A stretch of DNA of 64,000 nt from a phage. This document shows, piece by piece, positions 1-64,000 of the stretch. A model generated the notes under the pieces. It searched no databases. It saw only the letters and a program-made list of their open reading frames with translations, and was not told the origin of the DNA. How positions within the stretch are numbered: the first letter of the stretch is position 1; each line of letters begins with the position of its first letter. Where the stretch lies: the NCBI GenBank assembly GCA_025677605.1, contig GCA_025677605.1_4110.1; one strand, written 5' to 3'. Position numbers and translations under genes: made by a program.

Positions 1-34
1 ATTTTAACAGTACTTGCATGGTATAGAATCATCA

Positions 35-634
35 TCAATCCTCAGTGAGAATACAGTTCAGGTACGAACACAGTTCATCGTAGAAGAGTTTGTCCAGTAC
101 TGTAAGGTAACAGATACCGTTCTCTTTCATTGCAGCCTGTATCTTATCATAACCATTCACTGTGTCAAGGATTTCTTGATAAGATAATGCATCATCATTA
201 ACAGTACTACTCTGGAATGCCATTTCTTCTATGTTATCGATGGGTTCCTCATCGGAATTTAAGAAGCCTCCATTTTGATATATAATGTAATCTTCATTCC
301 ATGATTTAGTGAAACGGAGCAGGATAGGTTCATTAGCGAACATTTCGATATCACCACTTTCAATGTCGTATGAACAATATAGATTACAGTCTTCATCTAT
401 GAATTCTGCCATAAAGATTGCAGTTCGAGAACCATCATATACATAAACTCCAGTTTTGTTCATCTCAACATCAACTGCCATTCCATTTTTGAATTGCATT
501 CGAATCGTGATTTTAAGACTTTGGAGTATGTTATTTTCTGTATCTTTAACACTATACAATCCACGATATCGTAACCACAAATCTTTGATAGTACTTAAAG
601 AATTGATTAAGTCTTCATTGGGATCTTTTTTCAT
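35..634 (-). CDS. FQ-motif family protein (uncharacterized tandem paralog)
   Basis: 199 aa ORF; motif EEMAFQSSTV near C-terminus; ATGA overlap with next gene. Confidence 0.6.
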   Translation of the reverse strand: MKKDPNEDLINSLSTIKDLWLRYRGLYSVKDTENNILQSLKITIRMQFKNGMAVDVEMNKTGVYVYDGSRTAIFMAEFIDEDCNLYCSYDIESGDIEMFANEPILLRFTKSWNEDYIIYQNGGFLNSDEEPIDNIEEMAFQSSTVNDDALSYQEILDTVNGYDKIQAAMKENGICYLTVLDKLFYDELCSYLNCILTED

Positions 635-1248
635 TCAGGTATTACCATATTGTTAATTAGTGTTTCTTTCTTGATGCAATCAGGCTTGATATAAATGAAC
701 ATCTTTCGTAGACTCTTCACTTTGTACCAATCATTCAGTACTGAAACCATAAGCCATAATTCTTCTGGTGTAGTGGTAACCTCTGTGATTACACCCATCT
801 GAAACAATGCACCCTTACAATCTTCAAGTGATTTCAGATCAGTCTTATACCCAGATTCAATATCCATTAGTGTTTTAGTTTTGGCATCATATGTGATGAA
901 CGATTCTTTTAGCGTTTTTCTTCCATCATTTAAGGTTAAAAACACTGGATTACCTGGACTAAACATGCACTCTTCAAATTCAGGAAATAAATCATGTGCT
1001 TCTTCATCATCGTCTTGGGTTAATTCCAGTACTAATTCATCTGTATAGATATTACAAATCCCAACGCTATATCTATTATACAGCGTTGTATATTGTGTGG
1101 GTTTTCCCTTTTTTGATAGCTTGAGTTCACTTTTCGGACCGTACTTGTCAAATAGTGTTTGTTTAGCTCTAATTAAATCTGGTGCAATGTTTAGTAAATC
1201 ACGTAGTGCTTTCTCGTACTTAACATACTCTGTTCTAATGTTAGTCAT
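631..1248 (-). CDS. FQ-family-like protein (diverged)
   Basis: 205 aa ORF in array; weak motif KGALFQMGVI. Confidence 0.5.
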   Translation of the reverse strand: MTNIRTEYVKYEKALRDLLNIAPDLIRAKQTLFDKYGPKSELKLSKKGKPTQYTTLYNRYSVGICNIYTDELVLELTQDDDEEAHDLFPEFEECMFSPGNPVFLTLNDGRKTLKESFITYDAKTKTLMDIESGYKTDLKSLEDCKGALFQMGVITEVTTTPEELWLMVSVLNDWYKVKSLRKMFIYIKPDCIKKETLINNMVIPE

Positions 1249-1780
1249 TGTAACCCTCTAAAAAATAATCTAATGTATCAAGTACATCACTATCAAAAAA
1301 ACAATTATTAACTACAACGATACCAGTATTATGTTCTAAATCATAACATTTATCCAGTACATTGATGCATTCATTGTACTCAATGATATCATGAAGAGTA
1401 CTGTGCTGAAAGTGTTCTTCTTCAGTGTACTCACAGTAATTAATATCAACACTGAACGATTGGTCGTTTCTTTTGCACGGATATAATTTAGTAGACTTTC
1501 GTCCAGACCATGTAATTGAATAACAACCAATCGAATTCTGTGGGATTTGTGTACCAGCATGAAGCATAATGTACAGAGCTTGCGAACTGTATGATTCAAC
1601 GTACAAACGGTTCTTATCTGCATTCATAACACAACCATCAATTGACATGCTTAGTGAATGTGACATTCTACTGGCTTTCCTGATGCCACGGCAGAAATTA
1701 ACATAACGCTGACGTAAGCTGTTAACTTTCTCAGGCCATAGCTCAAATTCTTTAGTATTTGATAATGTTGCAATGTGCAT
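1241..1780 (-). CDS. FQ-motif family protein
   Basis: 179 aa; motif EEHFQHSTLH. Confidence 0.6.
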   Translation of the reverse strand: MHIATLSNTKEFELWPEKVNSLRQRYVNFCRGIRKASRMSHSLSMSIDGCVMNADKNRLYVESYSSQALYIMLHAGTQIPQNSIGCYSITWSGRKSTKLYPCKRNDQSFSVDINYCEYTEEEHFQHSTLHDIIEYNECINVLDKCYDLEHNTGIVVVNNCFFDSDVLDTLDYFLEGYND

Positions 1781-1782
1781 TA

Positions 1783-2385
1783 TTATTCCTTAATAACTGG
1801 TATAGCAGACCAAATTCGTTTCATTAGTTCATCTTCTAATACCACATCAGTACTGATCTTTTTGTAGTTCATTGATAATAGAAAATTACATTTCAGTTCT
1901 GATTTTAATTTTTCATAAAGATCAATGTTCATATACATTTCTTCATACGAAGGTAAAGAATGAATTAATGAATTTTGAAAATACCATTCTTCGCTGAAAT
2001 CTTTCACTTCAACACTTTTGATATTCTTAAATGAATCCTTATCAAAATAATATGAAACATCAGAACCATTATAATGTGAAAATGTTTTGAATAATTTTAT
2101 TTCATTTGTTCTACGAAGAATTCTTTCATAGGACAGAATTTTACTATCTTCTAATTCACCATGAAGTATCAGTGAAATATCAAAATCATTTGCAAGTCCA
2201 GCACCAAGGCGTTTGAATGCTAGTGTAATTCGTTGTTCACATGCCGAGATTTCAATCCTGTAAAAATCAGTTGCATACGTTAACATAGAGTATGGGAGAT
2301 GCAACTTTTCATTATTAGAAATACTTTTAGCTAACGTAATGACAGGGTTAAGCATTTTATTAAGAATAGGCATGTCAATGATCAT
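1783..2385 (-). CDS. FQ-motif family protein
   Basis: 200 aa; motif EEWYFQNSLIH. Confidence 0.6.
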   Translation of the reverse strand: MIIDMPILNKMLNPVITLAKSISNNEKLHLPYSMLTYATDFYRIEISACEQRITLAFKRLGAGLANDFDISLILHGELEDSKILSYERILRRTNEIKLFKTFSHYNGSDVSYYFDKDSFKNIKSVEVKDFSEEWYFQNSLIHSLPSYEEMYMNIDLYEKLKSELKCNFLLSMNYKKISTDVVLEDELMKRIWSAIPVIKE

Positions 2386-2386
2386 A

Positions 2387-2890
2387 TCATAATTCTCTTA
2401 GTTTTTTCAATACATAGTGTAGTACTTCATCTTCATTTACATACGATGTGTACATGAGAAATTTGCAACAAGTACTGTTAAGATAGCACATGTAGGTGAA
2501 CATTGCACTATAATTATTCACAGTACTGTTCTGAAATTCAACTTCATCAATTTCACCCAATGATACAGGTCGCATGTTGCAATCTACACCATCAATTTTT
2601 ACAACAGTAGTTCCTGGATGAAAGACTGCGGATTGTGAACCTATGGTGCTTGTATCGAAACTTGGTGCATCATAGATAGGACTATTGCTATCAAAGAGCA
2701 TGAAAATGTCATGGTCTAAACCTCTTTTCTGCTCAAATACAACTCGGATCATACCATCTTTTTGTATTTTAAGAATAATATCTGGAGCCAGTTCGAATCG
2801 ACCATATTGTTCATTGATATATTTTTCTTCAAGAATTTTATGCAATTCCACAAAGTCTTTAGTACTAAAGTGTTCCATCATATCCCTCAA
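2387..2890 (-). CDS. FQ-motif family protein
   Basis: 167 aa; motif EVEFQNSTVN. Confidence 0.6.
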   Translation of the reverse strand: MRDMMEHFSTKDFVELHKILEEKYINEQYGRFELAPDIILKIQKDGMIRVVFEQKRGLDHDIFMLFDSNSPIYDAPSFDTSTIGSQSAVFHPGTTVVKIDGVDCNMRPVSLGEIDEVEFQNSTVNNYSAMFTYMCYLNSTCCKFLMYTSYVNEDEVLHYVLKKLREL

Positions 2891-3323
2891 CTAATTTTGT
2901 AATTTCTGCTCTTCGTACATCAATGTCATGAGCAAATGATATGGATGTGAAACCACGTTCCGCTGCAATGGCTCTCAACTGTAGGAGAAGTAATAACGGA
3001 TATATCACTTCATCAGAATACAAAGTACTTAATTGAAATATGGTTGCTTCATCAATCTCAGTACTTAAATCTATACTTTTAATATCAATGATTAACTGTG
3101 TATTGAAATACCATACATTGTCATTGACATAATCTATAGTAGTATTATCCATTACACTATAATCAATGTATCTTTCATTTGACCATAATGTCATCATATC
3201 ATCGCCGTCCGATGGATAGCTTACGTCAAACCATGAACCTGATTTTCGAGCTTTACCATTATCCAGTTCATTGAGGCAGTACTGGATTAACTTTTTCAGT
3301 AATTCGTAATCGTCTTTATTCAT
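2865..3323 (-). CDS. FQ-motif family protein
   Basis: 152 aa; motif EATIFQLSTLY; true start may be internal. Confidence 0.55.
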   Translation of the reverse strand: MNKDDYELLKKLIQYCLNELDNGKARKSGSWFDVSYPSDGDDMMTLWSNERYIDYSVMDNTTIDYVNDNVWYFNTQLIIDIKSIDLSTEIDEATIFQLSTLYSDEVIYPLLLLLQLRAIAAERGFTSISFAHDIDVRRAEITKLVEGYDGTL

Positions 3324-3801
3324 TGCATTTCCAGAATATAGGATGTTTGTTAAGTGTTTGAAATATCATATCAAATGTAAATTTGTAATAAGAATAAACA
3401 CCGAAATTAATTGATATAGAATTTAAATTAGTTTCATGCACCATAGCACTATGTATCAGAACTGCATTTCTATGAAACTCATTATCAAGGCTCAATTCAG
3501 CCATAAAATCATCTAAAGTTCTGTCGCCGTTCTTTTTCTCGTATATGATTTCACCACTTGGTTCAATGAATACTGAACTTTCCCTTGATAGGATCATGAT
3601 TCGTTTCTCAATGACATTTTGAGATTCTTGACAGTTGAGTTCACAAAATGTCCATGAGCCACAGAACACAGCGATAATGTCGTTGTTTTTCACGAAGTTA
3701 AAGGGAATGCCATCAATCATTATCTGTACTTCGTGCACAAATTTATGAGAATACTTCTCAAGAATTTTACAAAATTTAATAACGTCTGCTGGATTTAACA
3801 T
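3316..3801 (-). CDS. hypothetical protein in FQ array (motif not evident)
   Basis: 161 aa ORF, tightly coupled in array. Confidence 0.5.
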   Translation of the reverse strand: MLNPADVIKFCKILEKYSHKFVHEVQIMIDGIPFNFVKNNDIIAVFCGSWTFCELNCQESQNVIEKRIMILSRESSVFIEPSGEIIYEKKNGDRTLDDFMAELSLDNEFHRNAVLIHSAMVHETNLNSISINFGVYSYYKFTFDMIFQTLNKHPIFWKCNE

Positions 3802-4355
3802 TGGATTGCCTTAATATGTTCAATCATTGCCTTGGAGTTAGTACTCATGTACTCAAATATATCATCATTCATGAGTTCTGTCAAGTTCAATTCAACCGTA
3901 CATCCATCTGGTAAGTTCTTCTGACAGAACGGAGCCAGTACTGCACCGTACAGTACATACGGATCATCAATAATTAAACTCTTCTGGAAGCAATCACAAT
4001 CCATATCTTCTTCATTATCGAAGTAAGTACTGATATCTATTGCAGTACTATCTTTACACATCAACTCTACATCACCTTTTTTAATTACTACACGCTTTGT
4101 CTTGGTATTGCGTAATCGGGTGTATTCTTTTATGTGTCGTTGTTGTGTATTGATTTCAATGATATCTTTGTGGTTGTACGTTATTGTGAAGTGCATATCA
4201 TTATTCAAATCACCACTCAGAAAAAAATTAAGATCTCTTAGTACAGTGTGATTGACTTTAATGTATTCACCTTCACGAATTAAACTCAGTGCAGCTACAC
4301 AATCTTCAATAAACTTCTCAAGGAACTTCCCTCTATAGTAAAGACTATATTTCAT
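3795..4355 (-). CDS. FQ-motif family protein
   Basis: 186 aa; motif DCDCFQKSLII. Confidence 0.55.
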   Translation of the reverse strand: MKYSLYYRGKFLEKFIEDCVAALSLIREGEYIKVNHTVLRDLNFFLSGDLNNDMHFTITYNHKDIIEINTQQRHIKEYTRLRNTKTKRVVIKKGDVELMCKDSTAIDISTYFDNEEDMDCDCFQKSLIIDDPYVLYGAVLAPFCQKNLPDGCTVELNLTELMNDDIFEYMSTNSKAMIEHIKAIQC

Positions 4356-4930
4356 GAGAACTCCCCAGTATTGTTGATAAGACTGTCCAGACCTTCATGA
4401 ATTCTTTTAAATTCACTACGTTTAAAACGATGAACAATTTGTTGTAATGGACAGTATTTGTCTTTCTTATCCAGTTCATGATTGACGATTGTACTGAAAA
4501 GTAATAAATCCAATTCGTTAGTACTGTACATAGTACTTAACTGGAATAGTTCTTCTTCTATAGTACTACTGTTAAGATTAATCTTTGGAATTTTTTTACC
4601 TGAAATAACAATCCCTGCAAATTCACTTGTCCCTGGAACTTCAGCATTTCCTCCAATAATATAATCGTAGTTAATGTACCCATCGTTATTGGTTAAATCT
4701 TCTTTATTGTACTTAATTATCAGAAAGACACGTAGATCATTCATCGAAACTACTGCATGATCATACATACCTTCCTGGTCTTTAGTAATCGCCAAACGCA
4801 TATATGGGAGATTAAATGTCTTTTTAGTTTTACATAAATCACTATTAAGAATAGCATTCACTTTCAAAACCATCTTAGTGTAATATTGATACTCTTCGGA
4901 CATGTAATTATAAAGATTTGAGAAAGGCAT
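4352..4930 (-). CDS. FQ-motif family protein
   Basis: 192 aa; motif EEELFQLSTMY. Confidence 0.6.
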   Translation of the reverse strand: MPFSNLYNYMSEEYQYYTKMVLKVNAILNSDLCKTKKTFNLPYMRLAITKDQEGMYDHAVVSMNDLRVFLIIKYNKEDLTNNDGYINYDYIIGGNAEVPGTSEFAGIVISGKKIPKINLNSSTIEEELFQLSTMYSTNELDLLLFSTIVNHELDKKDKYCPLQQIVHRFKRSEFKRIHEGLDSLINNTGEFS

Positions 4931-5480
4931 TTAATTCCTCCAATAATTCTTCTTGTGTTTCAGTACTTTCATTGTATAAATTATTGAAAGCGGAACACTC
5001 CCCACTACCAAGTTGCATTGATAGTTGATATACAAAATCAGCTTTAGCTATCATATCATAACCAGGAAGCAACGACAACTGGAAAAGATATGCTTCTCGC
5101 TCTTCTGGATTTTGTAGCTCAGGTGCAATATGAAGATATTCTTCATCATCATAATAATCATCGTACAAATTTCTGACGATTAATTCGTTAGTTTCTTTGA
5201 GTTTATTCACAGTAAGACTACAATCAGAAACTGAACCCAAAAATTTACTCTCTCTGCCTGATGCCACATAAGAAGCATCAACTGACCATATATTTTTGGT
5301 TTTATGTTGAATGCAGTGTTGTATTTGGATATTAGCATAACGATACAAAGTACTGCAATCAAAAACTAATCGGTACATTGGATTGTTGAAGTAATGAAAA
5401 ATATTCTCTGTTCTTTTTTGTTCATCTAACTTATGAGTAAGTTCTTCTAGTACTTTAAAAATATCAATTAGTGTTTTCAT
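4908..5480 (-). CDS. FQ-motif family protein
   Basis: 190 aa; motif EAYLFQLSLL. Confidence 0.6.
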   Translation of the reverse strand: MKTLIDIFKVLEELTHKLDEQKRTENIFHYFNNPMYRLVFDCSTLYRYANIQIQHCIQHKTKNIWSVDASYVASGRESKFLGSVSDCSLTVNKLKETNELIVRNLYDDYYDDEEYLHIAPELQNPEEREAYLFQLSLLPGYDMIAKADFVYQLSMQLGSGECSAFNNLYNESTETQEELLEELNAFLKSL

Positions 5481-6018
5481 GTTCTTTTCTCGTTTGTGCG
5501 TAGTTTTTCAAGTCCTTGAGTAATACTACTAATTGATCATCAGTGAGTAATGATGCTGTTGCACTATATGACATATAATAATTATTGAGATTGAAATCAA
5601 ATTTATAGTTACGTGCTAAAGCTTCAATCGTAAGTGCATCAGTGATTAATTTATCGTGAGTTACAGAACTCTGGAAATTTTGTTCTTCTAAATTCTCAGT
5701 ACTGAACAACGCAATAGGATCATATGATGGTTCTTTGTAATCCACTGCCTCTTTCATTCGAGGATTACGTGAAATAAAAGCCCAAGAACTGTCATATGAA
5801 AAATCAACAACACAGTCTTCCTCATCACCTTCATGTGGGTAAACGCACAGAATAGTTTTATTTTCTTCTGTGAACATCTGCTGCGTTGCAATACCCTCTC
5901 CTGTGTATTCAATTTCATAATCGAAACCGATTCTTAATTTACGTCCCTGTGAATTACACGTTTCAAGAAGTTTTCCCAGTTCGTTGTAAATTTGTAAGAT
6001 TAATAGGTAATTGTCCAT
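5464..6018 (-). CDS. FQ-motif family protein
   Basis: start moved to ATG at 6016-6018 (MDNYLL) with RBS gaggat; ORF-track extension reads through the upstream terminator; motif EEQNFQSSVTH. Confidence 0.6.
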   Translation of the reverse strand: MDNYLLILQIYNELGKLLETCNSQGRKLRIGFDYEIEYTGEGIATQQMFTEENKTILCVYPHEGDEEDCVVDFSYDSSWAFISRNPRMKEAVDYKEPSYDPIALFSTENLEEQNFQSSVTHDKLITDALTIEALARNYKFDFNLNNYYMSYSATASLLTDDQLVVLLKDLKNYAQTRKEHENTN

Positions 6019-6054
6019 ATGATATCCTCGGTTAAATAATATTAAAATAATAGC

Positions 6055-6086
6055 AAAGAAAAAAGCCAGAGTCAATACCCTGGCTT
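6055..6086 (-). terminator. rho-independent terminator after MCP-like gene
   Basis: hairpin GCCAG...CTGGC followed by T-run on minus strand, directly downstream of the 6092 stop. Confidence 0.55.
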
Positions 6087-6091
6087 TAAAA

Positions 6092-7504
6092 TTATTTCAC
6101 GTTAAAAATCGAAGTGGCTTTTTGTAAAGCATGTACTTCAGACTGTTGATTGTCTACCATCATCATTGTGTCCTTGACATGCTCCGCATTTTGCTGTACT
6201 GAACGGTCCATCATATTAACACTCTCGGTAACCTGAAGGATTGCAATGCTTTGTTGTTCAGCCATTATAGCTAAATCATCAATGAACTGCAAGAGAGAAT
6301 CAACATTTTTTACAATAGAATCAATATCACTTGCAGTTTCGTTGATTTGTTCTATTCCTTGGTTGTTGTTTTTTACAGAGTTATCAACGATTTCTTTAAT
6401 TTCTTTACTACATGCATCACATTTCATTGCTAAGTTACGAACTTCCTGTGCAACAACAGAGAATCCACGTCCATGTTCACCCGCTTTAGCAGCCTCAATA
6501 CTGGCATTTAAAGAAAGAATATTAGTCTGGAAAGCAATAGTTTCTATATTTTTGAGTATAGCAACTATAGCATTAGAATCTTCTTTAATTCTATCCATCT
6601 GCTCTTTGCAATTATTAATACTTTCAATTGCATTAGTACTGGATTCTTTTGTAGTTTTAACCATACTTTTTGCAGTATTGGAGTTATCAGATGTATTTGC
6701 AGATGTAGCACTTAATTCTTCCATAGCAGCAGCGATTTGAGTAAGTGCCTGTCCTTGTGTTTCAGTTCTGAAAGCTAAATCATTACTTTTACTTTCGAGA
6801 TGATAGGAGTTGCTTTTCATTGACTGAACTGTAATTTGTACTTGTTCAATTGCCTCACGCATAGCTGATATTGTTTTACTAAAAGTCTGTGCAAATTCTG
6901 AGTTGAAATGATTATTTTGTATTTCTAAAGTAATATTGCCGTCTTCAGAATTCACCGAATGGGCAATTCGTTGAATTTCATCTGCTTCATTTGCATCTTT
7001 CTCCATAATATACGCAACGTACATCAGAACTATTGCCTGTACTACTACATATATTGCGTGCTCTATAATGTGCCATAACGAAATATGGTGAAAAGAAAAC
7101 ACGAATAATATTGGAATTCCAGCACCCTGTAACAATCCAAATAATAAATGATGTATAGCAATCAGTACTGAACCTGCTAATACACAACGCCAGTCACGCC
7201 ATACAATCAATAAACTTAAAAAGACAAAAACTGTAAAGTGCCATTCCACCATCCCTAAGCCAAGATGTATTAGTAACGCACTCCAGCACATCACATTTAT
7301 ACTTAACAACGTTCGAGTGAACGCATTACTTTCAACAAATAGTAAAGGAGTTAGCATTACTAATAATAAAACTGCACCGATTAGTGCAATAATAAAACTA
7401 CCATGAACAACACCGGAAACTAAAGTAACAGCAAATAAAGCCCCTATACAACATAGTACTAAATTATCGGCTTTTTTGCGTATATTTTCTAAATTACTTT
7501 TCAA
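6092..7504 (-). CDS. methyl-accepting chemotaxis protein-like (N-terminal multi-helix His-rich membrane domain, C-terminal MCP signalling domain)
   Basis: 470 aa; signalling-domain signature [37 protein letters not shown]; about 6 hydrophobic helices in first 170 aa. Confidence 0.8.
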
Positions 7505-8049
7505 CGTACTTCTCCATAATTTAAATTATCATCAATATATTTTTTTAATAACAAATGCATTTTCTCTAGTTCCTCTTGGCTTTTGGTAAGTAACTTGTCC
7601 ATAATTGTAATTTCATAATGATCTTCTAATAACCTAAGTAATTTATAACCCATTTCTAGCTTATTATAAGTTAATTGATCATATGACATAGCAGCCATGA
7701 ACATTTGTTCTTTGAAAGTGTTTGAATCAATTTTAGCTACAGCTAACTTCTCGTCATCTTCATAAGAATGTTTTACCAGTATCTTAGTGTAGCGTGATAC
7801 ATTATATAGACGAATTTCACTATCTCCGCGTAGAATTTCCATCTTGTATTCTTGTCTACGTTGTGTTGCATTAATGATCTTTACGACATAACCTAAACCA
7901 CTAATGAACAATGTAATATTAGAATATACTGATGGAGATTCTTTTGGGTTGATATTTAATTCACCTAACTCAAAATTAACAGTCTTATTATCAGGACTGT
8001 TTTTAAAAATATAAATCATGCATTCAATAATATTTACAATGCTATCCAT
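7501..8049 (-). CDS. FQ-family-like protein (diverged; FM in place of FQ)
   Basis: 182 aa; [13 protein letters not shown]; first gene of promoter-to-terminator unit containing MCP. Confidence 0.5.
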
Positions 8050-8080
8050 AAAATACGCTCTCTTTTAAATAGGTTACAAT

Positions 8081-8109
8081 ATTCTAACACTCTACATTAC
8101 TAATGTCAA
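8081..8109 (-). promoter_or_regulatory. sigma70-like promoter for 7501..8049 + MCP unit
   Basis: minus strand TTGACA, 17 nt spacer, TAGAAT; about 30 nt upstream of ATG at 8049. Confidence 0.45.
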
Positions 8110-8116
8110 CCTATAA

Positions 8117-8141
8117 ACGAAAAAAGACCCATCAGGGTCTT
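8117..8141 (-). terminator. rho-independent terminator (possibly bidirectional)
   Basis: hairpin GACCC-atca-GGGTC flanked by A-run and T-run; overlaps stop of 8132..8683. Confidence 0.5.
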
Positions 8142-8683
8142 TTAAATGCTCGTAAGTCTCTCAGAATGTTTGGTAGAGTGCCTTGTTCCATTACAGAATT
8201 CAGTACATTAAGATCCATTGTAAGATAGAAACCATCAGGGATGTAATCACGCACTAACTTATCCAACTCAATGATATCCATTGTTAACTGATCATATAGA
8301 GTACTGTACTGGAAAAGCACCCCATCGTCAACATTTAAATCTATTAAGTTATCACCGTGATTGCATTGGCAAAAGTTATTAGCAAGATTTTTATGTTTAA
8401 TGCTGCTTATGTACACATATGGATAACGTGTGAGTACACGATTCTGTGCCTCCGAACAACCATCTGCAATTTCTTCATCTGATAACTCAGGGTGCAAAAG
8501 AAACAATGAACTATCACTAATGTACAAAGTACCTATAGAACCGTTTTTATTATTACTGTGTCGAATATAACATGAACCAAGATTTGATATAGGTTTTATA
8601 TCTTGTAGTACAATAGGAAAAAAGTTAATAATAACTTTAGATAGATCTTTTAGTACTGGGTTTATTGTTAATGGTAGACTCAT
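8132..8683 (-). CDS. FQ-motif family protein
   Basis: 183 aa; motif DGVLFQYSTLY. Confidence 0.6.
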   Translation of the reverse strand: MSLPLTINPVLKDLSKVIINFFPIVLQDIKPISNLGSCYIRHSNNKNGSIGTLYISDSSLFLLHPELSDEEIADGCSEAQNRVLTRYPYVYISSIKHKNLANNFCQCNHGDNLIDLNVDDGVLFQYSTLYDQLTMDIIELDKLVRDYIPDGFYLTMDLNVLNSVMEQGTLPNILRDLRAFKRP

Positions 8684-9312
8684 TTCATTATCCTTGAACC
8701 GCCTATATAGGTATCGTTAAAATAATTATCATTTTCAAACGCCATGTTATTCAAATCAGCAAGGTCATCGAAGTAACCGCCTTCAATACATATTTCTTTG
8801 AATACGTCACTGTACTTGAATAAATTTACTAAACTAAAGGTAATGTCTGCTCTTTGAACTTTAGTACATTTAAGGTGCTCATGTAGATATGGGAAAACAA
8901 TAGTATATAATAAATCATTCGGTTCATATATTAAACTATTTTGAAAGAATGATTCTTCTGAATAATCCATAACATTGAGGTTCAATCTAAGTACCTCATT
9001 ACTATCCAGTACTAATGTTTTATCTGACAAATCGAAGTTCAAGCAGTGCGTATAAAATGGTCCCAAATTACCAACTCTATTTTTATCTAAACCACTAGGA
9101 CTGAAATCAAGCCATACTTCATTCAACTCACTATCATCTGATTCTATGTACTCAAGAACATTGTTATGAAAACGCATGTCATAACATTCAAGGAACTTAT
9201 CATCCTTCAGACGTGGTAATATGTCCGTTAATGCTCGTGCATACGCAATGCAGTGCTTATACTCTAGGCGATGAAAAACGTACTTTGAAATTGGTTTTCT
9301 TTTTGTACTCAT
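8680..9312 (-). CDS. FQ-motif family protein
   Basis: 210 aa; motif EESFFQNSLIY. Confidence 0.6.
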   Translation of the reverse strand: MSTKRKPISKYVFHRLEYKHCIAYARALTDILPRLKDDKFLECYDMRFHNNVLEYIESDDSELNEVWLDFSPSGLDKNRVGNLGPFYTHCLNFDLSDKTLVLDSNEVLRLNLNVMDYSEESFFQNSLIYEPNDLLYTIVFPYLHEHLKCTKVQRADITFSLVNLFKYSDVFKEICIEGGYFDDLADLNNMAFENDNYFNDTYIGGSRIMK

Positions 9313-9316
9313 TCAA

Positions 9317-9931
9317 TTAATCTCCAATTGTACATATGTTTTCTTCAGTAATACTTTTTAATTTAAGTAATAAACCATCCCAGTCCTGTTCTTTGAATAT
9401 TTCAGGTTCTAATTTGATATACTTTGTTAATGGTAATTTAGGGGATAGATTTTTACAAAATTTAATAGCATCAATAACACAGGCGTTGTGAATTAATGAG
9501 TACTGAAACAATGTTTCGTCGAGTACATCATCATCTGGAATATCCAGAAATTCAGGTTCATGTGTTGTGACATAGTATTCTTCTTCTTCATCCATATCAA
9601 TGTAGACTTTATTAAGATAATTAAGTCCAGATGAACTAATAAAAATACCATCGCTTCTTGAGATACAAATATAAGAACTGGGCATATATATATCTAAATC
9701 TCTTTCTCTGTTGTGGTCGGTCAATTCTGTTCTTACGCAGATGATAGCTTTACAATTTTCATCCATTAAATCAAACCATTTGTCACCACGGTCAAATTTG
9801 TATGTAGAATTTTGTTCAGTACTGGTATGAAATGAAATAACACGATTTGTTAGACGCCATGCAAATTCATGAATACGAATTAGTTCTAAACTTATCTGAC
9901 TAATTTTATCTATTGTTTCGTTTGTCAGCAT
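9317..9931 (-). CDS. FQ-motif family protein
   Basis: 204 aa; motif DETLFQYSLIH. Confidence 0.6.
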   Translation of the reverse strand: MLTNETIDKISQISLELIRIHEFAWRLTNRVISFHTSTEQNSTYKFDRGDKWFDLMDENCKAIICVRTELTDHNRERDLDIYMPSSYICISRSDGIFISSSGLNYLNKVYIDMDEEEEYYVTTHEPEFLDIPDDDVLDETLFQYSLIHNACVIDAIKFCKNLSPKLPLTKYIKLEPEIFKEQDWDGLLLKLKSITEENICTIGD

Positions 9932-10412
9932 TTTTTAAAATCCTTACTTGTTTAATAAAGTGCTTCATTGAAGCAAATTCAAAACTAATTCTCTGAAACT
10001 CACTATATTTTTTAAAGTACGATAGAATAAACATAGCTTTAAGTTCAGAGTCATTGTAAATTAATGAATTTTGGAAATAATTTTCATCCGTTAAATCCGT
10101 AATGTACGGAAGTATATGATTAATAAATTGGGCTTTTCCTCTTTGGTGTGAAATATATTTTATATCAGAACCATCTGAACGAAATAGAATATAGTCTGTT
10201 TTACCTTTCTCAAACATAGAATGAGCCAGACGATCTTCAGCTTTAGTATGAAAATATATACTATGAGCACCGTGACGAATATTGAAAGACGATTCAGTAC
10301 TGTGATGGATAGCGAAATATCTATGCAAATTAACTTCATTAACGTACAAATAAGTTATTGTATCAAGACAATCCTTTGCGAACTTTATTAGTTCTGATAG
10401 TTTCCTCGACAT
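9906..10412 (-). CDS. FQ-motif family protein
   Basis: 168 aa; motif DENYFQNSLIY. Confidence 0.6.
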   Translation of the reverse strand: MSRKLSELIKFAKDCLDTITYLYVNEVNLHRYFAIHHSTESSFNIRHGAHSIYFHTKAEDRLAHSMFEKGKTDYILFRSDGSDIKYISHQRGKAQFINHILPYITDLTDENYFQNSLIYNDSELKAMFILSYFKKYSEFQRISFEFASMKHFIKQVRILKNADKRNNR

Positions 10413-10421
10413 ATAGCACCT

Positions 10422-10892
10422 TTATAAATGTTCCAAAAATGTATTAAAGAAATCCAAATCAATATAAAAGGAATTAAGTCCTTCGCTTCTTAAGTATGTT
10501 ACAATCACAGATAGTAAAAGTATATTACTTGTATATAATAATGAGTTTTGAAAGTACATCTCTTCATTACATATTTCAATATATGAAGGTAATACTTTAA
10601 AATCACTGTCATGAACACAAATTTTATCAAGGTATGAATGGTACTGAATATAATAGTAATCAAAGCTCATGAATGATTCATTATCACACACTGATTCCCC
10701 TATGTTTAAAACTTCAGTACCAGCGTAATACCATGCATTATGAGTATTTGATTTTTCAAACACTTTGTCAAATTTACCATTATTACCAGCATGATAAATC
10801 TTCATCAAAATCTTTGCAAAATCAATACACGCCGCATATGAATCGTATCGGATAACGTGACCATCCAGTACTAACTCGTCGGATTCTATCAT
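10422..10892 (-). CDS. FQ-motif family protein
   Basis: 156 aa; motif EEMYFQNSLLY. Confidence 0.6.
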   Translation of the reverse strand: MIESDELVLDGHVIRYDSYAACIDFAKILMKIYHAGNNGKFDKVFEKSNTHNAWYYAGTEVLNIGESVCDNESFMSFDYYYIQYHSYLDKICVHDSDFKVLPSYIEICNEEMYFQNSLLYTSNILLLSVIVTYLRSEGLNSFYIDLDFFNTFLEHL

Positions 10893-11371
10893 AGAGAAAG
10901 TTCCTCTGCAAGTAATTCCTCAATAAGTTCAAGATGTACTAAATCCAGATAGAAAGCACTGGCATTTACACTATTGAGATATGAATACAACATTATAGCA
11001 CGAACTGTTTCTTCTGTATAGATCAAAGATAACTGAAAGTGCGTCTCTTCAGTAGGCTTATAAGAACCTATATTATCAAGTACAATTGTCTCTTCCTCCC
11101 ATTGGAAGTAACATACAAGTGTATTCCCTGGGGTAAAGGTCATGTACAAATCCATTAGATTGTATTCTGAATCATCATAAATCGTAGCGTAGATGGCCTC
11201 TCTTTTGGATTTGAATGTAGGTAGTTTTATGACAAATGAACTTTTATCACAGCTTTTAATCTTATCGACATATGAACGCTTTTGGAACTCAGTACTTTCC
11301 ATTATAAGATGAATTTTGTAAATCTTTTTTGCAAAATCAATATCTTCCTGGAATGTCATTAATCTCTCCAT
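10889..11371 (-). CDS. FQ-motif family protein
   Basis: 160 aa; motif EETHFQLSLIY. Confidence 0.6.
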   Translation of the reverse strand: MERLMTFQEDIDFAKKIYKIHLIMESTEFQKRSYVDKIKSCDKSSFVIKLPTFKSKREAIYATIYDDSEYNLMDLYMTFTPGNTLVCYFQWEEETIVLDNIGSYKPTEETHFQLSLIYTEETVRAIMLYSYLNSVNASAFYLDLVHLELIEELLAEELSL

Positions 11372-11790
11372 TTTTTTCCTGGGAAATGCTTATCGTAGAA
11401 CTCATCATCACTAAGCATATAATCAGGAATTTCTCTTTCGATCTTTAAAAACTCTACATTAGTTGAAAAATATTCAGGGCTAGACTTAGGCACAAAGTCC
11501 ATTAAACCCTCCTGAATCTTCTTGAGAAGGTCAATATCACCACGGTAAGGACATACTAAGCTGTACTGAAATAGCTCGTCAGGTGGCATTACAGCGAGAT
11601 TCTCAATGTCATATTGTGAGTTATCTTTGTGAGAATAGATATAGAATTTATTCTCCGGTACTGGTTGTGTTACTTTAGAATAATACAATTCGTTATTATC
11701 ATCCAGCATTACACTATGAGTGCAACCATACGTTTGAAATCTTGTATTAAGTAAAGCCTTTGATTTAACTTTTATAATTTCAAAATACAT
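11359..11790 (-). CDS. FQ-motif family protein
   Basis: 143 aa; motif PDELFQYSLVC. Confidence 0.6.
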   Translation of the reverse strand: MYFEIIKVKSKALLNTRFQTYGCTHSVMLDDNNELYYSKVTQPVPENKFYIYSHKDNSQYDIENLAVMPPDELFQYSLVCPYRGDIDLLKKIQEGLMDFVPKSSPEYFSTNVEFLKIEREIPDYMLSDDEFYDKHFPGKKWRD

Positions 11791-12128
11791 TAATCCACCT
11801 CAAGTGTAAATTTGTGCATCATAAATGATTTAACCAGAAATAAATCTTTGTGTTTTAGTTTCTGAAGAGACTCCAACAAAATATTCTGTACATCTAATAA
11901 TTCGTATACATCATATTCAAATGCAGTGCTCATTTGAAATAGTTCTTCTTCACTTAAATTGTAAAGAAGTTCCAAATTCGTATCTTTATGTTTAGTAGAA
12001 ATAAAAGATACAATGGATTCATCCTCTTCTACAGAGAAGATAACCCAATGTCCAGCCTTGCATTCTTTTTGGACAATAAAAATTTCATCACCATCGTGCA
12101 TGTACTCAATATCAACTACTTTTCCCAT
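11790..12128 (-). CDS. FQ-motif family protein
   Basis: 112 aa; motif EEELFQMSTAF. Confidence 0.6.
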   Translation of the reverse strand: MGKVVDIEYMHDGDEIFIVQKECKAGHWVIFSVEEDESIVSFISTKHKDTNLELLYNLSEEELFQMSTAFEYDVYELLDVQNILLESLQKLKHKDLFLVKSFMMHKFTLEVD

Positions 12129-12615
12129 TTAGATATCCCTTGCATACTTCAAAATCATTCAAATCAAAATAGAAGTCAGTTTCAATTTCATGCTTATATC
12201 GGAGAAAACCGTAGAGTGTTATGACATTCAATACCAACATATTCATAGTAGTACTGAACTGAAAGTAATCTTCTTCAGAAATTAGTTTTACATCTTCTTC
12301 CTTGATACTACTCTTTTTATTACGACCATTTTCATCACGTAAATCTACTACAACTTCACCTTCTTTTGAGTAAGATAGGTAATTCATGCCTACACTATAT
12401 TCACTATCATCAAATGATTCACAGAAGATTTCCATCATTTCGCCTGATTTCTGTGTATATGTTAAACAACTTTTCCTATCCCTGTTAAGACTCTTTTTTC
12501 GAGAATACATTGAACCAAATGCTGTAGTATTGTTCTTGAATTCATCATAGATTTCGTAGATATCTTTTGCGTACTGTTCAATCTCATCGTAATTAAGTTT
12601 GCTAATATCAGGCAT
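12112..12615 (-). CDS. FQ-motif family protein
   Basis: 167 aa; motif EEDYFQFSTTM. Confidence 0.6.
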   Translation of the reverse strand: MPDISKLNYDEIEQYAKDIYEIYDEFKNNTTAFGSMYSRKKSLNRDRKSCLTYTQKSGEMMEIFCESFDDSEYSVGMNYLSYSKEGEVVVDLRDENGRNKKSSIKEEDVKLISEEDYFQFSTTMNMLVLNVITLYGFLRYKHEIETDFYFDLNDFEVCKGYLNGKSS

Positions 12616-13112
12616 TACAATTCTCCTACACGATTAATATGATCCAACATGATATCATAATCACTAAGGTCAAAGTAAAATTGGGCATCTGGTGGTAATT
12701 TTTTATGCAATTCAGATATTGCAGTTAATGCAAAAACCACATCTTCTGAATAGATTGTGCAGTACTGAAAGTATTCACACTCATCATTGATATCAATGAG
12801 ATCTATCTCTTCGCACTCCAAAAATTCTTTATAAAAACGAAGAGTACCTTTCGCTTTCGCATTGAATCCAAAGAATGACGAACCAAGAATTCTGACATTA
12901 TTATGTGCTTCAACTTTGCTGTATAACATATGCATACGAAATGACAGGATACTGGATACCTGTACTGTATCGGTAAACATTTCACCACTTTTGGGGTCCA
13001 CATATGTAACGTCAAAATTAGTTTCAACATCTCTTAAAAAGTTATGAATGCGAATTAAATTGTCTGCAAAAGTTATAGCATTACTGTATGAGAGTTCAGG
13101 ATTGAATTGCAT
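12615..13112 (-). CDS. FQ-motif family protein
   Basis: 165 aa; motif DECEYFQYCTIY. Confidence 0.6.
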   Translation of the reverse strand: MQFNPELSYSNAITFADNLIRIHNFLRDVETNFDVTYVDPKSGEMFTDTVQVSSILSFRMHMLYSKVEAHNNVRILGSSFFGFNAKAKGTLRFYKEFLECEEIDLIDINDECEYFQYCTIYSEDVVFALTAISELHKKLPPDAQFYFDLSDYDIMLDHINRVGEL

Positions 13113-13168
13113 GATATGATCCTTTTCGTATTAGATGAAAAAGATTATATCATGCACAGAAGGAGGTG

Positions 13169-13705
13169 TCAAGATGGATTACGAACAAAATTCCAAATTA
13201 GATCGTAAAAAGTAAGGTCAACATAAAAAGGAGGGAAGTTATTCTGTTTAAGCCAAGAGAACATGAATTGTACACCAACTATGTACGGGTCGTCAACAGT
13301 ACTCATCTGAAAGAACAGTTCTTCGGTAAGTTCTTCTTCTATAAATGGTATAACAATGTCTGCCTCTTCATAAAAGAACTTTATTCTGTCATAGTCAGGT
13401 GAATAACTTAAAAAGCCACCGCTGTATTTTGGATCATATTCAGGGTCATTAAATTTGTTGATATTGAACATATCAACACTGTACCCGTCATCATCCAGAC
13501 CTCTTGAACGAATACTGAAGTAATCATAACTTGAATCAATAAATCTGTCAGATTTTACCCAAATAGAAGTCTCTCTGTTATTACAAATGAACTCATGGAT
13601 TTGCATAAGATCTTGAGCAGTACTGCGAGCGTGTTCAAAAGTGTCAACCTTTAAATGGTGAGTACCGTCCCAATCATCTTTCTCTATTCTGTCATAATCT
13701 AACAT
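13169..13705 (-). CDS. FQ-motif family protein
   Basis: 178 aa; motif EELFFQMSTVD; preceded by RBS-like ggaggt. Confidence 0.6.
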   Translation of the reverse strand: MLDYDRIEKDDWDGTHHLKVDTFEHARSTAQDLMQIHEFICNNRETSIWVKSDRFIDSSYDYFSIRSRGLDDDGYSVDMFNINKFNDPEYDPKYSGGFLSYSPDYDRIKFFYEEADIVIPFIEEELTEELFFQMSTVDDPYIVGVQFMFSWLKQNNFPPFYVDLTFYDLIWNFVRNPS

Positions 13706-13707
13706 AA

Positions 13708-14046
13708 TTAAACCTCTTTGTATTGGACAATAAATTCCAGTTCTCTTTGTAGTTCACATGGATAGTTATTCATTATATCTTTCATTAGTTGTTGATACTT
13801 AAATAACTTTTCAATATCTACAATTCTATTATACTCCCATACTAATGATTCCTGAAATAACTCTTCTTCACTATAATCACTGTAATCAAAAATATGAAAT
13901 ACATCTCGTGCTAAATTATTAGTGATTATCTTGAACATATTCTTTTCATATGTAAGATAATAAAAATGTTCTTTCTTGTGGTTATAACCTAACTCAATCA
14001 TTACATAGTACTGATGTTTGGCTATAGTAACTTTAACTAAATCCAT
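13708..14046 (-). CDS. FQ-motif family protein
   Basis: 112 aa; motif EEELFQESLVW. Confidence 0.6.
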   Translation of the reverse strand: MDLVKVTIAKHQYYVMIELGYNHKKEHFYYLTYEKNMFKIITNNLARDVFHIFDYSDYSEEELFQESLVWEYNRIVDIEKLFKYQQLMKDIMNNYPCELQRELEFIVQYKEV

Positions 14047-14459
14047 CAGTACTCAACCTCTACATGAATAGATTCAGGAAACTTAGTCATATGATCTTCT
14101 GGATAGTTCTGCATTGCTTTGATCATCTCTACCTGTGTAGCACGGACGTATTCAATTGGTGCTCCTGGTAAATCCCAAACTGTACTTTCCTGAAAGAATT
14201 CCTCTTCTGACAGTACTGTAAGATTTACAAAATCATTACGATAATTTTTTGAATCATCATATGTGAAGATTTTAAAAGACCCATTTTCATATAGTACAAG
14301 AACAAAATGGGAGAATTTTTGTAATGCATCAAACCTTTCCACGACCGCATGATTCAGTGTACAAATGACCTCTTTTTTCCTCATACCGAATTGGATTCTA
14401 ATTTCTTTTTTCATAAAATCTCCTTCAGATGAGTACAAAATTTGTACAGTATATTGCAA
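14046..14459 (-). CDS. FQ-motif family protein
   Basis: 137 aa; motif EEEFFQESTVW. Confidence 0.6.
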   Translation of the reverse strand: MQYTVQILYSSEGDFMKKEIRIQFGMRKKEVICTLNHAVVERFDALQKFSHFVLVLYENGSFKIFTYDDSKNYRNDFVNLTVLSEEEFFQESTVWDLPGAPIEYVRATQVEMIKAMQNYPEDHMTKFPESIHVEVEY

Positions 14460-15061
14460 TCCGCAATGTACAATAACTCAAGAATTTTGGAATTCTGAAA
14501 TTCCTTACACAGAACATTAGAACTGTATACTGATGCTGAATCCACATTCATAATCAAATCCTGTTGGAATGCAACATCAGTACTTGGATTGAGATCCACA
14601 TCTTGTACTGCACCTTTATTATAAAATGAAGTACCTGTGCCTAAATTCTTACCCAATCCAATAATGAAAGAAGTACTGGAATTTAATGTAAGTTGATACA
14701 GATTGCTTCTTACATCGTAGAAGAAACGATTTAAATCACGATCAATCTTGAAATCATCATTGCATTTAATCAAATCACGCTTTGACATATATGGTTTAAT
14801 ATACATAAAGTTCACACCATTATATGAAAGCTCACATTCTTTTTGTGTTTTATTAAATGATTTAACTAAATCACGAAATGTAGAAGGTGATTGACTCAGT
14901 ACTGTATCGTAATAATATTCAGCAGTACTGATGAGTAGCTTAGCTTTCTCGTGAATATCAAATGTGGAAGTTTTGTTTAAATTGATCAATTCTTCTCTCC
15001 ATTTCATCAATACAAGTATCAATGTCTTCATAATTTGCATATACAAATACAGGAGCATCAT
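14411..15061 (-). CDS. FQ-family-like protein (diverged)
   Basis: 216 aa; TDVAFQQDLIM; start probably internal. Confidence 0.5.
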   Translation of the reverse strand: MMLLYLYMQIMKTLILVLMKWREELINLNKTSTFDIHEKAKLLISTAEYYYDTVLSQSPSTFRDLVKSFNKTQKECELSYNGVNFMYIKPYMSKRDLIKCNDDFKIDRDLNRFFYDVRSNLYQLTLNSSTSFIIGLGKNLGTGTSFYNKGAVQDVDLNPSTDVAFQQDLIMNVDSASVYSSNVLCKEFQNSKILELLYIADCNILYKFCTHLKEIL

Positions 15062-15506
15062 CCCTTAAACGAAGGATATTCCACAAAGAAATACCAAACA
15101 CTTCAATATCATTGTGCACTGTACTTAACTGAAAAACACTTTCTTCATTAATTTCAAGGTGTGGTAAATCTATGTGTTTGTCAACATCACTCAACGATGT
15201 AACATCAACTGCACTCGCTCCTGCATTAAAAGTATTCAGTACTGTCGAATCTTTTCTGTACACTAATCCATACAATTCCCCATTGTTATGGGTGCACATA
15301 GATAATTTTCCATTTGTTTCAGGAACAGAACCGAACTTAATAAGTGTTCGGCCTGAAGATCTGAAAGACATATACGTCATGTAATCGTGTTGTGAAACAT
15401 CTAGCTCACTACGGGCAAGTATACGCTCATCTTGCAGTACTACTTCCGTCAATTTGGTTAGTGTACTTAACTTATTTGCAAAAGAAATTATCTCATCATA
15501 GGTCAT
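14958..15506 (-). CDS. FQ-motif family protein
   Basis: 182 aa; motif EESVFQLSTVH. Confidence 0.6.
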   Translation of the reverse strand: MTYDEIISFANKLSTLTKLTEVVLQDERILARSELDVSQHDYMTYMSFRSSGRTLIKFGSVPETNGKLSMCTHNNGELYGLVYRKDSTVLNTFNAGASAVDVTSLSDVDKHIDLPHLEINEESVFQLSTVHNDIEVFGISLWNILRLRDDAPVFVYANYEDIDTCIDEMERRIDQFKQNFHI

Positions 15507-15732
15507 AGTGTTCGCTCATTTCATTCATATATTCATAGCACGATAGGTATATAATTTTTTTAATCATAAAAGACATATCAGATTTATCACTGTCCTCTGC
15601 AATACGAAAAATATAACGCATATTAGCAAAGATATAAAGAGGTATATCAGATGCTTCAGTACCAGAAAATATATCTATAATAAACCCATAACTGAAATCC
15701 GATGCTGGTGCTTGTTCAAAAGTATTGTCCAT
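15496..15732 (-). CDS. hypothetical small protein
   Basis: 78 aa ORF in array. Confidence 0.4.
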   Translation of the reverse strand: MDNTFEQAPASDFSYGFIIDIFSGTEASDIPLYIFANMRYIFRIAEDSDKSDMSFMIKKIIYLSCYEYMNEMSEHYDL

Positions 15733-15922
15733 TTTTCATCCTTATAATACCCAATAGGTACTTAATATACGTCTCAACTGAAGCCTCCTGGTATTGTGTC
15801 CCTATGTACATCAGTAACTGTAATTCCGACACGTCATTTTGATTGGAAGACCTGATTGCAGTGAACATTTGAGCACTGTATTGGTTAAGAATATCTTGCA
15901 TGTCTCTGTGTCTTATACCCAC
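15716..15922 (-). CDS. LGT-motif family small protein
   Basis: 68 aa; MYIGTQYQEASV. Confidence 0.5.
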   Translation of the reverse strand: MGIRHRDMQDILNQYSAQMFTAIRSSNQNDVSELQLLMYIGTQYQEASVETYIKYLLGIIRMKNGQYF

Positions 15923-16140
15923 GGTGACTCCCCCTTTCCTTGAACTTTATTCTGAATTAATTTCTGAAGGTTAAAAATGTAATCTTTCATCACAACCTCT
16001 TGATAATTAGTTCCAAGAAAATGATTCAACTTGTAATCATGATATGGTCGCCTCTTCTTCAAAAGGGGATGAAATGTATTCCATTTTGTGTAAATGTCAG
16101 AACACATCCTGTAGTACTGGTGTTTTGGAATATACTTCAT
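15913..16140 (-). CDS. LGT-motif family small protein
   Basis: 75 aa; HFLGTNYQEVVM. Confidence 0.5.
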   Translation of the reverse strand: MKYIPKHQYYRMCSDIYTKWNTFHPLLKKRRPYHDYKLNHFLGTNYQEVVMKDYIFNLQKLIQNKVQGKGESPWV

Positions 16141-16706
16141 AGTATACCATCAACGAATACATCTTCGAATTCAAATGTTGAAGTATCAATGTATAAATTA
16201 CTTCTGAAGTTCATTTGCATCTCCATATATAGACGTAGAATCATGTACATGTCATCAGTACATGACAATTGAAACATCTGCTCTTCAAATGCGTTGTAAT
16301 TGTATTTCGGGATTTCAATAGTACTACTCTTTACTGTATCCCACCAGTTCTGAATACCAAAATATAATTCAGTACTTTTTCCTGTATAAAACAAATTCAT
16401 GATTTGATTTTTTTCATTCAAGTACAAACGGTTCGTGCCGCATACGGCAATACCAATACCAATAAGTGTAAGTGCAGGAAGACCGTCACGTAATACACGA
16501 CAACGATGAAATGTACCACCCTTATAGACTGACTGTAGGTAGTATCCTTCTTTAATAATGTCTCGTGATGGAATCAAACCAGTACTGCAATCCTTAAGCA
16601 AAGGAACTATAATGTTGATTTTACGAGATAATTCCTGCATTTCCTCTGCATTGTAAGCATCAATAATCATTTCATGTGCACCTTTTGAATTAATATTACT
16701 GTGCAT
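16137..16706 (-). CDS. FQ-motif family protein
   Basis: 189 aa; motif EEQMFQLSCTD. Confidence 0.6.
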   Translation of the reverse strand: MHSNINSKGAHEMIIDAYNAEEMQELSRKINIIVPLLKDCSTGLIPSRDIIKEGYYLQSVYKGGTFHRCRVLRDGLPALTLIGIGIAVCGTNRLYLNEKNQIMNLFYTGKSTELYFGIQNWWDTVKSSTIEIPKYNYNAFEEQMFQLSCTDDMYMILRLYMEMQMNFRSNLYIDTSTFEFEDVFVDGIL

Positions 16707-16742
16707 TGTAACACAGTACAGGCTCTTGTCAATAGCATGAAC

Positions 16743-17189
16743 TCATTTTTTAGAACTAATCTTACGTAAGTACTCAAAGTAATCTAAATCAATGTATACC
16801 TGATCGTGCTTCAAGTTCATAGTACTAATAAGATAAAACAAACGTAATACATGTAGTTCTTCATGATTCAGTACTGTACTCAATTGAAAGTATCCTTCTT
16901 CATTACCTACACTTTGTATTGTCTCTCTGGTATACACTGTACGGTCATCACTACTGTCACGTACCACAATCAACTCGTCTGCAAGTGCATTATAGGAGAT
17001 GTAATTTGAATAAGAATTGAAAAATGATTGCTCTTCCGAGCACCCACCACAGAAAGTAAAATATACACACCCACCTTTCTCGTATTCAAGCTCACTACCC
17101 AATACGTTAGGATTATCATTGAAGTACTTGATTATTTGTACAATATCCTGAACCAACTTATCATTTACTTCATAATAATAAAAAAACAT
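16743..17189 (-). CDS. FQ-motif family protein
   Basis: 148 aa; motif EEGYFQLSTVL. Confidence 0.6.
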   Translation of the reverse strand: MFFYYYEVNDKLVQDIVQIIKYFNDNPNVLGSELEYEKGGCVYFTFCGGCSEEQSFFNSYSNYISYNALADELIVVRDSSDDRTVYTRETIQSVGNEEGYFQLSTVLNHEELHVLRLFYLISTMNLKHDQVYIDLDYFEYLRKISSKK

Positions 17190-17194
17190 TACAA

Positions 17195-17650
17195 TTACCT
17201 CTTATATTTCTGTGTCTCTATGTATTCATAATCCATATAGAAACATGTTGAATCTATACTTTTAAAGTACCACATAATGACCAGAGTATCGAGTTCATGT
17301 TCAGTATATACAGTACTTTGCTGAAAGTAATACTCTTCACTATCCCACGGACCATCCAGTACTGAAAACGGAATTGTCAAATCTTTAGCATAATAATCAG
17401 GGTTGTATACGGTTATATCTGACCCTGGGTAGTAATTGATAAAGTAGTACAAAGGGTTATAACCACAATTATCATGATCATAATCATCACATTGCAGTAC
17501 TAATGTATCAGAACCATCAAAATCCTCAATATTCTTCGTGCAATATTCAGTCTCTGACATTTTGAAGATACCTGGAATTTCTCCACCTTTGACCTTAATC
17601 ATGTACTCATGAATCTTCTTTGCTTCTTTTAATGCACTTTGTAACGACAT
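17195..17650 (-). CDS. FQ-motif family protein (close paralog triplet, copy 1)
   Basis: 151 aa; DGPWDSEEYYFQQSTVY; N-terminus MSLQSALKEAKKIHEY. Confidence 0.65.
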   Translation of the reverse strand: MSLQSALKEAKKIHEYMIKVKGGEIPGIFKMSETEYCTKNIEDFDGSDTLVLQCDDYDHDNCGYNPLYYFINYYPGSDITVYNPDYYAKDLTIPFSVLDGPWDSEEYYFQQSTVYTEHELDTLVIMWYFKSIDSTCFYMDYEYIETQKYKR

Positions 17651-18093
17651 TACAAATCCCCTGTACTTAAATATTCACATGCTCCCCAGTCAAGAAAGAA
17701 TGGTTCAAAATTCAATTCCTTAAAGTACCACAACACAACCAAGGAATCAAGCATTTCTTGGTTAAAAATGAGACTCTGTTGGAAGTAATACTCTTCAGTA
17801 CCCCACGGGCCATCAAGTACCCCGAAGTCAACAGGTGAATTTGATGTGTCAAAAGTAATCTTAGTACCTGGAATATATACCATAAAACTAGTATATTGAC
17901 TACATGAAGAGTACTGTATAGTATTGTCTTTATCATGACCCATAAGTAAAATATCAGCAGAGTATGTCTTTATACCTGATAGATAATACTCATTACCAAA
18001 TGCACTTACTTTATCACCATAGAACCCACTTTTTATGTTATCGTGGAAGTGATGTATTTTGTTGGCTAGTTCTAGTGCTCTTTCTAAACTCAT
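17650..18093 (-). CDS. FQ-motif family protein (close paralog triplet, copy 2)
   Basis: 147 aa; DGPWGTEEYYFQQSLIF. Confidence 0.65.
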   Translation of the reverse strand: MSLERALELANKIHHFHDNIKSGFYGDKVSAFGNEYYLSGIKTYSADILLMGHDKDNTIQYSSCSQYTSFMVYIPGTKITFDTSNSPVDFGVLDGPWGTEEYYFQQSLIFNQEMLDSLVVLWYFKELNFEPFFLDWGACEYLSTGDL

Positions 18094-18094
18094 T

Positions 18095-18577
18095 TCAACC
18101 CCTGTGAAGTTTATTAATACCGTTATCTACAGTTTTCTTTACGTATCTGTAATCGAAATAGAAGTTCTCAGAACCAATACTTTTAAAGTACCACATAATT
18201 ACAATACAATCAAGTTCTTCTTCATTGTATACAGTACTTTGTTGGAAGTAATACTCTTCACTATCCCACGGACCATCCAGTACTGCACACGGAATTATAA
18301 TGTCATCGGTATCGTGGACAGTACTGTAGATGGTAATATCTCCACCATTAACATAGACCATGTACTCATTATGCATATCAATGAAACATTCATAATCATT
18401 AGGGTCGGTATCTAGTACGCACGTTTCTGTATCTGGGAAGTCATTATCAATGAGGTTATCAGAGACATAATATTGAGTACTTGTGTCTTTGAAAATACCG
18501 TAAACTGAACCTTCTTTTGCCATATTCATGTACTCATGAATCTTCTTTGCTTCTTGTAATGCTCTTTTTAAACTCAT
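18095..18577 (-). CDS. FQ-motif family protein (close paralog triplet, copy 3)
   Basis: 160 aa; DGPWDSEEYYFQQSTVY; N-terminus MSLKRALQEAKKIHEY. Confidence 0.65.
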   Translation of the reverse strand: MSLKRALQEAKKIHEYMNMAKEGSVYGIFKDTSTQYYVSDNLIDNDFPDTETCVLDTDPNDYECFIDMHNEYMVYVNGGDITIYSTVHDTDDIIIPCAVLDGPWDSEEYYFQQSTVYNEEELDCIVIMWYFKSIGSENFYFDYRYVKKTVDNGINKLHRG

Positions 18578-18748
18578 TTCAACCCCTGTGAAGTGTCTTG
18601 ATATATTCTCTGTACGCCATGTGAATATTAGCTATATACAATTCTATACCGTACTTGTCATTTGTAATACAGTTCTTGTGTTGGATATCATTAACAAAAC
18701 GACGAATAACTGCATTCATTAATGATTCCATTTGTTCTTTTTTAAGCA

Positions 18749-19075
18749 TCAGTACTCCAGATTAATAGAATAAATGCAAGAACGAACTATTTGGTCCTTG
18801 TTATCTCTGTAGTACTTTTGTAATGCAAGGTACATAAAGAAATCGATTTCTTTATCCCATACTAATGATTCCTGAAATATAAAACTTTCATAGTTCTCCA
18901 TGTATTCACATTCGATGTAATTAGGAAGCTTATCTGTTTTGGATACGTACTCAATATTACATTCATTGAAATCACGAATAATCAATATAGGTGTTTTATT
19001 CAATGTAGTAAAAAAGCACGTATAAGTAAAACCACTTCCCATTGTACTTGAAGAAACATATATTTTAGTATTCAT
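18749..19075 (-). CDS. FQ-motif family protein
   Basis: 108 aa; motif YESFIFQESLVW. Confidence 0.55.
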   Translation of the reverse strand: MNTKIYVSSSTMGSGFTYTCFFTTLNKTPILIIRDFNECNIEYVSKTDKLPNYIECEYMENYESFIFQESLVWDKEIDFFMYLALQKYYRDNKDQIVRSCIYSINLEY

Positions 19076-19419
19076 TAGAATCTACTCTTAAGAAGTTTAT
19101 TACAGTGCTCATTGTATTCTTCCTCGGAAATAACTTGAGTACTGCTATTGTTGAAATGATTTCTATAATGACCAGTATTCAAACAGAATGATGCGTTATT
19201 GCGAGTTATAATGTATTTCACAATTTCTCCGCACCAGACTTCTCCAGTGAAAGTCTTTATTTTAATTTTAGTACCATTATGTTTTTTCTGAAGTACTACT
19301 TTTATTTCTTCGAACATTTCATTAAAGAACGAAAGACTTGTCCATCCGTGCATTAAATCTTCAATTTCATATAATGTATTCTGAAGAAGATCTATTTCAC
19401 GGTATTCATTGTATGTCAT
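19075..19419 (-). CDS. hypothetical protein (no FQ motif)
   Basis: 114 aa ORF coupled in array. Confidence 0.45.
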   Translation of the reverse strand: MTYNEYREIDLLQNTLYEIEDLMHGWTSLSFFNEMFEEIKVVLQKKHNGTKIKIKTFTGEVWCGEIVKYIITRNNASFCLNTGHYRNHFNNSSTQVISEEEYNEHCNKLLKSRF

Positions 19420-19430
19420 AGTTAAGACCC

Positions 19431-19787
19431 CTATAGATTGAAATAGTACTGAACAGTCTTGTGCTTATCTTGAGTTAATTCTATCATGCACTTCGCAGAG
19501 TATTCTTTCATGATATTCTGAATACCAATAACTTCATCTAGTGTACAAATATATTTCTTATCGAACACTAATGACTCCTGAAATAGAGTCGCCTCATCCA
19601 TTTCTGTATAGTCCAGTAGAGGTTCATTAACACCACCACCCACTCGACCGTAATCAATAAAAGAAAATCCATTTGAGGTGTACTTAATATATTGGTCCAA
19701 CGAATGATTGGTATCACCCTTAACGAGATTACAATAGAACTCAACCTTTTTGTAGAAAAAACTGTGAATAGCAAAATCATTGCTCAT
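19431..19787 (-). CDS. FQ-motif family protein
   Basis: 118 aa; motif DEATLFQESLVF. Confidence 0.6.
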   Translation of the reverse strand: MSNDFAIHSFFYKKVEFYCNLVKGDTNHSLDQYIKYTSNGFSFIDYGRVGGGVNEPLLDYTEMDEATLFQESLVFDKKYICTLDEVIGIQNIMKEYSAKCMIELTQDKHKTVQYYFNL

Positions 19788-20000
19788 AATAACCTCTACT
19801 ATAATTAATAAGGTAAACTACAATATAAGGAGCACGTTCGGCGGCGGGGTATTTTTTTGTTTAAGGAAACATGAACTGTACTCTGAAAAACACAATATAA
19901 AATTTTATATTAAACATATACCTTAACATGTTTTTCAGCGAAAATTTTTTTGACCCCCCAAAACGCCCCCAAAAACAAGCCTATATTTATCATTTTAAAA

Positions 20001-20567
20001 TTACCCCTTTTCCGCGACCTTATCAAACACGTACTGTATGTACTGATTCAATGCAATGAGATCGATATCTCTGTCAAATCTCAACGTTAACTTCTCTGTC
20101 AACTCCCCGAAGGTATCATAATAATGCTTAACAAAATAACGATATCGTATTGAATTATAATCGTGCAATGTACTGTACTGAAACACTACATCAGGACTAT
20201 ATGGCATCAAATCAATAAGCTCACTTACTTTTAATTTCTCATTTTCGCCATTATTTTTAACTGTTATATATTCATTTGAACTGAACCATGCACATGATAC
20301 ATCTGAACAAATTGATGTTGTACTGTAAAATCTATCTGTACTCACAAATAATACACTATGTGATTTGTTGGATTTTCTTTCGTAAATCGATAAATCCGAC
20401 ATAAGCGTAATGATTGGTTCGTGTCGAAATTTATTATGCTGGTACGTTTCCTGAAACGCATTCGGATTTTTGTAAATCCTATCTACAATTAAATACAACC
20501 CCTTGATGTATTCTAAATCATCTTCTATCGCTTTGCATGTACTTTCTATGTCCTGAAGGTCCAGCAT
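20001..20567 (-). CDS. FQ-motif family protein
   Basis: 188 aa; motif PDVVFQYSTLH. Confidence 0.6.
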   Translation of the reverse strand: MLDLQDIESTCKAIEDDLEYIKGLYLIVDRIYKNPNAFQETYQHNKFRHEPIITLMSDLSIYERKSNKSHSVLFVSTDRFYSTTSICSDVSCAWFSSNEYITVKNNGENEKLKVSELIDLMPYSPDVVFQYSTLHDYNSIRYRYFVKHYYDTFGELTEKLTLRFDRDIDLIALNQYIQYVFDKVAEKG

Positions 20568-21103
20568 TACTCCCCCTTAATCTCTTTGAGATCTTTTACT
20601 AACCTATCGTACCACGTTAAAGCTAAAAAGAAATTCGTTTTCACATTAGCACGTAATACATTATATACTTGCTGCACCTGTAAAACATAAGGATCTTGTA
20701 CTAAGGACTCCTGAAAATATTCTTCAGGACTCAGGATGTTAGGATTCAAGGTTGCAATATCAACGTGCTTTGTTAAACCAAAAAAGGTTTCTTCCTCTCT
20801 CTTGCTCATATCCAAATAACGAATCCAATTCACTGGAGCGAACTCTTCAGATGCTGATGTAGCCGATGTAATAGCATTGAACAAAAGACAATACTCTAAC
20901 TGCATCTTCTCACCTACAGCGTGCATTACCGTATCTCTCCTGTAATACACAATAGAGGGATACTTTTCAATATCGCTCTTAGGCTCAAGCCATCCTTCCT
21001 TGTGCTTAGGATAGATGTGGTCAAAATCCCCAGCCTCAAACGCCTGTACGATTTTTACTAAATTGTCAGCGAACTCGTACTCAAAATGTTTGTGCTGGAT
21101 CAT
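20567..21103 (-). CDS. FQ-motif family protein
   Basis: 178 aa; motif PEEYFQESLVQ. Confidence 0.6.
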   Translation of the reverse strand: MIQHKHFEYEFADNLVKIVQAFEAGDFDHIYPKHKEGWLEPKSDIEKYPSIVYYRRDTVMHAVGEKMQLEYCLLFNAITSATSASEEFAPVNWIRYLDMSKREEETFFGLTKHVDIATLNPNILSPEEYFQESLVQDPYVLQVQQVYNVLRANVKTNFFLALTWYDRLVKDLKEIKGE

Positions 21104-21130
21104 CTAAATCACTCCCGTCTTTGTTGTATT

Positions 21131-21166
21131 GTGTGTTATTGCATGTTATTGCATGTTATTGCGTAT
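21131..21166. repeat. short tandem repeat (TGTTATTGCA x3)
   Basis: tgtgttattgcatgttattgcatgttattgcg in intergenic spacer. Confidence 0.6.
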
Positions 21167-21804
21167 TATAACACAATCTCTTTTAACTTCAAAATGAAAT
21201 CTTCATATACTTTTATCTGAAAATGCGGACTCTGTGCACTGAAACTAAACCCAGGTTCAATCAATTTCTTGTACTCATTTGCATATTTGCACAACTTCAG
21301 GATTTCGGTAGGGTCCACCATATCCTTCTGTACTAAGGACATTTGAAAAAGCACTTCCTCTACACCCTCGTACTCTTGACCTGCAATGTAACATATGTCA
21401 TCGTCTAACGATAATGATATGAACGTCTTTGTACTTATTACATTACCATCTTTTGAAACACCATAATCTGCAACTGAATCCACAAAGGAATCCGGCTTAG
21501 ATGAACCTGCTATGTCGCAAATGTACTTGTCAATGTATGTGATGTTATTGTTGTTATCGAATATACCAAATGCTAATGACGTGTCAAATACTTCCCTGAA
21601 ACCAATTCTGTCACTACCGATAACTAAAACTAATTTACCACAGGATGCACTGTATCTGGATGCGGAATCAAATGGAATCTCCAATTTTGAATTCTCAGGG
21701 AAAATAGCATTGAACTTCTTTAGCATTTCAAACATATAAGGAACATGAGGCTCCATGAACTTCATCACCTCATACGGTGAAGCATTTCTGGGAAAATTAT
21801 GCAT
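21166..21804 (-). CDS. FQ-motif family protein
   Basis: 212 aa; motif EEVLFQMSLVQ. Confidence 0.6.
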   Translation of the reverse strand: MHNFPRNASPYEVMKFMEPHVPYMFEMLKKFNAIFPENSKLEIPFDSASRYSASCGKLVLVIGSDRIGFREVFDTSLAFGIFDNNNNITYIDKYICDIAGSSKPDSFVDSVADYGVSKDGNVISTKTFISLSLDDDICYIAGQEYEGVEEVLFQMSLVQKDMVDPTEILKLCKYANEYKKLIEPGFSFSAQSPHFQIKVYEDFILKLKEIVL

Positions 21805-22366
21805 ATGTACTTACCCTTAAATTTTCGAAATCCCATACATCACTGATTGTACCATTGTGCCTGTAATCATAATATTGTACTAATACATTATACAATAACT
21901 TCAACGATACAAATTCATGATTCCACGGGGCTTTATTCTCATGAACACATTTAGAGATATAAGGTATCATATATAAAGCAACCATCTCTAATGGTTCATG
22001 TACACATTGCTTTTGAAAATATTCTTCTTCTTGCATACAATGCTCAGGAATAATTAGATCACCATGTTTACCGAAGACATATGAACCTACTGTGTATTTT
22101 TTCACATCGCAAGCGAACCATATTGTACTATCCGAAACAAATGGAATGATACCATTATTGTTTGCAATGTACATCATATGGTAAGAGCTATTTGACTTGT
22201 TAAATACCTCTATACTTTTAATATTACTACAAATCGCGTATTCAATACAATCAATAATCTTATCTTTAAATACACCAATTTCATTGAATGTCATTGCTTT
22301 CTGTACTTGCGATGTTTGCGATGTTTGCATGGGGTTCTCCTTAAAAATGTTCAGGTATATTAGCAC
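21797..22366 (-). CDS. FQ-family-like protein
   Basis: 189 aa; EEEYFQKQCVH; N-terminal QTSQTSQ from 9-bp tandem repeat. Confidence 0.55.
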   Translation of the reverse strand: MLIYLNIFKENPMQTSQTSQVQKAMTFNEIGVFKDKIIDCIEYAICSNIKSIEVFNKSNSSYHMMYIANNNGIIPFVSDSTIWFACDVKKYTVGSYVFGKHGDLIIPEHCMQEEEYFQKQCVHEPLEMVALYMIPYISKCVHENKAPWNHEFVSLKLLYNVLVQYYDYRHNGTISDVWDFENLRVSTYA

Positions 22367-22410
22367 CGATTCGGTACTGTGTCAATACCAAAACGAAAAA
22401 AGCCCATATC

Positions 22411-22908
22411 TTACGATACAGGCTCGGTTGGGTAAAAGGACTCATATACATTTTTCATTTGCTGGAAATAAAAATATACATGATTCTTAAGCACACCATT
22501 CTCATAAAGCATCTTGTATATTGCGTAGAAAAAGATATCAATTTCTTCATGTATTGTACTGTACTGGAACCACAACTCCGGTGTCAAGGGTTCTGGACTG
22601 TATTTGATTTCCAACAAAGCATCATCCATTGGCTTATCACGTCCTGGATACATATACCAAAGGTCATCTCTTTCCAGACGAAGATCATCTTCATCAGGAT
22701 ATACATTGTCAGGAGCAAAATTTAAAAAACTAAAAAGCACTTTACCTGAATTTGATTCTTCTAACTGATTGTTAATATAATCATATTTGTGATTTATTGA
22801 AGCATATCCTTTTCCTTCATATGCTTTCATTATATTGTATACACCTTCAATGTACTTAACGTACTGTACAGCACTCTCTAAACTAAATTCCACTTTACAT
22901 TTTTGCAT
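22411..22908 (-). CDS. FQ-motif family protein
   Basis: 165 aa; motif PELWFQYSTIH. Confidence 0.6.
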   Translation of the reverse strand: MQKCKVEFSLESAVQYVKYIEGVYNIMKAYEGKGYASINHKYDYINNQLEESNSGKVLFSFLNFAPDNVYPDEDDLRLERDDLWYMYPGRDKPMDDALLEIKYSPEPLTPELWFQYSTIHEEIDIFFYAIYKMLYENGVLKNHVYFYFQQMKNVYESFYPTEPVS

Positions 22909-23279
22909 AATAAAATAATCTCAACTAAAGCAAGAACTGTATTGAATTCCACTATACTTGTAATTCCCTGAAGGTACATGTACTTTGCTATTACATATTT
23001 CTGTACTAAATTATCATTCTTCTTGAATTCATCAAACGCATCATTACAACGTGTCATGTATTCTGTACTCAAAAATATCTTATGCATCTCTAATGCACTC
23101 TGATAATATGCATACAACTCACGAATATCTATACTACGTAAATCACGTTGTTCGTACTTGTGATACGGAATAGCTTCAATTTCAATATTATAAAACCATT
23201 CTGTTAACTTATTAATATCAAATGTATTATTGTACTTCGAGGTCATAATATTTCCTTTCCCATTCGGATACATGGGCAT
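22878..23279 (-). CDS. hypothetical protein (no FQ motif)
   Basis: 133 aa ORF. Confidence 0.45.
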   Translation of the reverse strand: MPMYPNGKGNIMTSKYNNTFDINKLTEWFYNIEIEAIPYHKYEQRDLRSIDIRELYAYYQSALEMHKIFLSTEYMTRCNDAFDEFKKNDNLVQKYVIAKYMYLQGITSIVEFNTVLALVEIILLCKNVKWNLV

Positions 23280-23535
23280 TAAAATTCATAACAGCTTTCT
23301 GTATCTTTTTTAATAATAACACATCATATCCACCTGTGTCAATCACTAATTGCTGTTGAAACAATTCTTCGTCGGATAATGTATTGAAATCTACAAAATA
23401 ATCTGTGACTTCGTTATCATTTAAATGTGCCATGTACCAACCTGAACTACATGAATAAATCAAATTCCAACCGTCTTCATCGCCTTCTAATTCAACATAA
23501 ATCATATCTTTTGTATAAAGCATTCTATACTTCAT
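23227..23535 (-). CDS. FQ-family-like protein
   Basis: 102 aa; DEELFQQQLVI. Confidence 0.55.
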   Translation of the reverse strand: MKYRMLYTKDMIYVELEGDEDGWNLIYSCSSGWYMAHLNDNEVTDYFVDFNTLSDEELFQQQLVIDTGGYDVLLLKKIQKAVMNFNAHVSEWERKYYDLEVQ

Positions 23536-24040
23536 AACTATATCCTTGCATCAAAATATCATAAACTGCTTGAATGTCAGGAACTTTTATATAAAATTTA
23601 AAACCCTTAATTAAAGGATTCGCGTACAATGAACTGAATAACTTTAGATAATGCATTTGACGAGGACTATATAATAACGATTTCTGAAATAATTCAGCAC
23701 TACAATCTGTACTAATATCAATTAAATCAATTCGTTCTTCTACTTCATCATCTTGTTTCAAATCATAAAAGAAATAATCGTTTGTGTTTACCCACAAATA
23801 CCCTTCTTTATTTTCGTATACAACAGGAGATGTTTGTACCGGATTGGCTTGGGTAAATGCTGCAATACAAACGTTAACATTCCCTGCATTATTTGCATTG
23901 TGAAACATAAACGATAATTTACCATGCCTATCTTCTATGCGTAATTCATCTATATCAATGTACTTATGTATAGGATGATTATTTTTGAGCATAAGCATTA
24001 TTGTACTAATCTTGTGCGTTAATAATTCAATTTCATTCAT
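23525..24040 (-). CDS. FQ-motif family protein
   Basis: 171 aa; motif SAELFQKSLLY. Confidence 0.6.
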   Translation of the reverse strand: MNEIELLTHKISTIMLMLKNNHPIHKYIDIDELRIEDRHGKLSFMFHNANNAGNVNVCIAAFTQANPVQTSPVVYENKEGYLWVNTNDYFFYDLKQDDEVEERIDLIDISTDCSAELFQKSLLYSPRQMHYLKLFSSLYANPLIKGFKFYIKVPDIQAVYDILMQGYSYEV

Positions 24041-24046
24041 ATATTA

Positions 24047-24430
24047 TTACCTATAGCATTTGAGCACTGTAACCAATCCCTCTGCATTCTTGAAATGCAT
24101 TAAAGACAATGAACTATCAACGTACTGCAATGATATAATTACATCCTGTTCTGTGTGTTTGAATAAAAATTCCTGTACCGAATTCGTACCATAATACATG
24201 TACTTCGTTGCTTCAATCTGCAAATAAGGCACTTCTGTATTGTGTAAAAAGATATTGATTATTTCATTATTCTGTAATCTGCAATCAAATTTGTATGTTT
24301 CATATAACGGTACATCCGATGATGCCTGTACTGCCTGTACTGCCTGTGCTGCATGAGCGGTGTTTATAAATGATAAAAACACAAATGTTAAAATGAATAT
24401 GATTTTATTGAACATGTTTTGTTTCCTCAA
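24047..24430 (-). CDS. putative secreted protein (signal peptide)
   Basis: 127 aa; N-terminal hydrophobic signal FILTFVFLSFINTAHA then AQAVQAVQA repeat. Confidence 0.5.
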   Translation of the reverse strand: MRKQNMFNKIIFILTFVFLSFINTAHAAQAVQAVQASSDVPLYETYKFDCRLQNNEIINIFLHNTEVPYLQIEATKYMYYGTNSVQEFLFKHTEQDVIISLQYVDSSLSLMHFKNAEGLVTVLKCYR

Positions 24431-24624
24431 TAATGTTTGTACTTGTGTAAAATTCTATCCTGTACTGAAAGATGCTCAAATATAATTACACTCAAATAAT
24501 AATTGTAATCATTGATACCACCCCTCAAATGCATATTGTAATACAGCTTAATACTATCTAATAATGAATCCTGTAATGCATGTAATGCATTTAATGTCTT
24601 TGCATCTATCATCATCTTTCCCAT
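24427..24624 (-). CDS. hypothetical small protein
   Basis: 65 aa ORF, coupled. Confidence 0.4.
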   Translation of the reverse strand: MGKMMIDAKTLNALHALQDSLLDSIKLYYNMHLRGGINDYNYYLSVIIFEHLSVQDRILHKYKHY

Positions 24625-25013
24625 TTAATAGGGTATTCCGTTTCATTCACTACATACGACATAATCCATCCGTAATGGATAGGATGATATTTGTCTGAAT
24701 CAGGAATAAAATATAAAGCTGTACTGGGATTATAACTGAAGAAATCCCTCTCGTCAAATGTTAATCTGGCTAACTTAATTTTCCTTGGAATTGCATGAGG
24801 ACGAACTGCATTCTTTACACAGAATATACCATCTTTGTATTTTGGTTCGATAACACCCAATGCACTCTGGATTAACTCCTGAAAGACTAAATTGATTTGT
24901 GCAAATGAATCCTTGTTGTTATGCATTTCGTGCCATAAATCTCGTCTTGCATTTAACATCATTATTACTGGTCTAAGATCCTGTACTATTGTTAGATTCT
25001 GCATTGTATTCAT
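24612..25013 (-). CDS. hypothetical protein
   Basis: 133 aa ORF. Confidence 0.45.
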   Translation of the reverse strand: MNTMQNLTIVQDLRPVIMMLNARRDLWHEMHNNKDSFAQINLVFQELIQSALGVIEPKYKDGIFCVKNAVRPHAIPRKIKLARLTFDERDFFSYNPSTALYFIPDSDKYHPIHYGWIMSYVVNETEYPIKWER

Positions 25014-25230
25014 TTATCTCATTCTGTAACTTAACAACCAAAATTTGCGTATGAATTTTTCGCTCAAGGTGCTTGATAAATTTCTGTACCATTTCTTCTT
25101 GTACTGATGTACCAAGATAAAATAACATATTAAATTCTGATAATCGCAGAGCAAAATCTTCATCGCCCCCCTGTAAACAAAAATCCCTGTACTTCGATGC
25201 GTACAAATGATGGTTTACATTTTTGTACAT
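24973..25230 (-). CDS. LGT-motif family small protein
   Basis: 85 aa; FYLGTSVQEEMV. Confidence 0.5.
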   Translation of the reverse strand: MYKNVNHHLYASKYRDFCLQGGDEDFALRLSEFNMLFYLGTSVQEEMVQKFIKHLERKIHTQILVVKLQNEINEYNAESNNSTGS

Positions 25231-25433
25231 TTAGACTCCTTTGGTGTGCATACTATCTCTGTTCGTAAAGCCCTTATGTATGCATCAACGAATTGTGGCT
25301 GTGCTCTCGTTCCTAGATAAAATAATAAATCGAACTCTGCCATTTTAACATTAAAAGGATCTGAATCTACATTTCGAATAAACTGTCTGTACTTCAATTC
25401 ATATCCGTTAGGCATCTTCTTGTATACTATCAT
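25215..25433 (-). CDS. LGT-motif family small protein
   Basis: 72 aa; FYLGTRAQPQFV. Confidence 0.5.
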   Translation of the reverse strand: MIVYKKMPNGYELKYRQFIRNVDSDPFNVKMAEFDLLFYLGTRAQPQFVDAYIRALRTEIVCTPKESKCTKM

Positions 25434-25743
25434 ATTCTATACAATCACCTCTTTTAATCGAATCCCAAACTTCTTTCATCCTCTTCTGTAAACTGCACAT
25501 AATATCTATATCAAACATATAAGGGTCATGAATTAGACTGTACTGAAATAATTCATCTTCCTGCATAAGAGAAAGATCCTGAAGCAACTCGTACTTACCT
25601 AAACTCCTGGGACTCAAATAAGCAAAATATTCTTTACCGTCCTCAAAAACATAATGTACTTCATGATTCATGTACTTCTTGTAATTCTCATGCGTATAAG
25701 CAAATATACAACCGGAATTAATTCGGTGAATGTTGAATTTCAT
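25408..25743 (-). CDS. FQ-motif family protein
   Basis: 111 aa; motif EDELFQYSLIH. Confidence 0.6.
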   Translation of the reverse strand: MKFNIHRINSGCIFAYTHENYKKYMNHEVHYVFEDGKEYFAYLSPRSLGKYELLQDLSLMQEDELFQYSLIHDPYMFDIDIMCSLQKRMKEVWDSIKRGDCIEYDSIQEDA

Positions 25744-25752
25744 ATTAATCTC

Positions 25753-26109
25753 TTATACGTAAATTGGATGAATATTTTGAAGGAAATGCTTAGAAATATT
25801 CATACATGATATCATCTGCCTTTGTACTTCCTTCATCTCTTTGTATGTCAACCCAAAAGAATCATCGTATACTAACATGTACTGAAACTCTTCTTCTTCA
25901 GAGATATCAACTAGATTCGGTACTGCTATCGTATTTTCATATGATTTGATACCTTCTACCCAATAGAAACAATTATCAACTTTATTGTACTCAAATATCT
26001 TAACCCCAGGCCCACCCTGTACATTGGTCAACGCAATGAAACATGTATTCGCTCTTTTTATACAATTGATCTTACGCATTATCGCATTATCTCCATCTCT
26101 CTCCGTCAT
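25753..26109 (-). CDS. FQ-family-like protein
   Basis: 118 aa; EEEEFQYMLVY. Confidence 0.55.
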   Translation of the reverse strand: MTERDGDNAIMRKINCIKRANTCFIALTNVQGGPGVKIFEYNKVDNCFYWVEGIKSYENTIAVPNLVDISEEEEFQYMLVYDDSFGLTYKEMKEVQRQMISCMNISKHFLQNIHPIYV

Positions 26110-26332
26110 CGCAAGAGTACTGGTACGTTGTCGTTAGGGTAGGAATCATGTTCGTAATCGGCATATTATTCACAATAACCGTTACGGGCATCATAACCGT
26201 CTCTTTTCTACTCTGTCCTGTCTTTGTGCAATTCATCTTGTGCATTTCATCTGAATCCAGATACGCTAATACAAACGGTGCAATCCCAAGAACAATACAC
26301 AAGACGATAAGGAAATTTAAAAATTTTAACAT
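26087..26332 (-). CDS. small membrane protein
   Basis: 81 aa; N-terminal hydrophobic helix FLNFLIVLCIVLGIAPFVLAY. Confidence 0.45.
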   Translation of the reverse strand: MLKFLNFLIVLCIVLGIAPFVLAYLDSDEMHKMNCTKTGQSRKETVMMPVTVIVNNMPITNMIPTLTTTYQYSCDDGERWR

Positions 26333-26370
26333 AATCTGTACCCTATGATTAACGTTAGTGTACTATAGCA

Positions 26371-26601
26371 CTACAATAGAGTACTGTCAACTGCTTTGTT
26401 CTCTATTATACTCATTAAACCCCAAATTAGATAACGAACACTATCAGCTTGATAGTTAGTACCTACTGTGCATTTTAAAATTAACTCATCTTTCAGTACT
26501 GCACGTTCTTCTTGGGATATAGGAAGAGAATTTATTTGTTTTATTTGTGGTTGTAAAGTATTAATAAGCTTGCAGTACTCTTCGAATGATAATCTTTTCA
26601 T
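26371..26601 (-). CDS. LGT-motif family small protein
   Basis: 76 aa; KCTVGTNYQADSV. Confidence 0.5.
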   Translation of the reverse strand: MKRLSFEEYCKLINTLQPQIKQINSLPISQEERAVLKDELILKCTVGTNYQADSVRYLIWGLMSIIENKAVDSTLL

Positions 26602-26604
26602 GGT

Positions 26605-26946
26605 TCAGTACTCAATAATGTGTTCTTCATAAGCACTATTAGGCTCCTGTTTAGTTTCTTTTATTAGTACTATCATCTTATGTGCCAATGGCATAGGAAA
26701 CTCTAAATCCCATACTAATGATTCTTGAAAGTATTCTTCTTCAGATAAAGTACTTAAATCTTCAATGTCAATGTGTTCGTACATGTTATATTTGTAATCA
26801 GCAAAAGATATATAAAAACCTCTTGTAGAATCGTAAGTAATCGTGAATGGCTTACCTTTGTAGTCCATTACATCTTTACATAGACTGCATTTGATATATG
26901 TACTTGCAAATGATTTATAAACCTTAAGTTGAATATTAGTTTTCAT
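26605..26946 (-). CDS. FQ-motif family protein
   Basis: 113 aa; motif EEEYFQESLVW. Confidence 0.6.
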   Translation of the reverse strand: MKTNIQLKVYKSFASTYIKCSLCKDVMDYKGKPFTITYDSTRGFYISFADYKYNMYEHIDIEDLSTLSEEEYFQESLVWDLEFPMPLAHKMIVLIKETKQEPNSAYEEHIIEY

Positions 26947-26948
26947 TT

Positions 26949-27170
26949 TTAAACACCTATTCCATTAGCAATAGCAGTACTTAACGCTAACAAATACTTC
27001 TGTACTGCTTGCTCTTGATGATCTGTACCTAAAAGTATATACACCCATAATTCACTGTAGTGTACATCTTCTGTATAAGGGTTGTTGTAACTTTTTGATA
27101 ATATAGCATCAAATTCAGATGCATGAACCCTTGTGAACTTAAGAATATCTTGTTGTGTTATGATTCTCAT
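26949..27170 (-). CDS. LGT-motif family small protein
   Basis: 73 aa; ILLGTDHQEQAV. Confidence 0.55.
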   Translation of the reverse strand: MRIITQQDILKFTRVHASEFDAILSKSYNNPYTEDVHYSELWVYILLGTDHQEQAVQKYLLALSTAIANGIGV

Positions 27171-27382
27171 AGCTTTTCCTGTATAAGCTTCTTAAGTATT
27201 TCTATGTGTGAATTAACAGTTCTTTCTTGATGCTGTGTTCCTAAGAGTATCAGTACTATCATCTCTGAACGCAAAAGATTTTTTTCAAGTTCCCCTATAT
27301 CAGTTCTTGTATCAAGTACTAAAAATTTGTGATTATTCTTTCTGAATAGTTCTAAGTACTCTTGATTTGATATTGTCTTCAT
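27167..27382 (-). CDS. LGT-motif family small protein
   Basis: 71 aa; LILLGTQHQERTV. Confidence 0.55.
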   Translation of the reverse strand: MKTISNQEYLELFRKNNHKFLVLDTRTDIGELEKNLLRSEMIVLILLGTQHQERTVNSHIEILKKLIQEKL

Positions 27383-27609
27383 AGTTTATCCCTGATGCCA
27401 TTTAAAAGTGCTCTAATATGCTCCTGTACGAATTTGTACTGACTGTCTGTTCCTAGAGTGAGTAACAATCTTAAATCTGAACTTTTGATATGATATTCTA
27501 AATCATTATTTGATTCTTGCCTCAGTTTCTGAAAGGATGAGAAGTTTGCTGCCATTAGTTCAATGTATTCTGCTGTTCCTAGGGGTTTGTGTATGTGCTG
27601 TCTGTGCAT
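27379..27609 (-). CDS. LGT-motif family small protein
   Basis: 76 aa; LTLGTDSQYKFV. Confidence 0.55.
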   Translation of the reverse strand: MHRQHIHKPLGTAEYIELMAANFSSFQKLRQESNNDLEYHIKSSDLRLLLTLGTDSQYKFVQEHIRALLNGIRDKL

Positions 27610-27815
27610 TTTAATTGTATTACCCTTTTAAGTGTATTAATATAATCCACGATGATGTGTTCTTGATAGTTAGTTCCTATAGTAGCTAGAACATAGATTT
27701 CACTTATTAGAATATTTTTTTCATCCTGTGATAATTCTTCTGACCAGCTACGATGCAACTTTGGAATTAAACTACTTAATAGTTGGTTGTATTCAGTAGG
27801 TGAAATGATTTTCAT
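27579..27815 (-). CDS. LGT-motif family small protein
   Basis: 78 aa; LATIGTNYQEHII. Confidence 0.55.
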   Translation of the reverse strand: MKIISPTEYNQLLSSLIPKLHRSWSEELSQDEKNILISEIYVLATIGTNYQEHIIVDYINTLKRVIQLKCTDSTYTNP

Positions 27816-28027
27816 TTACATCTTCTCAGTACTGATTCTTTAAGTTCATCGATGTAGTCCTCAACAAATTGTTCTTGTAGGTTTGTTCCGAGATGTAACA
27901 GTACTCTTAAATCTGCTCTAAGTACTTCTTTGTCATCTTCATCTATATCAGACAGTGATATGTTTAAGAATTTACTTGAATTCTCTATAAGTAATATTAC
28001 TTCATCACCTTCGCTTAAAATTTTCAT
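27812..28027 (-). CDS. LGT-motif family small protein
   Basis: 71 aa; LHLGTNLQEQFV. Confidence 0.55.
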   Translation of the reverse strand: MKILSEGDEVILLIENSSKFLNISLSDIDEDDKEVLRADLRVLLHLGTNLQEQFVEDYIDELKESVLRRCK

Positions 28028-28239
28028 AATCTTTGTGTTTTCCTCGACAGTAGGTACAGGTAACGTTCAGTGCATTGTTCTTGATAGTTTGTTCCTAATA
28101 AATGAACTAATTGTTGTTCAGCTATAGAAAGCTGTTTATCTTCATAACAAGCGTATCGTTGTTTCCTATGGTATTCTTTATTGATAACATCAAGGATGAT
28201 AACACCGTATTCGTCATCTGTCAAGTGTTTCATGTGCAT
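28024..28239 (-). CDS. LGT-motif family small protein
   Basis: 71 aa; VHLLGTNYQEQC. Confidence 0.55.
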   Translation of the reverse strand: MHMKHLTDDEYGVIILDVINKEYHRKQRYACYEDKQLSIAEQQLVHLLGTNYQEQCTERYLYLLSRKTQRL

Positions 28240-28471
28240 TTCTTTTTCTTATATGTTTAGTTAAAAGGTATATTAGTTTTCTTACGTACTCGTCTTGATA
28301 GTTAGTCCCTAATAGTGCAAGAAGTTTTGCTTCAACTAAAGCTAATTGTCGTTCTTCAAATGTGTGTTCCAGAATGTACTTGGGGTTTGATTTTTTAGAA
28401 ATTGCACTATTAGTCTTCATTATAATCTTATGATATTCATTGACTGTTAAGATTTTTATATATTTGGTCAT
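28214..28471 (-). CDS. LGT-motif family small protein
   Basis: 85 aa; LALLGTNYQDEYV. Confidence 0.55.
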   Translation of the reverse strand: MTKYIKILTVNEYHKIIMKTNSAISKKSNPKYILEHTFEERQLALVEAKLLALLGTNYQDEYVRKLIYLLTKHIRKRNAHETLDR

Positions 28472-28727
28472 GTATCTTTTCCTGAATAGTCATTTTAAGA
28501 TATCTAAGAATCGATCGAACATAATACTCCTGTCTATCGGTTCCAAGAAAGTACAGGAGTTGTTGATATAATACTTCTGCACTCCTTGCAGCAGGGGTTT
28601 GATTTGGGTCTTTTGGAAGTTGATTTGTATGTTTTCTGGATTTAATTATTCTTTCTTTTATTTCATCGTCTGTTAAGTATATCATTTGCATTTTATGTTC
28701 CTCACATGAATTGTTTGGATTAAACAT
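28437..28727 (-). CDS. LGT-motif family small protein
   Basis: 96 aa; YFLGTDRQEYYV; start likely internal. Confidence 0.5.
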   Translation of the reverse strand: MFNPNNSCEEHKMQMIYLTDDEIKERIIKSRKHTNQLPKDPNQTPAARSAEVLYQQLLYFLGTDRQEYYVRSILRYLKMTIQEKIHDQIYKNLNSQ

Positions 28728-28918
28728 TCAATCCAAGATGTAACATATCTTGTTTGATATTGTGTGCCTAAGAGACTCTGCATTTTAAACTCTGCTTCAA
28801 GTTCATATCTCTTTTCTATCGTAAAGCTTAAATGACCATATTCTGCATCGTATCTTCTCAGTGATTCCCCAATTCTATCAAATCTTTCTGCTAAGTTGAT
28901 GTTATTCACAGTATTCAT
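28682..28918 (-). CDS. LGT-motif family small protein
   Basis: 78 aa; SLLGTQYQTRYV. Confidence 0.55.
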   Translation of the reverse strand: MNTVNNINLAERFDRIGESLRRYDAEYGHLSFTIEKRYELEAEFKMQSLLGTQYQTRYVTSWIECLIQTIHVRNIKCK

Positions 28919-29178
28919 CGATCAGTACACCTCAGTGGTTGGGTCATTTGATAAAAGTACAGCTTACCTCTGATTTCCATTAACAACTCGGCTATGACGC
29001 GATTTACTTCTGTCTCTTGATAGTTTGTTCCTAAGAAGACACCCATCTTTAACTCACGATGCATAATCATCTTCTTACTGTGTTGAATTTCTTGGCTGTA
29101 ATAGATTGCATTACGTTTAGGTGAGATTTTTGCTAGTCGCTCGTTATATTCATCTTGACTTAAATTAATCATTTGCAT
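28915..29178 (-). CDS. LGT-motif family small protein
   Basis: 87 aa; VFLGTNYQETEV; N-terminus MQMINLSQDEY. Confidence 0.55.
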   Translation of the reverse strand: MQMINLSQDEYNERLAKISPKRNAIYYSQEIQHSKKMIMHRELKMGVFLGTNYQETEVNRVIAELLMEIRGKLYFYQMTQPLRCTDR

Positions 29179-29393
29179 TTACTTTGGACCTCATTTTGAA
29201 GTGCATTAATGACCTTCAGTACAGCACTCGCTTGATAGTTTGTTCCTAAGACTGAAAGCATCTTGATCTCATTTACTACAATCCACTTATTTGATTGTTC
29301 AATAATGTGACTTTCATAAATGGCCTTGCGTAATGAATAAGTTTTTGCAAGACGTACATAATATTCATCTTTACTTAAATTAATCATTTGCAT
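29169..29393 (-). CDS. LGT-motif family small protein
   Basis: 74 aa; SVLGTNYQASAV; N-terminus MQMINLSKDEY. Confidence 0.55.
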   Translation of the reverse strand: MQMINLSKDEYYVRLAKTYSLRKAIYESHIIEQSNKWIVVNEIKMLSVLGTNYQASAVLKVINALQNEVQSKCK

Positions 29394-29602
29394 TTACTTT
29401 TAACCTCTTTCTGGAGTGCATCAATCCATAGGTCTATATACGTTTGTTGATAGTTTGTGCCTAAGAGTGCCTCTACATAGAGTTCAGCTACCTTTGCGTG
29501 CTTTAGGTCAACAGGGATGCTCTTATCGCTTGATAACATTCTCCTTCTGCTGGTGCATGTTTTCAGAAGCCTGATGTATTCAACACCTTGTAATTTTCTC
29601 AT
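29384..29602 (-). CDS. LGT-motif family small protein
   Basis: 72 aa; ALLGTNYQQTYI. Confidence 0.55.
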   Translation of the reverse strand: MRKLQGVEYIRLLKTCTSRRRMLSSDKSIPVDLKHAKVAELYVEALLGTNYQQTYIDLWIDALQKEVKSKCK

Positions 29603-29814
29603 TCTCTGGATATCACCTTGTTACGTAGACTTGCTAACCATGCGTCAGTATAGATGTTTTGATAGTTTGTCCCAATGAAGATAGATAGCTTCATTTCAGT
29701 TATTATAACACATTTGTCCACTTGTGCAATAGATTTGTTTAAAGAAATACTAGAAACTTTTGCTTGTATAGTTCGCAACAGCCTGTAATATTCATACCCA
29801 CTAAGGATTTTCAT
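29599..29814 (-). CDS. LGT-motif family small protein
   Basis: 71 aa; IFIGTNYQNIYT. Confidence 0.55.
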   Translation of the reverse strand: MKILSGYEYYRLLRTIQAKVSSISLNKSIAQVDKCVIITEMKLSIFIGTNYQNIYTDAWLASLRNKVISRE

Positions 29815-30061
29815 TCTCTCGTCTCCAGACTTCCGTTCTTATATGTTGTTGATATGCTTCCAGATAGTTCTCTATTGCCTTAGAGATTGTTTGTGTATCG
29901 TCGCCCGTCATCAGTACAAGCATCTCTGCTTCACAGTGTATAAGTCTGCTAATATCATTAGTGAGTTTATCAGATACCGTATCATAGTGTTTGTGGATTA
30001 GTTTCTGAAATAGTTTAACGTACATAATGTGATTTATTCTGGATCGCATTGTCTTTTCCAT
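29801..30061 (-). CDS. LGT-family-like small protein (diverged)
   Basis: 86 aa; VLMTGDDTQTIS at the family motif position. Confidence 0.45.
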   Translation of the reverse strand: MEKTMRSRINHIMYVKLFQKLIHKHYDTVSDKLTNDISRLIHCEAEMLVLMTGDDTQTISKAIENYLEAYQQHIRTEVWRRENENP

Positions 30062-30285
30062 TCTCTTTTGGCCTGTCGGGTTTTATACGCTACAAGGTTT
30101 CTTAGTGCATTGATATAACGATCAGTGAAGATATCTTGTTTATTAGTTCCAACGAATTTAAGAAGAAACACGTCACCATTAACTACATCATTCTCAGGGG
30201 AAGGATAAAGTTCATTGTTCTTGCGAAGGGTGTTTAGTAAAGAGAATAGGGCAGATTGATACTCAGTGCTTGATAATACTTTCAT
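30034..30285 (-). CDS. LGT-motif family small protein
   Basis: 83 aa; KFVGTNKQDIFT. Confidence 0.55.
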   Translation of the reverse strand: MKVLSSTEYQSALFSLLNTLRKNNELYPSPENDVVNGDVFLLKFVGTNKQDIFTDRYINALRNLVAYKTRQAKREWKRQCDPE

Positions 30286-30509
30286 TAGTTCATTCCCTTT
30301 CTTTCTATATGTTTCATAAGAACATTAAGATACTCACCCACAAACCTATTCTGATACTGCGTCCCCATGAATTCAAACAGCCATACTTCAGCAACCATTT
30401 CTTCAATTTCATTCCAAGATAAGTACATCATAGTGAAGTAAATGTGGTTCTCTTTTTGAGATGCACTCCTTGAGCGAGCCTCGTATTCAAAGTTATTAAT
30501 GCAGTTCAT
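30285..30509 (-). CDS. LGT-motif family small protein
   Basis: 74 aa; EFMGTQYQNRFV. Confidence 0.55.
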   Translation of the reverse strand: MNCINNFEYEARSRSASQKENHIYFTMMYLSWNEIEEMVAEVWLFEFMGTQYQNRFVGEYLNVLMKHIERKGMN

Positions 30510-30718
30510 AGTTTACTCCTGATGTATTTCTCAAGAGCTATTAGATACTCTTGGACATAAGATTTCTGGTGGTCAGTTCCTAAGAAGACACCCAGAAGTA
30601 ATTCTTTTTCCATAACTTTTGATAAGTATACATCATCCCTGTCTGCATATATCAGCAAGATTTCAATCTGCTTAGAATTGTAACGTTTCCTATATTGCTC
30701 TGGTGTTAATATAATCAT
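30506..30718 (-). CDS. LGT-motif family small protein
   Basis: 70 aa; VFLGTDHQKSYV. Confidence 0.55.
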   Translation of the reverse strand: MIILTPEQYRKRYNSKQIEILLIYADRDDVYLSKVMEKELLLGVFLGTDHQKSYVQEYLIALEKYIRSKL

Positions 30719-30924
30719 AGTTTACTCTTTATATCTTCAATTAAAAATCCAATACAATCATTGACATACTCTTCCTGAAAGTTAGTCCCCAGTACAGCCA
30801 ACATGCGATACTCTGCTGACCTTATCGCTCTTTCAGTTTTTGGTAAGTTACGTGGTATAGTTACCATCAATTCAAGATACTCCACCATACGACTCAATGC
30901 TTGTCTTTGTGTTATAGTTTTCAT
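30715..30924 (-). CDS. LGT-motif family small protein
   Basis: 69 aa; AVLGTNFQEEYV. Confidence 0.55.
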   Translation of the reverse strand: MKTITQRQALSRMVEYLELMVTIPRNLPKTERAIRSAEYRMLAVLGTNFQEEYVNDCIGFLIEDIKSKL

Positions 30925-31121
30925 AATTTACACCTCGCTCGTATGTCAGCTTTCAAAGATTCCAAATAGTGCGTTACCCACACTTCCTGATAGTTGGTTC
31001 CCATCGTAATCAACAGGTACAACTCAACTCTTTCTAAGTGCACATTGCTTTGGTAAATCCTTGCCGTGTTTTTACGTAGTATATGATGATATTCATCTTG
31101 GGTTAATGTACGCATTTTCAT
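30921..31121 (-). CDS. LGT-motif family small protein
   Basis: 66 aa; ITMGTNYQEVWV. Confidence 0.55.
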   Translation of the reverse strand: MKMRTLTQDEYHHILRKNTARIYQSNVHLERVELYLLITMGTNYQEVWVTHYLESLKADIRARCKL

Positions 31122-31315
31122 AGTTTACCATTTATCTCTAAACATAACTCTTTTACATATAGTTTAACATATTCATTTTGTAAGTTAGTTCCTAAGAATA
31201 GTTCCATAACTAATTCACGTTTATAGGCATTACCACGTTTATGAGACTTATACATTATCATAGCCATGTTATTGATAAGTCTTTCGTGATGCTCTTCTTG
31301 TGTTAAAATACGCAT
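31118..31315 (-). CDS. LGT-motif family small protein (first gene of array)
   Basis: 65 aa; LFLGTNLQNEYV. Confidence 0.55.
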   Translation of the reverse strand: MRILTQEEHHERLINNMAMIMYKSHKRGNAYKRELVMELFLGTNLQNEYVKLYVKELCLEINGKL

Positions 31316-31349
31316 AGGGCAAATTCCATAGGTTCATATATGAAAAAAC

Positions 31350-31378
31350 ATCATACCCCATATGAGGCATGATGTCAA
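31350..31378 (-). promoter_or_regulatory. sigma70-like promoter driving the LGT array
   Basis: minus strand TTGACA, 17 nt spacer, TATGAT; about 30 nt upstream of ATG at 31315. Confidence 0.5.
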
Positions 31379-31381
31379 GTG

Positions 31382-32203
31382 TTAAAGCTTACCCATGTAA
31401 GTAAGTTCTTCCATAATAAATTTTAGTCCAGCTTCGTCGGTGAGTTCAGTACAGCCATCTTTGATTTTAACATGTTGCATATGATTAATTAAATTAGTAT
31501 ACTTCAACATATCCTCAAGGTCAGCAGCTTCAACTGAGTTTTCAAACAGTACAGCTATGATTTCTTCAGAATCGAACCTATTGTTATATTTGAATAGTTC
31601 ACGACGATTTGTTAAATTATGAGTAACTCCGTATTTGTAAACAACTTCACTATTGTGGATGAACTTATTGACATAGAAATAAGCTTCATGCGAACCATTG
31701 AATGTCTTACGCTTATAACAATCTGGGCAGTTTGTTATATTACCATTTTCAACTATATGACACATTTTTCGTTCAAAAATACAACCACATTTACATTCAA
31801 GATTGCATGTGTAATTACCATATACTCCATGTCTATTTGATTTACCTGACGGAATATACCCATTACATCTTATATCATTTCCCTGAAATTCTAGAATGCA
31901 ATTAGCAACGTAAACTATATCTTTATCAGTATATCGTATACGAGAAATATTATTAGCTTTCATCAAATAATTAGCTGACCTTGTAAGTAAAACACCATTA
32001 TATTCATAAAGGATTGGTGTTTTATTTCCTATATATTCCGATGATTTTTTGATAGCATATCCTAAGATTTTTATCGATGTGTGTTTATTTGAAATTTCAT
32101 TTGTATAAAATTTCGGTGTTTTAATATTATGAGTGTTGTAAATTACATTTATATTTTCAGCCAACATATAATTGAATGTACGACCGCCGCGTATAATTTG
32201 CAT
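31382..32203 (-). CDS. possible GIY-YIG-like nuclease with Cys-cluster (zinc-binding) region
   Basis: 273 aa; AYFYVNKF...VVYKYGVTHNLTNRRELF resembles GIY...YIG...R pattern; CNLECKCGC...CPDC cluster; assignment tentative. Confidence 0.5.
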   Translation of the reverse strand: MQIIRGGRTFNYMLAENINVIYNTHNIKTPKFYTNEISNKHTSIKILGYAIKKSSEYIGNKTPILYEYNGVLLTRSANYLMKANNISRIRYTDKDIVYVANCILEFQGNDIRCNGYIPSGKSNRHGVYGNYTCNLECKCGCIFERKMCHIVENGNITNCPDCYKRKTFNGSHEAYFYVNKFIHNSEVVYKYGVTHNLTNRRELFKYNNRFDSEEIIAVLFENSVEAADLEDMLKYTNLINHMQHVKIKDGCTELTDEAGLKFIMEELTYMGKL

Positions 32204-32437
32204 ATTAAGTCTCCCTGATAATTGTAATTATTATATCACACATATATTTTTTATCCCATCTATGAACACATTCACACGCGACTAAGCATTAATAGCCTTT
32301 ACTTTGATAATAATATAATAACAGTCCGAAACTATTTCATACGTTATAGTGTACTGGTTAAAATAAAAAACGATGCATTTTTAAAATGCACCGATTATTT
32401 TCTGACTAATAGTTTTAGTACTGAATCATTTAATTCA

Positions 32438-32647
32438 TTAATCATTACTTACTGCAATGATAATCTGCGTATCCGCGTAGTCCTGCCAGACTTCACCGCC
32501 AGCCTTTGCCCTGGTTAGTCGTGCTGTCATCTGCTTAACAGTCTTAGGCTTTAGTGGAACCTGTTGCAGTACTGTACGCATAGCATCATCGATGTTATCG
32601 TGTACGCCTGCAATAGTACCTAGAACGCTGTATACTGTATAGATCAT
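32438..32647 (-). CDS. hypothetical small protein
   Basis: 69 aa ORF. Confidence 0.4.
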   Translation of the reverse strand: MIYTVYSVLGTIAGVHDNIDDAMRTVLQQVPLKPKTVKQMTARLTRAKAGGEVWQDYADTQIIIAVSND

Positions 32648-32715
32648 GTGTATGTACTCCTGATATAGTTAAGGCCGCTACAAGGCGGCCTATGATGTTT
32701 GGTGATGTGTAATGC

Positions 32716-33117
32716 TTACAGTCCTAAGATTGTGCGTGCTTCGTTACGCTCCTTAGTCTGCTGCATGATGTAAGCGAGCAAGTCCTTACTAATGTATCCC
32801 GTGTCCATAGCTTCACGGATGGATACATCATAAGCACCGAACCCCGTGCGAACGATACGCACATCATTCAGGTTAGTGTTATAGATACCGCCGAGATCAA
32901 CGGCTTCAAATACTGCATCAACAGTATATTCATTGTTACCATCATTGAAGTTTTCCAGTTCAATCGTATTGTTAGTTGCCCAACGTTTACAGCTTCCAAT
33001 GATGCGGCAATATTCAGGGTGCATGTGACCATTGTTTACAGCATACTCCATGCCAGCTTTACCAAAAGTCCGAGCCAGTACTAAAACGTCAGCGTAGGAA
33101 GTGATTGAGAAAGTCAT
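32716..33117 (-). CDS. hypothetical protein
   Basis: start moved to ATG at 33115-33117 (MTFSITSY) behind RBS aaggag; ORF-track extension reads into the 5' hairpin. Confidence 0.55.
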   Translation of the reverse strand: MTFSITSYADVLVLARTFGKAGMEYAVNNGHMHPEYCRIIGSCKRWATNNTIELENFNDGNNEYTVDAVFEAVDLGGIYNTNLNDVRIVRTGFGAYDVSIREAMDTGYISKDLLAYIMQQTKERNEARTILGL

Positions 33118-33136
33118 GGTAGTACTCCTTAAGTTA

Positions 33137-33160
33137 GGAGGGAGAACCATTTCCCCCCTC
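33137..33160 (-). other. GC-rich 5'-UTR stem-loop (PeSL-like)
   Basis: ggagggagaaccatttcccccctc between promoter and RBS. Confidence 0.5.
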
Positions 33161-33172
33161 TCTATGTAAAAC

Positions 33173-33200
33173 ATTATACACTTTACTAAGTACTATGCAA
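33173..33200 (-). promoter_or_regulatory. sigma70-like early promoter
   Basis: minus strand TTGCAT, 16 nt spacer, TATAAT. Confidence 0.55.
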
Positions 33201-33207
33201 GTACTTT

Positions 33208-33540
33208 TTACATTTTAATACCTGGATTCAGGTAGCGGTGAGATCCATATTCTGGATCGGTTTCGGTCCAGTACTGTAAATCGATAGTACCTTTAGCGTT
33301 AATCTTGTCTACCAGCTTATTCATCTTAGCGTATACTACGTCCGCATCGATGCGTTTAAAGCCAGTAGCTTTAGTGTAGTAGTAGTGATTTGCTTCACTA
33401 TCATTGAGGATATACCGAGCACCGTTTGCAGTTTGTGCGATAATGATTGAGTATTCTACTTCCCGATCCAGCCCGTCAATGAATACAGATGAAACATTGG
33501 TACGGATGAAAGCGTTTACGATAGCGATTGAAGTACTCAT
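33208..33540 (-). CDS. hypothetical protein
   Basis: 110 aa; ATG at 33538-33540 preceded by RBS aggag. Confidence 0.55.
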   Translation of the reverse strand: MSTSIAIVNAFIRTNVSSVFIDGLDREVEYSIIIAQTANGARYILNDSEANHYYYTKATGFKRIDADVVYAKMNKLVDKINAKGTIDLQYWTETDPEYGSHRYLNPGIKM

Positions 33541-33689
33541 TTTGAATCTCCTAACTTTGTGGACCGTCGCACCATTGCCGCCCTACGAGATACATTATTG
33601 CAGTACTGCTATACTTTGTCAATAGTTTTTTATTAATAGTTTTCACTCCACCAGCAGATAGTTACTCACCGTTATTAACTATATATTTT

Positions 33690-33730
33690 AGATACACCTA
33701 TGCACCCGGTGGGCTAGTTTTTGTCTATGC
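33690..33730 (-). repeat. conserved noncoding element (CCCACCGGGTGC core), copy 1
   Basis: atgcacccggtgggctag; follows a promoter-in-terminator on the minus strand. Confidence 0.5.
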
Positions 33731-33742
33731 GTATATAATAGC

Positions 33743-33774
33743 AAAGGGACTGACCGGAGTCAATCCCTTTTTTT
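33743..33774 (-). terminator. terminator hairpin with embedded -35/-10
   Basis: aaagggactgaccggagtcaatcccttttttt; stem contains TTGACT and is followed by TATTAT on the minus strand. Confidence 0.45.
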
Positions 33775-33785
33775 ATTCTTTTTTG

Positions 33786-33986
33786 TTAGATGATCTTCCA
33801 ATCTTCCACGATCATTGTAAGATACCGAACCATCGATTCGAGTGATTCGAATTCACGATAATCTGTCGCCCCACCAGCGGTACAAGTACAGCCGATTAAG
33901 CCGGATTGTAGTTCCTGGATCTTTACGTCGATCAGGTTAGCTTTAGCATCTTTCAGTACTTCAACCAGGGCGATAGCGATAGACAT
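33786..33986 (-). CDS. hypothetical small protein
   Basis: 66 aa; ATG at 33984-33986 with RBS ggag. Confidence 0.5.
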   Translation of the reverse strand: MSIAIALVEVLKDAKANLIDVKIQELQSGLIGCTCTAGGATDYREFESLESMVRYLTMIVEDWKII

Positions 33987-34075
33987 AATGTTTTACTCCA
34001 AACTATTGGCGGGAGAACTATTCCCCCGCTCTATGTAAAACATTATACACTATATGATAGTACTGTCAAATAGTT

Positions 34076-34333
34076 TTATGAGATATCCTCGATATAGTCG
34101 GCCCATTTCATTTTTTCAGTACTGTCAAGTGCAATCGGATTGTTAGGATCAAACCATTCACCATTACCGCAATACATCCCCACGGCAACGGTTTTATATC
34201 CATCCTGGGCCGTATTCCATGCAAGGCCACGATAGATACGGCCTTTAACTGGTTGCAGTACTGGTAACGTTTTATGGTCTTCTACGTAGGCCATAGCTTG
34301 AGGATTTACCCGATATTGTGTGAATTGTTCCAT
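34076..34333 (-). CDS. hypothetical protein (paralog of 34416..34682)
   Basis: start moved to MEQFTQ (ATG 34331-34333); shares LPxxxPxxG...Y...W...G-G-W-DP-PI with neighbour. Confidence 0.55.
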   Translation of the reverse strand: MEQFTQYRVNPQAMAYVEDHKTLPVLQPVKGRIYRGLAWNTAQDGYKTVAVGMYCGNGEWFDPNNPIALDSTEKMKWADYIEDIS

Positions 34334-34415
34334 GATGTTTCCCCTTTTAATATTGGGGGAGGATATCTCCCCTATGCAAAACATTATACACTATCAGTTA
34401 GTACTGTCAATACTA

Positions 34416-34682
34416 TCAATTAAATTTAGGATGTATTTCAATGTAGTCACAATAAGGAAAATATTCAATATAACGCGTAGTGATTGGATGTAACGGATCG
34501 GACCATACACCGTCACCCTCATAGCGTGCTATTGGGCCTTTTAAGTACTTTTGTTGTTTCCTTGACCAGTATATGGATTGATAGACTACACCAACGGCAG
34601 GAACAACGAGCGGGAGCATAGAGTGATCTAATACAACGGATTGATAATTTTTATTATAGCGATATGTTGTTTTCTTTTTCAT
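34416..34682 (-). CDS. hypothetical protein (paralog of 34076..34333)
   Basis: 88 aa; GDGVWSDPLHPI matches GNGEWFDPNNPI in neighbour. Confidence 0.55.
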   Translation of the reverse strand: MKKKTTYRYNKNYQSVVLDHSMLPLVVPAVGVVYQSIYWSRKQQKYLKGPIARYEGDGVWSDPLHPITTRYIEYFPYCDYIEIHPKFN

Positions 34683-34734
34683 TGTTAACCTATTATAGAA
34701 ATTATTAAGGGGATATTATCATCCCCTTTTATTG

Positions 34735-34959
34735 TTATACTAGATTATTTAATCCTCTTATGGTTGATGCTTTTTCTTCTTTCTCCCATTGGCGGTAATA
34801 CTTCCATGCTTCGTGATAGGTGGCGATCAGTTTATCTTTCTCTTCCTGGGGGCTATTCAGGAATGTATCCCGATAATCAGTACTATAGATTACATCGAAT
34901 GGTTTTTTCTCAAAGGCCAGGTCTGCAACTACTGATTCAAGTACTTCGTATGTGGTCAT
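34735..34959 (-). CDS. hypothetical small protein
   Basis: 74 aa; RBS aaaggtg before ATG at 34957-34959; PeSL-like hairpin upstream. Confidence 0.5.
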   Translation of the reverse strand: MTTYEVLESVVADLAFEKKPFDVIYSTDYRDTFLNSPQEEKDKLIATYHEAWKYYRQWEKEEKASTIRGLNNLV

Positions 34960-35026
34960 GATATTACACCTTTTAGTGGGGGAGGATATCTCCCCCTATG
35001 CAAAACATTATACTTTGTTTTACTTA

Positions 35027-35290
35027 CTATGCAAGTACTTTTTTCATATAAAGGTTATATTCTACACCGCCGTAACCTTCTACGATGATATGTTTTGCGT
35101 TATCACGTTTGCACATAGTGAAACCGTTGTTGATGTGTTCTGCATTTTCCAGGGATACATCACCGATAGCGGCACATACAGCACTTATAACAGTATTCCG
35201 CAAAGTACTGGTATCGTTAGCGGTCATAGTAGTTTGCAGTACTACGTTGTCGTATACGTGTGCATTGATAGTGATTTCGATAGTGTTCAT
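35027..35290 (-). CDS. hypothetical protein
   Basis: 87 aa; RBS aggag before ATG 35288-35290. Confidence 0.55.
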   Translation of the reverse strand: MNTIEITINAHVYDNVVLQTTMTANDTSTLRNTVISAVCAAIGDVSLENAEHINNGFTMCKRDNAKHIIVEGYGGVEYNLYMKKVLA

Positions 35291-35376
35291 GGTGTATCTC
35301 CTGGACTTGAGGGGAAACCATTTCCCCTCTCGATATAAAACATTATACGTTAATCTAACTACAATGCAAGTACTTT

Positions 35377-35568
35377 TTAAATTTTATTTCCGATATAGTC
35401 CGGCCTATTCTTTTCAGTCATACGCTTTGCTAATGTTTGTATATGGCTTATCGCGTTTAAGGTGTCTTCCTCCAGGGATGAATCAACATAATCAGGATCA
35501 TTCTTAACCTTGCAATGATTATGATAGCGTAGTACTGCAAGTACTTTTTTAACTTCTTCAACTGTCAT
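35377..35568 (-). CDS. hypothetical small protein
   Basis: 63 aa; coupled to 35565..35837. Confidence 0.45.
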   Translation of the reverse strand: MTVEEVKKVLAVLRYHNHCKVKNDPDYVDSSLEEDTLNAISHIQTLAKRMTEKNRPDYIGNKI

Positions 35569-35837
35569 AATAAGTATTCCACTTCGTTAGCTTTCAGGTT
35601 AGTATCAATCATTAGTGGATTTTTGTAGTCCACAAAACGTTTAGTTTTCTCGATAGCGAAGCCCATATAATCCATCTTGCTTACAGTGCATTCATTCTTA
35701 AAAACTTCTTTCGCTGCATTGATGGCTGATTCCATTGATAACCGACCATCTAAGTTAATATTTCCAAATGATCCACCAGCAGAAGTAGGATTACCGTTCA
35801 TATCTTTAATGATCATAGTAGCGGAGTAGCTAGACAT
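35565..35837 (-). CDS. hypothetical protein
   Basis: 90 aa; ATG 35835-35837, RBS aaaggaaa. Confidence 0.55.
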   Translation of the reverse strand: MSSYSATMIIKDMNGNPTSAGGSFGNINLDGRLSMESAINAAKEVFKNECTVSKMDYMGFAIEKTKRFVDYKNPLMIDTNLKANEVEYLL

Positions 35838-35859
35838 AATTTTGTTTCCTTTTATTGGT

Positions 35860-35878
35860 GGGGAGAACTATTCTCCCC
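35860..35878 (-). other. GC-rich 5'-UTR stem-loop (PeSL-like)
   Basis: GGGGAGA-actat-TCTCCCC perfect 7-bp stem. Confidence 0.6.
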
Positions 35879-35890
35879 TTGATGTAAACT

Positions 35891-35918
35891 ATTATACAGT
35901 ACTGATATACTTTGTCAA
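35891..35918 (-). promoter_or_regulatory. sigma70-like early promoter
   Basis: minus strand TTGACA, 16 nt spacer, TATAAT. Confidence 0.6.
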
Positions 35919-35924
35919 GTACTT

Positions 35925-36329
35925 TTATTCGCCCATATAGATTAGATTATCATCGCCCACATAGGGATCGCAAACGTTGATTTCTTCGCAGTACTTAGTG
36001 AATACATCGTCATAGTGACCGATATCACGATCCCAAAAGCCAGTACCGTGACCTTCGCGAGTAAGAAAGAGATCATGACCTGCATGATTATAAGTATAAT
36101 CAGGATTATGGTGTTTTTGTACTGCTTCCATTTCATTACTAAACTTTTCAAGGAAACGAGAACATGCAATCACCGCCGCTTGATGGGCTTGCTCTGATAA
36201 TTCGTAATCTTCCAGGTAGTCGCCGTTCTCATTGTGTACAGTACTGAATTGCATAGCTTCAATGTAACCAGCGACCATAGCAGCATGATTTTTATCGTTG
36301 GCGATGTTCCGGGCTTGATTAGTAGTCAT
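35925..36329 (-). CDS. hypothetical protein
   Basis: 134 aa; ATG 36327-36329; PeSL upstream. Confidence 0.55.
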   Translation of the reverse strand: MTTNQARNIANDKNHAAMVAGYIEAMQFSTVHNENGDYLEDYELSEQAHQAAVIACSRFLEKFSNEMEAVQKHHNPDYTYNHAGHDLFLTREGHGTGFWDRDIGHYDDVFTKYCEEINVCDPYVGDDNLIYMGE

Positions 36330-36410
36330 GATTTTATTCCTTTGTGCTGGGGAGAACTATTCTCCCCTTGATGAAAACTATTATACAGTACTAAGATACT
36401 TTGTCAATAC

Positions 36411-36632
36411 TTAATTACGTTTAAAATGATATGTGCCTTTATCATCCTGTACGCCCCATACTGATTTACCATCAACACCAGTGAAGCCGGATTGTAATTC
36501 AATATGGAAACCATTATTATCAACTACAAAAACTTTTTTATTTTCATCCCGATAACATTGATATTCTGAATCAACATTAAAGGCCGCATCATTCAGAAGA
36601 TTGGAAGCGTAAATGCAAGTCATTGTAGTCAT
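36411..36632 (-). CDS. hypothetical small protein
   Basis: start moved to MTTMTC (ATG 36630-36632) after RBS aagga. Confidence 0.5.
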   Translation of the reverse strand: MTTMTCIYASNLLNDAAFNVDSEYQCYRDENKKVFVVDNNGFHIELQSGFTGVDGKSVWGVQDDKGTYHFKRN

Positions 36633-36684
36633 GATTTTATTCCTTATTACCAGGGAGAACCGTTCCCCCCTCTCGATATAAAAC

Positions 36685-36712
36685 ATTATACTTGATTCTA
36701 AGTACAATGCAA
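36685..36712 (-). promoter_or_regulatory. sigma70-like early promoter
   Basis: minus strand TTGCAT, 16 nt spacer, TATAAT, followed by GC-rich hairpin 36651-36672. Confidence 0.55.
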
Positions 36713-36757
36713 GTACTTTTTAAAAATAGTTTTCAGTACTGACAATACTTATATTAT

Positions 36758-36800
36758 AGATACACTTATGCACCCTATGGGTCAGTGAGTTATCTCTCAA
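36758..36800 (-). repeat. conserved noncoding element, copy 2
   Basis: atgcaccctatgggtcag then terminator-like hairpin 36816-36846. Confidence 0.45.
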
Positions 36801-36854
36801 TGACTATATAATAGCAAAGGGACTGACTGGAGTCAATCCCTTTTTTAATCTTTT

Positions 36855-37439
36855 TTATCGTGTTATAGTTACGGCTTTTACGTCGCGTTGTTTATAGTAC
36901 TGATTCCAGATATTGCGGGTTAAACCGTAATCAAGTACTTTAATCAGGCCATTGCGATCTTGGCCTATGTTCTGCTTTCTGATATCTCTTATCGTTAGTG
37001 TTGATAAGGTATCATCAACGTGTTGTAGTGCATCAGCGAAATGGTGTTGGCGTTCAATAGTGTTACGTTTGACATTGTACTTTAATTCATTGCAAGCGTT
37101 AACGTGCTTTACACTGCCTTTGCTTGCAGTACTCAAACGATCCATAACAATAAACATATTATCAGGATCGCTTAAATGCATATGCACCTTAGCAAAGTAC
37201 TGTTTAAGGTGAGGGCGGTCATAATCTAAAAAATTCCATACCTTACATTCTGTTTCATTTTGTTCTACGCCAGCGTCACAATTAGCGACCTTAATCACTA
37301 ACCGATCATTTAAAGCGAATACGATACGGGATGATCCGGCCCCGATGATCTCCAGACCAGCCAACCGACAAGCTGTAAGGATCTCTTTGTTAGTTTCCAT
37401 TTCTGCCAGTGTACGGATGAATTTAGTATAATTACGCAT
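36855..37439 (-). CDS. minimal protein kinase-like protein (ePK-like fold, tentative)
   Basis: 194 aa; IGAGSSRIVF (Gly loop), VIKV (Lys), DIRKQNIG (catalytic-loop-like), KVLDYG (DFG-like). Confidence 0.45.
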   Translation of the reverse strand: MRNYTKFIRTLAEMETNKEILTACRLAGLEIIGAGSSRIVFALNDRLVIKVANCDAGVEQNETECKVWNFLDYDRPHLKQYFAKVHMHLSDPDNMFIVMDRLSTASKGSVKHVNACNELKYNVKRNTIERQHHFADALQHVDDTLSTLTIRDIRKQNIGQDRNGLIKVLDYGLTRNIWNQYYKQRDVKAVTITR

Positions 37440-37508
37440 TGCATTTACTCTTTAAGATAGCAGGGAGGTATTCCCTGCCTTGATGTGACTATTATATGTT
37501 AGTACTAA

Positions 37509-37736
37509 TTAGATTGCAACAGTTTTATTTGCAATTACAGAATGAATTGCGGTTTTACCTGATTTAGTACTGAATACATTAGCACGACCATTTTCAATAG
37601 TGATGCGGTATTCACCTTTACTATCAATGAGGTTGATAAATTCAGGAGTACTAAACCGAGTTACTTTAAAAGTCAGTACATTGAGTAGGTCCACCAGCGT
37701 AGTAGTTTCTTTGATGCGTTCTAAGATATTAATCAT
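37509..37736 (-). CDS. hypothetical small protein
   Basis: 75 aa; ATG 37734-37736; upstream 60-bp unit repeated before next gene. Confidence 0.5.
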   Translation of the reverse strand: MINILERIKETTTLVDLLNVLTFKVTRFSTPEFINLIDSKGEYRITIENGRANVFSTKSGKTAIHSVIANKTVAI

Positions 37737-37794
37737 TTTGTTTCTCCCCGTGTTGGTATAGATACATAGTACTAAAACAATTGAGTACTGTCAA

Positions 37795-38013
37795 TTAGAT
37801 AATTGCATATTTCTTTAAAGATAATGCGTCTTGTGTTGGCTGATACTCGATACCGTTACCGTTATCTACTTTAACTAATAAACCTTTGTCAATTAGTTTT
37901 TTAATAGTCCGTTGGCCTTGTTGAAAATTGGTAAAATGTGAATCATTACGAAAGGTATAACCGTGCTTAACTGCTTCATCAATAGTTTTCTTTTCGATTT
38001 TAGATAATTTCAT
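37795..38013 (-). CDS. hypothetical small protein
   Basis: start moved to MKLSKIEKK (ATG 38011-38013); same upstream unit as 37509..37736. Confidence 0.5.
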   Translation of the reverse strand: MKLSKIEKKTIDEAVKHGYTFRNDSHFTNFQQGQRTIKKLIDKGLLVKVDNGNGIEYQPTQDALSLKKYAII

Positions 38014-38066
38014 TTTGTTTCTCCCGTGTTGGTATAGATACATAGTACTAAAACAATTGAGTACTG

Positions 38067-38321
38067 TCAACGTGATATTAGTTTTATTTTCTTATTATAT
38101 TGTTGGTGTTCATATAGGTTTATCTTTCCTGTATTCTCGATTACTATTCTGTTGTTGGTGTCCACGTCGATTACACGCAGTTTGCCGTTGCTTAACTTCC
38201 TGGGCAATAGATTACCATTAATAAACTCATTAGCAAGCTGTACGGCCTTTGTGATGATTCTCTGTGGTGCTTTATAGTGTACCCGCAAGATATTATCTTT
38301 TGATAGTTGAACCTTAATCAT
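38067..38321 (-). CDS. hypothetical small protein
   Basis: 84 aa; ATG 38319-38321. Confidence 0.5.
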   Translation of the reverse strand: MIKVQLSKDNILRVHYKAPQRIITKAVQLANEFINGNLLPRKLSNGKLRVIDVDTNNRIVIENTGKINLYEHQQYNKKIKLISR

Positions 38322-38383
38322 TTTAGTTTATCCTATAAAAAAGGCGGGAACTGATCCCGCCGTGTTGTTAGTACTGCAAGTTA

Positions 38384-38779
38384 TTAGATAACCTGGCGGC
38401 GTTTACTGTATACGGTAACACGGTTTCCCTTACGGTCATGACGGATCTCTCGTTTGTTGCGAATCAGTTCACTTGGACGCTTCAGGTTTACCAGGTGATC
38501 CGCGTGAGTCCATGCATTCGAATTTACCTGTACTTTAATATCAGAACCAGCGATAAATTCATCTTGAGCGTTAAGTACTGCTGACAGTTCATCAGCTTTC
38601 TTCTGTTCTGCTGCTGTCAGTACTGGCTCCGGTGAATTCACAATATCAGAGATTTCTTTGAACTGTACGGCCCAGCGTTGACCTTTCGGTGCGGTCGTGC
38701 CCATGTCTTTAAATGCTGCTCCTTCCTCGCGTGCAACAATACGGGCAGCTTCACGGGTAGCGTAGAATTTAGTAATCAT
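38384..38779 (-). CDS. hypothetical protein (paralog of 50198..50464)
   Basis: FATRExAR...FKDMG...RWAV and C-terminal RHDRKGNRVTVYS shared with 50198 gene; start at MITKFY. Confidence 0.55.
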   Translation of the reverse strand: MITKFYATREAARIVAREEGAAFKDMGTTAPKGQRWAVQFKEISDIVNSPEPVLTAAEQKKADELSAVLNAQDEFIAGSDIKVQVNSNAWTHADHLVNLKRPSELIRNKREIRHDRKGNRVTVYSKRRQVI

Positions 38780-38874
38780 GGTATACATCCTATTAGTTAA
38801 GTTAGTACTACAAGTTAGAGTCTATTATAAAGTACTATCTGGGCAATGTCAAATAGTACTTTAAATGGATTCTA

Positions 38875-39198
38875 TTACATATCTTTCTTACGTTTTACAT
38901 CGTTGTAGCGAACTGTGATTTCTTTGTTGATCTCTTTCTCAATGTGGTGAATAACTTTTTCTTTCGGGTTGAAACCTATAACCGTTTCTTTAATGATCTC
39001 CAAGCCCGTGTATTCGCCTTGTGTACCGTAACCGTAAGTAAAGGTTTCATGTCCCAGGTCTTCCCAGCGGTCGCCAATCAACGCAGACACGTAGCAAGAG
39101 TGGTAAGTATTGCCGTGTGAATCAGTCCACCGATTAACTTTAATGTCAAAGGATGTTACAATTTTCAGTTCTACTTTCTGGGTAAGGATCATAGCCAT
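38875..39198 (-). CDS. hypothetical protein (paralog of 44672..45016)
   Basis: 107 aa; GNTY...YGYG...DVKRKKD shared. Confidence 0.55.
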   Translation of the reverse strand: MAMILTQKVELKIVTSFDIKVNRWTDSHGNTYHSCYVSALIGDRWEDLGHETFTYGYGTQGEYTGLEIIKETVIGFNPKEKVIHHIEKEINKEITVRYNDVKRKKDM

Positions 39199-39286
39199 TT
39201 TTATTTCTCTCTTTTAGTTAGGAGGGGAACCGTTTCCCCTCACTCGATGTAAACTATTATACAGTACTAAGATACTTTGTCAATAC

Positions 39287-39469
39287 TTATTTTTTGGAAA
39301 GTTTACGCATTAATTCTACGCTTTCTTGTGAACGTTTTGCTACCTGGCAATCTGCATGGGCAGTAAACATTTTTGTATAGTCTGACGCTTTGCCACCGAA
39401 CCGAGCGGCACGTTCACGGGCACTTGGAACTAATACAATTTCTTTCTTACAGATAGTGCACTTAGCCAT
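39287..39469 (-). CDS. small Cys-rich protein (possible zinc ribbon)
   Basis: 60 aa; MAKCTICKK...HADCQ; paralog of 45392..45535. Confidence 0.5.
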   Translation of the reverse strand: MAKCTICKKEIVLVPSARERAARFGGKASDYTKMFTAHADCQVAKRSQESVELMRKLSKK

Positions 39470-39556
39470 TTTTATTTCTCTCTTTTAGTTAGGAGGGGAA
39501 CCATTCCCCTCACTTGATGTAAACTATTATACAGTACTAAGATACTTTGTCAATAC

Positions 39557-39832
39557 TTAAGTATTGTAAATGTCGTGAATAGTGATAAAGTTTTTACGAC
39601 CGTAAACCTGTAAATCAGTATCAATGTAGTGCTTATCAAGTACATCCTCGACGCTTAACGCGGTGTCGTGAATATCTTCATAGAATTGAGGATCTACAAT
39701 CTTGCTTAAGTCATCCGGCGTTAACTTATCGTTAAGCCATTGAACCGCCTGGATATCTGCTTCACGTTTCCAGTCTTGCAGGTTAGTAGTCAGTACTTGC
39801 TCGATTTCGTTAGCTGTCAGTAGAATCCGCAT
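39557..39832 (-). CDS. hypothetical protein
   Basis: 91 aa; ATG 39830-39832. Confidence 0.5.
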   Translation of the reverse strand: MRILLTANEIEQVLTTNLQDWKREADIQAVQWLNDKLTPDDLSKIVDPQFYEDIHDTALSVEDVLDKHYIDTDLQVYGRKNFITIHDIYNT

Positions 39833-39864
39833 TTTATGTTTCCTTATCAGTAGTTGATGTAAGT

Positions 39865-39892
39865 ATTATACTCGTTTACTTTCTATTGTCAA
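39865..39892 (-). promoter_or_regulatory. sigma70-like promoter (proximal, P2)
   Basis: minus strand TTGACA, 16 nt spacer, TATAAT. Confidence 0.5.
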
Positions 39893-39900
39893 ACTATTTT

Positions 39901-39972
39901 ATCAGGGGAGTTTTTCGTATGTCTTACTCCTGGACTACTTAACGGGGTTACTTGTTTCATTCCCCGTCCTGA
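39901..39972 (-). other. conserved three-stem structured RNA element (leader or small RNA), copy A
   Basis: outer stem ATCAGG/CCTGAT enclosing hairpins GGAGT/ACTCC and ACGGGG/CCCCGT; near-identical copy at 49947-50021. Confidence 0.5.
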
Positions 39973-39980
39973 TGTAAAAC

Positions 39981-40008
39981 ATTATACTTGATTCTAAGTA
40001 CAATGCAA
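39981..40008 (-). promoter_or_regulatory. sigma70-like promoter (distal, P1) reading into structured element
   Basis: minus strand TTGCAT, 16 nt spacer, TATAAT. Confidence 0.5.
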
Positions 40009-40054
40009 GTACTTTTTTAAAAATAGTTTTCAGTACTAGCCACCAGCAAACAAT

Positions 40055-40095
40055 AGATACATTTATGCACCCGGTGGGCTAGTTTTTGTCTATGC
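40055..40095 (-). repeat. conserved noncoding element, copy 3
   Basis: atgcacccggtgggctag; hairpin 40107-40136. Confidence 0.45.
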
Positions 40096-40147
40096 ATATA
40101 TAATAGCAAAGGGACTGACCGGAGTCAATCCCTTTTTTCAATTTATT

Positions 40148-40297
40148 TTATGCCTCGCGAGGGTTGCGATATGTGATAGCGTTCGGGTACATTTGTTTTA
40201 AGTTATTCCACGCCTGGTTAACACTGTATCCGCTGGACCGTATCAGTTGATGCATACCTTTACCCAAAAACGTAACTTCGAAAATGTATTCTTTCAT
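40148..40297 (-). CDS. hypothetical small protein (below ORF-track cutoff)
   Basis: 49 aa MKEYIFEVTFLGKGMHQ...; ATGA overlap with upstream ORF. Confidence 0.35.
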   Translation of the reverse strand: MKEYIFEVTFLGKGMHQLIRSSGYSVNQAWNNLKQMYPNAITYRNPREA

Positions 40298-40467
40298 GCT
40301 ACGGCCCCCTTGTCGGCTTTACCTTTACGCCAGGACGTTACTAATTGTTCGCGTTGCCATAAGTCGAGTGATACAAAAAGTTTTGCGGTATCACCCTTCG
40401 GATATTCGCCAGTAGTACCCATCCGATAAAACAAATCTTTCAGTACTGACAATTCTACATGGATCAT
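40294..40467 (-). CDS. hypothetical small protein (below ORF-track cutoff)
   Basis: 57 aa MIHVELSVLKDLFYR...; RBS aggag 9 nt upstream. Confidence 0.4.
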   Translation of the reverse strand: MIHVELSVLKDLFYRMGTTGEYPKGDTAKLFVSLDLWQREQLVTSWRKGKADKGAVA

Positions 40468-40468
40468 T

Positions 40469-40558
40469 TTAGATAACTCCTGCTTTGCTTAAGTAAACTA
40501 ATACGGCCTGTACTGCCATAATGATTGCAATTACTACTATGAACGGATTCATGTGCAT
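40469..40558 (-). CDS. possible hydrophobic mini-peptide
   Basis: 29 aa MHMNPFIVVIAIIMAVQAVLVYL...; single predicted helix. Confidence 0.25.
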   Translation of the reverse strand: MHMNPFIVVIAIIMAVQAVLVYLSKAGVI

Positions 40559-40645
40559 AACTGTTACCCTTATATGGTGGGGAGAAAACTTCTCCCCTTG
40601 ATGTAATTAATTATACAGTACTGTGATACTTTGTCAAATACTTTT

Positions 40646-40858
40646 TTAATCTTTCAGCCAATGATCTTGGATGAATTTTTCACCGAAGCCTTGCTGCATG
40701 GATTGTAACAGGCGTTCACGGTGTGCGGCGGCAAACTGCTCAGTACTATGCGTTACACCTGGTTGATATCTGGATTCACCATTGGGGGCGATGTATTGTA
40801 CATCCCACGGTTTAGCGTTAGTATCAGACCATTTACGAACGATTAGTTGACCTTGCAT
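40646..40858 (-). CDS. hypothetical small protein
   Basis: start moved to MQGQLIVRKW (ATG 40856-40858); ORF-track extension is the reverse of the 5' hairpin. Confidence 0.5.
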   Translation of the reverse strand: MQGQLIVRKWSDTNAKPWDVQYIAPNGESRYQPGVTHSTEQFAAAHRERLLQSMQQGFGEKFIQDHWLKD

Positions 40859-40944
40859 TTTTCTTTCCTCAGTACTGGGGAGAATCATTTCTCCCCTTCA
40901 TGTAACTTATTATACAGTACTATAATCTATTGTCTAGTACTTTT

Positions 40945-41139
40945 TTAAAGTTTATGTATCAGTTCTTTATCTAAGCGATAGCGTACATTATTAATAGTAA
41001 CGGCATTGTTTTTAATGCTACGCTGTACAGGTCCACCAGCAATAACAAACGTTGCCTTATTACCCCGAACAATGATAGCACTTCCTGGATTGCCGTATTC
41101 ATCTTGTACTAAAATACTTGATAAGTTTTCCATTTTCAT
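40945..41139 (-). CDS. hypothetical small protein
   Basis: 64 aa; RBS aagaggaa. Confidence 0.5.
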   Translation of the reverse strand: MKMENLSSILVQDEYGNPGSAIIVRGNKATFVIAGGPVQRSIKNNAVTINNVRYRLDKELIHKL

Positions 41140-41293
41140 TTCCTCTTAGTAGGGGAAGATGTTTCCCCTTCATGTAAAACATTATACACTATCTTTCAGT
41201 ACTGTCAATTACTTTTTAGTACTTATTTAAACGCTCTCAATCGCATTCTAACGAGCTAATCTATTTTGTAGTACTATCGGATAGGTATATACT

Positions 41294-41323
41294 AAAAAGC
41301 CCACCAGCGTTAACCAGTGGGCT
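41294..41323 (-). terminator. rho-independent terminator
   Basis: AGCCCAC...GTGGGCT hairpin followed by T-run on minus strand. Confidence 0.5.
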
Positions 41324-41329
41324 ATAATC

Positions 41330-41473
41330 TTACATCTTGCGGATAATCTTAACAGTATCTTTCACCGATTTACCGTCTTGCTGGCATTGTTCGATCATTG
41401 CGTATTGTTCTGCGGTCAGATCTTCGCCAGTTTTTGCCAGTACTGCTTCGATGAATGAATCCAGTGCGATCAT
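41330..41473 (-). CDS. hypothetical small protein (below ORF-track cutoff)
   Basis: 47 aa MIALDSFIEAVLAKTGEDL... Confidence 0.35.
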   Translation of the reverse strand: MIALDSFIEAVLAKTGEDLTAEQYAMIEQCQQDGKSVKDTVKIIRKM

Positions 41474-41572
41474 TTTGTTTCTCTCTTAGGTTAAGTTAAC
41501 TACTGTTTATAAAACTTATTATACAGTACTATCAAACTATGTCAATATCTTTAATAGTACTGGTAATATATT

Positions 41573-41752
41573 TTAGCGGTAGTCGTCGTATGCTTTATTC
41601 ACCTGGCGAATGTAACTTTCAAAGGCTTCGTCTACCGTTTCATACTCCCGAACATAATCACCATAGGAAACTACATACATCCCTTTTTGATCTTCAAACG
41701 TCATGATGATAGAATCCAGGCCGATGATTTCAGTTTTTGCGATGATAGCCAT
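41573..41752 (-). CDS. hypothetical small protein (MAII family)
   Basis: start moved to MAIIAKTEII with RBS aaggaa; paralog of 45097..45309 with the same promoter sequence upstream. Confidence 0.5.
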   Translation of the reverse strand: MAIIAKTEIIGLDSIIMTFEDQKGMYVVSYGDYVREYETVDEAFESYIRQVNKAYDDYR

Positions 41753-41834
41753 TTTTAATTCCTTAGTAGTGTAGTTGATAAAATCTATTATGCCAGTACT
41801 ATCAATCTTTGTCAATAGTACTGTGATAATATTT

Positions 41835-42047
41835 TTAATCGATAATGGTTAATGTAAAGTTATAATCACCGCATCGATATAGCACGTTATTCCCAAATGT
41901 TCCAACCAATCGCACATCACACAAAACGCCAGTTTTTTCTTTTACTTCCTTGATACTTGTAACTCCTGTAATATCTTTATTAAAGTATTCATGGTCTGAA
42001 AATAAAACTTGTTTTGCATTTTTCAATTTCGACCGGATATTAGCCAT
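41835..42047 (-). CDS. hypothetical small protein
   Basis: 70 aa; ATG 42045-42047. Confidence 0.5.
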   Translation of the reverse strand: MANIRSKLKNAKQVLFSDHEYFNKDITGVTSIKEVKEKTGVLCDVRLVGTFGNNVLYRCGDYNFTLTIID

Positions 42048-42142
42048 TTTGTTTTCTCTCTCTGTTAGTGGGGAGAACTATTCTCCCCTTGATGTAAACT
42101 ATTATACAGTACTATAATCTATTGTCAAACTATTTTTTAATA

Positions 42143-42484
42143 TTATTCGAAATCTTCTGGACCGGACTGATAATCATCTTCACCGTATGCACTTTCTAAC
42201 TTCTCGCCAGTGCAATCATCAGTTAGTGAGTCATCCTCATAGTTCACGTCTACGCCCGTGATGTAAAACTGGCTATCGTATGGATCATTGAAATTAATTT
42301 TCTGAATGTTTACAATAACTGTATTGATGCCCAGGACACCGCCATCAGCCGTTACAAAGTACTGATAGTTTTCACATCCACCACTATTGAAACCGTAATT
42401 GATTTCGGCCCGACCATCATTTAAACGCAGTGCCTGAGCGATGAATTCGTTTTCAAAGTTAGATTGAGCAATTGCAATAGTCAT
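42143..42484 (-). CDS. hypothetical acidic protein
   Basis: 113 aa; ATG 42482-42484. Confidence 0.5.
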   Translation of the reverse strand: MTIAIAQSNFENEFIAQALRLNDGRAEINYGFNSGGCENYQYFVTADGGVLGINTVIVNIQKINFNDPYDSQFYITGVDVNYEDDSLTDDCTGEKLESAYGEDDYQSGPEDFE

Positions 42485-42583
42485 GATTCGTTTCCTTATT
42501 ACCAGGGGAAACGGTTTCCCCTTGCTATGTAAAACATTATACTTGATTCTAAGTACAATGCAAGTACTTTTTGCAAAATACTT

Positions 42584-42766
42584 TTAATCCCTTTGATACT
42601 CACATAACGCCATATCATACGCAATTGACGCTGATTTGAAATCATCGTGTCGCTCAATCTCTTTCATGTCAACATAGATGATCCATAGGTTTACGTCTTC
42701 CTGGCGTATGATAACGGCAGGTTTACCGATGATATGTGATGCCGCTAGTTCGATTGGATTAAACAT
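42584..42766 (-). CDS. hypothetical small protein
   Basis: 60 aa; RBS aaggag. Confidence 0.5.
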   Translation of the reverse strand: MFNPIELAASHIIGKPAVIIRQEDVNLWIIYVDMKEIERHDDFKSASIAYDMALCEYQRD

Positions 42767-42799
42767 TGTAGTACTCCTTATTAGATTGATATATTTTAT

Positions 42800-42840
42800 T
42801 TACACTTCCGCACCCTGTGGGCTAGTGAGCTATCTCTCAA
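42800..42840 (-). repeat. conserved noncoding element, copy 4
   Basis: ccgcaccctgtgggctag; hairpin 42859-42886. Confidence 0.45.
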
Positions 42841-43108
42841 TGAATATATAATAGCAAAATGGCTGACCGAAGTCAACCACTTTTTTCATTTATTTTTAGC
42901 TTTTAGAATCGCCGCTTTTCGCGTCATGCCTTGCTTGATGTACTCCTTTACTTTCGCTTTACGTGCTTTCGCTTTATCTGCTTTCGTTTTAGGAGTACTG
43001 TAAATTAAACCGTTAGGATTCATTTAAATCACCATAAAGAATAGATAGGTTACTAACAATGCCGCGATCAATGCACCGATCACCGCCGAACTGTAATAAG
43101 CCAATGAT

Positions 43109-43261
43109 TTCATTTTTTAGCCTGGAAGTAATGTTTAATTTGTGCGGCGGTCAATGCACAATTACGCAGGAAGTTTTCTGTATAACTGCGACGAGTACTG
43201 AAAGAAAATTGACCTTTGCCGTTGCCGATAGTAACATCAAACCGAGCATTATATTGTTTCA
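43109..43261 (-). CDS. hypothetical small protein (below ORF-track cutoff)
   Basis: 50 aa MKQYNARFDVTIGNGKGQF...; followed by two further mini-ORFs 43023..43112 and 42885..43022. Confidence 0.3.
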
Positions 43262-43575
43262 TTTTGATTCTCCTAGTATCAGGGGAGAACCATTTCCCCC
43301 CCCTCTATGTAAAACATTATACAGTACTAAAAACTAATTGCAAGTACTATTTTTTAGATTTACGCAAACTTTCTACCATCTCAGGAGTAAGGCCCGGCGG
43401 GTAGGAAACCACTTCATCAACGAAACGTAAAGGGAATACCCCAGCGAAAGGTGAACATGCTTTCTTAGTATTACTCTTTTTTGATGCTTTCATTTCATAT
43501 TCCTTAATTAGTGGGAAGTACTATTTCTCCCCTTCATGTAAAACATTATACAGTACTAAAAACTAATTGCAAGTA

Positions 43576-43818
43576 TTATTTTAAACTTTGTGCGACTAAT
43601 TTCGCACGGTCAATCATATACTGCCATTTTTTGATCTCTTCTGGTAGAAAACGATATTCACCAATAACAATAGTGATACACTTTTCAGCCTGGTCAATGT
43701 ATGTAGTGTCAATCTCGACTTGAACGGGTACACGTTCGCCGTAATCAGTGCCAGGGATAATACAATCATTATCATAAGTAACAGTAGTAGCAGTGTCTTT
43801 GATTAAAATTGTTTCCAT
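43576..43818 (-). CDS. hypothetical small protein
   Basis: 80 aa; ATG 43816-43818. Confidence 0.5.
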   Translation of the reverse strand: METILIKDTATTVTYDNDCIIPGTDYGERVPVQVEIDTTYIDQAEKCITIVIGEYRFLPEEIKKWQYMIDRAKLVAQSLK

Positions 43819-43888
43819 TATACTTTCCTCGTTAGGTGTAAGGGGAAAAAGTTTCCCCTCTATGTAAACAATTATACAGTACTGAAAA

Positions 43889-44098
43889 CTAATTGCAAGT
43901 ATTATTTTCTAAAAAATGATTGTATGCTGCATCAACCACTCTTTCGATAACATACGCCAACGGCACGTATCCAACTACATGACTACAATAGAAAGGACTA
44001 CGATTAGAATCATCGTATGCAAATACTTTACCAGGTACGGCATCAATCACATACATATTAACCTTTAAGATGTCGATCTTATCCTGTACAGTAAGCAT
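43889..44098 (-). CDS. hypothetical small protein
   Basis: start moved to MLTVQDK (ATG 44096-44098). Confidence 0.45.
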   Translation of the reverse strand: MLTVQDKIDILKVNMYVIDAVPGKVFAYDDSNRSPFYCSHVVGYVPLAYVIERVVDAAYNHFLENNTCN

Positions 44099-44099
44099 A

Positions 44100-44270
44100 T
44101 TACGCCGCCTTATCAGTACTAGCAACCGGACGGATACGGGCCATCGCCTGGGCTTGTTCTACGCTGTATTGTTCGTATAGTCTGCATTCTTCCGGTGTAG
44201 GAATAGCATCAATACGTTTCATTGGTTTAATGATGCTTTCAACTTCATTCAGTACTTGATTAACGTTCAT
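44100..44270 (-). CDS. hypothetical small protein (below ORF-track cutoff)
   Basis: 56 aa MNVNQVLNEVESIIKP... Confidence 0.35.
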   Translation of the reverse strand: MNVNQVLNEVESIIKPMKRIDAIPTPEECRLYEQYSVEQAQAMARIRPVASTDKAA

Positions 44271-44321
44271 GGTATTATCCTCAATATTAGCGGCCTAAAT
44301 CAACCGCTAACGATGTTTTGA

Positions 44322-44591
44322 TTAATAGGTGTATGGTTGACGCTCAAACAATGAATAGACGTTATACGCCCCGCTAATGGGCTTCGCTGGCAAATCAATT
44401 TTATATTGTTCACGCTTAAAGATAATAAAACGGCAATTGTTTTTTACATCAAAATTGATTGAACGTTCCAGGAGTTTTCCATCGTGTACAAATACAAGAT
44501 AACCGCTTGGTACTTGTTTTGTAGTACTGGTTGCAACCATAGACCGACGAACATGCGTACCTGCATCGATTAAAGTACTGATATTTTTCAT
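44322..44591 (-). CDS. hypothetical protein
   Basis: 89 aa; ATG 44589-44591. Confidence 0.5.
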   Translation of the reverse strand: MKNISTLIDAGTHVRRSMVATSTTKQVPSGYLVFVHDGKLLERSINFDVKNNCRFIIFKREQYKIDLPAKPISGAYNVYSLFERQPYTY

Positions 44592-44671
44592 TATACTATC
44601 CTCTTAAGTTAATTTAATTTCTTTCCCCTATGCAGACACTATATCAAAGTATCTGCATAAAGTAAAGCTAA

Positions 44672-45016
44672 TTAAAGATCTTTTTTGCGTTTAACATCAG
44701 TTACCGAACTGTAAACAGTGATATTATTGTCACGGCAAAAACGGGAAAGATAAGAACCGCGTAAAAACTCTTTACCTTCCATATCAATAACCTTGCTAAA
44801 TTCATCCATTGCTACGGTGTCAAAGTGATCCCCGTATCCATATTGGAACGGCACGTTTACTACTTCAATAAAATTACCATCAATTTCTACGTCTACACTT
44901 AAAGAGAAATAAGTGTTACCATATGAAGCCTGGAACCAACGCCGAGCGGCAATATGTACAACTTCAACAGAAGACAGGTTGATATTTTGTGCTGTGATAG
45001 TGTTGATGTTAGCCAT
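44672..45016 (-). CDS. hypothetical protein (paralog of 38875..39198)
   Basis: 114 aa; ...YGYG...DVKRKKDL. Confidence 0.55.
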   Translation of the reverse strand: MANINTITAQNINLSSVEVVHIAARRWFQASYGNTYFSLSVDVEIDGNFIEVVNVPFQYGYGDHFDTVAMDEFSKVIDMEGKEFLRGSYLSRFCRDNNITVYSSVTDVKRKKDL

Positions 45017-45096
45017 TTTTAGTTTCCTCAGTTGTTTTGATAAAATCTATTATGCCAGTACTATCAATCTATGTCAATAGTACTGTGATAATAATT

Positions 45097-45309
45097 TTAC
45101 TTACTTTCTTTCGATGCTTTATGTTGTGCAACTGCCATTACTACATCAGCACGAACAAAGTTTTTAACCGTGTCAGTGTAATAATTGATTGCATCGTCTA
45201 TATCTGCGAACGTCCGATACATACCGCACCAAGATACTTTATAACCTGCTTTCACTTGTTCCAGCTTAACCAGTGATTTGTTTACTTTGATTTTAGTAAT
45301 GATAGCCAT
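45097..45309 (-). CDS. hypothetical small protein (MAII family)
   Basis: 70 aa MAIITKIKV... Confidence 0.5.
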   Translation of the reverse strand: MAIITKIKVNKSLVKLEQVKAGYKVSWCGMYRTFADIDDAINYYTDTVKNFVRADVVMAVAQHKASKESK

Positions 45310-45391
45310 TTTTTGTTTCCTCTTAGTTGTCTTGATAAAATCTATTATGCCAGTACTATCAAACTATGTCAATAGTACTGTGATAATATTT

Positions 45392-45535
45392 TTACTTACT
45401 TTTTGCTTTCTTTGCTGCTTCCACCTGGTCGGCCCACTCTTTACCCCATACTTGAGCATTATAGTGATACTGACAAAGAGCAACGCCCCGCTTCAAACCA
45501 GTAATAGATTTTTTACCACATTGACAAGTTTTCAT
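45392..45535 (-). CDS. small Cys-rich protein (possible zinc ribbon; below ORF-track cutoff)
   Basis: 47 aa MKTCQCGKKSITGLKRGVALCQYH...; paralog of 39287..39469. Confidence 0.4.
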   Translation of the reverse strand: MKTCQCGKKSITGLKRGVALCQYHYNAQVWGKEWADQVEAAKKAKSK

Positions 45536-45622
45536 TTTAGTTTCCTCTTAGTGGGGAGAACCATTTTCTCCCCTTGATGTAATGTATTATACTTTATCTG
45601 ATTTACTTTGCAAGTACTTTTT

Positions 45623-45850
45623 TTAATTTAATTCATCCAGGCAAAGGATACGCTCAACGCCCAAATCAGTTAAACTAATAGACGGCACTTGATAGGTTTC
45701 AACGTATTCTACACTCGCCCACTGACCGAACTCATTCACCGCCCAGGTATTCATTGCAAAATGTAATTCCGCACCTTTCTTATTAGTAATTACAGCAACA
45801 GTAGAAGAATTGCCAGTAGTACCAGATACGCGAGTGATTACGATAGCCAT
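45623..45850 (-). CDS. hypothetical small protein
   Basis: 75 aa; ATG 45848-45850. Confidence 0.5.
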   Translation of the reverse strand: MAIVITRVSGTTGNSSTVAVITNKKGAELHFAMNTWAVNEFGQWASVEYVETYQVPSISLTDLGVERILCLDELN

Positions 45851-45920
45851 TGTTTTGATTCCTATTCAGTAGTTGATGTATGTATTATCGCAGTACTTAA
45901 AACTATTGTCAAACTATTTT

Positions 45921-46073
45921 TTAAAGTTTATCAATGATTGATGCCGTTTCATTGATAGTCTTGCCGTGTTTTGCACACGCGATAACTGCTTTAAATTCCT
46001 TTGATGACCAATCTTTTTTACTGCATACTGACATTACTTGTAAAGTGAAACAATCCAGTTCATAAGTATTCAT
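45921..46073 (-). CDS. hypothetical small protein (below ORF-track cutoff)
   Basis: 50 aa MNTYELDCFTLQVMSVCSKK... Confidence 0.3.
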   Translation of the reverse strand: MNTYELDCFTLQVMSVCSKKDWSSKEFKAVIACAKHGKTINETASIIDKL

Positions 46074-46253
46074 CTTTATATCCTCAGTTAGTTAAGGTGT
46101 CTCGCCTTGATGAAATTAATTATACGCTAATCTCTTAATCGTGCAAGTACTTTTTATTAGTTTTTGCAAAATACTTTAAACGCCCGCAATCGCATTCTAA
46201 CGACCTTAACGCCACCAGCTAGGGCGATGCATCAGATAATCAGTTTAATGCGT

Positions 46254-46267
46254 TAGAATCGATTCTA
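46254..46267. promoter_or_regulatory. perfect 14-bp palindrome TAGAATCGATTCTA (candidate operator)
   Basis: seen directly; half-site ATCGCATTCTAACG recurs at about 41236 and 51443. Confidence 0.4.
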
Positions 46268-46299
46268 GGCGGTGCTGGGGGCATGGTAAACGATAAACA

Positions 46300-46327
46300 C
46301 AAAAAAGCCCACTGTTTAAGGTGGGCT
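46300..46327 (-). terminator. rho-independent terminator
   Basis: AGCCCAC-tgtttaag-GTGGGCT with T-run on minus strand, just downstream of the 46349 stop. Confidence 0.55.
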
Positions 46328-46348
46328 AGTGATTCAGTACTTTAATTG

Positions 46349-46831
46349 TTATGCTTCAACTTTGCGATGAGCTTCGATCCATTCCTCGCGAGTCAATCCG
46401 CTTTCTTTGATAGCATCCAGTACTACGGCAATGCAGTTACCGCGTACTGGTACAGTGTATTCCTCGCCATTATCCAGAACTACCGGCACGCGTTCCTGAA
46501 TCCATTTTTTAGCTTTTACTTCTGGCTTGTCTTCCCCGTATTTCGCTGCCAGGGCTTTACGTGCCATTTCGGTTACTACTTCCAGATCAAGCCCAGCGAC
46601 GGCGGCGTTAATATCTTCAATCGTTTTCTGCAATTCAGCTTCGCGTGCTGCCTTCTCAGCTTCAAGTGCCGCCGCTTTATTAGCTTGTAGTTCTTTCGCT
46701 TCGCTGTACGCAATGTTAAAATTGTTGCGTACTGCTTTCATGGTATCGCTATCCAGTTCAGCCAGGATCTCAGCCGCTACGTTAGTTTCATTTGCTACCA
46801 GTGCTTTGATGAATGATTTTACATTAGCCAT
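46349..46831 (-). CDS. hypothetical Ala/Glu-rich protein (locally higher GC)
   Basis: start at MANVKSF (ATG 46829-46831) behind RBS gaggaa; coiled-coil-like AAALEAEKAAREAELQK. Confidence 0.55.
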   Translation of the reverse strand: MANVKSFIKALVANETNVAAEILAELDSDTMKAVRNNFNIAYSEAKELQANKAAALEAEKAAREAELQKTIEDINAAVAGLDLEVVTEMARKALAAKYGEDKPEVKAKKWIQERVPVVLDNGEEYTVPVRGNCIAVVLDAIKESGLTREEWIEAHRKVEA

Positions 46832-46884
46832 TATATAATTCCTCAATTAAAGTTTAGTTTACGTTTATTAGTGTATCAAAGTTT

Positions 46885-46948
46885 TCTTGACGTGTCCAGT
46901 TTTTCGTTCGACTTACTGGCGGTCTACTTAGTGTTCCCCGTCTTGATG
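46885..46948 (-). other. structured RNA element, diverged copy C
   Basis: CCAGT/ACTGG hairpin and CCCCGTCTTGATG tail; promoter TTGACA, 16 nt spacer, TAGAAT at 46955-46982. Confidence 0.35.
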
Positions 46949-47030
46949 TAATACATTCTACGCTTTTCTTCGGTAATGTCAACTACTTTTTTAAAACTAT
47001 TTTCAAAGTATCTCAGTACTACACCACTAC

Positions 47031-47058
47031 AAAAAAAGCCCACTGTTTAAGGTGGGCT
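47031..47058 (-). terminator. rho-independent terminator
   Basis: same AGCCCAC...GTGGGCT hairpin as 46300-46327. Confidence 0.55.
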
Positions 47059-47075
47059 ATTGATTCAGTACTAGA

Positions 47076-47375
47076 TTATAAACAGTTAATTACTCCTGTG
47101 TGCGTTACTTTCTCAGTATCCATAACCGTGACCGAACCGCGTTTTTTCTTCGCATCATAATAAATTGTTGTGCTACCTTTCGCATCTTCTTCATGGAACG
47201 GGCCATTTTTAAATGCTTCTGGCTGTAATTCCAGATCCTTTAAAACAATCTCGCCAGTACTTTCATCGGTCATTGCTACGGTGCACTGAATGAATTTATC
47301 ACCAGGTACATCTAACGACGCATTAACAGCGAAAGAGGAAACAGATAAAGCCAGGGCGATGATTGCTACTTTCAT
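47076..47375 (-). CDS. putative secreted/periplasmic small protein
   Basis: 99 aa; signal peptide MKVAIIALALSVSSFAVNAS. Confidence 0.55.
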   Translation of the reverse strand: MKVAIIALALSVSSFAVNASLDVPGDKFIQCTVAMTDESTGEIVLKDLELQPEAFKNGPFHEEDAKGSTTIYYDAKKKRGSVTVMDTEKVTHTGVINCL

Positions 47376-47460
47376 TTGATTATCCTTAGTTACCAGGGGA
47401 ACCGTTCCCCCCCTTGCTATGTAAAATATTATACAGTACTAAAAACTAATTGCAAGTACT

Positions 47461-47697
47461 TTATGATTTTTTATAAAACATTTCGGCAGTGATATTTTTA
47501 CCCGTTGGTTGTACTTTATCCAGGATTTTTTGATGCCCGGACCGTCCAAATGAATATGATCCGTAAACCGTAAACCAGTAGTTACCCTCAGTGTTTACAT
47601 GTACAGCACAATAGGGAACGCCCCGCGATTCATCACTAGTAAAGTGTGCTACCGTTCCCGTTACATTCGAAGACGTTGATTTGATTTGTTCGACCAT
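47461..47697 (-). CDS. hypothetical small protein
   Basis: 78 aa; ATG 47695-47697. Confidence 0.5.
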   Translation of the reverse strand: MVEQIKSTSSNVTGTVAHFTSDESRGVPYCAVHVNTEGNYWFTVYGSYSFGRSGHQKILDKVQPTGKNITAEMFYKKS

Positions 47698-47805
47698 TTT
47701 CTTATTCCTTAGTTACCAGGGGAACCGCTCCCCCTATGCAAAACATTATACGCGTTTAAAAACTATTAGCAAGTATTTTAATAAAAAGTATTTGAAAAAT
47801 AGTTC

Positions 47806-47834
47806 TTGACAACTGCATCCAATACTGGCATAAT
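47806..47834 (+). promoter_or_regulatory. plus-strand sigma70-like promoter
   Basis: TTGACA, 17 nt spacer, CATAAT on plus strand in an otherwise minus-strand region. Confidence 0.45.
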
Positions 47835-47840
47835 TACTAC

Positions 47841-47947
47841 ATAAAGACAAAACAGTCTCTAACCCACCGGGTGCATAGATCCGTCTATTAAATGATTCAG
47901 TACTGAAAAAAGAAAGGGGATCAATTGATCCCCTCGTTGTTATTTTG
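47841..47947 (+). ncRNA. candidate small RNA containing the conserved CCCACCGGGTGC element
   Basis: promoter upstream; palindromic hairpin GGGGATCAATTGATCCCC at 47916-47933 followed by T-rich tract; no ORF. Confidence 0.25.
47906..47933 (-). terminator. rho-independent terminator (bidirectional)
   Basis: GGGGATCAATTGATCCCC with T-run on minus strand after the 47940 stop. Confidence 0.5.
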
Positions 47948-48161
47948 TAAGGTATAAACAGAAGTCACCTTTATTTGCTACGCCGCCAGTGTAACGCGAT
48001 GAATAGTTAGAAACGTCCTGGACTTCTGCTATTACCAGTGTATCATCATTCAATTCGTCGCAGAAGCAAACGGCTGGATCTTTTACGCCGATATTGTCGG
48101 CATGTTCCCGCATAGATTTAACCAGTGCTTCAAGTTGGGAAAGGGTAGTAATGTTAGCCAT
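47940..48161 (-). CDS. hypothetical small protein
   Basis: start moved to MANITTLSQ (ATG 48159-48161). Confidence 0.5.
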   Translation of the reverse strand: MANITTLSQLEALVKSMREHADNIGVKDPAVCFCDELNDDTLVIAEVQDVSNYSSRYTGGVANKGDFCLYLTK

Positions 48162-48246
48162 TTTATTTTCCTCATTACCAGGGAGAACCATTTCTCCCCT
48201 CTATGTAAACCATTATACAGTACTAAAAACTAATTGCAAGTACTTT

Positions 48247-48450
48247 TTAATTTAATTGCTTAAAAACATACTCAAAGACACGACGCACATCATTGATCAT
48301 CGCCTGGCGGTTAGCAGGTAACGCATCAGGATCGCCACTATCCCAGGCATTGATAAAACTCCCCAAATCATGATAGATTTTATTCTGTAAGCCGATTAAC
48401 TGCAATTCTTTTTCTTCAAGCTCTTTGATACGTTCAATTAAATCACTCAT
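48247..48450 (-). CDS. hypothetical small protein
   Basis: start moved to MSDLIERIKELEE with RBS aagga. Confidence 0.45.
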   Translation of the reverse strand: MSDLIERIKELEEKELQLIGLQNKIYHDLGSFINAWDSGDPDALPANRQAMINDVRRVFEYVFKQLN

Positions 48451-48467
48451 TATATAATCCTTAGTAC

Positions 48468-48752
48468 TTAACTGTAAGATCCGCAACGGTCGCAGTAGTG
48501 CCCGTCCTCGTCATCGTCAACGAATTGACCGACGAAATGATCTACTTTCGCTTTCAGGTTATTATAATCGTTTTCTACTTCCTTTAAACGCTTCTGGTAG
48601 TATTCCAGTGCTTTAAGATATGCCGCATCAGCAGTTTTCTCCTGCATAGCTAAATTCATGCCACGCGTTTCATCGTACAGCCAAAAACCATCGGTGCACT
48701 GGCTAATAGATAATGACTTGCTTAGTACTGTATAGTTAATTACTTTGCTCAT
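48468..48752 (-). CDS. hypothetical protein
   Basis: 94 aa; C-terminal HYCDRCGSYS. Confidence 0.5.
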   Translation of the reverse strand: MSKVINYTVLSKSLSISQCTDGFWLYDETRGMNLAMQEKTADAAYLKALEYYQKRLKEVENDYNNLKAKVDHFVGQFVDDDEDGHYCDRCGSYS

Positions 48753-48837
48753 TAGATAATCCTCAGTAAAGGCGGGAACTATTCCCCGCCTCGATATAAA
48801 GTATTATACGTTAATCTAACTACAATGCAAGTACTTT

Positions 48838-49110
48838 TTAGTTTTTTAATTCTTTTACTGCATCAGGTGCGACAGAACCATCAATGTATTGAACATCGTT
48901 TTCAACTTCACGGGCGGCATCATTCAGCAGATCAAAATTAAATTCCATTTCTTCCAGATCATCAAAATCAGGCTCATAACCATTAATTGTTGAATAAGTC
49001 CAAGTACCTTTTTCATAAGTCACGACACTTACATCAGGGAAGAAATCTTGCACATGATCCATTGCATCCCGAACCAGTTGATGTGCAGTTGTGATATTTA
49101 AAGTTTTCAT
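48838..49110 (-). CDS. hypothetical protein
   Basis: 90 aa; ATG 49108-49110. Confidence 0.5.
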   Translation of the reverse strand: MKTLNITTAHQLVRDAMDHVQDFFPDVSVVTYEKGTWTYSTINGYEPDFDDLEEMEFNFDLLNDAAREVENDVQYIDGSVAPDAVKELKN

Positions 49111-49203
49111 TTTGTTACCCTTTTAGTGTGAGCGGGGAACCACTCCCCGCCTCGATATAAAGTATTATACGCTTTTAAACTTAGTATGCAAGTACTTTTT
49201 AAA

Positions 49204-49878
49204 TTAATATTCGATTGATTCTACTACGCCATCAATAACATTGAATTGATATTCGTTACCCTCAATCAGTGCCGTAATGTTTTCAGTAGTGAATTGATCC
49301 TCATATGCATTCTCTAAATCACGGTACAACTTGCGGGATAATTCACGAATAGTTTCAGTGAGTAGTTCCTCAAGCTCATTAACTAACGCTTCTTGTTTTG
49401 CGGTTAAATCAGTGTAAGCCGATTCAATGTACCCGCTTACAGTGTTTTCATGCGAGTAGTTGGAGTGAGAACGCTTTACACTCATTGCCAAATCATCTTC
49501 ATTCAGCAGGTGACGGATTGAGCGATACTTAGTTAATGCTCTAACCTTGCGTAAAAACTTCTCAGCGTCAACGTGGTCAGTACTAATTGATGCACCGTCA
49601 CCCTGCGACCAAAAACCACTGAATTGTATTTCAGCGTCATTAATGCCATATTCCGGTAGTACTGTTTCTTTATAGTATTCAATTTCACTTTCAGAAAAAT
49701 AATCGTCGTTTAAGTTTTTTTCACGTTCCCGAACCAGTTCGATAGCTGACGTTTGTTGTTCTGCGTTCAATTCAGAAAAATCCATAACGAAAGTAGTATT
49801 AGTGACAGTTTTCGCTTTGCAACCCTCATTCAATTCAGAAAAATCCATAACGAAAGTAGTAGTAGTGATAGTTTTCAT
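49204..49878 (-). CDS. hypothetical protein with N-terminal tandem duplication
   Basis: 224 aa; 21-aa unit TTFVMDFSELN repeated twice from a 63-bp direct DNA repeat near 49743-49870. Confidence 0.55.
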   Translation of the reverse strand: MKTITTTTFVMDFSELNEGCKAKTVTNTTFVMDFSELNAEQQTSAIELVREREKNLNDDYFSESEIEYYKETVLPEYGINDAEIQFSGFWSQGDGASISTDHVDAEKFLRKVRALTKYRSIRHLLNEDDLAMSVKRSHSNYSHENTVSGYIESAYTDLTAKQEALVNELEELLTETIRELSRKLYRDLENAYEDQFTTENITALIEGNEYQFNVIDGVVESIEY

Positions 49879-49946
49879 TTTGTAACTCTCATTCAGTAGT
49901 TGATGTAAGTATTATACGCTTTTAAAAACAATTGTCAAACTATTTT

Positions 49947-50021
49947 ATCAGGGGAGTTTTTCGTGTGCCTTACTCCTGGGCTACTTAACGGGGAGTTACT
50001 TATTTCGTTCCCCGTCCTGAT
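49947..50021 (-). other. conserved three-stem structured RNA element, copy B
   Basis: near-identical to 39901-39972; flanked by P1 (TTGCAA, 16 nt spacer, TATAAT) and P2 (TTGACA, 16 nt spacer, TATAAT). Confidence 0.5.
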
Positions 50022-50109
50022 GTAAAACATTATACGCCTTTAAACATAGTTTGCAAGTACTTTTTATCAAATAGTTTTCAGTACTGGCATTGTACTTAAT
50101 CACTTTACT

Positions 50110-50145
50110 ATAGATACACTTCCGCACCCTATGGGCTATCGCCTT
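50110..50145 (-). repeat. conserved noncoding element, copy 5
   Basis: ccgcaccctatgggctat. Confidence 0.45.
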
Positions 50146-50197
50146 GTGTCCGGCTTGTAAGTATTATCTCACTAAGCCGGATAATGGTCAAGTACTT

Positions 50198-50464
50198 TTA
50201 TTCAAGTACTGCAATCTTTTTAGTACTGTACACGGTAACACGGTTTCCCTTGCGGTCGTGCTTTATTTCTACCACTCGACGCGATACACTATCAGGACTT
50301 TTTAACGCCGCTAACCAGTACTGAATTGATCGGGCTGTACTTTGCTTTACTACGGCCCAACGTTTACCCCTGGCTGATTGTACGCCCATATCTTTAAACG
50401 TTGCACCGTCAACCTTTGCCGCTTGCCGAGCTTGTTCACGCGTCGCAAAGTATATAATATTCAT
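50198..50464 (-). CDS. hypothetical protein (paralog of 38384..38779)
   Basis: start moved to MNIIYFATRE; 3' end about 33 nt near-identical to 38407-38440. Confidence 0.55.
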   Translation of the reverse strand: MNIIYFATREQARQAAKVDGATFKDMGVQSARGKRWAVVKQSTARSIQYWLAALKSPDSVSRRVVEIKHDRKGNRVTVYSTKKIAVLE

Positions 50465-50546
50465 GCTGTTACCCCTATCGTTGTTGTATAAAAGAAATCT
50501 ATTATAAAGTACTATCACCGTGCAATAGTACTTTTAATCTATTCTC

Positions 50547-50786
50547 TTACATGCCAACCATTGCAGCACGGATCGCAGTAGTGCTATACTTGAATCCGTC
50601 CGGTGTTTTATCTTGTCCAGTCTGTTCTAAAAATAGCATCATATGACGGGCCGCATCATTTCGATTAGTGTTAGCGGCAATAAAGTCCAGGGCCAACCGG
50701 TATAATGATTCATCGTTATTAATCCAAAGGCTTACATTCCATTGAGTTTTGTTTTTGTGACCTAAGAACATTTTTGATTTAGCCAT
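50547..50786 (-). CDS. hypothetical small protein
   Basis: 79 aa; ATG 50784-50786. Confidence 0.5.
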   Translation of the reverse strand: MAKSKMFLGHKNKTQWNVSLWINNDESLYRLALDFIAANTNRNDAARHMMLFLEQTGQDKTPDGFKYSTTAIRAAMVGM

Positions 50787-50879
50787 TTTTAAATCCTCTT
50801 AATTATAGTGGGGAACTATTCCCCACCGGATAGAAAGTATTATACATTAATCTAATTACTTTGCAAGTACTTTTTTAAC

Positions 50880-51242
50880 TTATTCGTAAATCTTGCCACT
50901 GTCAGCCCATACCAGGAAACGAGGCATATTATCCCATGCATCTTGTTTTAAGTTTAAGCCGTGCAATACTTCGGTACTTTCCATCCCAGGCACTGGTTTA
51001 CTATACACCGCAAATAGTTCGCCCATGTACTGATAAGCCATCGTTAAATCACTGGCAATCATCTTGTGGATCATCGCATCAAGCATCACAGTAGCGGCGT
51101 ATTGTTCACGCTTAAGCGGCAACATTGCAATCAATTCCCGATAAGCTGATATATGAATCTTTACAGTCTCAGCCGGAAGATCTTTCATCTCTTCGCGAAA
51201 GTTAACCAGGTTAGCAATGATTTTAGTGATTTGAGTCGCCAT
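50880..51242 (-). CDS. hypothetical protein
   Basis: 120 aa; ATG 51240-51242. Confidence 0.5.
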   Translation of the reverse strand: MATQITKIIANLVNFREEMKDLPAETVKIHISAYRELIAMLPLKREQYAATVMLDAMIHKMIASDLTMAYQYMGELFAVYSKPVPGMESTEVLHGLNLKQDAWDNMPRFLVWADSGKIYE

Positions 51243-51534
51243 CGTTTTAATTCCTATTAAAGTGAGTTAGGAGCGTTTCCCCCGTCTCGATGTAAAACAT
51301 TATACGCCCTTAAACATAGTATGCAAGTACTTTCTACAAATACTTTTAAAATAGTTTTCTTTCTATATAGGAGTACTATCATTCAGTACTGAATCAATCC
51401 AGTGGTACAATTATTCAGTACTATACCCTTAAAACGGCCTCAATCGCGTTCTAACGCATTAATACACCTAAGCTATACATTTGCACCACTCCCAACAATC
51501 CAGGGCTTTACGGGCCGTTTAAACACCAGTACTG

Positions 51535-52044
51535 TTAAGAGTACTTTTTAAAATATTTTATTATTGTTTCCTTTGTAACTCCAAATTTTCTACCCAATGC
51601 AGTAGCACCATAAACGCGATCCCCTGGCTTATAATGTGTTATAATGTATTGTGTATCGTCGGCGGTCAAACGTGCCTTATCGTTATCATATCCCGTTAAA
51701 CGTGGTTTAACTAATCCAGAATCAAACGCATGTTTAACATTTTCGCTATTGGTTGCCCATTCCAACGCGGTGTAATGATTGTTCGCCTTTCCCTTTAAAT
51801 GATTAACTTGAACTATCTTATAGTGAGTTTTTGCAGCCCATGCGATTTGTTCCGCAGTAGGCGGTGATAGATAGTTATTAGCAACCAATCTATGAACAAA
51901 ATGATCCCCATCGTTTAACGATACTCTTTGATAACCTTTTTCGGTTATACGTGGTTTAAGATTGGTTGTAGTGCCAATCTTTCTAACATCCCCATACTCG
52001 CTAACTTCATATAAATTATTTTCTTTTAGTACCTTCCATTGCAT
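51535..52044 (-). CDS. HNH homing endonuclease
   Basis: 169 aa; LYEVSEYGDVRK...KGYQRVSL...HFVHRLVANNY typical of phage HNH endonucleases. Confidence 0.75.
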   Translation of the reverse strand: MQWKVLKENNLYEVSEYGDVRKIGTTTNLKPRITEKGYQRVSLNDGDHFVHRLVANNYLSPPTAEQIAWAAKTHYKIVQVNHLKGKANNHYTALEWATNSENVKHAFDSGLVKPRLTGYDNDKARLTADDTQYIITHYKPGDRVYGATALGRKFGVTKETIIKYFKKYS

Positions 52045-52118
52045 ACACGATCCCCTGATGTAACATTTATTTGATACTATTATATCATAAAAATATGTTC
52101 CATCTCATAAAATAGTAC

Positions 52119-52146
52119 TTGCATTCTGTACGGCATAGCGTATAAT
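52119..52146 (+). promoter_or_regulatory. plus-strand sigma70-like promoter
   Basis: TTGCAT, 16 nt spacer, TATAAT, then TACTACATAAG...CTAACCCACAGGGTGC element. Confidence 0.45.
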
Positions 52147-52200
52147 TACTACATAAGCCGGAAACAAGGCACTAACCCACAGGGTGCCGAGATCCGCCCA
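52147..52200 (+). repeat. conserved noncoding element, copy 7 (plus orientation)
   Basis: tactacataagccggaaacaaggcactaacccacagggtgccgagatccgcc. Confidence 0.45.
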
Positions 52201-52334
52201 AAATTCATATAATTTAAAAAGGATACACTCCCGCACCCTAGCAGGTCAAAGCACTTTCTCAGTACTGAATCATAGTACCATAGTACGCCCCAGGATGGCA
52301 AGCAAATTAATTAAAACTTTTTACACTTAGGCTA

Positions 52335-52363
52335 TTGCTTTTATAATTCAGTACTGCTATAAT
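52335..52363 (+). promoter_or_regulatory. plus-strand sigma70-like promoter
   Basis: TTGCTT, 17 nt spacer, TATAAT. Confidence 0.4.
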
Positions 52364-52374
52364 TATTTCATCAA

Positions 52375-52415
52375 GTCGAGAAAGACTCTAGCCCACCGGG
52401 TGCATAGTTACGCCC
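52375..52415 (+). repeat. conserved noncoding element, copy 8 (plus orientation)
   Basis: ctctagcccaccgggtgcatagttacgcc. Confidence 0.45.
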
Positions 52416-52587
52416 AAAATTCAGTACTAGATTATTTTTAAAAATATTCATCCAGGCGGTTGACATACCCCGCTAAAACTGGGATAATGTTTCCAGATTC
52501 AGAAAAATCTAACTCCAGATACTGCGGGGAAACCATCCCCACGCGGTAGGGGAACTATTGGAAAAAACAAAATAAAAATTTTGATTT

Positions 52588-52765
52588 AGCCGTCTATACA
52601 TCCAGACGTGTAACCATCTAGCCATCTAGCCGTCCAAACGTCTAGCAGTACAGCCATCTAGAAATCTAGCCATCTAGAAATCTAGCCATCCAGCCGTCTA
52701 GAGGGATAGCCATCTTTACTTCCAGACTTCTGGAGGGCTAGACATCTCTACGTCCAAAATCCACC
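52588..52765. repeat. CTAG-rich short direct repeat array
   Basis: about a dozen CTAG-containing 8-12 bp units (ccatctagcc, cgtctag, gaaatctagcc) within about 180 bp; no ORF. Confidence 0.6.
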
Positions 52766-53341
52766 CAGGGTTACTACGCCCAAAATCCGTCAGTACTATA
52801 CCATAGATCTATCTTTAAGAAGGGAGTATTCAGTACTGCCATCATAGTCCTCACTATGTTACCCTAGGAGGATGAAGACTATCATGTAGTACTGAATACT
52901 TTTAAGGGGAATATCATCACATTGCGTGATGCATTATATATTAGATTAATATCAGTACTGCTACCATTCTGTTAATAACAGTACTGTTTATATTACGAAA
53001 AAAGAGGTTGTCAAAGATGAACCACTGCATAGGAGGATTCAATCTCTTCTGTACTGTCTCACGACAGGAGGGTTAAGGCTCTGAATTGTTTGCGGCAATT
53101 CATCACTCTATGTAGAACATTATACAGTACTGAATCATAATGTCAATAGATTTCTTCCATTATTCAGTACTGAAAACATATCTTCTGTATCTCTTCAAAA
53201 CTCATTATATCCCACTAATCCTATATGTCCCAATGTAAATTTCAACTTTCGAAGATCCAACTTTTATTTCATAGGTACTCCAAAATTTTTACGATCCAGA
53301 TTTACGATGGAGTACTAACCAACTTTTTGCTGGAGCCTCAA

Positions 53342-53400
53342 GGGGTATTCGGAATTTTCCCCAATGGGTATTCGGGATTTTTGACGAAGGGTAAATTGAA
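53342..53400. repeat. tandem direct repeat GGGTATTCGGAATTTT
   Basis: two adjacent near-identical 18-20 bp units. Confidence 0.5.
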
Positions 53401-53590
53401 CTTTTTTGAATAGGTGATTGGGAGTTTTCAGTACTGGTCATTCCGTGATTACTTTTGATTGGAAATGATTTGTTTTGCAATTGTTCAGTACTGTAAAATT
53501 ATGTAAATTTTGGGCGACTTCATTTGCCTACTTAGTGGGATATCAGTACTGAATCATTCCTGCACTCTAGTACTCAATACTCTTCACTAC

Positions 53591-53653
53591 AATGATTATA
53601 AATGATTACTTAAATGTTTATATATGATTACTTATGACTACCTATGATTACGG
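53591..53653. repeat. ATGATTAC iteron-like repeats
   Basis: 5 copies of ATGATTA(C/T) in 63 bp. Confidence 0.55.
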
Positions 53654-53776
53654 GGTTTAGCCTGGGGAGAATCCTAGTGATCGCATTTGTCCAGGCTGAA
53701 TTTTAACATATGCAACATATGTTAAAGCCTGTATAATGCTTGCACTACGGAGCTTCCCCTAGCTATATGTGTTTAA

Positions 53777-53974
53777 TTACTTCCTATATATAAGCATTAA
53801 GATATAGTAGTACTGATTGTACTGTACATTCTCTAGAACAGGAGAAGGGTCTATTGCTATATTAGTACATTTATTAAATTCATATCGAGTCATTGGTAGA
53901 GGGATTAGAGCGTTAATCCATACTTGTTCATTCTCTTTGAGTTTACTTATATAGAATTCTTTATGGTCATTCAT
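53777..53974 (-). CDS. YKEFY-family small protein
   Basis: start moved to MNDHKEFYISKL; C-terminal LMLIYRK. Confidence 0.5.
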   Translation of the reverse strand: MNDHKEFYISKLKENEQVWINALIPLPMTRYEFNKCTNIAIDPSPVLENVQYNQYYYILMLIYRK

Positions 53975-53975
53975 A

Positions 53976-54167
53976 TTAGTGTCTGTATATAAGTAATAGT
54001 AAGAATACGTACTGCACCTGTTCATCTTTAGTATTGAGTACTGTACGTATTGCGTCCTTAAACAAGAATATAGAACTTGGGTCATGGGAATTTAAAGGGA
54101 TTACGGGGACGGCATCTTTGTAGTTCTCTTTAACAAATTGTTTATAGTATTCTTTATAATTATCCAT
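53976..54167 (-). CDS. YKEFY-family small protein
   Basis: 63 aa MDNYKEYYKQF...LLLLIYRH. Confidence 0.55.
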   Translation of the reverse strand: MDNYKEYYKQFVKENYKDAVPVIPLNSHDPSSIFLFKDAIRTVLNTKDEQVQYVFLLLLIYRH

Positions 54168-54360
54168 AGATATATACTAGCAACATTAGGTTAGAGTATA
54201 GTGCTTTAGTGTCATCTTGTTCTAGAGCTTCAATTGAGTTCGTTGTAGCTTTCCTAAAGCCCATTTTTGCGTATGCACTTTTTGGATTAACGGGGGCGGC
54301 GGCTTCGCACCAGATTCTTTCGGTGCTTGATAGTTTACTCATATAGAATTCTTTATACAT
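54160..54360 (-). CDS. YKEFY-family small protein
   Basis: 66 aa MYKEFYMSKL... Confidence 0.55.
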   Translation of the reverse strand: MYKEFYMSKLSSTERIWCEAAAPVNPKSAYAKMGFRKATTNSIEALEQDDTKALYSNLMLLVYIYG

Positions 54361-54361
54361 A

Positions 54362-54544
54362 TTAGTACCTGAATATTAGCATTGTTATGTAGTACAGCAT
54401 ATATGGATTGTCATCGTATATTAGGGTGTACTTAGTACATTGTTGGAACATTATCTTTGCGTGATCTTTTATTCCTATTGGTTCTGTTGGTACAAGGTGT
54501 TGGAGATGCATTGGGAGATGATCTTTATAAAATTCTTTATACAT
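54362..54544 (-). CDS. YKEFY-family small protein
   Basis: 60 aa MYKEFYKDHLP...MLIFRY. Confidence 0.55.
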   Translation of the reverse strand: MYKEFYKDHLPMHLQHLVPTEPIGIKDHAKIMFQQCTKYTLIYDDNPYMLYYITMLIFRY

Positions 54545-54552
54545 ATTAGTCC

Positions 54553-54741
54553 TTAGTACTGGAACGCGAGATACAGAGTGTGGTACAGTTGCACTTGAGA
54601 ATTGTTTTCATTAAGTACTTGTTCAGTACATGTGCGGAAGTAATCAGCTTCGTATATACAGTTAATATCGCGAGGTTCATCTTCTAATAGATTGCCTTGT
54701 AGAAACTTTGGTAGTTCTTTTATGTAGTATTCTTTATGCAT
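54553..54741 (-). CDS. YKEFY-family small protein
   Basis: 62 aa MHKEYYIKELP...YLAFQY. Confidence 0.55.
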   Translation of the reverse strand: MHKEYYIKELPKFLQGNLLEDEPRDINCIYEADYFRTCTEQVLNENNSQVQLYHTLYLAFQY

Positions 54742-54750
54742 ATGATTTCC

Positions 54751-54939
54751 TTAGTACACGAATGCGAGGTACAGGGTGTGGTACAGTACTCGATGATAGC
54801 TATCATAATCTTGTATACATGCTTTAGTGCACATAGTAAAGTACTTTTTATCGTTTTGTGCATTGATACCGCGAGGTTTATCTAATAGATTAGTTATGAG
54901 GTACATTGGGAAATATTTTGTGTAGTATTCTTTGTGCAT
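54751..54939 (-). CDS. YKEFY-family small protein
   Basis: 62 aa MHKEYYTKYFP...YLAFVY. Confidence 0.55.
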   Translation of the reverse strand: MHKEYYTKYFPMYLITNLLDKPRGINAQNDKKYFTMCTKACIQDYDSYHRVLYHTLYLAFVY

Positions 54940-54940
54940 A

Positions 54941-55123
54941 TTAGTACCTGTATATAAGTGTTAGTACATTGTACAAGTTATAGATATCATCTTCATTTAT
55001 TGCAGATTCTGTTTGATATCGGTAGAATATAGTTTGGCTTTTATCTTTGAAATCTACAGGTTTTTGGGGAATAAGTTTTTGGAGATCTATTGTAAGTTTA
55101 CTTACGTAGTATTCTTTATACAT
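54941..55123 (-). CDS. YKEFY-family small protein
   Basis: start moved to MYKEYYVSKL (ATG 55121-55123). Confidence 0.5.
   Translation of the reverse strand: MYKEYYVSKLTIDLQKLIPQKPVDFKDKSQTIFYRYQTESAINEDDIYNLYNVLTLIYRY

Positions 55124-64000: not shown

What the first reader, a model, noticed from the sequence alone, without database searches (positions are those of the whole stretch)
49204..49878. In-frame 63-bp tandem duplication at the 5' end of a gene
49743-49800 and 49805-49870 are near-identical direct repeats, giving the duplicated peptide TTFVMDFSELN(E/A) at the N-terminus. This is recent slippage or unequal crossover and may be length-variable.
Basis: seen in the sequence. Interest (0 to 1): 0.35.

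Follow-up and report, generated by a model that had tools for sequence, protein, structure and literature searches.

The report
Old start-region duplication in phage gene
A 63-base head-to-tail duplication at the start of an early gene of a jumbo E. coli phage is real, but it is an inherited allele shared with one other phage, and it adds 21 amino acids to a protein of unknown function, so it is an ordinary if tidy case of gene-start duplication.

Summary
The repeat is real. It is a 63-bp, 2-copy tandem at 49766-49895 on the minus-strand gene 49204-49878, with 61 of 67 positions matching. It is the strongest tandem repeat in the window.

They therefore missed that the unit holds the Shine-Dalgarno sequence, the ATG and the first 15 codons, bounded by a 4-nt TGAA microhomology.

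The upstream copy matches the native sequence of related Asteriusvirus jumbo phages. The downstream copy carries five private substitutions within 22 nt, including ATG to GCG. Only the upstream start remains, so the product is 224 aa rather than the native 203 aa.

The same allele, with the same five substitutions, occurs in phage vB_Ec-M-J. The rest of that gene differs from the window's (dS 0.09). At least 35 other Asteriusvirus records have one copy. The event is therefore single-origin and not recent, and there is no sign of hypervariability.

The protein (phrog_5162) has no Pfam, PDB or Foldseek-PDB match. It has a perfect sigma-70 promoter and lies about 4 kb inside the terminal repeat. 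Distant homologues sit in establishment-type neighbourhoods of conjugative plasmids.

Interest is low: a new example of a known kind of mutation.

The parts
49204..49878 (-). CDS, 224 aa. It is a phrog_5162-family protein with a 21-aa N-terminal extension relative to the 203-aa native form. It is identical to NCBI HCQ0858719.1.
   Evidence: ORF list. phrog_5162 hit at E 7e-80, where residues 25-219 match profile positions 3-198 of 201. Exact-sequence look-up. Relatives are 203 aa.
49833..49895 (-). Repeat unit 1, the 5' copy. It holds TGAA, the Shine-Dalgarno GAGAG (49890-49886), a 7-nt spacer, the ATG (49878-49876) and codons 1-15. The sequence is that of native single-copy relatives and is identical to SHEFM2K. 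This is the functional translation start.
49770..49832 (-). Repeat unit 2, the 3' copy. The former 5'UTR, start codon and codons 1-15 are now read through as residues 16-37 (ELN-EGCK-A-KTVTNTTFVMDFSE). Five private substitutions lie at 49820, 49815, 49814, 49806 and 49799. Position 49824 (G, against A at 49887) is a site that also varies among native alleles.
49813..49815 (-). Former start codon of unit 2, now GCG (Ala22). No internal initiation codon is left at this site.
49766..49769 (-). Trailing TGAA. This 4-nt microhomology also begins each unit (49895-49892 and 49832-49829) and is the likely slippage or crossover point.
   Evidence: In native genomes the two TGAA lie 63 nt apart.
49911..49938 (-). 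Sigma-70 consensus promoter of the gene, TTGACA-16 nt-TATAAT (12 of 12 matches).
   Evidence: It is conserved in all relatives.

Best explanation
The window comes from an Asteriusvirus, an E. coli jumbo phage of the PBECO4/121Q/G17 group.

In an ancestor shared by this allele and that of phage vB_Ec-M-J, a single illegitimate event occurred between two TGAA tetranucleotides 63 nt apart. It was either replication slippage or unequal crossover. It duplicated head-to-tail a segment made of 13 nt of 5'UTR with the Shine-Dalgarno sequence, the ATG, and the first 15 codons of an early gene. (The event is inferred from the sequence.)

Because 63 is a multiple of 3 and the UTR has no in-frame stop, translation from the upstream start reads through the second copy. 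The upstream start is intact and still native. (This is shown by the sequence; translation itself was not tested.)

The second copy's former initiation region then lost its constraint. It acquired five substitutions within 22 nt, two of which turn ATG into GCG, so no internal start remains. The only product is a 224-aa protein: the native 203-aa protein with Met1 replaced by Ala, preceded by 21 extra residues (MKTITTTTFVMDFSELN + EGCK).

The extra segment is predicted to be a poorly ordered appendage ahead of a confident core. The gene body remains under purifying selection, so the allele is functional and most likely nearly neutral. It has persisted long enough to sit on two different gene-body backgrounds.

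A 33-nt perfect repeat remains between the copies. Slippage across it would restore the native single-copy gene exactly, so occasional reversion is possible. (This is inference.)

The protein has unknown biochemistry. It is probably made early from a consensus host-type promoter inside the long terminal repeat. By association with plasmid homologues it probably acts in establishment or counter-defence. (This is a weak inference.)
For: Repeat anatomy:
- Period 63, with 61 of 67 positions matching.
- The unit reads TGAA + SD + ATG + 15 codons. Unit 1 is identical to the native sequence.

Single copy elsewhere:
- The sequence is single-copy in G17, SHEFM2K, Turkey5, PBECO4, TH47, JNE01, CMSTMSU, WPEC3, UE-S1 and 121Q.
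- 23 Asteriusvirus records carry the native 43-mer with exactly the 5-6 mismatches expected against unit 2.

Shared allele:
- The same duplication, with the same five substitutions, is in vB_Ec-M-J in both terminal-repeat copies. It is annotated there as a 675-bp CDS.
- dS is 0.088 between the window and vB_Ec-M-J. It is 0.060 (window) and 0.025 (vB_Ec-M-J) against single-copy G17.
- dN/dS is about 0.1-0.5 across the close comparisons.

Substitution pattern: the substitutions cluster, 5 of 22 nt against 0 of 41 nt (Fisher p = 0.004, with a post-hoc partition).

Protein and expression:
- The family profile starts at residue ~23-25 of the window protein.
- All close homologues are 203 aa and cover 90% of the query.
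- The AF2 model has pLDDT 58-68 for residues 1-30 and above 90 for the core.
- The promoter matches the consensus at 12 of 12 positions.

Context:
- The gene lies at 3.9-4.5 kb inside the 21.5-kb direct terminal repeat of vB_Ec-M-J.
- About 20-kb terminal repeats are reported for the genus (PMC13070987).
- Plasmid homologues lie next to ArdC-like zincin, ParB, SSB, RadC, DUF932, methyltransferase and strawberry-notch helicase genes.
Against: - No transcript, ribosome or protein data exist, so use of the upstream ATG and the existence of the extension are inferred.
- Five substitutions in 22 nt is more than the local divergence would predict. At dS of about 0.06-0.09, roughly 1-2 are expected. 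Plain neutral decay may therefore be insufficient. Selection against an internal start, or a single complex mutational event, cannot be excluded.
- Only two carriers are known. The order of events (duplication first, substitutions later) cannot be proved, and no intermediate allele was found.
- The functional inference rests on three plasmid neighbourhoods, one fusion protein and an unverified annotation name.
Confidence: 0.75

Rival explanations
1. This is an adaptive N-terminal extension. The duplication was kept because the longer protein, or the loss of the short isoform, is advantageous, for example by altering activity, stability or recognition by a host defence. On this view the cluster of changes that destroys the internal ATG was driven by selection.
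For: - Five substitutions fall within 22 nt that are invariant in every native allele examined. That includes 121Q, whose gene body is at dS 0.72.
- ATG to GCG needs two hits.
- The allele persists on two different gene backgrounds despite a 33-nt repeat that could revert it.
Against: - Only 2 of about 40 genomes carry it.
- The extension is modelled with low confidence.
- Once the patch stopped serving as an initiation region it was free to drift.
- No phenotype data exist.
Confidence: 0.15
2. This is the first reader's view: a very recent slippage event in this isolate, at a length-hypervariable (contingency-like) site.
For: - The architecture is tandem, with a microhomology at the junction.
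- An independent, perfect 77-bp out-of-frame duplication lies in the same 5' segment of the gene in phage BAU.Micro_ELP-22. This shows the region can duplicate.
Against: - The copies are 9.5% diverged.
- An identical diverged allele is found in vB_Ec-M-J.
- No allele with 3 or more copies and no pristine 2-copy allele was found in phage records, complete E. coli genomes, IMG/VR, metagenome contigs or GTDB genomes.
Confidence: 0.05
3. This is rescue of a damaged allele. The start region of the gene first mutated (ATG to GCG and neighbouring changes). Illegitimate recombination with a wild-type co-infecting phage then placed an intact initiation region in front of it.
For: Unit 1 is exactly wild type, while unit 2 carries all the changes. 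Asteriusvirus genomes are highly mosaic in this region.
Against: - A gene without a start would be expected to decay throughout. Yet the body keeps every family-invariant residue and has a low dN/dS.
- No single-copy allele with the mutated start exists in any collection searched.
Confidence: 0.04
4. This is an assembly or sequencing artefact.
For: The window's protein is known from a single third-party-annotated E. coli assembly contig of 351,638 bp.
Against: The same junction and the same substitutions occur in an independently sequenced phage. Diverged copies are not what collapse or expansion errors produce.
Confidence: 0.01

Closest known systems
Native 203-aa orthologues in Asteriusvirus (e.g. 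G17_00049 / QBO61545.1, PBECO4 gp274 / YP_009150588.1; PHROG family phrog_5162)
   Same: Same locus, promoter, 5'UTR and gene body. Amino-acid identity is 88-95%, and the invariant SGFWSQGDGAS and YSHENT motifs are kept.
   Different: The window's allele has 21 extra N-terminal residues from the 63-bp duplication, and Met1 of the native protein has become Ala22.
EcMJ_006 / EcMJ_602 of Escherichia phage vB_Ec-M-J (WGM49249.1, 224 aa)
   Same: Identical duplication, junction and five unit-2 substitutions.
   Different: The Shine-Dalgarno sequence of unit 1 is GAGGG instead of GAGAG. The gene body differs at 15 of 579 compared sites (dS 0.088). The record annotates it only as a hypothetical protein.
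Microhomology-mediated tandem duplications from replication slippage or illegitimate recombination, as long known in phage and bacterial genes (textbook knowledge, recalled from memory and not tested here)
   Same: Head-to-tail copies with no spacer, a short direct repeat (TGAA) at both ends of the unit, and absence from close relatives.
   Different: This one spans the ribosome-binding site and the start codon. It therefore created two tandem initiation regions, and the inner one has since been erased.
Phase-variable or contingency repeat loci
   Same: A repeat at the 5' end of a gene whose copy number differs between isolates.
   Different: The unit is 63 bp, not 1-9 bp. Only states 1 and 2 are seen, the copies have diverged, and both states are in frame.
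Plasmid homologues named 'antitoxin of toxin-antitoxin stability system' by RefSeq (e.g. WP_131389690.1 on Haematobacter pOT1-2)
   Same: The same domain over about 96% of its length at about 32-34% identity to a distant family member (P0116). They sit in gene sets typical of DNA that enters a cell first (see PMC11541004 on leading regions).
   Different: They are distant in sequence, and no HMM in Pfam or NCBIfam supports the name. No toxin partner was seen next to them, and there is no N-terminal duplication.

Membership tests
Microhomology-mediated in-frame tandem duplication | Two head-to-tail copies with no spacer and high identity | tested here: met
   TRF period 63, 2.1 copies, 91% matches, no indels. 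61 of 67 positions match in register.
Microhomology-mediated in-frame tandem duplication | A short direct repeat flanks the unit in the unduplicated sequence | tested here: met
   TGAA occurs 63 nt apart in every native allele and at both unit starts and the end of the array.
Microhomology-mediated in-frame tandem duplication | Derived state: close relatives have one copy | tested here: met
   Ten sequenced relatives have one copy of this unit (ELP22 too, though it carries a different 77-bp duplication). 23 records carry the native 43-mer. The junction is found in only one other phage record.
Microhomology-mediated in-frame tandem duplication | Reading frame preserved | tested here: met
   63 = 21 codons. 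There is one ORF of 224 aa, and the core aligns to the family over its whole length.
phrog_5162 protein family | Significant full-length match to the family profile | tested here: met
   E 7.4e-80, with residues 25-219 matching profile positions 3-198 of 201.
phrog_5162 protein family | Family-invariant residues retained (G88 F89 Q92 G93 D94 G95 A96, H143, Y185, L188, E199) | tested here: met
   Alignment of 36 members. A profile search finds 8,758 clusters at E<=0.001.
Phase-variable contingency locus | Many copy-number states among close isolates | tested here: not met
   Only 1 or 2 copies are seen. There is no other junction in six collections.
Phase-variable contingency locus | Copy-number change switches expression or frame on and off | tested here: not met
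   Both states are in frame with an intact start.
Phase-variable contingency locus | Within-population heterogeneity in reads | not testable with these tools
   No read data are available.
Toxin-antitoxin antitoxin (the RefSeq name of the plasmid homologues) | Match to a curated antitoxin model | tested here: not met
   No Pfam or NCBIfam hit for the window protein, for distant members or for the plasmid protein.
Toxin-antitoxin antitoxin (the RefSeq name of the plasmid homologues) | Adjacent cognate toxin gene | tested here: not met
   The phage neighbours are unrelated small genes of unknown function, each with its own promoter. No toxin is annotated beside the three plasmid homologues examined.
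Early or establishment (anti-defence-type) gene of incoming DNA | Host-type promoter and a position in the first-entering or terminal region | tested here: inconclusive
   A consensus sigma-70 promoter is present, and the gene lies inside the direct terminal repeat. Timing of expression and order of DNA entry were not tested.
Early or establishment (anti-defence-type) gene of incoming DNA | Demonstrated inhibition of a defence system | not testable with these tools
   No PADLOC or structural match suggests a target.

The most novel reading that the evidence does not exclude
The duplication is a selected change and not a passive scar. On this reading, doubling the initiation region and then erasing the inner start created an obligatory N-terminally extended isoform of a widespread but uncharacterised early protein, one shared by phages and plasmids. 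The extra copy of the conserved N-terminal strand motif (FVMDFSELN) would alter assembly, stability or recognition by a host defence. The allele would then have spread between Asteriusvirus lineages by recombination.
Probability: 0.12. Interest if true: 0.4.

Novelty: new member of a known kind. Interest (0 to 1): 0.2.

Why it matters
In itself it matters little. It is one more in-frame tandem duplication in a hypothetical phage gene, and the allele is already in a public phage record, though not commented on there.

It is a clean natural example of what happens when a translation-initiation region is duplicated. The outer copy stays frozen, while the inner copy, invariant everywhere else in the genus, changes at five positions and loses its ATG.

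It also gives a ready-made natural variant pair (203 aa and 224 aa) for anyone who studies this large family. The family has about 8,800 clusters at 50% identity, no Pfam entry and no solved structure. It appears in phage terminal repeats and in establishment-type regions of conjugative plasmids.

Tried and rejected
- **Other carriers of the junction.** I searched IMG/VR, metagenome contigs, GTDB genomes, complete E. coli genomes and phage records. Only vB_Ec-M-J carries it.
- **A donor for the unit-2 variant** (gene conversion or import). There is none in the window at up to 3 mismatches and none in phage records.
- **An mRNA-structure explanation.** I folded the native, pristine-duplication and actual leaders. 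Accessibility of the functional SD/AUG is unchanged (0.46-0.47). Only the dead inner site becomes somewhat more paired (0.45 to 0.31), so this is not informative.
- **Function by sequence or structure.** Pfam, NCBIfam, PADLOC, a PDB profile search and Foldseek against the PDB all gave nothing. BFVD gave only uncharacterised phage proteins.
- **Exact-protein contig look-up** returned nothing, although the sequence is in the collection.
- **Rfam and tRNA scans** of the neighbourhood found nothing.
- **A literature search** for duplicated initiation regions in phages returned nothing specific.

Full report
**1. The observation**

The region holds a minus-strand ORF at 49204-49878 of 224 aa, beginning MKTITTTTFVMDFSELNEGCKAKTVTNTTFVMDFSELNAEQQ.

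- Tandem Repeats Finder reports one array at 49766-49895: period 63, 2.1 copies, 91% matches, no indels, score 218.
- A register scan gives 75 matches at offset 63 against 29-34 at neighbouring offsets. The two copies match at 61 of 67 aligned positions.
- It is the strongest tandem repeat in the 64-kb window.

The repeat is therefore real and far beyond chance.

On the gene strand the units are 49895-49833 and 49832-49770, followed by TGAA at 49769-49766.

**2. Anatomy**

On the gene strand the array reads:

[TGAA TGAGAGTTACAAA ATG AAA ACT ATC ACT ACT ACT ACT TTC GTT ATG GAT TTT TCT GAA T] [TGAA TGAGGGTTGCAAA GCG AAA ACT GTC ACT AAT ACT ACT TTC GTT ATG GAT TTT TCT GAA T] TGAA CGC...

- Each unit holds 13 nt of 5'UTR with the Shine-Dalgarno sequence (GAGAG/GAGGG, 7 nt before the start), the start codon and 15 codons.
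- The unit begins with TGAA, and the array ends with TGAA. In unduplicated relatives these two TGAA lie 63 nt apart. This is the signature of slippage or unequal exchange at a 4-nt microhomology.
- A perfect sigma-70 promoter (TTGACA-16-TATAAT, 49938-49911) lies just upstream.

**3. Where the window comes from, and what relatives show**

The region is 86-98% identical to Asteriusvirus jumbo coliphages such as G17, PBECO4 and 121Q. The exact protein is NCBI HCQ0858719.1, from a 351,638-bp contig in a third-party-annotated E. coli assembly.

In relatives the gene is a 612-bp CDS of 203 aa. All close homologues among 5.8 billion protein clusters are 203 aa and cover 90% of the query. The PHROG profile starts at residue ~23-25 of the window protein.

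Direct comparison shows one copy in G17, SHEFM2K, Turkey5, PBECO4, TH47, JNE01, CMSTMSU, WPEC3, UE-S1 and 121Q.

Unit 1 of the window is identical to the native sequence of SHEFM2K. Unit 2 carries five private substitutions, all within 22 nt:

| Window position | Change in unit 2 |
|---|---|
| 49820 | TTACAAA to TTGCAAA |
| 49815, 49814 | ATG to GCG |
| 49806 | ATC to GTC |
| 49799 | ACT to AAT |

A sixth difference between the units (49887 A against 49824 G) is a site that also varies among native alleles.

That 22-nt patch is invariant in all twelve native sequences read. This includes 121Q, whose gene body is at dS 0.72 from the window. 23 further records match unit 2 with exactly the 5 or 6 mismatches expected of the native sequence.

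**4. The allele is shared, so it is not recent**

Phage vB_Ec-M-J (OQ718158.1) has a 675-bp CDS (EcMJ_006, repeated as EcMJ_602 in the other terminal repeat). It has the same junction and the same five substitutions.

It is the only other carrier found. The searches covered 50,697 phage records, complete E. coli genomes, IMG/VR, metagenome contigs and GTDB genomes.

The two carriers are not each other's nearest relatives in the gene body:

| Comparison | dS |
|---|---|
| Window vs vB_Ec-M-J | 0.088 |
| Window vs G17 (single copy) | 0.060 |
| vB_Ec-M-J vs G17 | 0.025 |

The duplication therefore arose once. It has since either outlived that divergence or been moved by recombination onto another background. 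dN/dS is about 0.1-0.5 across the close comparisons, which shows the gene is still under purifying selection.

No pristine duplication (inner ATG intact) and no allele with three copies was found.

**5. Consequence**

The inner ATG is now GCG, and no Shine-Dalgarno sequence precedes Met11 or Met32. The only credible start is therefore the ATG at 49878. The product is the native protein with Met1 replaced by Ala, preceded by 21 residues: 17 duplicated residues plus EGCK, which is translated from the former UTR.

An AlphaFold2 model built with a 36-sequence alignment has mean pLDDT 88.7. Residues 1-30 score only 58-68 and are modelled as a hairpin. The core from about residue 31 scores above 90.

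The family alignment shows that the hydrophobic-x-F-x-E-L motif at the native N-terminus is conserved. The extension thus carries a spare copy of a structural motif. What that does is unknown.

A 33-nt perfect repeat remains between the units. Slippage across it would restore the native gene exactly, so low-level reversion is plausible. This was not tested.

**6. Why five changes in 22 nt?**

The clustering is marked: 5 of 22 nt against 0 of 41 nt (Fisher p = 0.004, with a post-hoc partition). It also exceeds the 1-2 changes expected from local synonymous divergence. Three readings remain open:

- release of constraint on a sequence that no longer serves as an initiation site, which I favour;
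- selection against internal initiation;
- one complex mutational event.

A donor for the variant was sought and not found. mRNA folding gave no useful signal.

**7. What the gene is**

- Pfam, NCBIfam, PADLOC, a PDB profile search and Foldseek against the PDB all gave nothing.
- BFVD returned only uncharacterised phage proteins.
- The family is nevertheless very large. A profile search found 8,758 clusters at E<=0.001 among 1.84 billion representatives. It has invariant SGFWSQGDGAS and YSHENT motifs.
- One 1,479-aa member carries the domain downstream of a Fic domain.
- In plasmids, distant homologues are named 'antitoxin of toxin-antitoxin stability system'. No Pfam or NCBIfam model supports that name.
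- In three of three plasmid loci examined, the homologues sit among establishment-type genes: ArdC-like zincin, ParB, SSB, RadC, DUF932, PD-(D/E)XK nuclease, methyltransferase and strawberry-notch helicase. Such regions are known to be rich in anti-defence functions (PMC11541004).
- In the phage, the gene lies about 4 kb inside the ~21-kb direct terminal repeat (PMC13070987). It sits among small genes of unknown function, several of them with a promoter-like site just upstream.

I therefore guess an early establishment or counter-defence role, with low confidence.

**8. Verdict**

It is wrong on 'recent', and there is no evidence of hypervariability.
- This is a new example of a well-known kind of mutation, so interest is low.

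Noticed in passing
window 49893-50060 (minus strand); second copy at 39847-39987: The intergenic region upstream of the gene has two tandem sigma-70-like promoters. They bracket a conserved segment of about 90 nt that folds modestly better than shuffles (-22.3 kcal/mol, z = -2.1). It is 87% identical to an unannotated intergenic region of the unrelated phage muut (Justusliebigvirus). It recurs in the window at 90% identity in front of a different 91-aa gene. There is no Rfam match. It could be a small RNA or a mobile promoter/stem-loop cassette.
   Followed up: partly
L004 (Escherichia phage BAU.Micro_ELP-22, OR699282.2), locus about 930-1090, minus strand: The same gene carries an independent, perfect 77-bp tandem duplication a few codons further in. 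It is out of frame, so the record annotates two short CDSs. It is either a real disruptive duplication or an assembly error.
   Followed up: partly
window 52588-52756, 53339-53393, 53591-53634: Clusters of short-period tandem repeats are present, for example CCATCTAG x11. Some lie close to the position (about 53.4-53.6 kb) that maps to the boundary of the direct terminal repeat, i.e. the physical genome end, of vB_Ec-M-J. They could be packaging or terminus signals.
   Followed up: partly
window about 49879-49960, compared with L005 (phage 121Q): The promoter, the 5'UTR and the first 11 codons of the gene are identical between the window's unit 1 and 121Q (apart from the polymorphic site 49887), although the rest of the gene is at dS 0.72. 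This suggests either very strong constraint or a recombination boundary just inside the gene's 5' end.
   Followed up: partly
window 48838-49110 (minus strand) and the flanks of the target gene: There is gene-content mosaicism. The 90-aa ORF downstream of the target gene has no PHROG match and is shared only with G17, Sharanji and Turkey5. Many relatives carry about 490-550 extra bp somewhere within the compared stretch (window 49130-50086), apparently upstream of the target gene and probably holding the small 231-bp CDS annotated there (e.g. EcMJ_005 in vB_Ec-M-J).
   Followed up: no
L015-L017 (plasmids NZ_CP035512.1, NZ_CP132304.1, NZ_CP061499.1); P0170: Distant homologues of the protein on alphaproteobacterial plasmids are named 'antitoxin of toxin-antitoxin stability system', with no supporting HMM. 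They lie among ArdC-like, ParB, SSB, RadC, DUF932, methyltransferase and strawberry-notch genes. One 1,479-aa protein fuses the domain to an N-terminal Fic domain. The family has about 8,800 clusters at 50% identity and no Pfam entry.
   Followed up: partly
L010 (Escherichia phage CMSTMSU, MH494197.1): The orthologue is broken by several single-base indels in a record flagged UNVERIFIED_ORG. This is probably a matter of sequence quality and not biology.
   Followed up: no

What the first reader, a model, noticed from the sequence alone, without database searches (positions are those of the whole stretch)
51535..52044. HNH homing endonuclease at the edge of the noncoding hub
The product has clear HNH-family signatures (YEVSEYGDVRK...GYQRVSL...VHRLVA). 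Its position next to the repeat-rich 1.7 kb noncoding region is typical of mobile endonuclease insertions near regulatory regions or origins.
Basis: established knowledge. Interest (0 to 1): 0.4.

Follow-up and report, generated by a model that had tools for sequence, protein, structure and literature searches.

The report
Mobile I-HmuI-like HNH endonuclease cassette
This is a real, self-contained mobile gene in a jumbo E. coli phage that encodes an I-HmuI-type "HNH" DNA-cutting enzyme and has recently copied itself into a conserved promoter near the end of the phage chromosome; this is an ordinary kind of selfish element, except that one hallmark catalytic residue is missing.

Summary
The ORF at 51535-52044 (minus strand, 169 aa) is real. 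It is a full-length relative of the SPO1 homing nickase I-HmuI: an N-terminal NUMOD4 domain, a ββα-metal core and a C-terminal helix-turn-helix. The window comes from an Asteriusvirus-like E. coli jumbo phage (nearest relative A4).

The gene sits in a 610-bp cassette (51527-52136) with its own promoter and ribosome-binding site. The cassette replaces about 52 bp, including the -35 box of a conserved promoter, that is intact in all 37 Asteriusvirus records.

The same cassette is 99.2-100% identical on five other contigs. Their flanks are only 79-92% identical to the window. The cassette-free phage A4 matches the window's flanks at 92-99.7%. Just upstream of the gene (52156-52197) the window carries the HNH+ phages' allele, then switches to the A4 allele. 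This is the signature of homing with one-sided co-conversion.

One caveat applies. Pfam finds only NUMOD4, not HNH_3. The central Asn of the H-N-H motif is Ala (A93), where 178 of 180 homologues have Asn. There are two further unique changes in the core. Nuclease activity is therefore inferred, not certain.

The site lies about 1.5 kb from the inferred genome terminus. This is an ordinary finding with a small twist.

The parts
51535..52044 (-). Free-standing I-HmuI-like endonuclease gene (169 aa; ATG at 52044-52042, stop at 51537-51535)
   Evidence: ORF list; PHROG 59; NUMOD4; I-HmuI as the only PDB match by sequence, profile and fold
51913..52044 (-).
   Evidence: Pfam PF07463 E 4.7e-7, 30.4 bits against GA 23.4; predicted strands 3-5, 12-15, 20-22, 39-43 and 46-49
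51718..51810 (-). ββα-metal catalytic core (aa 79-109): N81-H82 (general base), the HLKG-K loop, A93 in place of the central Asn (codon GCG at 51766-51768), and N102 (metal ligand)
   Evidence: Alignment to I-HmuI D74-H75/N87/N96; AF2 strands 79-82 and 94-97 and helix 99-109; column statistics; in-silico reversion
51541..51663 (-). C-terminal three-helix (helix-turn-helix type) DNA-binding domain (aa 128-168)
   Evidence: AF2 helices 128-137, 147-154 and 158-168; the family profile aligns to I-HmuI through residue 161; weak HTH Pfam hits in the closest relatives
51527..52136 (.). Mobile cassette (610 bp): gene, promoter and RBS. It is absent from A4, 121Q, TH47, vB_Ec-M-J, fEgEco12 and all other Asteriusvirus records, where about 52 bp (...GTTAAATTATTTTCAATTATTTTGTTTTTAGCTATTGACTCAGTACTAAAAA) sit instead
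   Evidence: The cassette is 99.2-100% identical on L005 and L020-L023 while their flanks are 79-92% identical
52079..52108 (-). The cassette's own sigma70-like promoter: ATGAGA, 18-nt spacer, TATAAT with extended -10 TG (52087-52086). The Shine-Dalgarno AGGGGA lies at 52056-52051, 6 nt before the ATG
   Evidence: Promoter scan; sequence read on the minus strand. Consensus match only; function not shown
52137..52197 (.). Co-converted flank. At 16 of 17 informative sites the window carries the allele of the other HNH+ phages rather than that of its closest backbone relative A4. From 52271 on it is A4-like (8 of 8 sites up to 52534). This is the candidate location of the recognition/cleavage site
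   Evidence: Site-by-site comparison; segment identities
51486..51526 (.). Left junction. The window is A4-like at 7 of 8 informative sites up to 51507, so the left crossover lies within 20 bp of the cassette
52119..52146 (+). Remnant of the conserved plus-strand promoter into which the cassette is inserted. The -10 TATAAT (52141-52146) is retained. The -35 is TTGACT in relatives and TTGCAT here, supplied by the cassette at the same 16-nt spacing

Best explanation
The ORF encodes a free-standing homing endonuclease of the I-HmuI type: a monomer with NUMOD4 beta-sheet, ββα-metal nuclease core and C-terminal HTH. By analogy with I-HmuI it is most likely a site-specific nickase.

The gene travels as a 610-bp cassette with its own extended -10 promoter and RBS. 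The cassette is lodged in a highly conserved promoter about 1.5 kb from the left physical end of an Asteriusvirus-like jumbo phage genome, inside the roughly 21-kb direct terminal repeat.

Proposed mechanism (inferred). In a mixed infection the enzyme is made early. It nicks or cuts cassette-free relatives in or next to the conserved promoter/leader element just upstream of the gene (equivalent to window 52137-52200). Recombinational repair from the cassette-bearing genome then copies the cassette, plus 61-134 bp of that flank, into the recipient and deletes the about 52 bp that were there.

Shown here: family membership by full-length homology and fold; the insertion/absence polymorphism; identical junctions; near-identical cassettes in at least three backbones; and one-sided co-conversion.

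Inferred, not shown: cleavage activity, nick versus double-strand cut, the position of the target, and early expression.
For: Family and architecture:
- PHROG 59 HNH endonuclease, E 8.6e-27 over aa 1-166; NUMOD4 above its cut-off.
- I-HmuI (1u3e) is the only PDB hit by sequence (E 1.6e-4), by family profile (E 1.8e-37, positions 4-167 against residues 1-161) and by fold (AF2 pLDDT 92.6; Foldseek E 4e-8, prob 1.00).
- The general-base His82 and the metal-ligand Asn102 are conserved. Asn81 is the family consensus (173 of 180).

Insertion:
- Window 51527-52136 replaces about 52 bp that are nearly invariant in A4, 121Q, TH47 and vB_Ec-M-J.
- 37 records span the empty site, and all 37 begin matching exactly at 52137.
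- No record in the phage collection has the gene. The best tblastn hits are 45-46% identical and are not at this junction: TH47's copy lies about 4.5 kb away, and KP13-7's lies in the analogous place in another genus.

Lateral transfer:
- The cassette is 99.2-99.8% identical on L005, L020, L022 and L023, whose flanks are 79-92% identical to the window.
- Cassette-free A4 is 92-99.7% identical in the same flanks.
- 16 of 17 informative sites in 52156-52197 carry the HNH+ allele, then 8 of 8 are A4-like. The left flank is A4-like at 7 of 8 sites.
- All copies share A93, K84 and the 1-aa deletion, so the element moved after acquiring them.

Expression signals: own promoter and SD.
Against: - Pfam HNH_3 is not detected even at E<=10, although the six closest relatives (45-49% identical) all pass its gathering score.
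- The central Asn of the H-N-H motif (I-HmuI Asn87, proposed to hydrogen-bond the general-base His; PMC2816704) is Ala here. It is Asn in 178 of 180 homologues.
- The equivalent N311A mutant of HpyAV had under 0.1% activity (PMC2816704).
- Two more changes unique among the 180 homologues lie in the hairpin after the catalytic His: D84K and a 1-residue deletion. In-silico reversion of all three restores HNH_3 to 31.7 bits.
- Transfer between phages with 80-95% identical flanks could occur by ordinary homologous recombination without any nuclease.
- No biochemical, transcript or cross data exist.
Confidence: 0.7

Rival explanations
1. The gene is a catalytically crippled or decaying homing endonuclease. 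It descends from an active I-HmuI-like enzyme, but the loss of the central Asn and the remodelled hairpin have abolished or greatly reduced cleavage. The cassette persists and spreads passively, by ordinary recombination between co-infecting jumbo phages.
For: - A93 sits where 178 of 180 homologues have Asn. D84K and a 1-aa deletion are also unique.
- There is no Pfam HNH_3 hit. Reversion of the three changes restores it.
- N-to-A at the equivalent residue abolishes HpyAV activity (PMC2816704). N854A lowers the residual HNH activity of Cas9 H840A (PMC10063541).
Against: - The ORF is intact on all six contigs, with at most one amino-acid difference.
- The derived motif is shared by copies in at least three backbones, so the spread came after the substitutions.
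- The sharp cassette edges and one-sided co-conversion tract are what break-initiated repair produces.
- The general base and both metal-ligand positions are kept. The fold is predicted with pLDDT of about 90-96 across the core.
Confidence: 0.2
2. The protein is a domesticated, nuclease-dead, sequence-specific DNA-binding protein. Using its NUMOD4 and HTH domains, it regulates the conserved promoters or leader elements of the terminal noncoding region next to which it is encoded.
For: - The catalytic motif is degenerate while the DNA-binding modules are intact.
- The gene sits directly beside, and has rebuilt the -35 box of, a promoter conserved across the genus.
Against: - It is absent from all 37 Asteriusvirus records in the phage collection, which keep the same promoter region, so it provides no conserved regulatory function.
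- Its distribution is that of a selfish element.
- His82, Asn81 and Asn102 are retained, with no sign of relaxed constraint.
Confidence: 0.06
3. The HNH protein takes part in forming the genome ends or in packaging, like the HNH proteins that assist terminases in HK97-like phages. This would explain its position about 1.5 kb from the physical terminus.
For: The inferred terminus lies at window 53532, 1,488 bp from the start codon. A 46%-identical homologue occupies the analogous position in Klebsiella phage KP13-7.
Against: - Phages with experimentally confirmed termini and terminal repeats of about 21 kb (fEgEco12; also vB_Ec-M-J) lack the gene.
- It is not next to a terminase gene.
- It belongs to the I-HmuI/NUMOD4 family, not to the family of terminase-associated HNH proteins that carry a zinc-binding site (PMC3592412 abstract).
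Confidence: 0.02

Closest known systems
I-HmuI (Bacillus phage SPO1; PDB 1U3E), with I-HmuII, I-BasI and I-TwoI: monomeric HNH nicking homing endonucleases
   Same: Same size (169 against 174 aa) and the same domain order: NUMOD4 beta-sheet, ββα-metal core, C-terminal HTH. It is the only PDB match by sequence, profile and fold. [quoted passage not shown]
   Different: [quoted passage not shown] This gene is free-standing in an intergenic promoter, and Rfam finds no intron. Fold-aligned sequence identity is only 23%. The central Asn (I-HmuI N87) is Ala here, D74 is Asn (the norm for this subfamily), and the hairpin after the catalytic His is one residue shorter and reads K where relatives have D. 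A subfamily-specific insert (PPTAEQIAWAAKTHYK) precedes strand 1.
Free-standing NUMOD4-HNH_3 endonuclease genes of Rak2-like jumbo phages (TH47 copy = P0036; Klebsiella phage KP13-7 UYL05216.1; metagenomic P0002 and P0033-P0035)
   Same: These are the closest relatives (44-49% identity). They share the subfamily insert, are free-standing among small early-type genes and are patchily distributed. The KP13-7 copy also lies at the boundary between the terminal noncoding leader and the first genes.
   Different: All of them keep the canonical xNLEW central Asn and HxDGNK hairpin, and all pass Pfam HNH_3. The TH47 copy is inserted about 4.5 kb away (equivalent to window 47015/47021) and TH47 has the empty site here. 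KP13-7's cassette replaces about 750 bp, including Muenster genes 001-002, rather than sitting at the same junction.
Free-standing homing endonucleases of T-even phages (for example MobE, SegG, I-TevIII-like), which spread by intronless homing or marker exclusion
   Same: An intergenic, promoter-carrying endonuclease cassette that is present or absent among close relatives and is accompanied by co-conversion of adjacent markers (review PMC2988022, listed; the comparison is from general knowledge).
   Different: Different phage group, and a target in a noncoding promoter/leader rather than between or within conserved protein genes. No cross data exist for this element.

Membership tests
I-HmuI-like NUMOD4/HNH_3 homing endonucleases | N-terminal NUMOD4 motif | tested here: met
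   Pfam PF07463, aa 1-44, 30.4 bits against GA 23.4, E 4.7e-7
I-HmuI-like NUMOD4/HNH_3 homing endonucleases | Pfam HNH_3 (PF13392) domain above the gathering score | tested here: not met
   There is no HNH_3 match even at E<=10. A93N alone gives 15.2 bits. A93N + K84D + 1-aa insertion gives 31.7 bits against GA 24.8. The six closest relatives all pass.
I-HmuI-like NUMOD4/HNH_3 homing endonucleases | Full-length homology and shared fold with I-HmuI (ββα-metal core plus C-terminal HTH) | tested here: met
   Family profile against PDB: only 1u3e, E 1.8e-37, 4-167 against 1-161. AF2 pLDDT 92.6 with strands 79-82 and 94-97 and helix 99-109. Foldseek 1u3e E 4e-8, prob 1.00, TM 0.51. PHROG 59 at 8.6e-27.
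HNH (ββα-Me) nucleases | General-base His (I-HmuI H75, ColE9 H103) | tested here: met
   H82 aligns to H75; this column is His in 179 of 180 homologues
HNH (ββα-Me) nucleases | Central Asn of H-N-H (I-HmuI N87, ColE9 N118) | tested here: not met
   The residue is A93 (codon GCG). It is Asn in 178 of 180 homologues; the only exceptions are the 99%-identical twin P0001 (Ala) and P0143 (His). Role of the residue and the N311A phenotype: PMC2816704.
HNH (ββα-Me) nucleases | Metal-ligand residues (I-HmuI D74 and N96) | tested here: met
   N102 aligns to N96 and is Asn in 179 of 180. Position 81 is Asn, the consensus of this subfamily (173 of 180), where I-HmuI has Asp.
Homing endonuclease genes (functional definition) | Presence/absence polymorphism at a defined site, with lateral transfer and flank co-conversion | tested here: met
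   empty site in 37 records; 99.2-100% identical cassette in different backbones; one-sided co-conversion
Homing endonuclease genes (functional definition) | Site-specific cleavage or nicking of the cassette-less allele | not testable with these tools
   Needs purified protein or phage crosses
Intron- or intein-encoded endonucleases | Embedded in a self-splicing intron or intein | tested here: not met
   The gene is intergenic. Rfam at E<=1 gives no intron family in 51000-54200. The cassette replaces noncoding promoter DNA.
Terminase-associated HNH proteins (HK97 gp74 type) | Conserved partner of the terminase, present in all relatives with the same type of genome ends | tested here: not met
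   Absent from fEgEco12 and vB_Ec-M-J, which have defined termini. It belongs to a different HNH subfamily.

The most novel reading that the evidence does not exclude
The 'H-A-N' enzyme is either a fully active homing nickase or a nuclease-dead protein that still spreads. If active, it is a natural demonstration that the central Asn of the HNH motif is dispensable in I-HmuI-type enzymes. If dead, it has been retained as a sequence-specific binder of the conserved terminal promoter/leader element of Rak2-like jumbo phages. In either case, its target would be a roughly 50-nt noncoding element conserved at about 90% identity across phage genera, only about 1.4 kb from the genome end.
Probability: 0.15. 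Interest if true: 0.45.

Novelty: new member of a known kind. Interest (0 to 1): 0.25.

Why it matters
For annotation, the gene can be named with confidence as a free-standing I-HmuI-like (NUMOD4) HNH-family homing endonuclease gene, with a note that its motif is atypical. For jumbo-phage biology, it is a well-documented recent homing-type event inside the long terminal repeat. It also marks a conserved promoter/leader element as a probable endonuclease target. If the enzyme is active despite lacking the central Asn, it would be a useful natural variant for studying HNH catalysis and a possible new nicking specificity. None of this changes current understanding; it is an ordinary selfish element.

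Tried and rejected
- Pfam and NCBIfam gave no HNH model. NCBIfam returned only a spurious 15-bit hit to an intein-containing radical-SAM model whose cut-off is 700.
- tblastn of the protein against the whole window found no paralogue.
- blastn of the gene against 50,697 phage records found only a 148-nt, 70%-identical stretch in TH47, so no donor phage is identifiable in that collection.
- IMG/VR protein-pattern scan: only 33-41% relatives.
- Exact 33-mer scans of IMG/VR and the JGI metagenomes: nothing.
- Rfam on 51000-54200 found no intron or known RNA; the only hit was a chance miRNA match at E 0.95.
- RNAalifold on the conserved leader next to the cassette, on both strands, gave no supported structure: 5-7 pairs and essentially no covariation.
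- The worry that Asn81 (Asp in I-HmuI) is a defect was dropped, because Asn is the consensus of this subfamily.
- A literature search for ColE9 N118A returned only a paper on a different residue in F-CphI, which is not relevant.
- Terminase-helper and chance-ORF readings were rejected; see the rival explanations.

Full report
**Observation.** The window is from an Asteriusvirus-like jumbo coliphage. A 4-kb query around the finding matches Escherichia phage A4 (94%), 121Q, PBECO4, G17 and about 35 other genomes of roughly 350 kb. To its right, 52045-53776 has no ORF above 63 aa and contains several tandem-repeat arrays.

**What the protein is.**
- Pfam reports only NUMOD4 (aa 1-44, 30.4 bits against a cut-off of 23.4) and no HNH_3, even at E<=10. 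NCBIfam gives nothing meaningful.
- PHROG 59 ('HNH endonuclease') matches aa 1-166 at E 8.6e-27.
- The only PDB relative is the SPO1 homing nickase I-HmuI (1u3e): E 1.6e-4 with the single sequence, and E 1.8e-37 over essentially the full length with a 32-sequence family profile.
- An AlphaFold2 model (pLDDT 92.6) shows an N-terminal beta-sheet, a ββα unit (strands 79-82 and 94-97, helix 99-109) and a C-terminal three-helix bundle. Its only significant Foldseek hit in the PDB is again 1u3e (E 4e-8, prob 1.00).
- HMMER against 1.84 billion cluster representatives finds 14,727 relatives at E<=0.001 but only five at E<=1e-30.
- The nearest relatives (44-49% identity) form a small subclade with a characteristic insert (xPPTxEQxxWAxxTxYK). 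It includes copies in Asteriusvirus TH47 and Alcyoneusvirus KP13-7.

**The catalytic motif is atypical.** Aligned to I-HmuI, the core VDH75...N87L...N96 reads VNH82...A93L...N102 here. I tabulated 180 homologues at these positions:

| Position | Residue here | In 180 homologues |
|---|---|---|
| 81 | Asn | Asn in 173 (subfamily norm, not a defect) |
| 82 | His | His in 179 |
| 84 | Lys | Asp in 144, Asn in 28; Lys only in the twin P0001 |
| 93 | Ala | Asn in 178; Ala only in the 99%-identical twin P0001, His in P0143 |
| 102 | Asn | Asn in 179 |

- The hairpin after His82 is also one residue shorter (HLKG-K against HxDGNK).
- Position 93 corresponds to I-HmuI Asn87 and ColE9 Asn118, the central 'N' of H-N-H. 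It is proposed to hydrogen-bond the general-base His. The equivalent N311A mutant of HpyAV has under 0.1% activity (PMC2816704).
- Reverting the changes in silico explains the Pfam failure. A93N alone gives 15.2 bits. A93N + K84D + a one-residue insertion gives 31.7 bits (GA 24.8). All six closest relatives pass HNH_3.

The protein is therefore an evolutionary member of the I-HmuI family, but it fails the motif-level definition of 'HNH' at one of three positions.

**It is an insertion.**
- Against A4, the flanks align at 97.7% (50796-51524) and 91.3% (52137-54158). The stretch between them has no counterpart, and A4 has about 52-54 bp there instead.
- The same empty site is found in 121Q, TH47, vB_Ec-M-J and fEgEco12. 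The replaced segment is almost invariant among the four aligned genomes: GTTAAATTATTTTCAATTATTTTGTTTTTAG(C/G)TATTGACT...AAAAA. This is an AT-rich upstream region and the -35 box of a TTGACT-16-TATAAT promoter on the plus strand.
- 37 records span the empty site, and all 37 start matching the window exactly at 52137.
- No record in the phage collection carries the gene.
- Refined against the other carriers, the cassette is 51527-52136 (610 bp).
- It brings an extended -10 promoter (52108-52079, minus strand) and an AGGGGA Shine-Dalgarno 6 nt before the ATG.
- It also supplies TTGCAT at the position of the lost -35 box.

**It has moved between phages.** The exact protein, or a one-residue variant, is encoded on five other public contigs. 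Identities to the window are:

| Contig(s) | Cassette identity | Flank identity |
|---|---|---|
| L021 | 100% | 100% (the same phage) |
| L020 (a 347,840-bp contig, GCA_045002695.1) and L022 | 99.8% | 84-92% |
| L005 and L023 | 99.2-99.8% | 79-90% |
| A4 (no cassette) | absent | 92-99.7% |

- L005's flank is closest to ph0011 (90%), which also has the empty site.
- I then took sites where A4 differs from all four divergent carriers. At these, the window carries the carriers' allele at 16 of 17 positions in 52156-52197, and then the A4 allele at 8 of 8 positions from 52271 to 52534.
- On the other side the window is A4-like at 7 of 8 sites up to 51507, within 20 bp of the cassette.

An A4-like genome thus acquired the cassette together with 61-134 bp of donor sequence on the side upstream of the gene. 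This is the pattern expected from break-initiated gene conversion (homing), and it hints that the cleavage site lies on that side. All copies share A93, K84 and the deletion, so the element spread after acquiring the atypical motif. That argues for retained activity but does not prove it, because ordinary recombination between co-infecting phages could also move the cassette.

**Context.**
- In records with defined ends, the empty site lies about 1.2-1.5 kb from position 1 and inside annotated direct terminal repeats: vB_Ec-M-J, 21,525 bp; Muenster, 20,030 bp.
- Its first bases (AGTAGGCAGAGGAAGTC) align to the reverse complement of window 53532-53516.
- The 'noncoding hub' is therefore the leader at the left physical end, and it spans the terminal-repeat boundary.
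- If this phage has the same end structure, the HNH gene starts 1,488 bp from the end, is the first ORF of the genome and is present in both repeat copies. That is an inference.
- In KP13-7, a different genus, a 46%-identical homologue occupies the analogous place and replaces about 750 bp, including Muenster genes 001-002.
- In TH47, a 45%-identical paralogue sits about 4.5 kb away, and TH47 has the empty site here.
- HNH genes are known to be variable accessories in this genus (PMC13070987).

**Rivals.**
- A crippled, passively spreading remnant (0.2) is the serious alternative; it rests on the motif defects.
- A domesticated regulator (0.06) and a role in packaging or end formation (0.02) are made unlikely by the gene's absence from every relative with the same promoter region and the same termini.
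- A chance ORF is excluded by the homology statistics.

**Verdict.** This is a free-standing I-HmuI-like HNH-family homing endonuclease cassette inserted into a conserved regulatory sequence at the edge of the terminal noncoding leader. The additions from this stage are:
- the exact cassette and target-site boundaries;
- direct comparative evidence for recent lateral transfer with one-sided co-conversion;
- the terminal-repeat context;
- the caveat that the catalytic motif lacks its central Asn, so activity needs testing.

It is a new member of a known kind, of modest interest.

Noticed in passing
whole window; for example 51383-51392, 52259-52268, 53164-53173, 53543-53552: The palindrome AGTACT, often extended to TCAGTACTGA, occurs 269 times in 64 kb against about 21.5 expected from base composition. 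TCAGTACTG has 54 matches against 0.66 in shuffles. Density is highest at 32-60 kb (19-29 per 4 kb) and is zero in the 20-24 kb and 28-32 kb bins. The HNH cassette contains three copies (51528-51533, 51540-51545, 52114-52119). Its function is unknown; it could be a phage promoter or regulator site, or be related to DNA modification.
   Followed up: partly
window about 53516-53532 (minus strand): This is the inferred physical left end of the genome and the boundary of the roughly 21-kb direct terminal repeat. The experimentally confirmed first bases of fEgEco12 align here. The 1.7-kb 'noncoding hub' therefore straddles the repeat boundary, and the repeat would run from 53532 towards about 32,000.
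   Followed up: partly
window 52138-52204 and 52342-52420 (plus strand): A duplicated module consists of a TATAAT promoter followed by a leader ending in CCCAC(A/C)GGGTGC..N..CGCCCAAAAT (2 matches against 0.01 expected). The first copy (about 52142-52189) is 88-94% identical in Klebsiella Alcyoneusvirus phages (RaK2, K64-1, KP13-7) and an Erwinia jumbo phage, far above their genome-wide similarity. It exists as two sharply different alleles among Asteriusviruses. RNAalifold gave no supported structure on either strand.
   Followed up: partly
window 52588-52756: Iteron-like tandem repeats with 8/16/32/40-bp periods, built on a CCATCTAG unit (about 11 copies), lie in the terminal leader. Further short tandem repeats lie at 53339-53393 and 53591-53651.
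   Followed up: no
window 53119-53146 (minus strand) and 52220-52239 (minus strand): A perfect-consensus sigma70 promoter (TTGACA-16-TATAAT) points leftwards from the hub. A terminator-like hairpin with a T-run lies about 900 nt downstream, just before the HNH cassette. This could be a roughly 0.9-kb noncoding transcript or a leader for the early genes.
   Followed up: no
window 53976-55186 and 55816-55995 (minus strand): A tandem array of at least 7 paralogous small ORFs (59-81 aa) lies just outside the inferred terminal repeat. Most begin M(Y/H)KE(F/Y)Y and end in ...L(I/V/A)(Y/F)x(Y/H). A4 and 121Q annotate similar arrays of hypothetical proteins of about 60 aa.
   Followed up: no
L003 (TH47) 6001-6552, equivalent to window 47015/47021; L004 (KP13-7) 5001-5528: Related HNH genes (45-46% identity) are inserted at other intergenic sites of the terminal-repeat gene array in TH47. 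In KP13-7 one sits at the analogous 'first gene after the terminal leader' position, in a different genus. This suggests that this end of Rak2-like genomes is a recurrent landing zone for the subfamily.
   Followed up: partly

What the first reader, a model, noticed from the sequence alone, without database searches (positions are those of the whole stretch)
52050..53770. 1.7 kb noncoding hub dense in repeats and palindromes: candidate origin or regulatory centre
This is the longest ORF-free stretch in the window. It contains several plus-strand promoters, a CTAG-rich repeat array, GGGTATTCGG tandem repeats (53342-53400), five ATGATTAC iterons (53591-53653) and the highest density of TTCAGTACTGAA palindromes. 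It separates the cassette-gene region from the YKEFY array. Iterons plus AT-rich DNA plus palindromes are hallmarks of replication origins or packaging sites.
Basis: partly seen in the sequence, partly recalled or inferred. Interest (0 to 1): 0.7.

Follow-up and report, generated by a model that had tools for sequence, protein, structure and literature searches.

The report
Phage genome end with MetJ-box array
This gene-free stretch of a giant E. coli phage holds one physical end of the packaged chromosome, plus 21 tandem copies of a sequence that looks like the binding site of the host methionine repressor MetJ, an arrangement also found near the ends of T5-like and T7-like phages.

Summary
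The window comes from an Asteriusvirus, a 121Q/PBECO4-like jumbo coliphage. The ORF-free hub is conserved across the genus at about 80-99% in most 25-nt windows.

It is not shown to be a replication origin. It is the inner boundary region of the ~21-kb direct terminal repeat (DTR). Relatives whose ends were mapped by coverage, PhageTerm or restriction digests all end at the nucleotide homologous to window 53532|53533. The motif there, GACTTY-N11-^TAGTGG, is conserved in four genera. TGATTAC iterons and a ~105-nt palindrome flank this cut site.

The DTR-internal part holds three conserved sigma-70 promoters with no gene behind them, all facing the end. It also holds one conserved promoter facing inward.

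The "CTAG-rich array" is 21 in-phase 8-bp units whose per-position consensus is AGACGTCT, the MetJ met box. The units score as well as genuine E. coli metB/metJ and metF operator boxes, but the array is 4-5 times longer. Similar arrays lie near the ends of T5-like and T7-like phages, whose recorded hosts are, with one exception, from bacterial orders that have MetJ.

The terminus is well supported. MetJ binding is inferred (about 50%) and easy to test.

The parts
32285..53532 (.). Inferred direct terminal repeat (DTR) of this phage, 21,248 bp, collapsed to one copy in the window. Left terminus 32284|32285 (CGACTA|AGCATTAATAGCC), right terminus 53532|53533.
   Evidence: G17 carries an exact 20,668-bp repeat at both record ends. 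The right boundary maps to 53532. The left boundary was placed by similarity to the Muenster and G17 left termini, which share (G/A)CTA|AG. This phage's own ends were not mapped.
51243..51534 (.). Left, conserved part of the hub. It includes a minus-strand cassette promoter (rc of 51299-51326: TTGCAT-N16-TATAAT) for the gene at 50880-51242, and AGTACT palindromes.
   Evidence: Conservation of 0.57-0.99 across 12 relatives. Inverted-repeat pair I2 with P1.
51535..52136 (-). Insertion specific to this phage. It carries a 169-aa NUMOD4 homing-endonuclease-like ORF (51535-52044) and splits the hub.
   Evidence: Pfam NUMOD4, E=4.7e-07. Absent from all 12 aligned relatives.
52119..52146 (+). Promoter P1 (TTGCAT-N16-TATAAT). 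It has no gene behind it and faces the terminus. It is followed by leader element U1 (core CCCACAGGGTGC, 52176-52187).
   Evidence: The -10 element and U1 are conserved in all relatives. The U-element family is shown.
52335..52363 (+). Promoter P2 (TTGCTT-N17-TATAAT, with CAGTACTG in the spacer). It is followed by leader element U2 (core 52392-52403, ending ACGCCCAAAAT).
   Evidence: Both hexamers are conserved. U2 is 96-99% conserved.
52460..52488 (+). Promoter P3 (TTGACA-N17-GATAAT with TG). It reads into the array, which starts about 95 nt downstream of the likely start site.
   Evidence: 11/12 consensus match. Hexamers are invariant while the spacer differs among relatives. A promoter sits in the same position upstream of the array in Serratia phage BF.
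52522..52546 (+). Conserved GC hairpin (CTGCGGGGAAACCATCCCCACGCGG) between P3 and the array.
   Evidence: Fold of 52495-52590 gives z = -3.15. Conserved, with a variant stem in EJP2.
52588..52755 (.). Array of 21 in-phase 8-bp units (AGCCGTCT, AGACGTGT, AAACGTCT, AGCCATCT, AGACATCT and similar). This is a met-box-like (MetJ operator-like) array.
   Evidence: TRF finds period 8. The per-position plurality is AGACGTCT, with 122/168 matches; only one phase scores. A PWM built from E. coli boxes gives a mean of 5.4 bits, against 4.3 for natural boxes and -4.7 for background. Copy number varies only in 8-bp steps, 16-25 boxes among verified relatives.
52915..52931 (.). Hairpin whose stem sequence differs between relatives while pairing is kept. 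In some relatives the 4-nt loop is flipped.
   Evidence: Alignment: CATCACATTGCGTGATG in the window, CCACCAGC-ACAA/TTGT-GCTGGTGG in others. G17 annotates a terminator at the homologous place.
53119..53146 (-). Inward-facing promoter with a perfect consensus (TTGACA-N16-TATAAT, CAGTACTG in the spacer). It points toward the DTR early genes.
   Evidence: 12/12 match. Hexamers are conserved even in the most divergent relative, EJP2.
53240..53335 (.). Highly conserved block about 200-290 bp inside the terminus, containing TTTACGAT x2 (53288, 53301) and GGTACTCCAAAATTTTT.
   Evidence: Conservation of 0.91-0.97. A recognisable counterpart exists in Serratia BF and XbC2.
53339..53393 (.). 23-bp repeat x2.4 (GGGTATTCGG type). 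This is the least conserved part of the hub.
   Evidence: conservation 0.42-0.58.
53445..53472 (+). Inner TGATTAC-type iterons (GTGATTAC, TTGATTGG, ATGATTTG), 60-87 bp inside the cut.
   Evidence: family D15 pairs them with the outer iterons.
53516..53538 (+). Terminus motif GACTTC-N11-^TAGTGG. The DTR and genome end lies after 53532.
   Evidence: Records of G17, BF17, fEgEco12 and CRJP21 all end at ...GCCTACT. The same GACTTY-N11 spacing is seen at the record starts of Muenster, Serratia BF and XbC2, and internally in GAP32 followed by TAGTGG. fEgEco12 termini were mapped by PhageTerm and restriction digests.
53591..53651 (+). Outer iterons (six ATGATTAC-type units), 59-119 bp outside the cut, in unique DNA.
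   Evidence: Conserved in G17.
53658..53763 (.). Imperfect nested palindrome of about 105 nt, between the outer iterons and the stop codon of the last YKEFY gene.
   Evidence: Both strands fold far better than shuffles (z = -5.6 and -5.1). Near-identical in G17.

Best explanation
The hub is the boundary region between the ~21-kb direct terminal repeat and unique DNA of a Rak2-like jumbo phage. It appears to do two jobs.

(1) It carries the site where one physical chromosome end is made. Cutting occurs after 53532, eleven bases past a conserved GACTTC and just before TAGTGG. The TGATTAC iterons on both sides of the cut, and the ~105-nt palindrome just outside it, are the most likely recognition and processing signals for the packaging enzyme. 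This is inferred.

(2) The ~1.4 kb just inside the end is an early-infection control module read by the host RNA polymerase. It has three conserved sigma-70 promoters with no gene behind them, all pointing at the end, and one consensus promoter pointing inward at the early genes. Downstream of P3 lies an array of 21 tandem 8-bp boxes that match the operator of the host methionine repressor MetJ.

The most likely reading is that MetJ with its corepressor S-adenosylmethionine coats this array. That would either soak up MetJ and de-repress host methionine/SAM genes, or form a SAM-dependent protein block on DNA near the chromosome end. MetJ binding itself is inferred, at about 50%.

Shown: the sequence features, their conservation, the terminus position in relatives, and the match to met boxes. 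Inferred: terminase recognition, MetJ binding, and what MetJ binding would achieve.
For: Terminus.
- G17 has an exact 20,668-bp repeat whose inner edge lies 266 bp before the end of its hub. The source paper reports about 20 kb of terminal redundancy from read coverage.
- fEgEco12 has 20,993-bp DTRs by PhageTerm, confirmed by restriction digests.
- G17, fEgEco12, BF17 and CRJP21 end at the identical homologous nucleotide, which is window 53532.
- Klebsiella phage Muenster (PhageTerm DTR 1..20030), Serratia phage BF and XbC2 start their records at the same GACTTY-N11 position. GAP32 shows the uncut junction followed by TAGTGG.
- The iterons are a unique cluster that straddles the cut. The palindrome gives z about -5 on both strands.

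Control module.
- Promoter hexamers are conserved while spacers diverge.
- In the related jumbo phage PA5oct the DTR is transcribed early and holds two abundant non-coding RNAs.

Array.
- 21 in-phase units with a per-position plurality of AGACGTCT and 122/168 matches. No other place in the 64 kb reaches the thresholds.
- The same scan, run on the E. coli K-12 metJ-metB-metL-metF locus, returns the metJ/metB and metF regulatory regions as its top hits, at 28/40 and 26/40. The phage's best 5-box score is 31/40.
- A PWM built from those natural boxes scores the phage boxes at a mean of 5.4 bits. Natural boxes left out one at a time average 4.3. Background is -4.7 with a 99th percentile of 4.4. 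Only one of the eight phases is positive.
- Copy number changes only in whole 8-bp units.
- MET-box consensus, tandem structure and the taxonomic range of MetJ come from PMC4239095.
- Similar arrays, with similarity confined to the array, occur in T5-like and T7-like phages. All recorded hosts are Enterobacterales, Vibrionales or Aeromonadales, apart from one Xanthomonas phage.
- None of the 53 DTR ORFs has a MetJ or ribbon-helix-helix Pfam hit.
Against: - This phage's own ends were not mapped. Its left-terminus sequence differs from G17's, and it carries a 273-aa ORF (31382-32203) next to the left DTR boundary that G17 and fEgEco12 lack.
- Some database records may have been re-oriented to match earlier ones, so not all seven records are independent. 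G17, fEgEco12 and Muenster are.
- MetJ binding is untested.
- The commonest unit, AGCCRTCT, has C at position 3 in 10 of 21 boxes. All ten natural boxes used here have A there.
- The ten "natural boxes" were picked by my own scan, not from footprinting data.
- The array does not overlap a promoter as true met operators do.
- XbC2 is recorded on Xanthomonas, an order without MetJ.
- The link to host range is confounded by phage phylogeny and database composition.
- Only 64 kb of about 350 kb was examined for a phage-encoded binding protein.
- No common iteron set was found at the left terminus.
Confidence: 0.6

Rival explanations
1. Replication origin. Iterons and transcription from the gene-less promoters would start DNA synthesis here, as at the promoter-associated secondary origins near the T7 ends.
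For: Cumulative GC skew reaches its minimum at about 53.0 kb. The sign change does not coincide with the gene-strand switch at 57.65 kb. Three conserved promoters have no gene to express. An iteron cluster is present.
Against: There are no DnaA boxes in the hub. GC is 0.37-0.41, so the region is not AT-rich. No initiator gene is adjacent. The iterons straddle a mapped DNA end. The skew anomaly covers only the 4-kb block of paralogous small genes, whose unusual amino-acid composition could produce it. In these phages skew otherwise follows gene direction.
Confidence: 0.12
2. The hub is mainly a non-coding RNA locus. P1-U1, P2-U2 and P3-array would be short regulatory or sponge RNAs, and the repeats would act in RNA rather than DNA.
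For: Promoters are conserved and their spacers diverge. The promoter-plus-CCCAYMGGGTGC module occurs 8 times, only inside the DTR, and the 47863(+) copy is followed by a GC hairpin and a T-rich tail. The segment downstream of P3 is structured, z = -3.15. The related phage PA5oct has two abundant ncRNAs in its DTR.
Against: No Rfam family matches, even at E up to 5, and no tRNA is found. P1-P3 have no evident terminators. The array unit is close to a palindrome, and BLAST matches arrays in either orientation in other phages, which fits recognition of double-stranded DNA. In the DTR cassettes the same U module is simply a 5' leader of mRNAs.
Confidence: 0.3
3. The 8-bp array is bound by something other than MetJ: either a phage-encoded protein (a ribbon-helix-helix protein or the small terminase subunit) as part of the packaging or partition machinery, or nothing at all, acting only as a structural element.
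For: The array always lies within about 1 kb of a genome end in three phage families. The commonest unit, AGCCRTCT, departs systematically from AGACGTCT. From my own knowledge, ribbon-helix-helix centromere-binding proteins use short-period arrays.
Against: T5-like, T7-like and Rak2-like phages are unrelated lineages, yet their arrays converge on one consensus, which is that of a host protein. No ribbon-helix-helix domain was found among the 53 DTR ORFs. T5 and Muenster lack the array but keep the terminus architecture, so it is not needed for end formation.
Confidence: 0.25
4. A T5-type injection stop signal. DNA entry would pause when the hub reaches the cell, so that only the terminal-repeat genes are expressed first.
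For: The architecture matches T5 Repeat Region 3: a noncoding repeat region mostly inside the terminal repeat, running about 250-270 bp into unique DNA, with direct repeats on both sides of the boundary. The DTR is full of small genes with sigma-70 promoters. Met-box arrays sit in the equivalent region of the T5-like phages PR1 and AhSzq-1.
Against: It is not known which end enters first. The DnaA-box pairs and the IRD'/IRC' repeats that define the T5 candidate signal are absent. Pfam and PHROGs scans of the 53 DTR ORFs returned nothing identified as an A1 or A2 counterpart, though A1/A2 were not searched for specifically. Two-step transfer has never been reported for these myoviruses.
Confidence: 0.12

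Closest known systems
Phage T5 Repeat Region 3, the candidate injection stop signal (iss), at the inner edge of the left terminal repeat (Davison, bioRxiv 10.1101/866236; annotation of AY587007)
   Same: Both are 1.2-2 kb noncoding regions dense in direct repeats, inverted repeats and palindromes. Both lie mostly inside a long terminal repeat and overrun into unique DNA by about 250-270 bp. Both have a short direct repeat on both sides of the boundary (T5 DRD; TGATTAC iterons here). Both are more conserved than neighbouring genes and have a homing endonuclease inserted nearby. T5-like relatives (PR1, AhSzq-1, Vibrio phage Quinn) carry the same kind of 8-bp met-box-like array.
   Different: The hub has no DnaA boxes, no LexA-like box, no Fur-like palindromes and no IRD'/IRC' pair. 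T5 itself has no met-box array. The jumbo phages are myoviruses, their repeat is twice as long, two-step entry is not known for them, and no sequence homology exists outside the array.
Phage T7 concatemer junction and left-end region: terminal repeat, short-repeat arrays SRL/SRR, promoters phiOL/phiOR, and an RNA polymerase pause at the junction (my own knowledge of Dunn & Studier 1983, Chung & Hinkle 1990, Zhang & Studier 2004)
   Same: Both have fixed ends with a direct terminal repeat and arrays of short repeats next to the repeat boundary. Both have promoters that express no gene and point at the end, and a hairpin-capable sequence near the junction. The T7-like phage PGT2 has an 8-box met-box-like array at nt 43-106.
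   Different: T7 has a 160-bp repeat and uses a phage RNA polymerase, and its repeats (CCTAAAG type) are unrelated. The promoters here are host sigma-70 type. A role for transcription in end formation here is only an analogy.
E. coli MetJ operators, i.e. tandem MET boxes with consensus AGACGTCT (PMC4239095)
   Same: Both use an 8-bp unit in strict tandem phase and share the same per-position consensus and a CTAG junction between boxes. Per-box quality equals that of the metJ/metB and metF operators found by the same scan.
   Different: The phage has 21 boxes against 4-5 in the two natural operators found here by the same scan. The array is not placed over a promoter and controls no methionine gene. 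Half of the boxes have C instead of A at position 3. Binding is untested.
SPO1 and PA5oct terminal-repeat host-takeover modules (PMC7318152 for PA5oct; my own knowledge for SPO1)
   Same: Both have a long DTR packed with small early genes driven by host-type promoters. PA5oct has highly expressed non-coding transcripts inside its DTR.
   Different: Those descriptions concern the genes. No boundary hub, cut-site motif or operator array has been described for them.

Membership tests
Fixed-end packaging with long direct terminal repeats (T5/T7/SPO1 type) | The same sequence is present at both ends of the virion DNA | tested here: met
   Met in a relative: G17 1-20668 is 100% identical to 350150-370817. 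The window itself is a collapsed single copy, so this cannot be seen directly for this phage.
Fixed-end packaging with long direct terminal repeats (T5/T7/SPO1 type) | Ends lie at fixed nucleotides, not permuted | tested here: met
   Four Asteriusvirus records and three records from other genera end or start at the homologous GACTTY-N11 position. PhageTerm and restriction digests for fEgEco12; PhageTerm for Muenster.
Fixed-end packaging with long direct terminal repeats (T5/T7/SPO1 type) | Two-fold read coverage over the repeat in this phage's own sequencing data | not testable with these tools
   No reads are available. Reported for G17 and CBB in the literature.
T5 Repeat Region 3 / injection stop signal | Long noncoding repeat region straddling the inner boundary of the terminal repeat | tested here: met
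   The hub is 51243-53776 and the boundary is at 53532, giving a 244-bp overrun (266 bp in G17; 270 bp in T5).
T5 Repeat Region 3 / injection stop signal | Paired DnaA boxes in IRD'/IRC'-type inverted repeats | tested here: not met
   No TTWTNCACA in the hub on either strand.
T5 Repeat Region 3 / injection stop signal | Two-step DNA transfer that depends on A1/A2 pre-early proteins | not testable with these tools
   This needs an infection experiment. Pfam and PHROGs scans of the 53 DTR ORFs gave only unknown-function families plus ParE-like and NUMOD4 hits.
MetJ operator (MET boxes) | Two or more tandem 8-bp boxes with consensus AGACGTCT | tested here: met
   21 in-phase boxes, plurality consensus AGACGTCT, 122/168 matches, only one phase positive. 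Definition from PMC4239095.
MetJ operator (MET boxes) | Box quality comparable to verified operators | tested here: met
   The best 5 boxes score 31/40, against metJ/metB 28/40 and metF 26/40. PWM mean is 5.4 bits against 4.3 for natural boxes. Caveat: the natural boxes were chosen by my own scan.
MetJ operator (MET boxes) | Overlaps the promoter of a methionine or SAM gene | tested here: not met
   The array starts about 95 nt downstream of the likely P3 start site. There is no methionine gene nearby.
MetJ operator (MET boxes) | Bound by MetJ in the presence of S-adenosylmethionine | not testable with these tools
   This needs EMSA, footprinting or ChIP.
Iteron-type replication origin | Iterons next to a gene for their initiator, plus DnaA boxes and an AT-rich unwinding element | tested here: not met
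   No initiator-like ORF flanks the hub. There are no DnaA boxes. GC is 0.33-0.41, not below the flanks.
Known RNA families (Rfam 15) and tRNA/tmRNA | A match to a curated covariance model | tested here: not met
   No hits at gathering score in the whole window. Only chance-level miRNA/snoRNA matches appear at E 0.6-4.

The most novel reading that the evidence does not exclude
The terminal noncoding hubs of phages with direct terminal repeats would be arrays of operator sites for host DNA-binding regulators. These sit within about 1 kb of a chromosome end, and a copy is therefore carried at both ends of the virion DNA. Here that means 21 MetJ boxes. T5-like phages have a LexA-like box, DnaA boxes, and either MetJ boxes or (in T5 itself) Fur-like boxes. 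Klebsiella phage Muenster has Fur-like boxes. The phage would use these sites in one of two ways. It could soak up host repressors and so re-programme methionine/SAM, iron, SOS and replication control without making any protein. Or it could build a host-protein complex that holds or protects the DNA end, which would give a concrete molecular candidate for the long-unexplained T5 injection stop signal.
Probability: 0.3. Interest if true: 0.85.

Novelty: new variant of a known kind. Interest (0 to 1): 0.66.

Why it matters
Long terminal repeats of about 20 kb have been reported for these jumbo phages. Within the searchable literature I found no description of the boundary itself: the cut-site motif, the flanking iterons and palindrome, the promoters facing the end, and the repeat array.

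A nucleotide-precise motif shared by four genera gives annotators a way to set the true ends of dozens of arbitrarily opened jumbo-phage records. It also gives experimenters a defined substrate for the terminase.

The met-box reading turns an anonymous "CTAG repeat" into a specific hypothesis that is cheap to test, namely that the phage recruits or titrates the host methionine/SAM repressor. The same kind of array sits in the candidate injection-stop region of T5-like phages, next to LexA-like and DnaA boxes. That suggests direct genetic tests (metJ, fur, lexA and dnaA host mutants) of a question open since two-step T5 DNA transfer was discovered.

Tried and rejected
- tRNA/tmRNA scan: none found.
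- Rfam at gathering score and at relaxed thresholds: nothing credible.
- Small ORFs in the hub (62-63 aa at 53225-53480; mini-ORFs after AGGAGG motifs at 52866, 53032 and 53066): start codons are not conserved and the region is rich in indels.
- DnaA boxes: at chance level in the window and absent from the hub.
- Fur-box scan: no hit of 14/19 or better in the hub, although T5, Muenster and Serratia BF have such hits.
- LexA box (CTGT-N8-ACAG): none in the window.
- A shared iteron set at the left DTR terminus: only one WATGATTA copy there.
- GCGACTTC as a motif common to both termini: it is present inverted at G17's left boundary but absent at the window's, so it was not pursued.
- GC skew as evidence for an origin: judged confounded.
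- A phage-encoded MetJ or ribbon-helix-helix protein in the DTR: none found by Pfam.
- Literature searches for the array sequence, for MetJ with met box and bacteriophage, and for MetJ decoy sites in phage genomes: nothing relevant.
- A search for CAGTACTG as a described phage motif returned only unrelated primer sequences.
- I could not assign a binding protein to the CAGTACTG palindrome.
Full report
**What the window is.** Megablast of the hub hits 37 phage records, all Asteriusvirus (121Q/PBECO4-like jumbo coliphages of about 350 kb). The best is phage A4 at 94.5%. In relatives the same place is a continuous gene-free stretch of about 2 kb: A4 locus 3663-5662 and 121Q locus 2651-4618. In this phage the stretch is split by a 600-bp insertion (51535-52136) that no aligned relative has. 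The insertion carries a NUMOD4 homing-endonuclease-like ORF. The real unit is therefore 51243-53776. Across 12 relatives most 25-nt windows of the hub are 80-99% conserved, which is as good as or better than the flanking genes.

**Check of the observation.** Every listed element is present.
- No ORF longer than 63 aa lies in 52045-53776.
- An 8-bp-period array and a 23-bp x2.4 repeat are found by TRF.
- Six ATGATTAC-type iterons lie at 53591-53651. This is the only cluster of WATGATTA in 64 kb.
- CAGTACTG occurs 58 times against 0.8 expected. Ten copies are in the 1.7 kb.
- Plus-strand sigma-70 promoters are present.
- The region is not AT-rich.

**The hub contains a physical genome end.** Record MK327931 (G17, 370,817 bp) carries an exact 20,668-bp repeat at both ends. 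The source paper states that coverage showed about 20 kb of terminal redundancy. G17's hub is 19040-20934, so the repeat ends inside the hub, 266 bp before the next gene.

The records of fEgEco12, BF17 and CRJP21 are in the opposite orientation and begin at exactly the homologous nucleotide. All four read ...GGCAGACTTCCTCTGCCTACT|. For fEgEco12 the 20,993-bp repeats were found by PhageTerm and confirmed by restriction digests.

In the window the sequence is GGGCGACTTCATTTGCCTACT|TAGTGGGATATCAGTACTGAA, which places the end after 53532.

The spacing GACTTY-N11-| recurs at the record starts of three more phages: Klebsiella phage Muenster (annotated PhageTerm repeat 1..20030), Serratia phage BF and XbC2. 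In GAP32, whose record is not opened there, GACTTC-N11 is followed by TAGTGG just as in the window. So the cut position and its motif are conserved across Asteriusvirus, Alcyoneusvirus, Eneladusvirus and Mimasvirus.

The other end of the repeat is AGGTTACCCGCC... in G17, fEgEco12 and CRJP21. The window lacks that sequence but has CGACTA|AGCATTAATAGCC...AACAGTCCGAAACTATTTCATAC, which matches Muenster's left end. This puts the left terminus at 32284|32285 and gives a repeat of 21,248 bp. A 273-aa ORF (31382-32203) is inserted beside it.

**Signals around the cut.**
- TGATTAC-type iterons lie 60-87 bp inside the cut (53445-53472) and 59-119 bp outside it (53591-53651).
- A ~105-nt nested palindrome (53658-53763) folds far better than shuffles on both strands, z = -5.6 and -5.1.
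- A block at 53240-53335 containing TTTACGAT x2 is 91-97% conserved and has recognisable counterparts in BF and XbC2.

That these elements guide the terminase is an inference. It rests on their position and on established examples of repeats flanking pac or cos cleavage sites.

**The part inside the repeat is a transcription module.** Three plus-strand promoters keep their -35 and -10 hexamers in all relatives: P1 52119-52146, P2 52335-52363 and P3 52460-52488. The P3 spacer is rewritten in different relatives. None has an ORF downstream, and all point at the end.

P1 and P2 are followed by a leader element with core CCCAYMGGGTGC. This promoter-plus-leader module occurs 8 times in the window, against 0.3 expected, and only inside the repeat. 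In the gene cassettes it is the 5' leader of mRNAs. The copy at 47863(+) is followed by a GC hairpin and a T-rich tail.

A perfect-consensus minus-strand promoter (53146-53119) is conserved even in the most divergent relative. It points at the early genes.

A hairpin at 52915-52931 keeps its pairing while its sequence changes between relatives.

In the related phage PA5oct, the 39-kb repeat is transcribed early and contains two abundant non-coding RNAs.

**The array looks like a giant MetJ operator.** From 52588 there are 21 in-phase 8-bp units. The per-position plurality is A-G-A-C-(A 10, G 9)-T-C-T, so it differs from the met-box consensus AGACGTCT only at position 5, where A narrowly outnumbers G. 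In total, 122 of 168 positions match the consensus. Nowhere else in the window does a 3-, 5- or 10-box score pass the thresholds.

[quoted passage not shown] It also states that MetJ exists only in Enterobacterales, Pasteurellales, Vibrionales, Aeromonadales and Alteromonadales.

As a positive control I ran the same scan on E. coli K-12 4127500-4134000. The top hits were the metJ-metB intergenic region (AGAAGTTT AGATGTCC AGATGTAT TGACGTCC; 28/40 over five boxes) and the region just upstream of metF (26/40). The phage's best five boxes score 31/40.

A symmetrised PWM built from those ten natural boxes gave these scores:
- phage boxes: mean 5.4 bits
- natural boxes, each left out in turn: mean 4.3 bits
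- background: -4.7 +/- 3.8 bits, with a 99th percentile of 4.4
- of the eight possible phases, only one is positive

Among verified relatives the array has 16-25 boxes, and the length differences are whole 8-bp units.

**The array in other phages.** BLAST with the array finds similarity confined to the array in several groups:
- other Rak2-like genera, where it lies about 670-720 bp from the record start
- T5-like phages: PR1 has 9 boxes at 85% match, about 800 bp before the end of its 10,461-bp terminal repeat; AhSzq-1 has 29 boxes; Vibrio phage Quinn has 15 boxes
- the T7-like phage PGT2, with 8 boxes at nt 43-106

The hosts of all 83 and 96 matching records are Escherichia, Salmonella, Serratia, Erwinia, Pectobacterium, Cronobacter, Yersinia, Providencia, Vibrio or Aeromonas, with one exception recorded on Xanthomonas. 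No MetJ or ribbon-helix-helix domain was found among the 53 ORFs of the repeat.

Weak points of the MetJ reading:
- Half the boxes have C at position 3, where all ten natural boxes have A.
- The array is not over a promoter.
- The natural boxes were chosen by my scan rather than from footprints.
- The host correlation is confounded by phage phylogeny.
- Nothing has been tested biochemically.

**Comparison with T5 and T7.** Davison describes T5 Repeat Region 3 (9194-10409) as a noncoding nest of repeats and palindromes. It lies mostly inside the left terminal repeat, runs 270 bp into unique DNA, is conserved among T5-like phages, contains DnaA boxes, and is the candidate injection stop signal. 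The T5 record shows direct repeat D on both sides of the boundary.

The hub shares that architecture. It lacks DnaA boxes, LexA-like boxes and Fur-like palindromes.

In passing I saw that T5, PR1, AhSzq-1 and Quinn each have a CTGTAT-N4-ATACAG box next to their DnaA boxes. I also saw that T5's repeat AAATGAGAATCATTATCATT recurs in the hub of Klebsiella jumbo phage Muenster, and that it matches the Fur-box consensus at 15-16 of 19 positions. This suggests that these end-proximal hubs collect binding sites for host proteins.

The T7 analogy rests on my own knowledge: short-repeat arrays beside the terminal repeat, gene-less promoters phiOL and phiOR, polymerase pausing at the junction, and hairpin intermediates. 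It offers a way in which promoters that face an end, and a palindrome, could serve end formation. This is analogy, not evidence.

**Rival readings.**
- Replication origin: the only support is a skew inflection near 53 kb that precedes the strand switch at 57.65 kb. It spans only the paralogous small-gene block.
- Non-coding RNA locus: plausible for P1-U1 and P2-U2. No Rfam match, terminator or covariation evidence was obtained.
- A phage-encoded binder of the array cannot be excluded, because only 64 of about 350 kb was seen.
- A T5-like entry pause is possible but untestable here.

**Verdict.** The finding is real and its "ends/packaging" reading is right. The hub is the boundary region of the direct terminal repeat and contains the right-hand chromosome end. 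The long repeats of these phages are published. I found no description of the boundary anatomy, the cross-genus cut motif, or the met-box nature of the array. My confidence is about 0.9 for the terminus, about 0.5 for MetJ binding, and about 0.3 for the broader idea of a host-regulator operator array.

Noticed in passing
whole window; e.g. 95, 736, 14897/14923, 18278/18319: The hexamer AGTACT occurs 269 times in 64 kb, roughly 12-fold over what base composition predicts. CAGTACTG occurs 58 times against 0.8 expected. 36 of the 58 lie inside ORFs, so this is a genome-wide over-represented palindrome and not only a promoter-spacer element. No binding protein could be assigned.
   Followed up: partly
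window 51535-52136 and 31382-32203: Two phage-specific insertions sit at the two edges of the terminal repeat. One is a NUMOD4 homing-endonuclease-like ORF that splits the hub. The other is a 273-aa ORF with no Pfam match, immediately outside the left terminus, which G17 and fEgEco12 lack. T5 likewise has an HNH endonuclease inserted between its repeat regions.
   Followed up: partly
window 33702, 36770, 40067, 42810, 50124 (minus strand); 47863, 52176, 52392 (plus strand): A promoter-proximal element (sigma-70 promoter, about 25 nt, then CCCAYMGGGTGC) occurs 8 times, only inside the terminal repeat. The 47863(+) copy lies in the gap between two minus-strand genes and is followed by GGGGATCAATTGATCCCC plus a T-rich tail, so it looks like a small RNA gene.
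   Followed up: partly
L009 (T5 9332), L025 (PR1 9486), L026 (AhSzq-1 108639), L024 (Quinn 312): Each T5-like phage examined has a consensus-like LexA (SOS) box, CTGTAT-N4-ATACAG, directly beside the DnaA boxes of the candidate injection-stop region. The order is LexA box, DnaA boxes, then the met-box array.
   Followed up: partly
L009 (T5 9470-9650) and L019 (Muenster 780-1320): T5's direct-repeat-C/palindrome sequence AAATGAGAATCATTATCATT recurs several times in the terminal hub of Klebsiella jumbo phage Muenster, and once in Serratia phage BF. It matches the Fur-box consensus GATAATGATAATCATTATC at 14-16 of 19 positions. The window's own hub has no such box.
   Followed up: partly
window 32285-32360 compared with L022 (Muenster): The left terminal-repeat end of this coliphage resembles that of Klebsiella phage Muenster (shared AACAGTCCGAAACTATTTCATAC) and not that of the closer relatives G17, fEgEco12 and CRJP21. 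This suggests exchange of terminus modules between genera.
   Followed up: partly
window 53777-57607: The tandem family of about 18 small YKEFY-type genes is on the minus strand, yet its GC skew has the sign of the plus-strand genes to its right. Skew therefore flips at the terminus (about 53 kb) and not at the strand switch (57.65 kb).
   Followed up: partly
window 33.5-44 kb intergenic regions, e.g. 35860-35930, 40580-40650, 43840-43900: Each cassette promoter in the repeat (AAGTACTTGACA-N8-CAGTACTG-TATAAT on the minus strand) is followed at once by a GGGGAGAA...TTCTCCCC hairpin. The hairpin would sit at the 5' end of the mRNA. G17's annotation labels these hairpins as terminators.
   Followed up: no
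window 57692-63456 (plus strand): There is a run of paralogous 300-400-aa proteins. The one scanned (57692-58606) is a Kelch-repeat beta-propeller (Pfam E = 9e-25). Homologues in G17 and 121Q are annotated as "putative DNA condensation protein".
   Followed up: partly
one of the 53 ORFs in window 32441-52044: One small ORF in the terminal repeat matches the ParE-like toxin domain (Pfam E = 6e-11), and another matches DUF7249. I did not work out which ORFs these are.
   Followed up: no

What the first reader, a model, noticed from the sequence alone, without database searches (positions are those of the whole stretch)
52588..52765. Array of about 12 CTAG-containing short repeats
CTAG is normally one of the rarest tetramers in bacterial and phage genomes. 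Here units like CCATCTAGCC, CGTCTAG and GAAATCTAGCC repeat about a dozen times in 180 bp. This is a strong candidate for a multi-site protein-binding array (partition-like or transcription-factor sites) or a recombination or cleavage hotspot.
Basis: seen in the sequence. Interest (0 to 1): 0.6.

Follow-up and report, generated by a model that had tools for sequence, protein, structure and literature searches.

The report
Met-repressor site array near phage end
A 168-bp stretch near the end of a giant E. coli phage genome consists of 21 head-to-tail 8-bp units that match the binding site of the host's methionine repressor MetJ, and similar arrays sit in the terminal repeats of unrelated T5-like and T7-like phages, which suggests (untested) that these phages recruit this host protein to their DNA ends.

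Summary
Window 52588-52755 holds 21 contiguous 8-bp units in one strict register. It contains 9 exact CTAG, all spaced by multiples of 8, in a window where CTAG is depleted (77 found, 173 expected).

The window is an Asteriusvirus (121Q/PBECO4-like) jumbo phage. The array lies in non-coding DNA 777-945 bp inside the ~21-kb direct terminal repeat, whose boundary maps to 53532|53533.

Read as AG-NNNNNN, the units are "met boxes", the operator of the host repressor MetJ (consensus AGACGTCT). With the published MetJ matrix, 16 of 21 units pass the single-box threshold, for 130 bits. Real E. coli metB/metF operators give 4 boxes and 25-31 bits. Shuffles give runs of at most 3.

Arrays of 6-28 such boxes occur in terminal repeats or end-proximal non-coding DNA of related jumbo genera, T5-like Vibrio/Aeromonas/Providencia phages and T7-like Ermolevavirus/Drulisvirus. 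All but one recorded host is a genus that has MetJ. No phage encodes a MetJ homologue.

Best reading: a cooperative MetJ-SAM binding platform tied to the genome end. Binding and role are inferred, not shown. I found no prior description. Rivals are a terminase site, a phage-encoded binder, a MetJ decoy and neutral slippage.

The parts
52588..52755 (.). Array of 21 contiguous 8-bp units in one register (AGCCGTCT ATACATCC AGACGTGT AACCATCT AGCCATCT AGCCGTCC AAACGTCT AGCAGTAC AGCCATCT AGAAATCT AGCCATCT AGAAATCT AGCCATCC AGCCGTCT AGAGGGAT AGCCATCT TTACTTCC AGACTTCT GGAGGGCT AGACATCT CTACGTCC). These are predicted tandem MetJ boxes.
   Evidence: 16 of 21 units score at or above the published single-box threshold of 3.145 bits. 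The flanking 8-mers score -5 to -21 bits.
52588..52699 (.). High-scoring core. Runs of 7 and 6 consecutive boxes above threshold (56.2 and 46.0 bits) are separated by one weak box (AGCAGTAC). The middle of this core is the copy-number-variable zone among relatives.
   Evidence: runs; the longest run in 100 dinucleotide shuffles of the window is 2-3. (indels of 8, 16 or 32 bp only).
52700..52755 (.). Degenerate right-hand part. It alternates good boxes with non-box units (AGAGGGAT, TTACTTCC, GGAGGGCT, CTACGTCC) and has a 32-bp super-repeat. It is almost invariant among Asteriusvirus genomes.
   Evidence: period 32, 2.1 copies, 52689-52756... (single-strand fold z = -5.3, driven by this quasi-palindromic part).
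52137..53532 (.). Conserved non-coding leader of the direct terminal repeat. It has no credible ORF, carries many CAGTACTG motifs and sigma-70-like promoters, and contains the array.
   Evidence: 36 phage records cover at least 80% of the query at 83-93% identity; most records annotate no gene here..
53526..53532 (-). Predicted physical left end of the virion DNA, which is the outer boundary of the direct terminal repeat (GCCTACT|TAGTGGG). Base 53532 is homologous to base 1 of fEgEco12 and vB_Ec-M-J.
   Evidence: The fEgEco12 termini were fixed by PhageTerm and restriction digests (PMC13070987). This is inferred by homology for the window's own phage.
53119..53146 (-). Consensus sigma-70-type promoter (TTGACA-16-TATAAT, 12 of 12) reading leftwards through the array towards the early genes of the terminal repeat.
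   Evidence: The equivalent site is present in fEgEco12, and a similarly placed site is present in CBB and Serratia BF. This is a pattern match only.
52460..52488 (+). Sigma-70-type promoter (TTGACA-17-GATAAT, 11 of 12, TG-extended) pointing at the array from 100 nt upstream. It is followed by a conserved hairpin and an A-rich tract (52528-52587).
   Evidence: Conserved in fEgEco12. (flank conservation). This is a pattern match only.

Best explanation
The array is a very long tandem operator for the host methionine repressor MetJ.

What the sequence shows:
- It consists of 21 contiguous 8-bp units whose consensus and substitution spectrum are those of the met box AGACGTCT.
- The CTAG tetramers are simply the junctions (..TCT|AG..) between neighbouring boxes.

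Established knowledge of MetJ: one ribbon-helix-helix dimer binds per 8-bp box. Neighbouring dimers contact each other, so binding is cooperative. Binding is strengthened by the corepressor S-adenosylmethionine (SAM). At least two adjacent boxes are needed.

Inferred, not shown: in an infected cell about 13-16 or more MetJ-SAM dimers coat roughly 170 bp of phage DNA, spiralling around the helix. This would happen at a fixed place 0.78-0.95 kb inside the outer boundary of the ~21-kb direct terminal repeat, so near one physical end and again ~21 kb in from the other.

My best guess for the role is also inferred, and weaker. The coated segment may be a host-built architectural element used in a transaction tied to the terminal-repeat boundary, such as DNA entry or holding, end formation or packaging. 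The way lambda uses IHF at cosB is an analogy for this. In this phage it would also be a roadblock between the leftmost early promoter and the first early genes. Titration of MetJ would be a side effect.
For: (1) Matrix match. I used the published MetJ weight matrix and thresholds (PMC3228920). 16 of 21 units pass, for 130 bits. There are runs of 7 and 6 consecutive boxes. The flanks are strongly negative. No other site in the 64 kb reaches the published site threshold. 100 shuffles give runs of at most 3.

(2) Calibration. The same scoring recovers the genuine E. coli K-12 metJ/metB and metF operators (4 boxes; 31.2 and 24.9 bits; single boxes 4.5-10.3 bits). The window's passing boxes score 5.9-11.2 bits.

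(3) Frequency matrix. 189 boxes from 13 phages correlate with the published met-box counts at r = 0.91 in register and at most 0.03 in the other seven registers. The non-consensus spectrum also agrees (Spearman 0.73, p = 5e-5). The consensus of the jumbo-phage boxes is exactly AGACGTCT.

(4) Control for the CTAG junction. Among units of the form AGxxxTCT, the three central bases score +0.6 bits in phage arrays. Random triplets score -5.9. 235 units from period-8 TCTAG arrays in bacterial genomes at large score -4.6 (Mann-Whitney p = 1e-14).

(5) Recurrence in three unrelated phage families, in terminal repeats or in non-coding DNA close to a record start, with unrelated flanks:
- Jumbo genera Asteriusvirus, Eneladusvirus and Mimasvirus have 11-21 good boxes starting about 670-780 bp from the end.
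- T5-like phages: AhSzq-1 28/28, Pontus 16/17, PR1 9/9.
- T7-like phages: PGT2 and phiKT 9, NNA-G4 and KPV811 6.

(6) Hosts. The recorded hosts of the ~96 matching records are Escherichia, Vibrio, Erwinia, Aeromonas, Salmonella, Providencia, Pectobacterium, Cronobacter and Serratia; Yersinia and Klebsiella phages appear in the earlier search with the window's array. These genera belong to orders reported to have MetJ (PMC3228920).

(7) No phage record encodes a MetJ homologue (tblastn), so the binder would be the host protein.

(8) Constraint. Between genera, only the array and about 50 bp upstream of it are BLAST-detectable within the 391-bp stretch (52440-52830) searched. All indels among eight Asteriusvirus genomes are whole boxes.
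Against: - There is no binding experiment. Everything is sequence inference.
- The array is not at a methionine or SAM gene and does not overlap a promoter core, so it is not a classical operator.
- Position 3 is C in 48% of phage boxes against 10% in real met boxes, and the symmetric position is not relaxed. The units are therefore polar, which a symmetric dimer alone does not explain.
- T at position 5 is common in Vibrio phages (32% against 4%).
- Five of the 21 units fail the threshold.
- The threshold is lenient once TCTAG is given. Period-8 TCTAG arrays exist as plain microsatellites in many phyla that lack MetJ.
- One carrier, XbC2 (Mimasvirus, 14/16 good boxes), is recorded on Xanthomonas, which should lack MetJ.
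- The host distribution is confounded by phylogeny. There are only about 3-4 independent lineages.
- The distance to the repeat boundary differs between lineages (0, 37, ~680-780 bp). In T5-like PR1 the array sits at the opposite, inner boundary.
- T5 and T7 themselves lack such an array.
Confidence: 0.6

Rival explanations
1. MetJ decoy. The array does bind MetJ, but its purpose is titration. Two arrays per genome times hundreds of replicated genomes outnumber the cell's own met boxes. That would derepress the methionine/SAM regulon (metA, B, C, E, F, K, NIQ) to feed phage protein synthesis and methylation.
For: There are far more boxes than are needed for tight binding: 16-21 here and up to 28 in AhSzq-1, against 4 in real operators. 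Copy number drifts up and down by whole boxes. The array lies in the repeat, so it is present twice per genome. Jumbo phages have long infection cycles.
Against: A decoy could sit anywhere, yet the arrays are in terminal repeats or end-proximal non-coding DNA in three families. From general knowledge, not tested here: T5-like phages destroy host DNA and T7-like phages shut off host RNA polymerase within minutes, so derepressing host genes would achieve little. Drulisvirus arrays have only 5-6 boxes.
Confidence: 0.15
2. Packaging signal. The units are contact points for the phage's own small terminase subunit (an oligomeric ring that wraps DNA). They would mark the repeat boundary for cutting, and the resemblance to met boxes would be coincidental.
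For: The array is close to the repeat boundary. It abuts the annotated cut site in Drulisvirus NNA-G4, is 37 bp from the record start in PGT2, and is 777 bp from the boundary here. T7 carries a positionally analogous short-repeat array next to its terminal repeat. From general knowledge: pac sites of several phages contain short repeats.
Against: Three unrelated phage families with unrelated terminases would have to share the same 8-bp unit, with the same substitution spectrum as a host operator. A distance of 777-945 bp is far from the cut. In T5-like PR1 the array is at the other boundary.
Confidence: 0.1
3. Binding array for a phage-encoded protein with short-repeat specificity, for example a ribbon-helix-helix protein like plasmid omega/ParG. 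It would act as a centromere-like or regulatory element independent of host MetJ.
For: From general knowledge: ribbon-helix-helix proteins typically read short tandem units (omega reads 7-bp heptads). Small unannotated genes abound in the repeat. The Xanthomonas-hosted XbC2 keeps a good array.
Against: tblastn detects no MetJ-like gene in any phage record. No partition or ribbon-helix-helix domain was found in the flanking genes. A shared phage protein across jumbo, T5-like and T7-like phages is not apparent. The match to the host matrix would be unexplained.
Confidence: 0.08
4. Neutral slippage product. The array is an 8-bp minisatellite with no function that happens to resemble met boxes.
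For: Perfect 8-bp TCTAG-containing microsatellites are common in bacterial and viral contigs. The centre of the array varies in copy number among close relatives.
Against: The units are degenerate yet never lose register. The outer 5 and 8 units are nearly invariant across eight genomes. The array persists at the same place across three jumbo genera whose adjacent sequence, within the 391-bp query tested, has otherwise diverged beyond BLAST detection. The central positions are matrix-like, unlike those of the control microsatellites.
Confidence: 0.04
5. Replication origin iterons, or a TrpR operator array.
For: An A/T-rich tract lies just upstream (52560-52587). In T5-like phages the array lies 50-110 bp from perfect DnaA boxes. 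TrpR operators also carry CTAG at 8-bp spacing (general knowledge; PMC1166578).
Against: No DnaA box lies within 51900-53700 of the window. Eight-bp units are not iteron-like, and no initiator gene is adjacent. TrpR needs ACTAGT, whereas here the base before CTAG is T in 89% of units and the base after CTAG is never T.
Confidence: 0.03

Closest known systems
MetJ operators (tandem met boxes) of the E. coli / gammaproteobacterial methionine regulon
   Same: Both have an 8-bp unit with consensus AGACGTCT, strict head-to-tail register and CTAG at box junctions. Per-box scores fall in the same range as the real metB and metF operators.
   Different: Real operators gave 4 above-threshold boxes in the K-12 loci scored here (from memory, up to about 5 in general). 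They overlap the promoters of methionine or SAM genes. This array has 21 units (16 good) and lies in a phage terminal repeat with no met gene. It is 100 nt from the nearest promoter core. Its units are polar (C at position 3 in about half).
T7 short-repeat arrays next to the terminal repeat (SRL/SRR of Dunn and Studier; name recalled from memory, sequence checked here)
   Same: Both are arrays of short imperfect direct repeats in non-coding DNA at the edge of a direct terminal repeat, between the genome end and the first early promoters or genes. The function of both is unknown.
   Different: The T7 unit is CCTAAAG with a period of about 13 (TRF). It is not a met box and lies just outside the 160-bp repeat. 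T7 has no array that scores on the MetJ matrix.
T5 'Repeat Region 3' / injection-stop-signal region with DnaA boxes (Davison, bioRxiv 10.1101/866236)
   Same: Both are large untranslated, repeat-rich regions inside the terminal repeat near its boundary that carry sites for a host DNA-binding protein. In non-Tequintavirus T5-like phages (PR1, Pontus, Chester, pVp-1, AhSzq-1) the met-box array sits 50-110 bp from those DnaA boxes.
   Different: T5 itself has no met-box array. The window has no DnaA boxes near the array. The cited paper does not mention MetJ.
Ribbon-helix-helix centromere or operator arrays (omega of pSM19035, ParG; from general knowledge)
   Same: In both, many short (7-8 bp) contiguous units would each bind one dimer of a MetJ/Arc-fold protein, forming a protein spiral on DNA.
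   Different: Those arrays sit next to their own par or regulator genes and are read by an element-encoded protein. Here no such gene is adjacent and the sequence matches the host repressor's site.
IHF site in lambda cosB (host factor assisting terminase; general knowledge)
   Same: It is a conceptual model for a host DNA-binding protein recruited near a phage genome end.
   Different: It uses a different protein, is a single site, lies within about 200 bp of the cut, and has been demonstrated experimentally. Nothing comparable has been tested here.

Membership tests
MetJ operator (tandem met boxes) | 8-bp unit matching the met-box matrix (consensus AGACGTCT) | tested here: met
   16 of 21 units score at least 3.145 bits on the published matrix. 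The consensus of the jumbo-phage boxes is AGACGTCT, with r = 0.91 against published counts. The central-triplet control gives p = 1e-14.
MetJ operator (tandem met boxes) | Two or more boxes directly adjacent in 8-bp register, with total score at or above the consensus value | tested here: met
   There are runs of 7 and 6 boxes (56.2 and 46.0 bits against a threshold of 12.58). Shuffles give at most 3.
MetJ operator (tandem met boxes) | Overlaps the promoter of a methionine/SAM biosynthesis or transport gene and represses it | tested here: not met
   No met gene is nearby. The neighbours are an HNH endonuclease and small hypothetical proteins. The nearest promoter-like cores are 100 nt (+ strand) and about 365 nt (- strand) away.
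MetJ operator (tandem met boxes) | Bound by MetJ in a SAM-dependent, cooperative manner | not testable with these tools
   This needs EMSA, footprinting or ChIP.
MetJ operator (tandem met boxes) | The host possesses MetJ | tested here: met
   The closest relatives infect E. coli. MetJ is present in Enterobacterales, Vibrionales, Aeromonadales, Pasteurellales and Alteromonadales (PMC3228920). All carrier phages but one (XbC2, Xanthomonas) have hosts recorded from genera of the first three of those orders.
T7-type terminal short-repeat array (SRL/SRR) | Imperfect short direct repeats in non-coding DNA at the edge of a direct terminal repeat | tested here: met
   The array lies 777-945 bp inside the repeat boundary at 53532. 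The T7 array lies at 174-345, next to its repeat.
T7-type terminal short-repeat array (SRL/SRR) | CCTAAAG-type unit / sequence homology | tested here: not met
   The unit and period differ: period 13 with CCTAAAG in T7, against period 8 with AGCCATCT here.
Replication-origin iterons | Roughly 17-22-bp repeats, DnaA boxes, an AT-rich unwinding element and an adjacent initiator gene | tested here: not met
   The period is 8 bp. No DnaA box lies in 51900-53700. No initiator domain was found in the neighbouring genes. Only a short A/T tract is present.
Partition centromere (parS / RHH-type) | Repeat array adjacent to parA/parB or an RHH centromere-binding gene | tested here: not met
   Pfam and PHROG scans of the eight flanking ORFs find HNH/NUMOD4, DUF7249 and families of unknown function only. 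The rest of the phage genome was not scanned.
TrpR operator | CTAG embedded in ACTAGT half-sites at 8-bp spacing | tested here: not met
   The base before CTAG is T in 89% of 189 units and A in 0%. The base after CTAG (box position 3) is T in 0%. The operator consensus is taken from general knowledge.
T5 injection-stop region (Repeat Region 3) | Paired DnaA boxes within large inverted repeats near the inner repeat boundary | tested here: not met
   This holds for the T5-like carriers but not for the window. The window has no DnaA boxes, and the array is at the outer boundary.

The most novel reading that the evidence does not exclude
Phages of at least three unrelated families (Rak2-like jumbo myoviruses, non-T5 Demerecviridae, and Ermolevavirus/Drulisvirus podoviruses) have independently acquired super-long arrays of the host methionine repressor's operator in or beside their terminal repeats. 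They would use MetJ-SAM, a metabolic sensor, as a structural cofactor for a genome-end process such as DNA entry or holding, end formation or packaging. This would couple infection to the host's SAM state. It would also give a first molecular handle on the long-unexplained short-repeat arrays at the ends of terminally redundant phages and on the T5-type injection-stop region.
Probability: 0.35. Interest if true: 0.85.

Novelty: new variant of a known kind. Interest (0 to 1): 0.68.

Why it matters
The short repeat arrays next to the terminal repeats of T7-type phages, and the repeat-rich injection-stop region of T5-type phages, have been known for about 40 years without a mechanism.

If MetJ binds these arrays, a named, purifiable, non-essential host protein becomes a testable candidate for such elements in three phage families. 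The tools already exist: a metJ deletion host, a SAM-dependent EMSA and array deletion.

It would also be an unusual case of viruses copying a host operator not to regulate a gene but to build a nucleoprotein structure, or a repressor sink, on their own DNA. That would link infection to methionine/SAM status.

Practically, it marks a conserved landmark about 0.7-0.9 kb from the true genome end. This could help orient and start-position jumbo-phage assemblies.

Tried and rejected
- **RNA element.** Rfam at a permissive threshold finds nothing relevant. CTAG every 8 nt puts stops in all frames, and no ORF of 40 aa or more crosses the array.
- **Dispersed genomic motif.** CCATCTAG with up to 1 mismatch is at chance level outside the array (34 found, 36 expected). 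Met-box-like 8-mers are not enriched in the window overall (934 found, 953 in shuffles).
- **Phage-encoded MetJ.** tblastn of E. coli MetJ against 50,697 phage records hits only bacterial contaminant records.
- **The T5 homologue region.** T5 itself has only its own 14-nt repeats (direct repeat D) and DnaA boxes there, and no array.
- **Genome-wide scan of bacterial genomes for four TCTAG at 8-bp spacing.** I meant it as a test of host distribution. It returned mostly perfect microsatellites from many phyla and was uninformative for that purpose. I reused it as a negative control.
- **IMG/VR scan with a degenerate four-box pattern.** It gave 13 loci: some isolates, two uncultivated T5-like contigs with good degenerate arrays next to DnaA boxes, and the rest simple repeats at contig ends. 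There is no host information.
- **Consistent link to transcription.** A promoter reads through the array in the jumbo genera. In T5-like phages the array lies downstream of the pre-early terminator, and in T7-like phages it is too close to the end. Transcriptional control is therefore not a general explanation.
- **Literature.** Searches for MetJ or met box together with phage, T5 or terminal repeat found no prior description. Davison's 2015 review could not be retrieved.

Full report
**1. The observation.**
The sequence at 52588-52765 is as described. CTAG occurs 9 times between 52618 and 52741, and every spacing is a multiple of 8 bp. The window as a whole is depleted in CTAG (77 found, 173 +/- 11 expected), so this is a local excess of about 70-fold. 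Tandem Repeats Finder calls a period-8 array with consensus CCATCTAG, plus 16-, 32- and 40-bp super-periods. Laid out in register there are 21 contiguous units from 52588 to 52755. The exact unit occurs nowhere else in the 64 kb, and one-mismatch variants are at chance level. The observation itself is confirmed.

**2. Where it sits.**
The region 52137-53400 matches 36 phage records at 83-93% identity. All are Asteriusvirus (121Q/PBECO4/A4-like jumbo coliphages), and most annotate no gene there. In records that begin at the physical end, the match starts about 140 bp from base 1 and lies in an annotated direct terminal repeat of 21,525 bp (vB_Ec-M-J). The termini of fEgEco12 were determined with PhageTerm and confirmed by restriction digests, giving a repeat of 20,993 bp (PMC13070987).

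Aligning both the left end and the unique/right-repeat junction of fEgEco12 to the window places the repeat boundary at 53532|53533 (GCCTACT|TAGTGGG). The array is therefore 777-945 bp inside the repeat. It lies in a ~1.4-kb non-coding leader that precedes the small early-type genes on the minus strand. No ORF of 40 aa or more crosses it, and no Rfam family matches. The flanking ORFs are an HNH/NUMOD4 endonuclease and proteins of unknown function.

**3. What the units are.**
A BLAST search with the array found the same kind of 8-bp array in unrelated phages. Reading these showed units such as AGACGTCC, AGACGTCT, AGCCATCT and AGACTTCT. In the register AG-NNNNNN this is the met box, the 8-bp operator unit of the methionine repressor MetJ (consensus AGACGTCT). 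The CTAG tetramers are the junctions between boxes.

I took the published information matrix and thresholds of Augustus and Spicer (PMC3228920, Table 3). Results:
- 16 of the 21 units reach the single-box threshold (5.9-11.2 bits each, 130 bits in all).
- There are runs of 7 and 6 consecutive boxes.
- The 8-mers just outside score -5 to -21 bits.
- No other place in the window reaches the published site threshold.
- 100 dinucleotide shuffles never give more than 3 boxes in a row.

The same script recovers the true E. coli K-12 metJ/metB and metF operators as the top sites of a 7-kb locus (4 boxes each, 31.2 and 24.9 bits). The scoring is therefore calibrated, and the phage array is 4-5 times a natural operator.

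**4. Is the match more than the CTAG?**
Any unit of the form AGxxxTCT already collects 7.9 bits, so I tested the three central positions alone.
- In phage arrays they score +0.6 bits on average (88% of units at or above -0.5).
- Random triplets score -5.9.
- 235 units from period-8 TCTAG arrays found in bacterial genomes at large score -4.6. These are mostly perfect microsatellites from many phyla.
- The difference is significant (Mann-Whitney p = 1e-14).

The position frequency matrix of 189 boxes from 13 phages correlates with the published met-box counts at r = 0.91 in register and at most 0.03 in any other register. The minor bases agree as well (Spearman 0.73, p = 5e-5).

The main departure is C at position 3 (48% against 10%) without the symmetric relaxation. 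The units are therefore polar. One possible reason is avoidance of long perfect palindromes, but this is conjecture. The single-strand fold is still unusually stable (z = -5.3).

TrpR, the other repressor known to read CTAG at 8-bp spacing (PMC1166578), needs ACTAGT. That flank is essentially absent here.

**5. Distribution.**
Arrays of 6-28 boxes occur in the following groups:
- Related jumbo genera Eneladusvirus and Mimasvirus (Serratia BF, Erwinia pEa_SNUABM_12, Yersinia fHe-Yen9-04, Pectobacterium CBB, Cronobacter GAP32) have 11-14 good boxes. In BF, pEa_SNUABM_12 and CBB the array starts about 670-690 bp from the record start. In CBB this is inside an annotated 22,456-bp repeat. In fHe-Yen9-04 and GAP32 the records begin elsewhere (array at ~44-144 and ~3,480-3,640).
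- T5-like Demerecviridae of Vibrio, Aeromonas and Providencia: AhSzq-1 28/28, Pontus 16/17, Chester 13/17, pVp-1 9/9, PR1 9/9, PVo5 8/8.
- T7-like Autographiviridae: PGT2 and phiKT 9, NNA-G4 and KPV811 6.

The flanks are unrelated between families.

Where termini are annotated, the array is in the terminal repeat and close to one boundary:
- It abuts the boundary in NNA-G4.
- It lies 38-109 bp from the record start in PGT2.
- It lies about 770 bp from the inner boundary of the 10,461-bp repeat in PR1.

In the T5-like phages it always lies 50-110 bp from perfect DnaA boxes. That places it in the equivalent of the T5 injection-stop region described by Davison. T5 and T7 themselves lack it. T7 has a positionally analogous array of a different unit.

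The hosts of the ~96 matching records all belong to genera of orders reported to possess MetJ. The one exception is Xanthomonas phage XbC2, a Mimasvirus with 14/16 good boxes. No phage record encodes a MetJ homologue.

**6. Evolution within the genus.**
In an alignment of eight Asteriusvirus genomes, the first five and last eight units are almost invariant. The centre gains and loses units. Every indel inside the array is 8, 16 or 32 bp. Array length ranges from 16 to 24 units, and the window's phage has 21. Between genera, only the array and about 50 bp upstream remain BLAST-detectable within the 391-bp query used.

**7. Mechanism.**
- Shown: the sequence properties above.
- Established knowledge: one MetJ dimer binds per box, neighbouring dimers bind cooperatively, SAM acts as corepressor, at least two boxes are needed, and dimers can form wheel-like assemblies around DNA (PMC3228920; PMC2775130).
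- Inferred: host MetJ-SAM coats about 170 bp at this fixed place in each repeat copy.

The biological role is open. I favour an end-linked architectural role, for three reasons:
- The only feature common to all three families is a position in non-coding DNA in or beside the terminal repeat, within about 0-0.95 kb of a repeat boundary.
- In T5-like phages the array neighbours another cluster of host-protein sites (DnaA boxes).
- A pure decoy could sit anywhere, and would achieve little in phages that rapidly shut off or destroy the host genome.

In this phage the array also lies between a consensus promoter (53146..53119, minus strand) and the first early genes. A second promoter points at it from the other side (52460-52488). 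Both are conserved in fEgEco12. A roadblock or insulator effect is therefore possible locally, but it does not generalise.

**8. Novelty and caveats.**
Full-text searches found no paper linking MetJ or met boxes to phage terminal repeats. The CBB, fEgEco12 and T5 injection papers do not mention it. The library is incomplete, so prior description cannot be excluded.

Everything rests on sequence. The threshold is lenient once TCTAG is given. The host association rests on few independent lineages. The XbC2 record and the polarity of the units are unexplained.

I rate it a new variant of a known kind: a met-box operator in a new, non-regulon, end-associated, super-long form.

Noticed in passing
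whole window; dense at 52255-53551: The 8-bp palindrome CAGTACTG occurs 58 times against 0.8 expected, and about 14 copies lie in the non-coding leader. In terminal-repeat promoters on the minus strand it fills the spacer (TTGACA-N8-CAGTACTG-TATAAT), for example at 53146..53119 and near 35897, 33601, 40616 and 43877. It contains a ScaI site. It may be an operator for a phage regulator or a promoter-specificity element.
   Followed up: partly
53526-53533: The window crosses the junction between the unique right end and the direct terminal repeat (GCCTACT|TAGTGGG). This junction is identical in fEgEco12. The window therefore comes from a circularised or concatemer-type assembly, and the true virion end is predicted at 53532.
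   Followed up: yes
53444-53470 and 53591-53651: Short TGATTA(C)-type repeats flank the predicted end on both sides. Outside the repeat they form a 10/22-bp tandem array (TRF). These are candidate terminase recognition elements.
   Followed up: no
about 32000: G+C content steps from about 0.33 to about 0.38-0.40 at about 32 kb and stays high up to about 52 kb. This coincides with where the inner boundary of a ~21-kb terminal repeat should lie (53532 minus about 21,000).
   Followed up: partly
about 54000: GC skew changes sign at about 54 kb, just outside the repeat boundary, although tightly packed small genes are on the minus strand on both sides.
   Followed up: no
51535-52044 (-): This 169-aa ORF is an HNH/NUMOD4 homing endonuclease. 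The BLAST match to the closest relatives begins only at 52137, so the stretch carrying this gene has no detected counterpart at that position in A4 and 121Q. T5 likewise carries an HNH insertion between its terminal-repeat repeat regions (Davison, 10.1101/866236).
   Followed up: partly
53777-55186 (-): Three small paralogous genes (phrog_11711 family, unknown function) lie in a row just outside the repeat boundary.
   Followed up: no
52496-52587 (+): Downstream of the 52460-52488 promoter lie a conserved hairpin (GCGGGGAAACCATCCCCACGC) and an A-rich/T-run tract that ends exactly where the array starts. This may be a short non-coding transcript or a terminator.
   Followed up: no
49766-49895: A 63-bp tandem repeat of 2.1 copies at 91% identity lies inside the terminal repeat.
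   Followed up: no
L005 704-762, L006 1658-1679, L015-L017, L151, L152: In T5-like phages of Vibrio, Aeromonas and Providencia and in two uncultivated contigs, the met-box array lies 50-110 bp from perfect DnaA boxes (TTATCCACA). Two different host-protein site clusters therefore sit side by side in the injection-stop-type region.
   Followed up: partly
L146 (OP292654.1 648-775): Xanthomonas phage XbC2 (Mimasvirus) keeps a 16-unit array with 14 good boxes, although Xanthomonas is outside the orders reported to have MetJ. Either the host record, the phage's host range or the MetJ hypothesis needs a second look.
   Followed up: partly
L157 (IMGVR_UViG_3300031658_004036), L061, L119: Some uncultivated viral and bacterial contigs carry near-perfect long arrays of high-scoring units, for example 37 copies of AGATGTCY. 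They are often at contig ends, and it is unclear whether they are biological or assembly artefacts.
   Followed up: no
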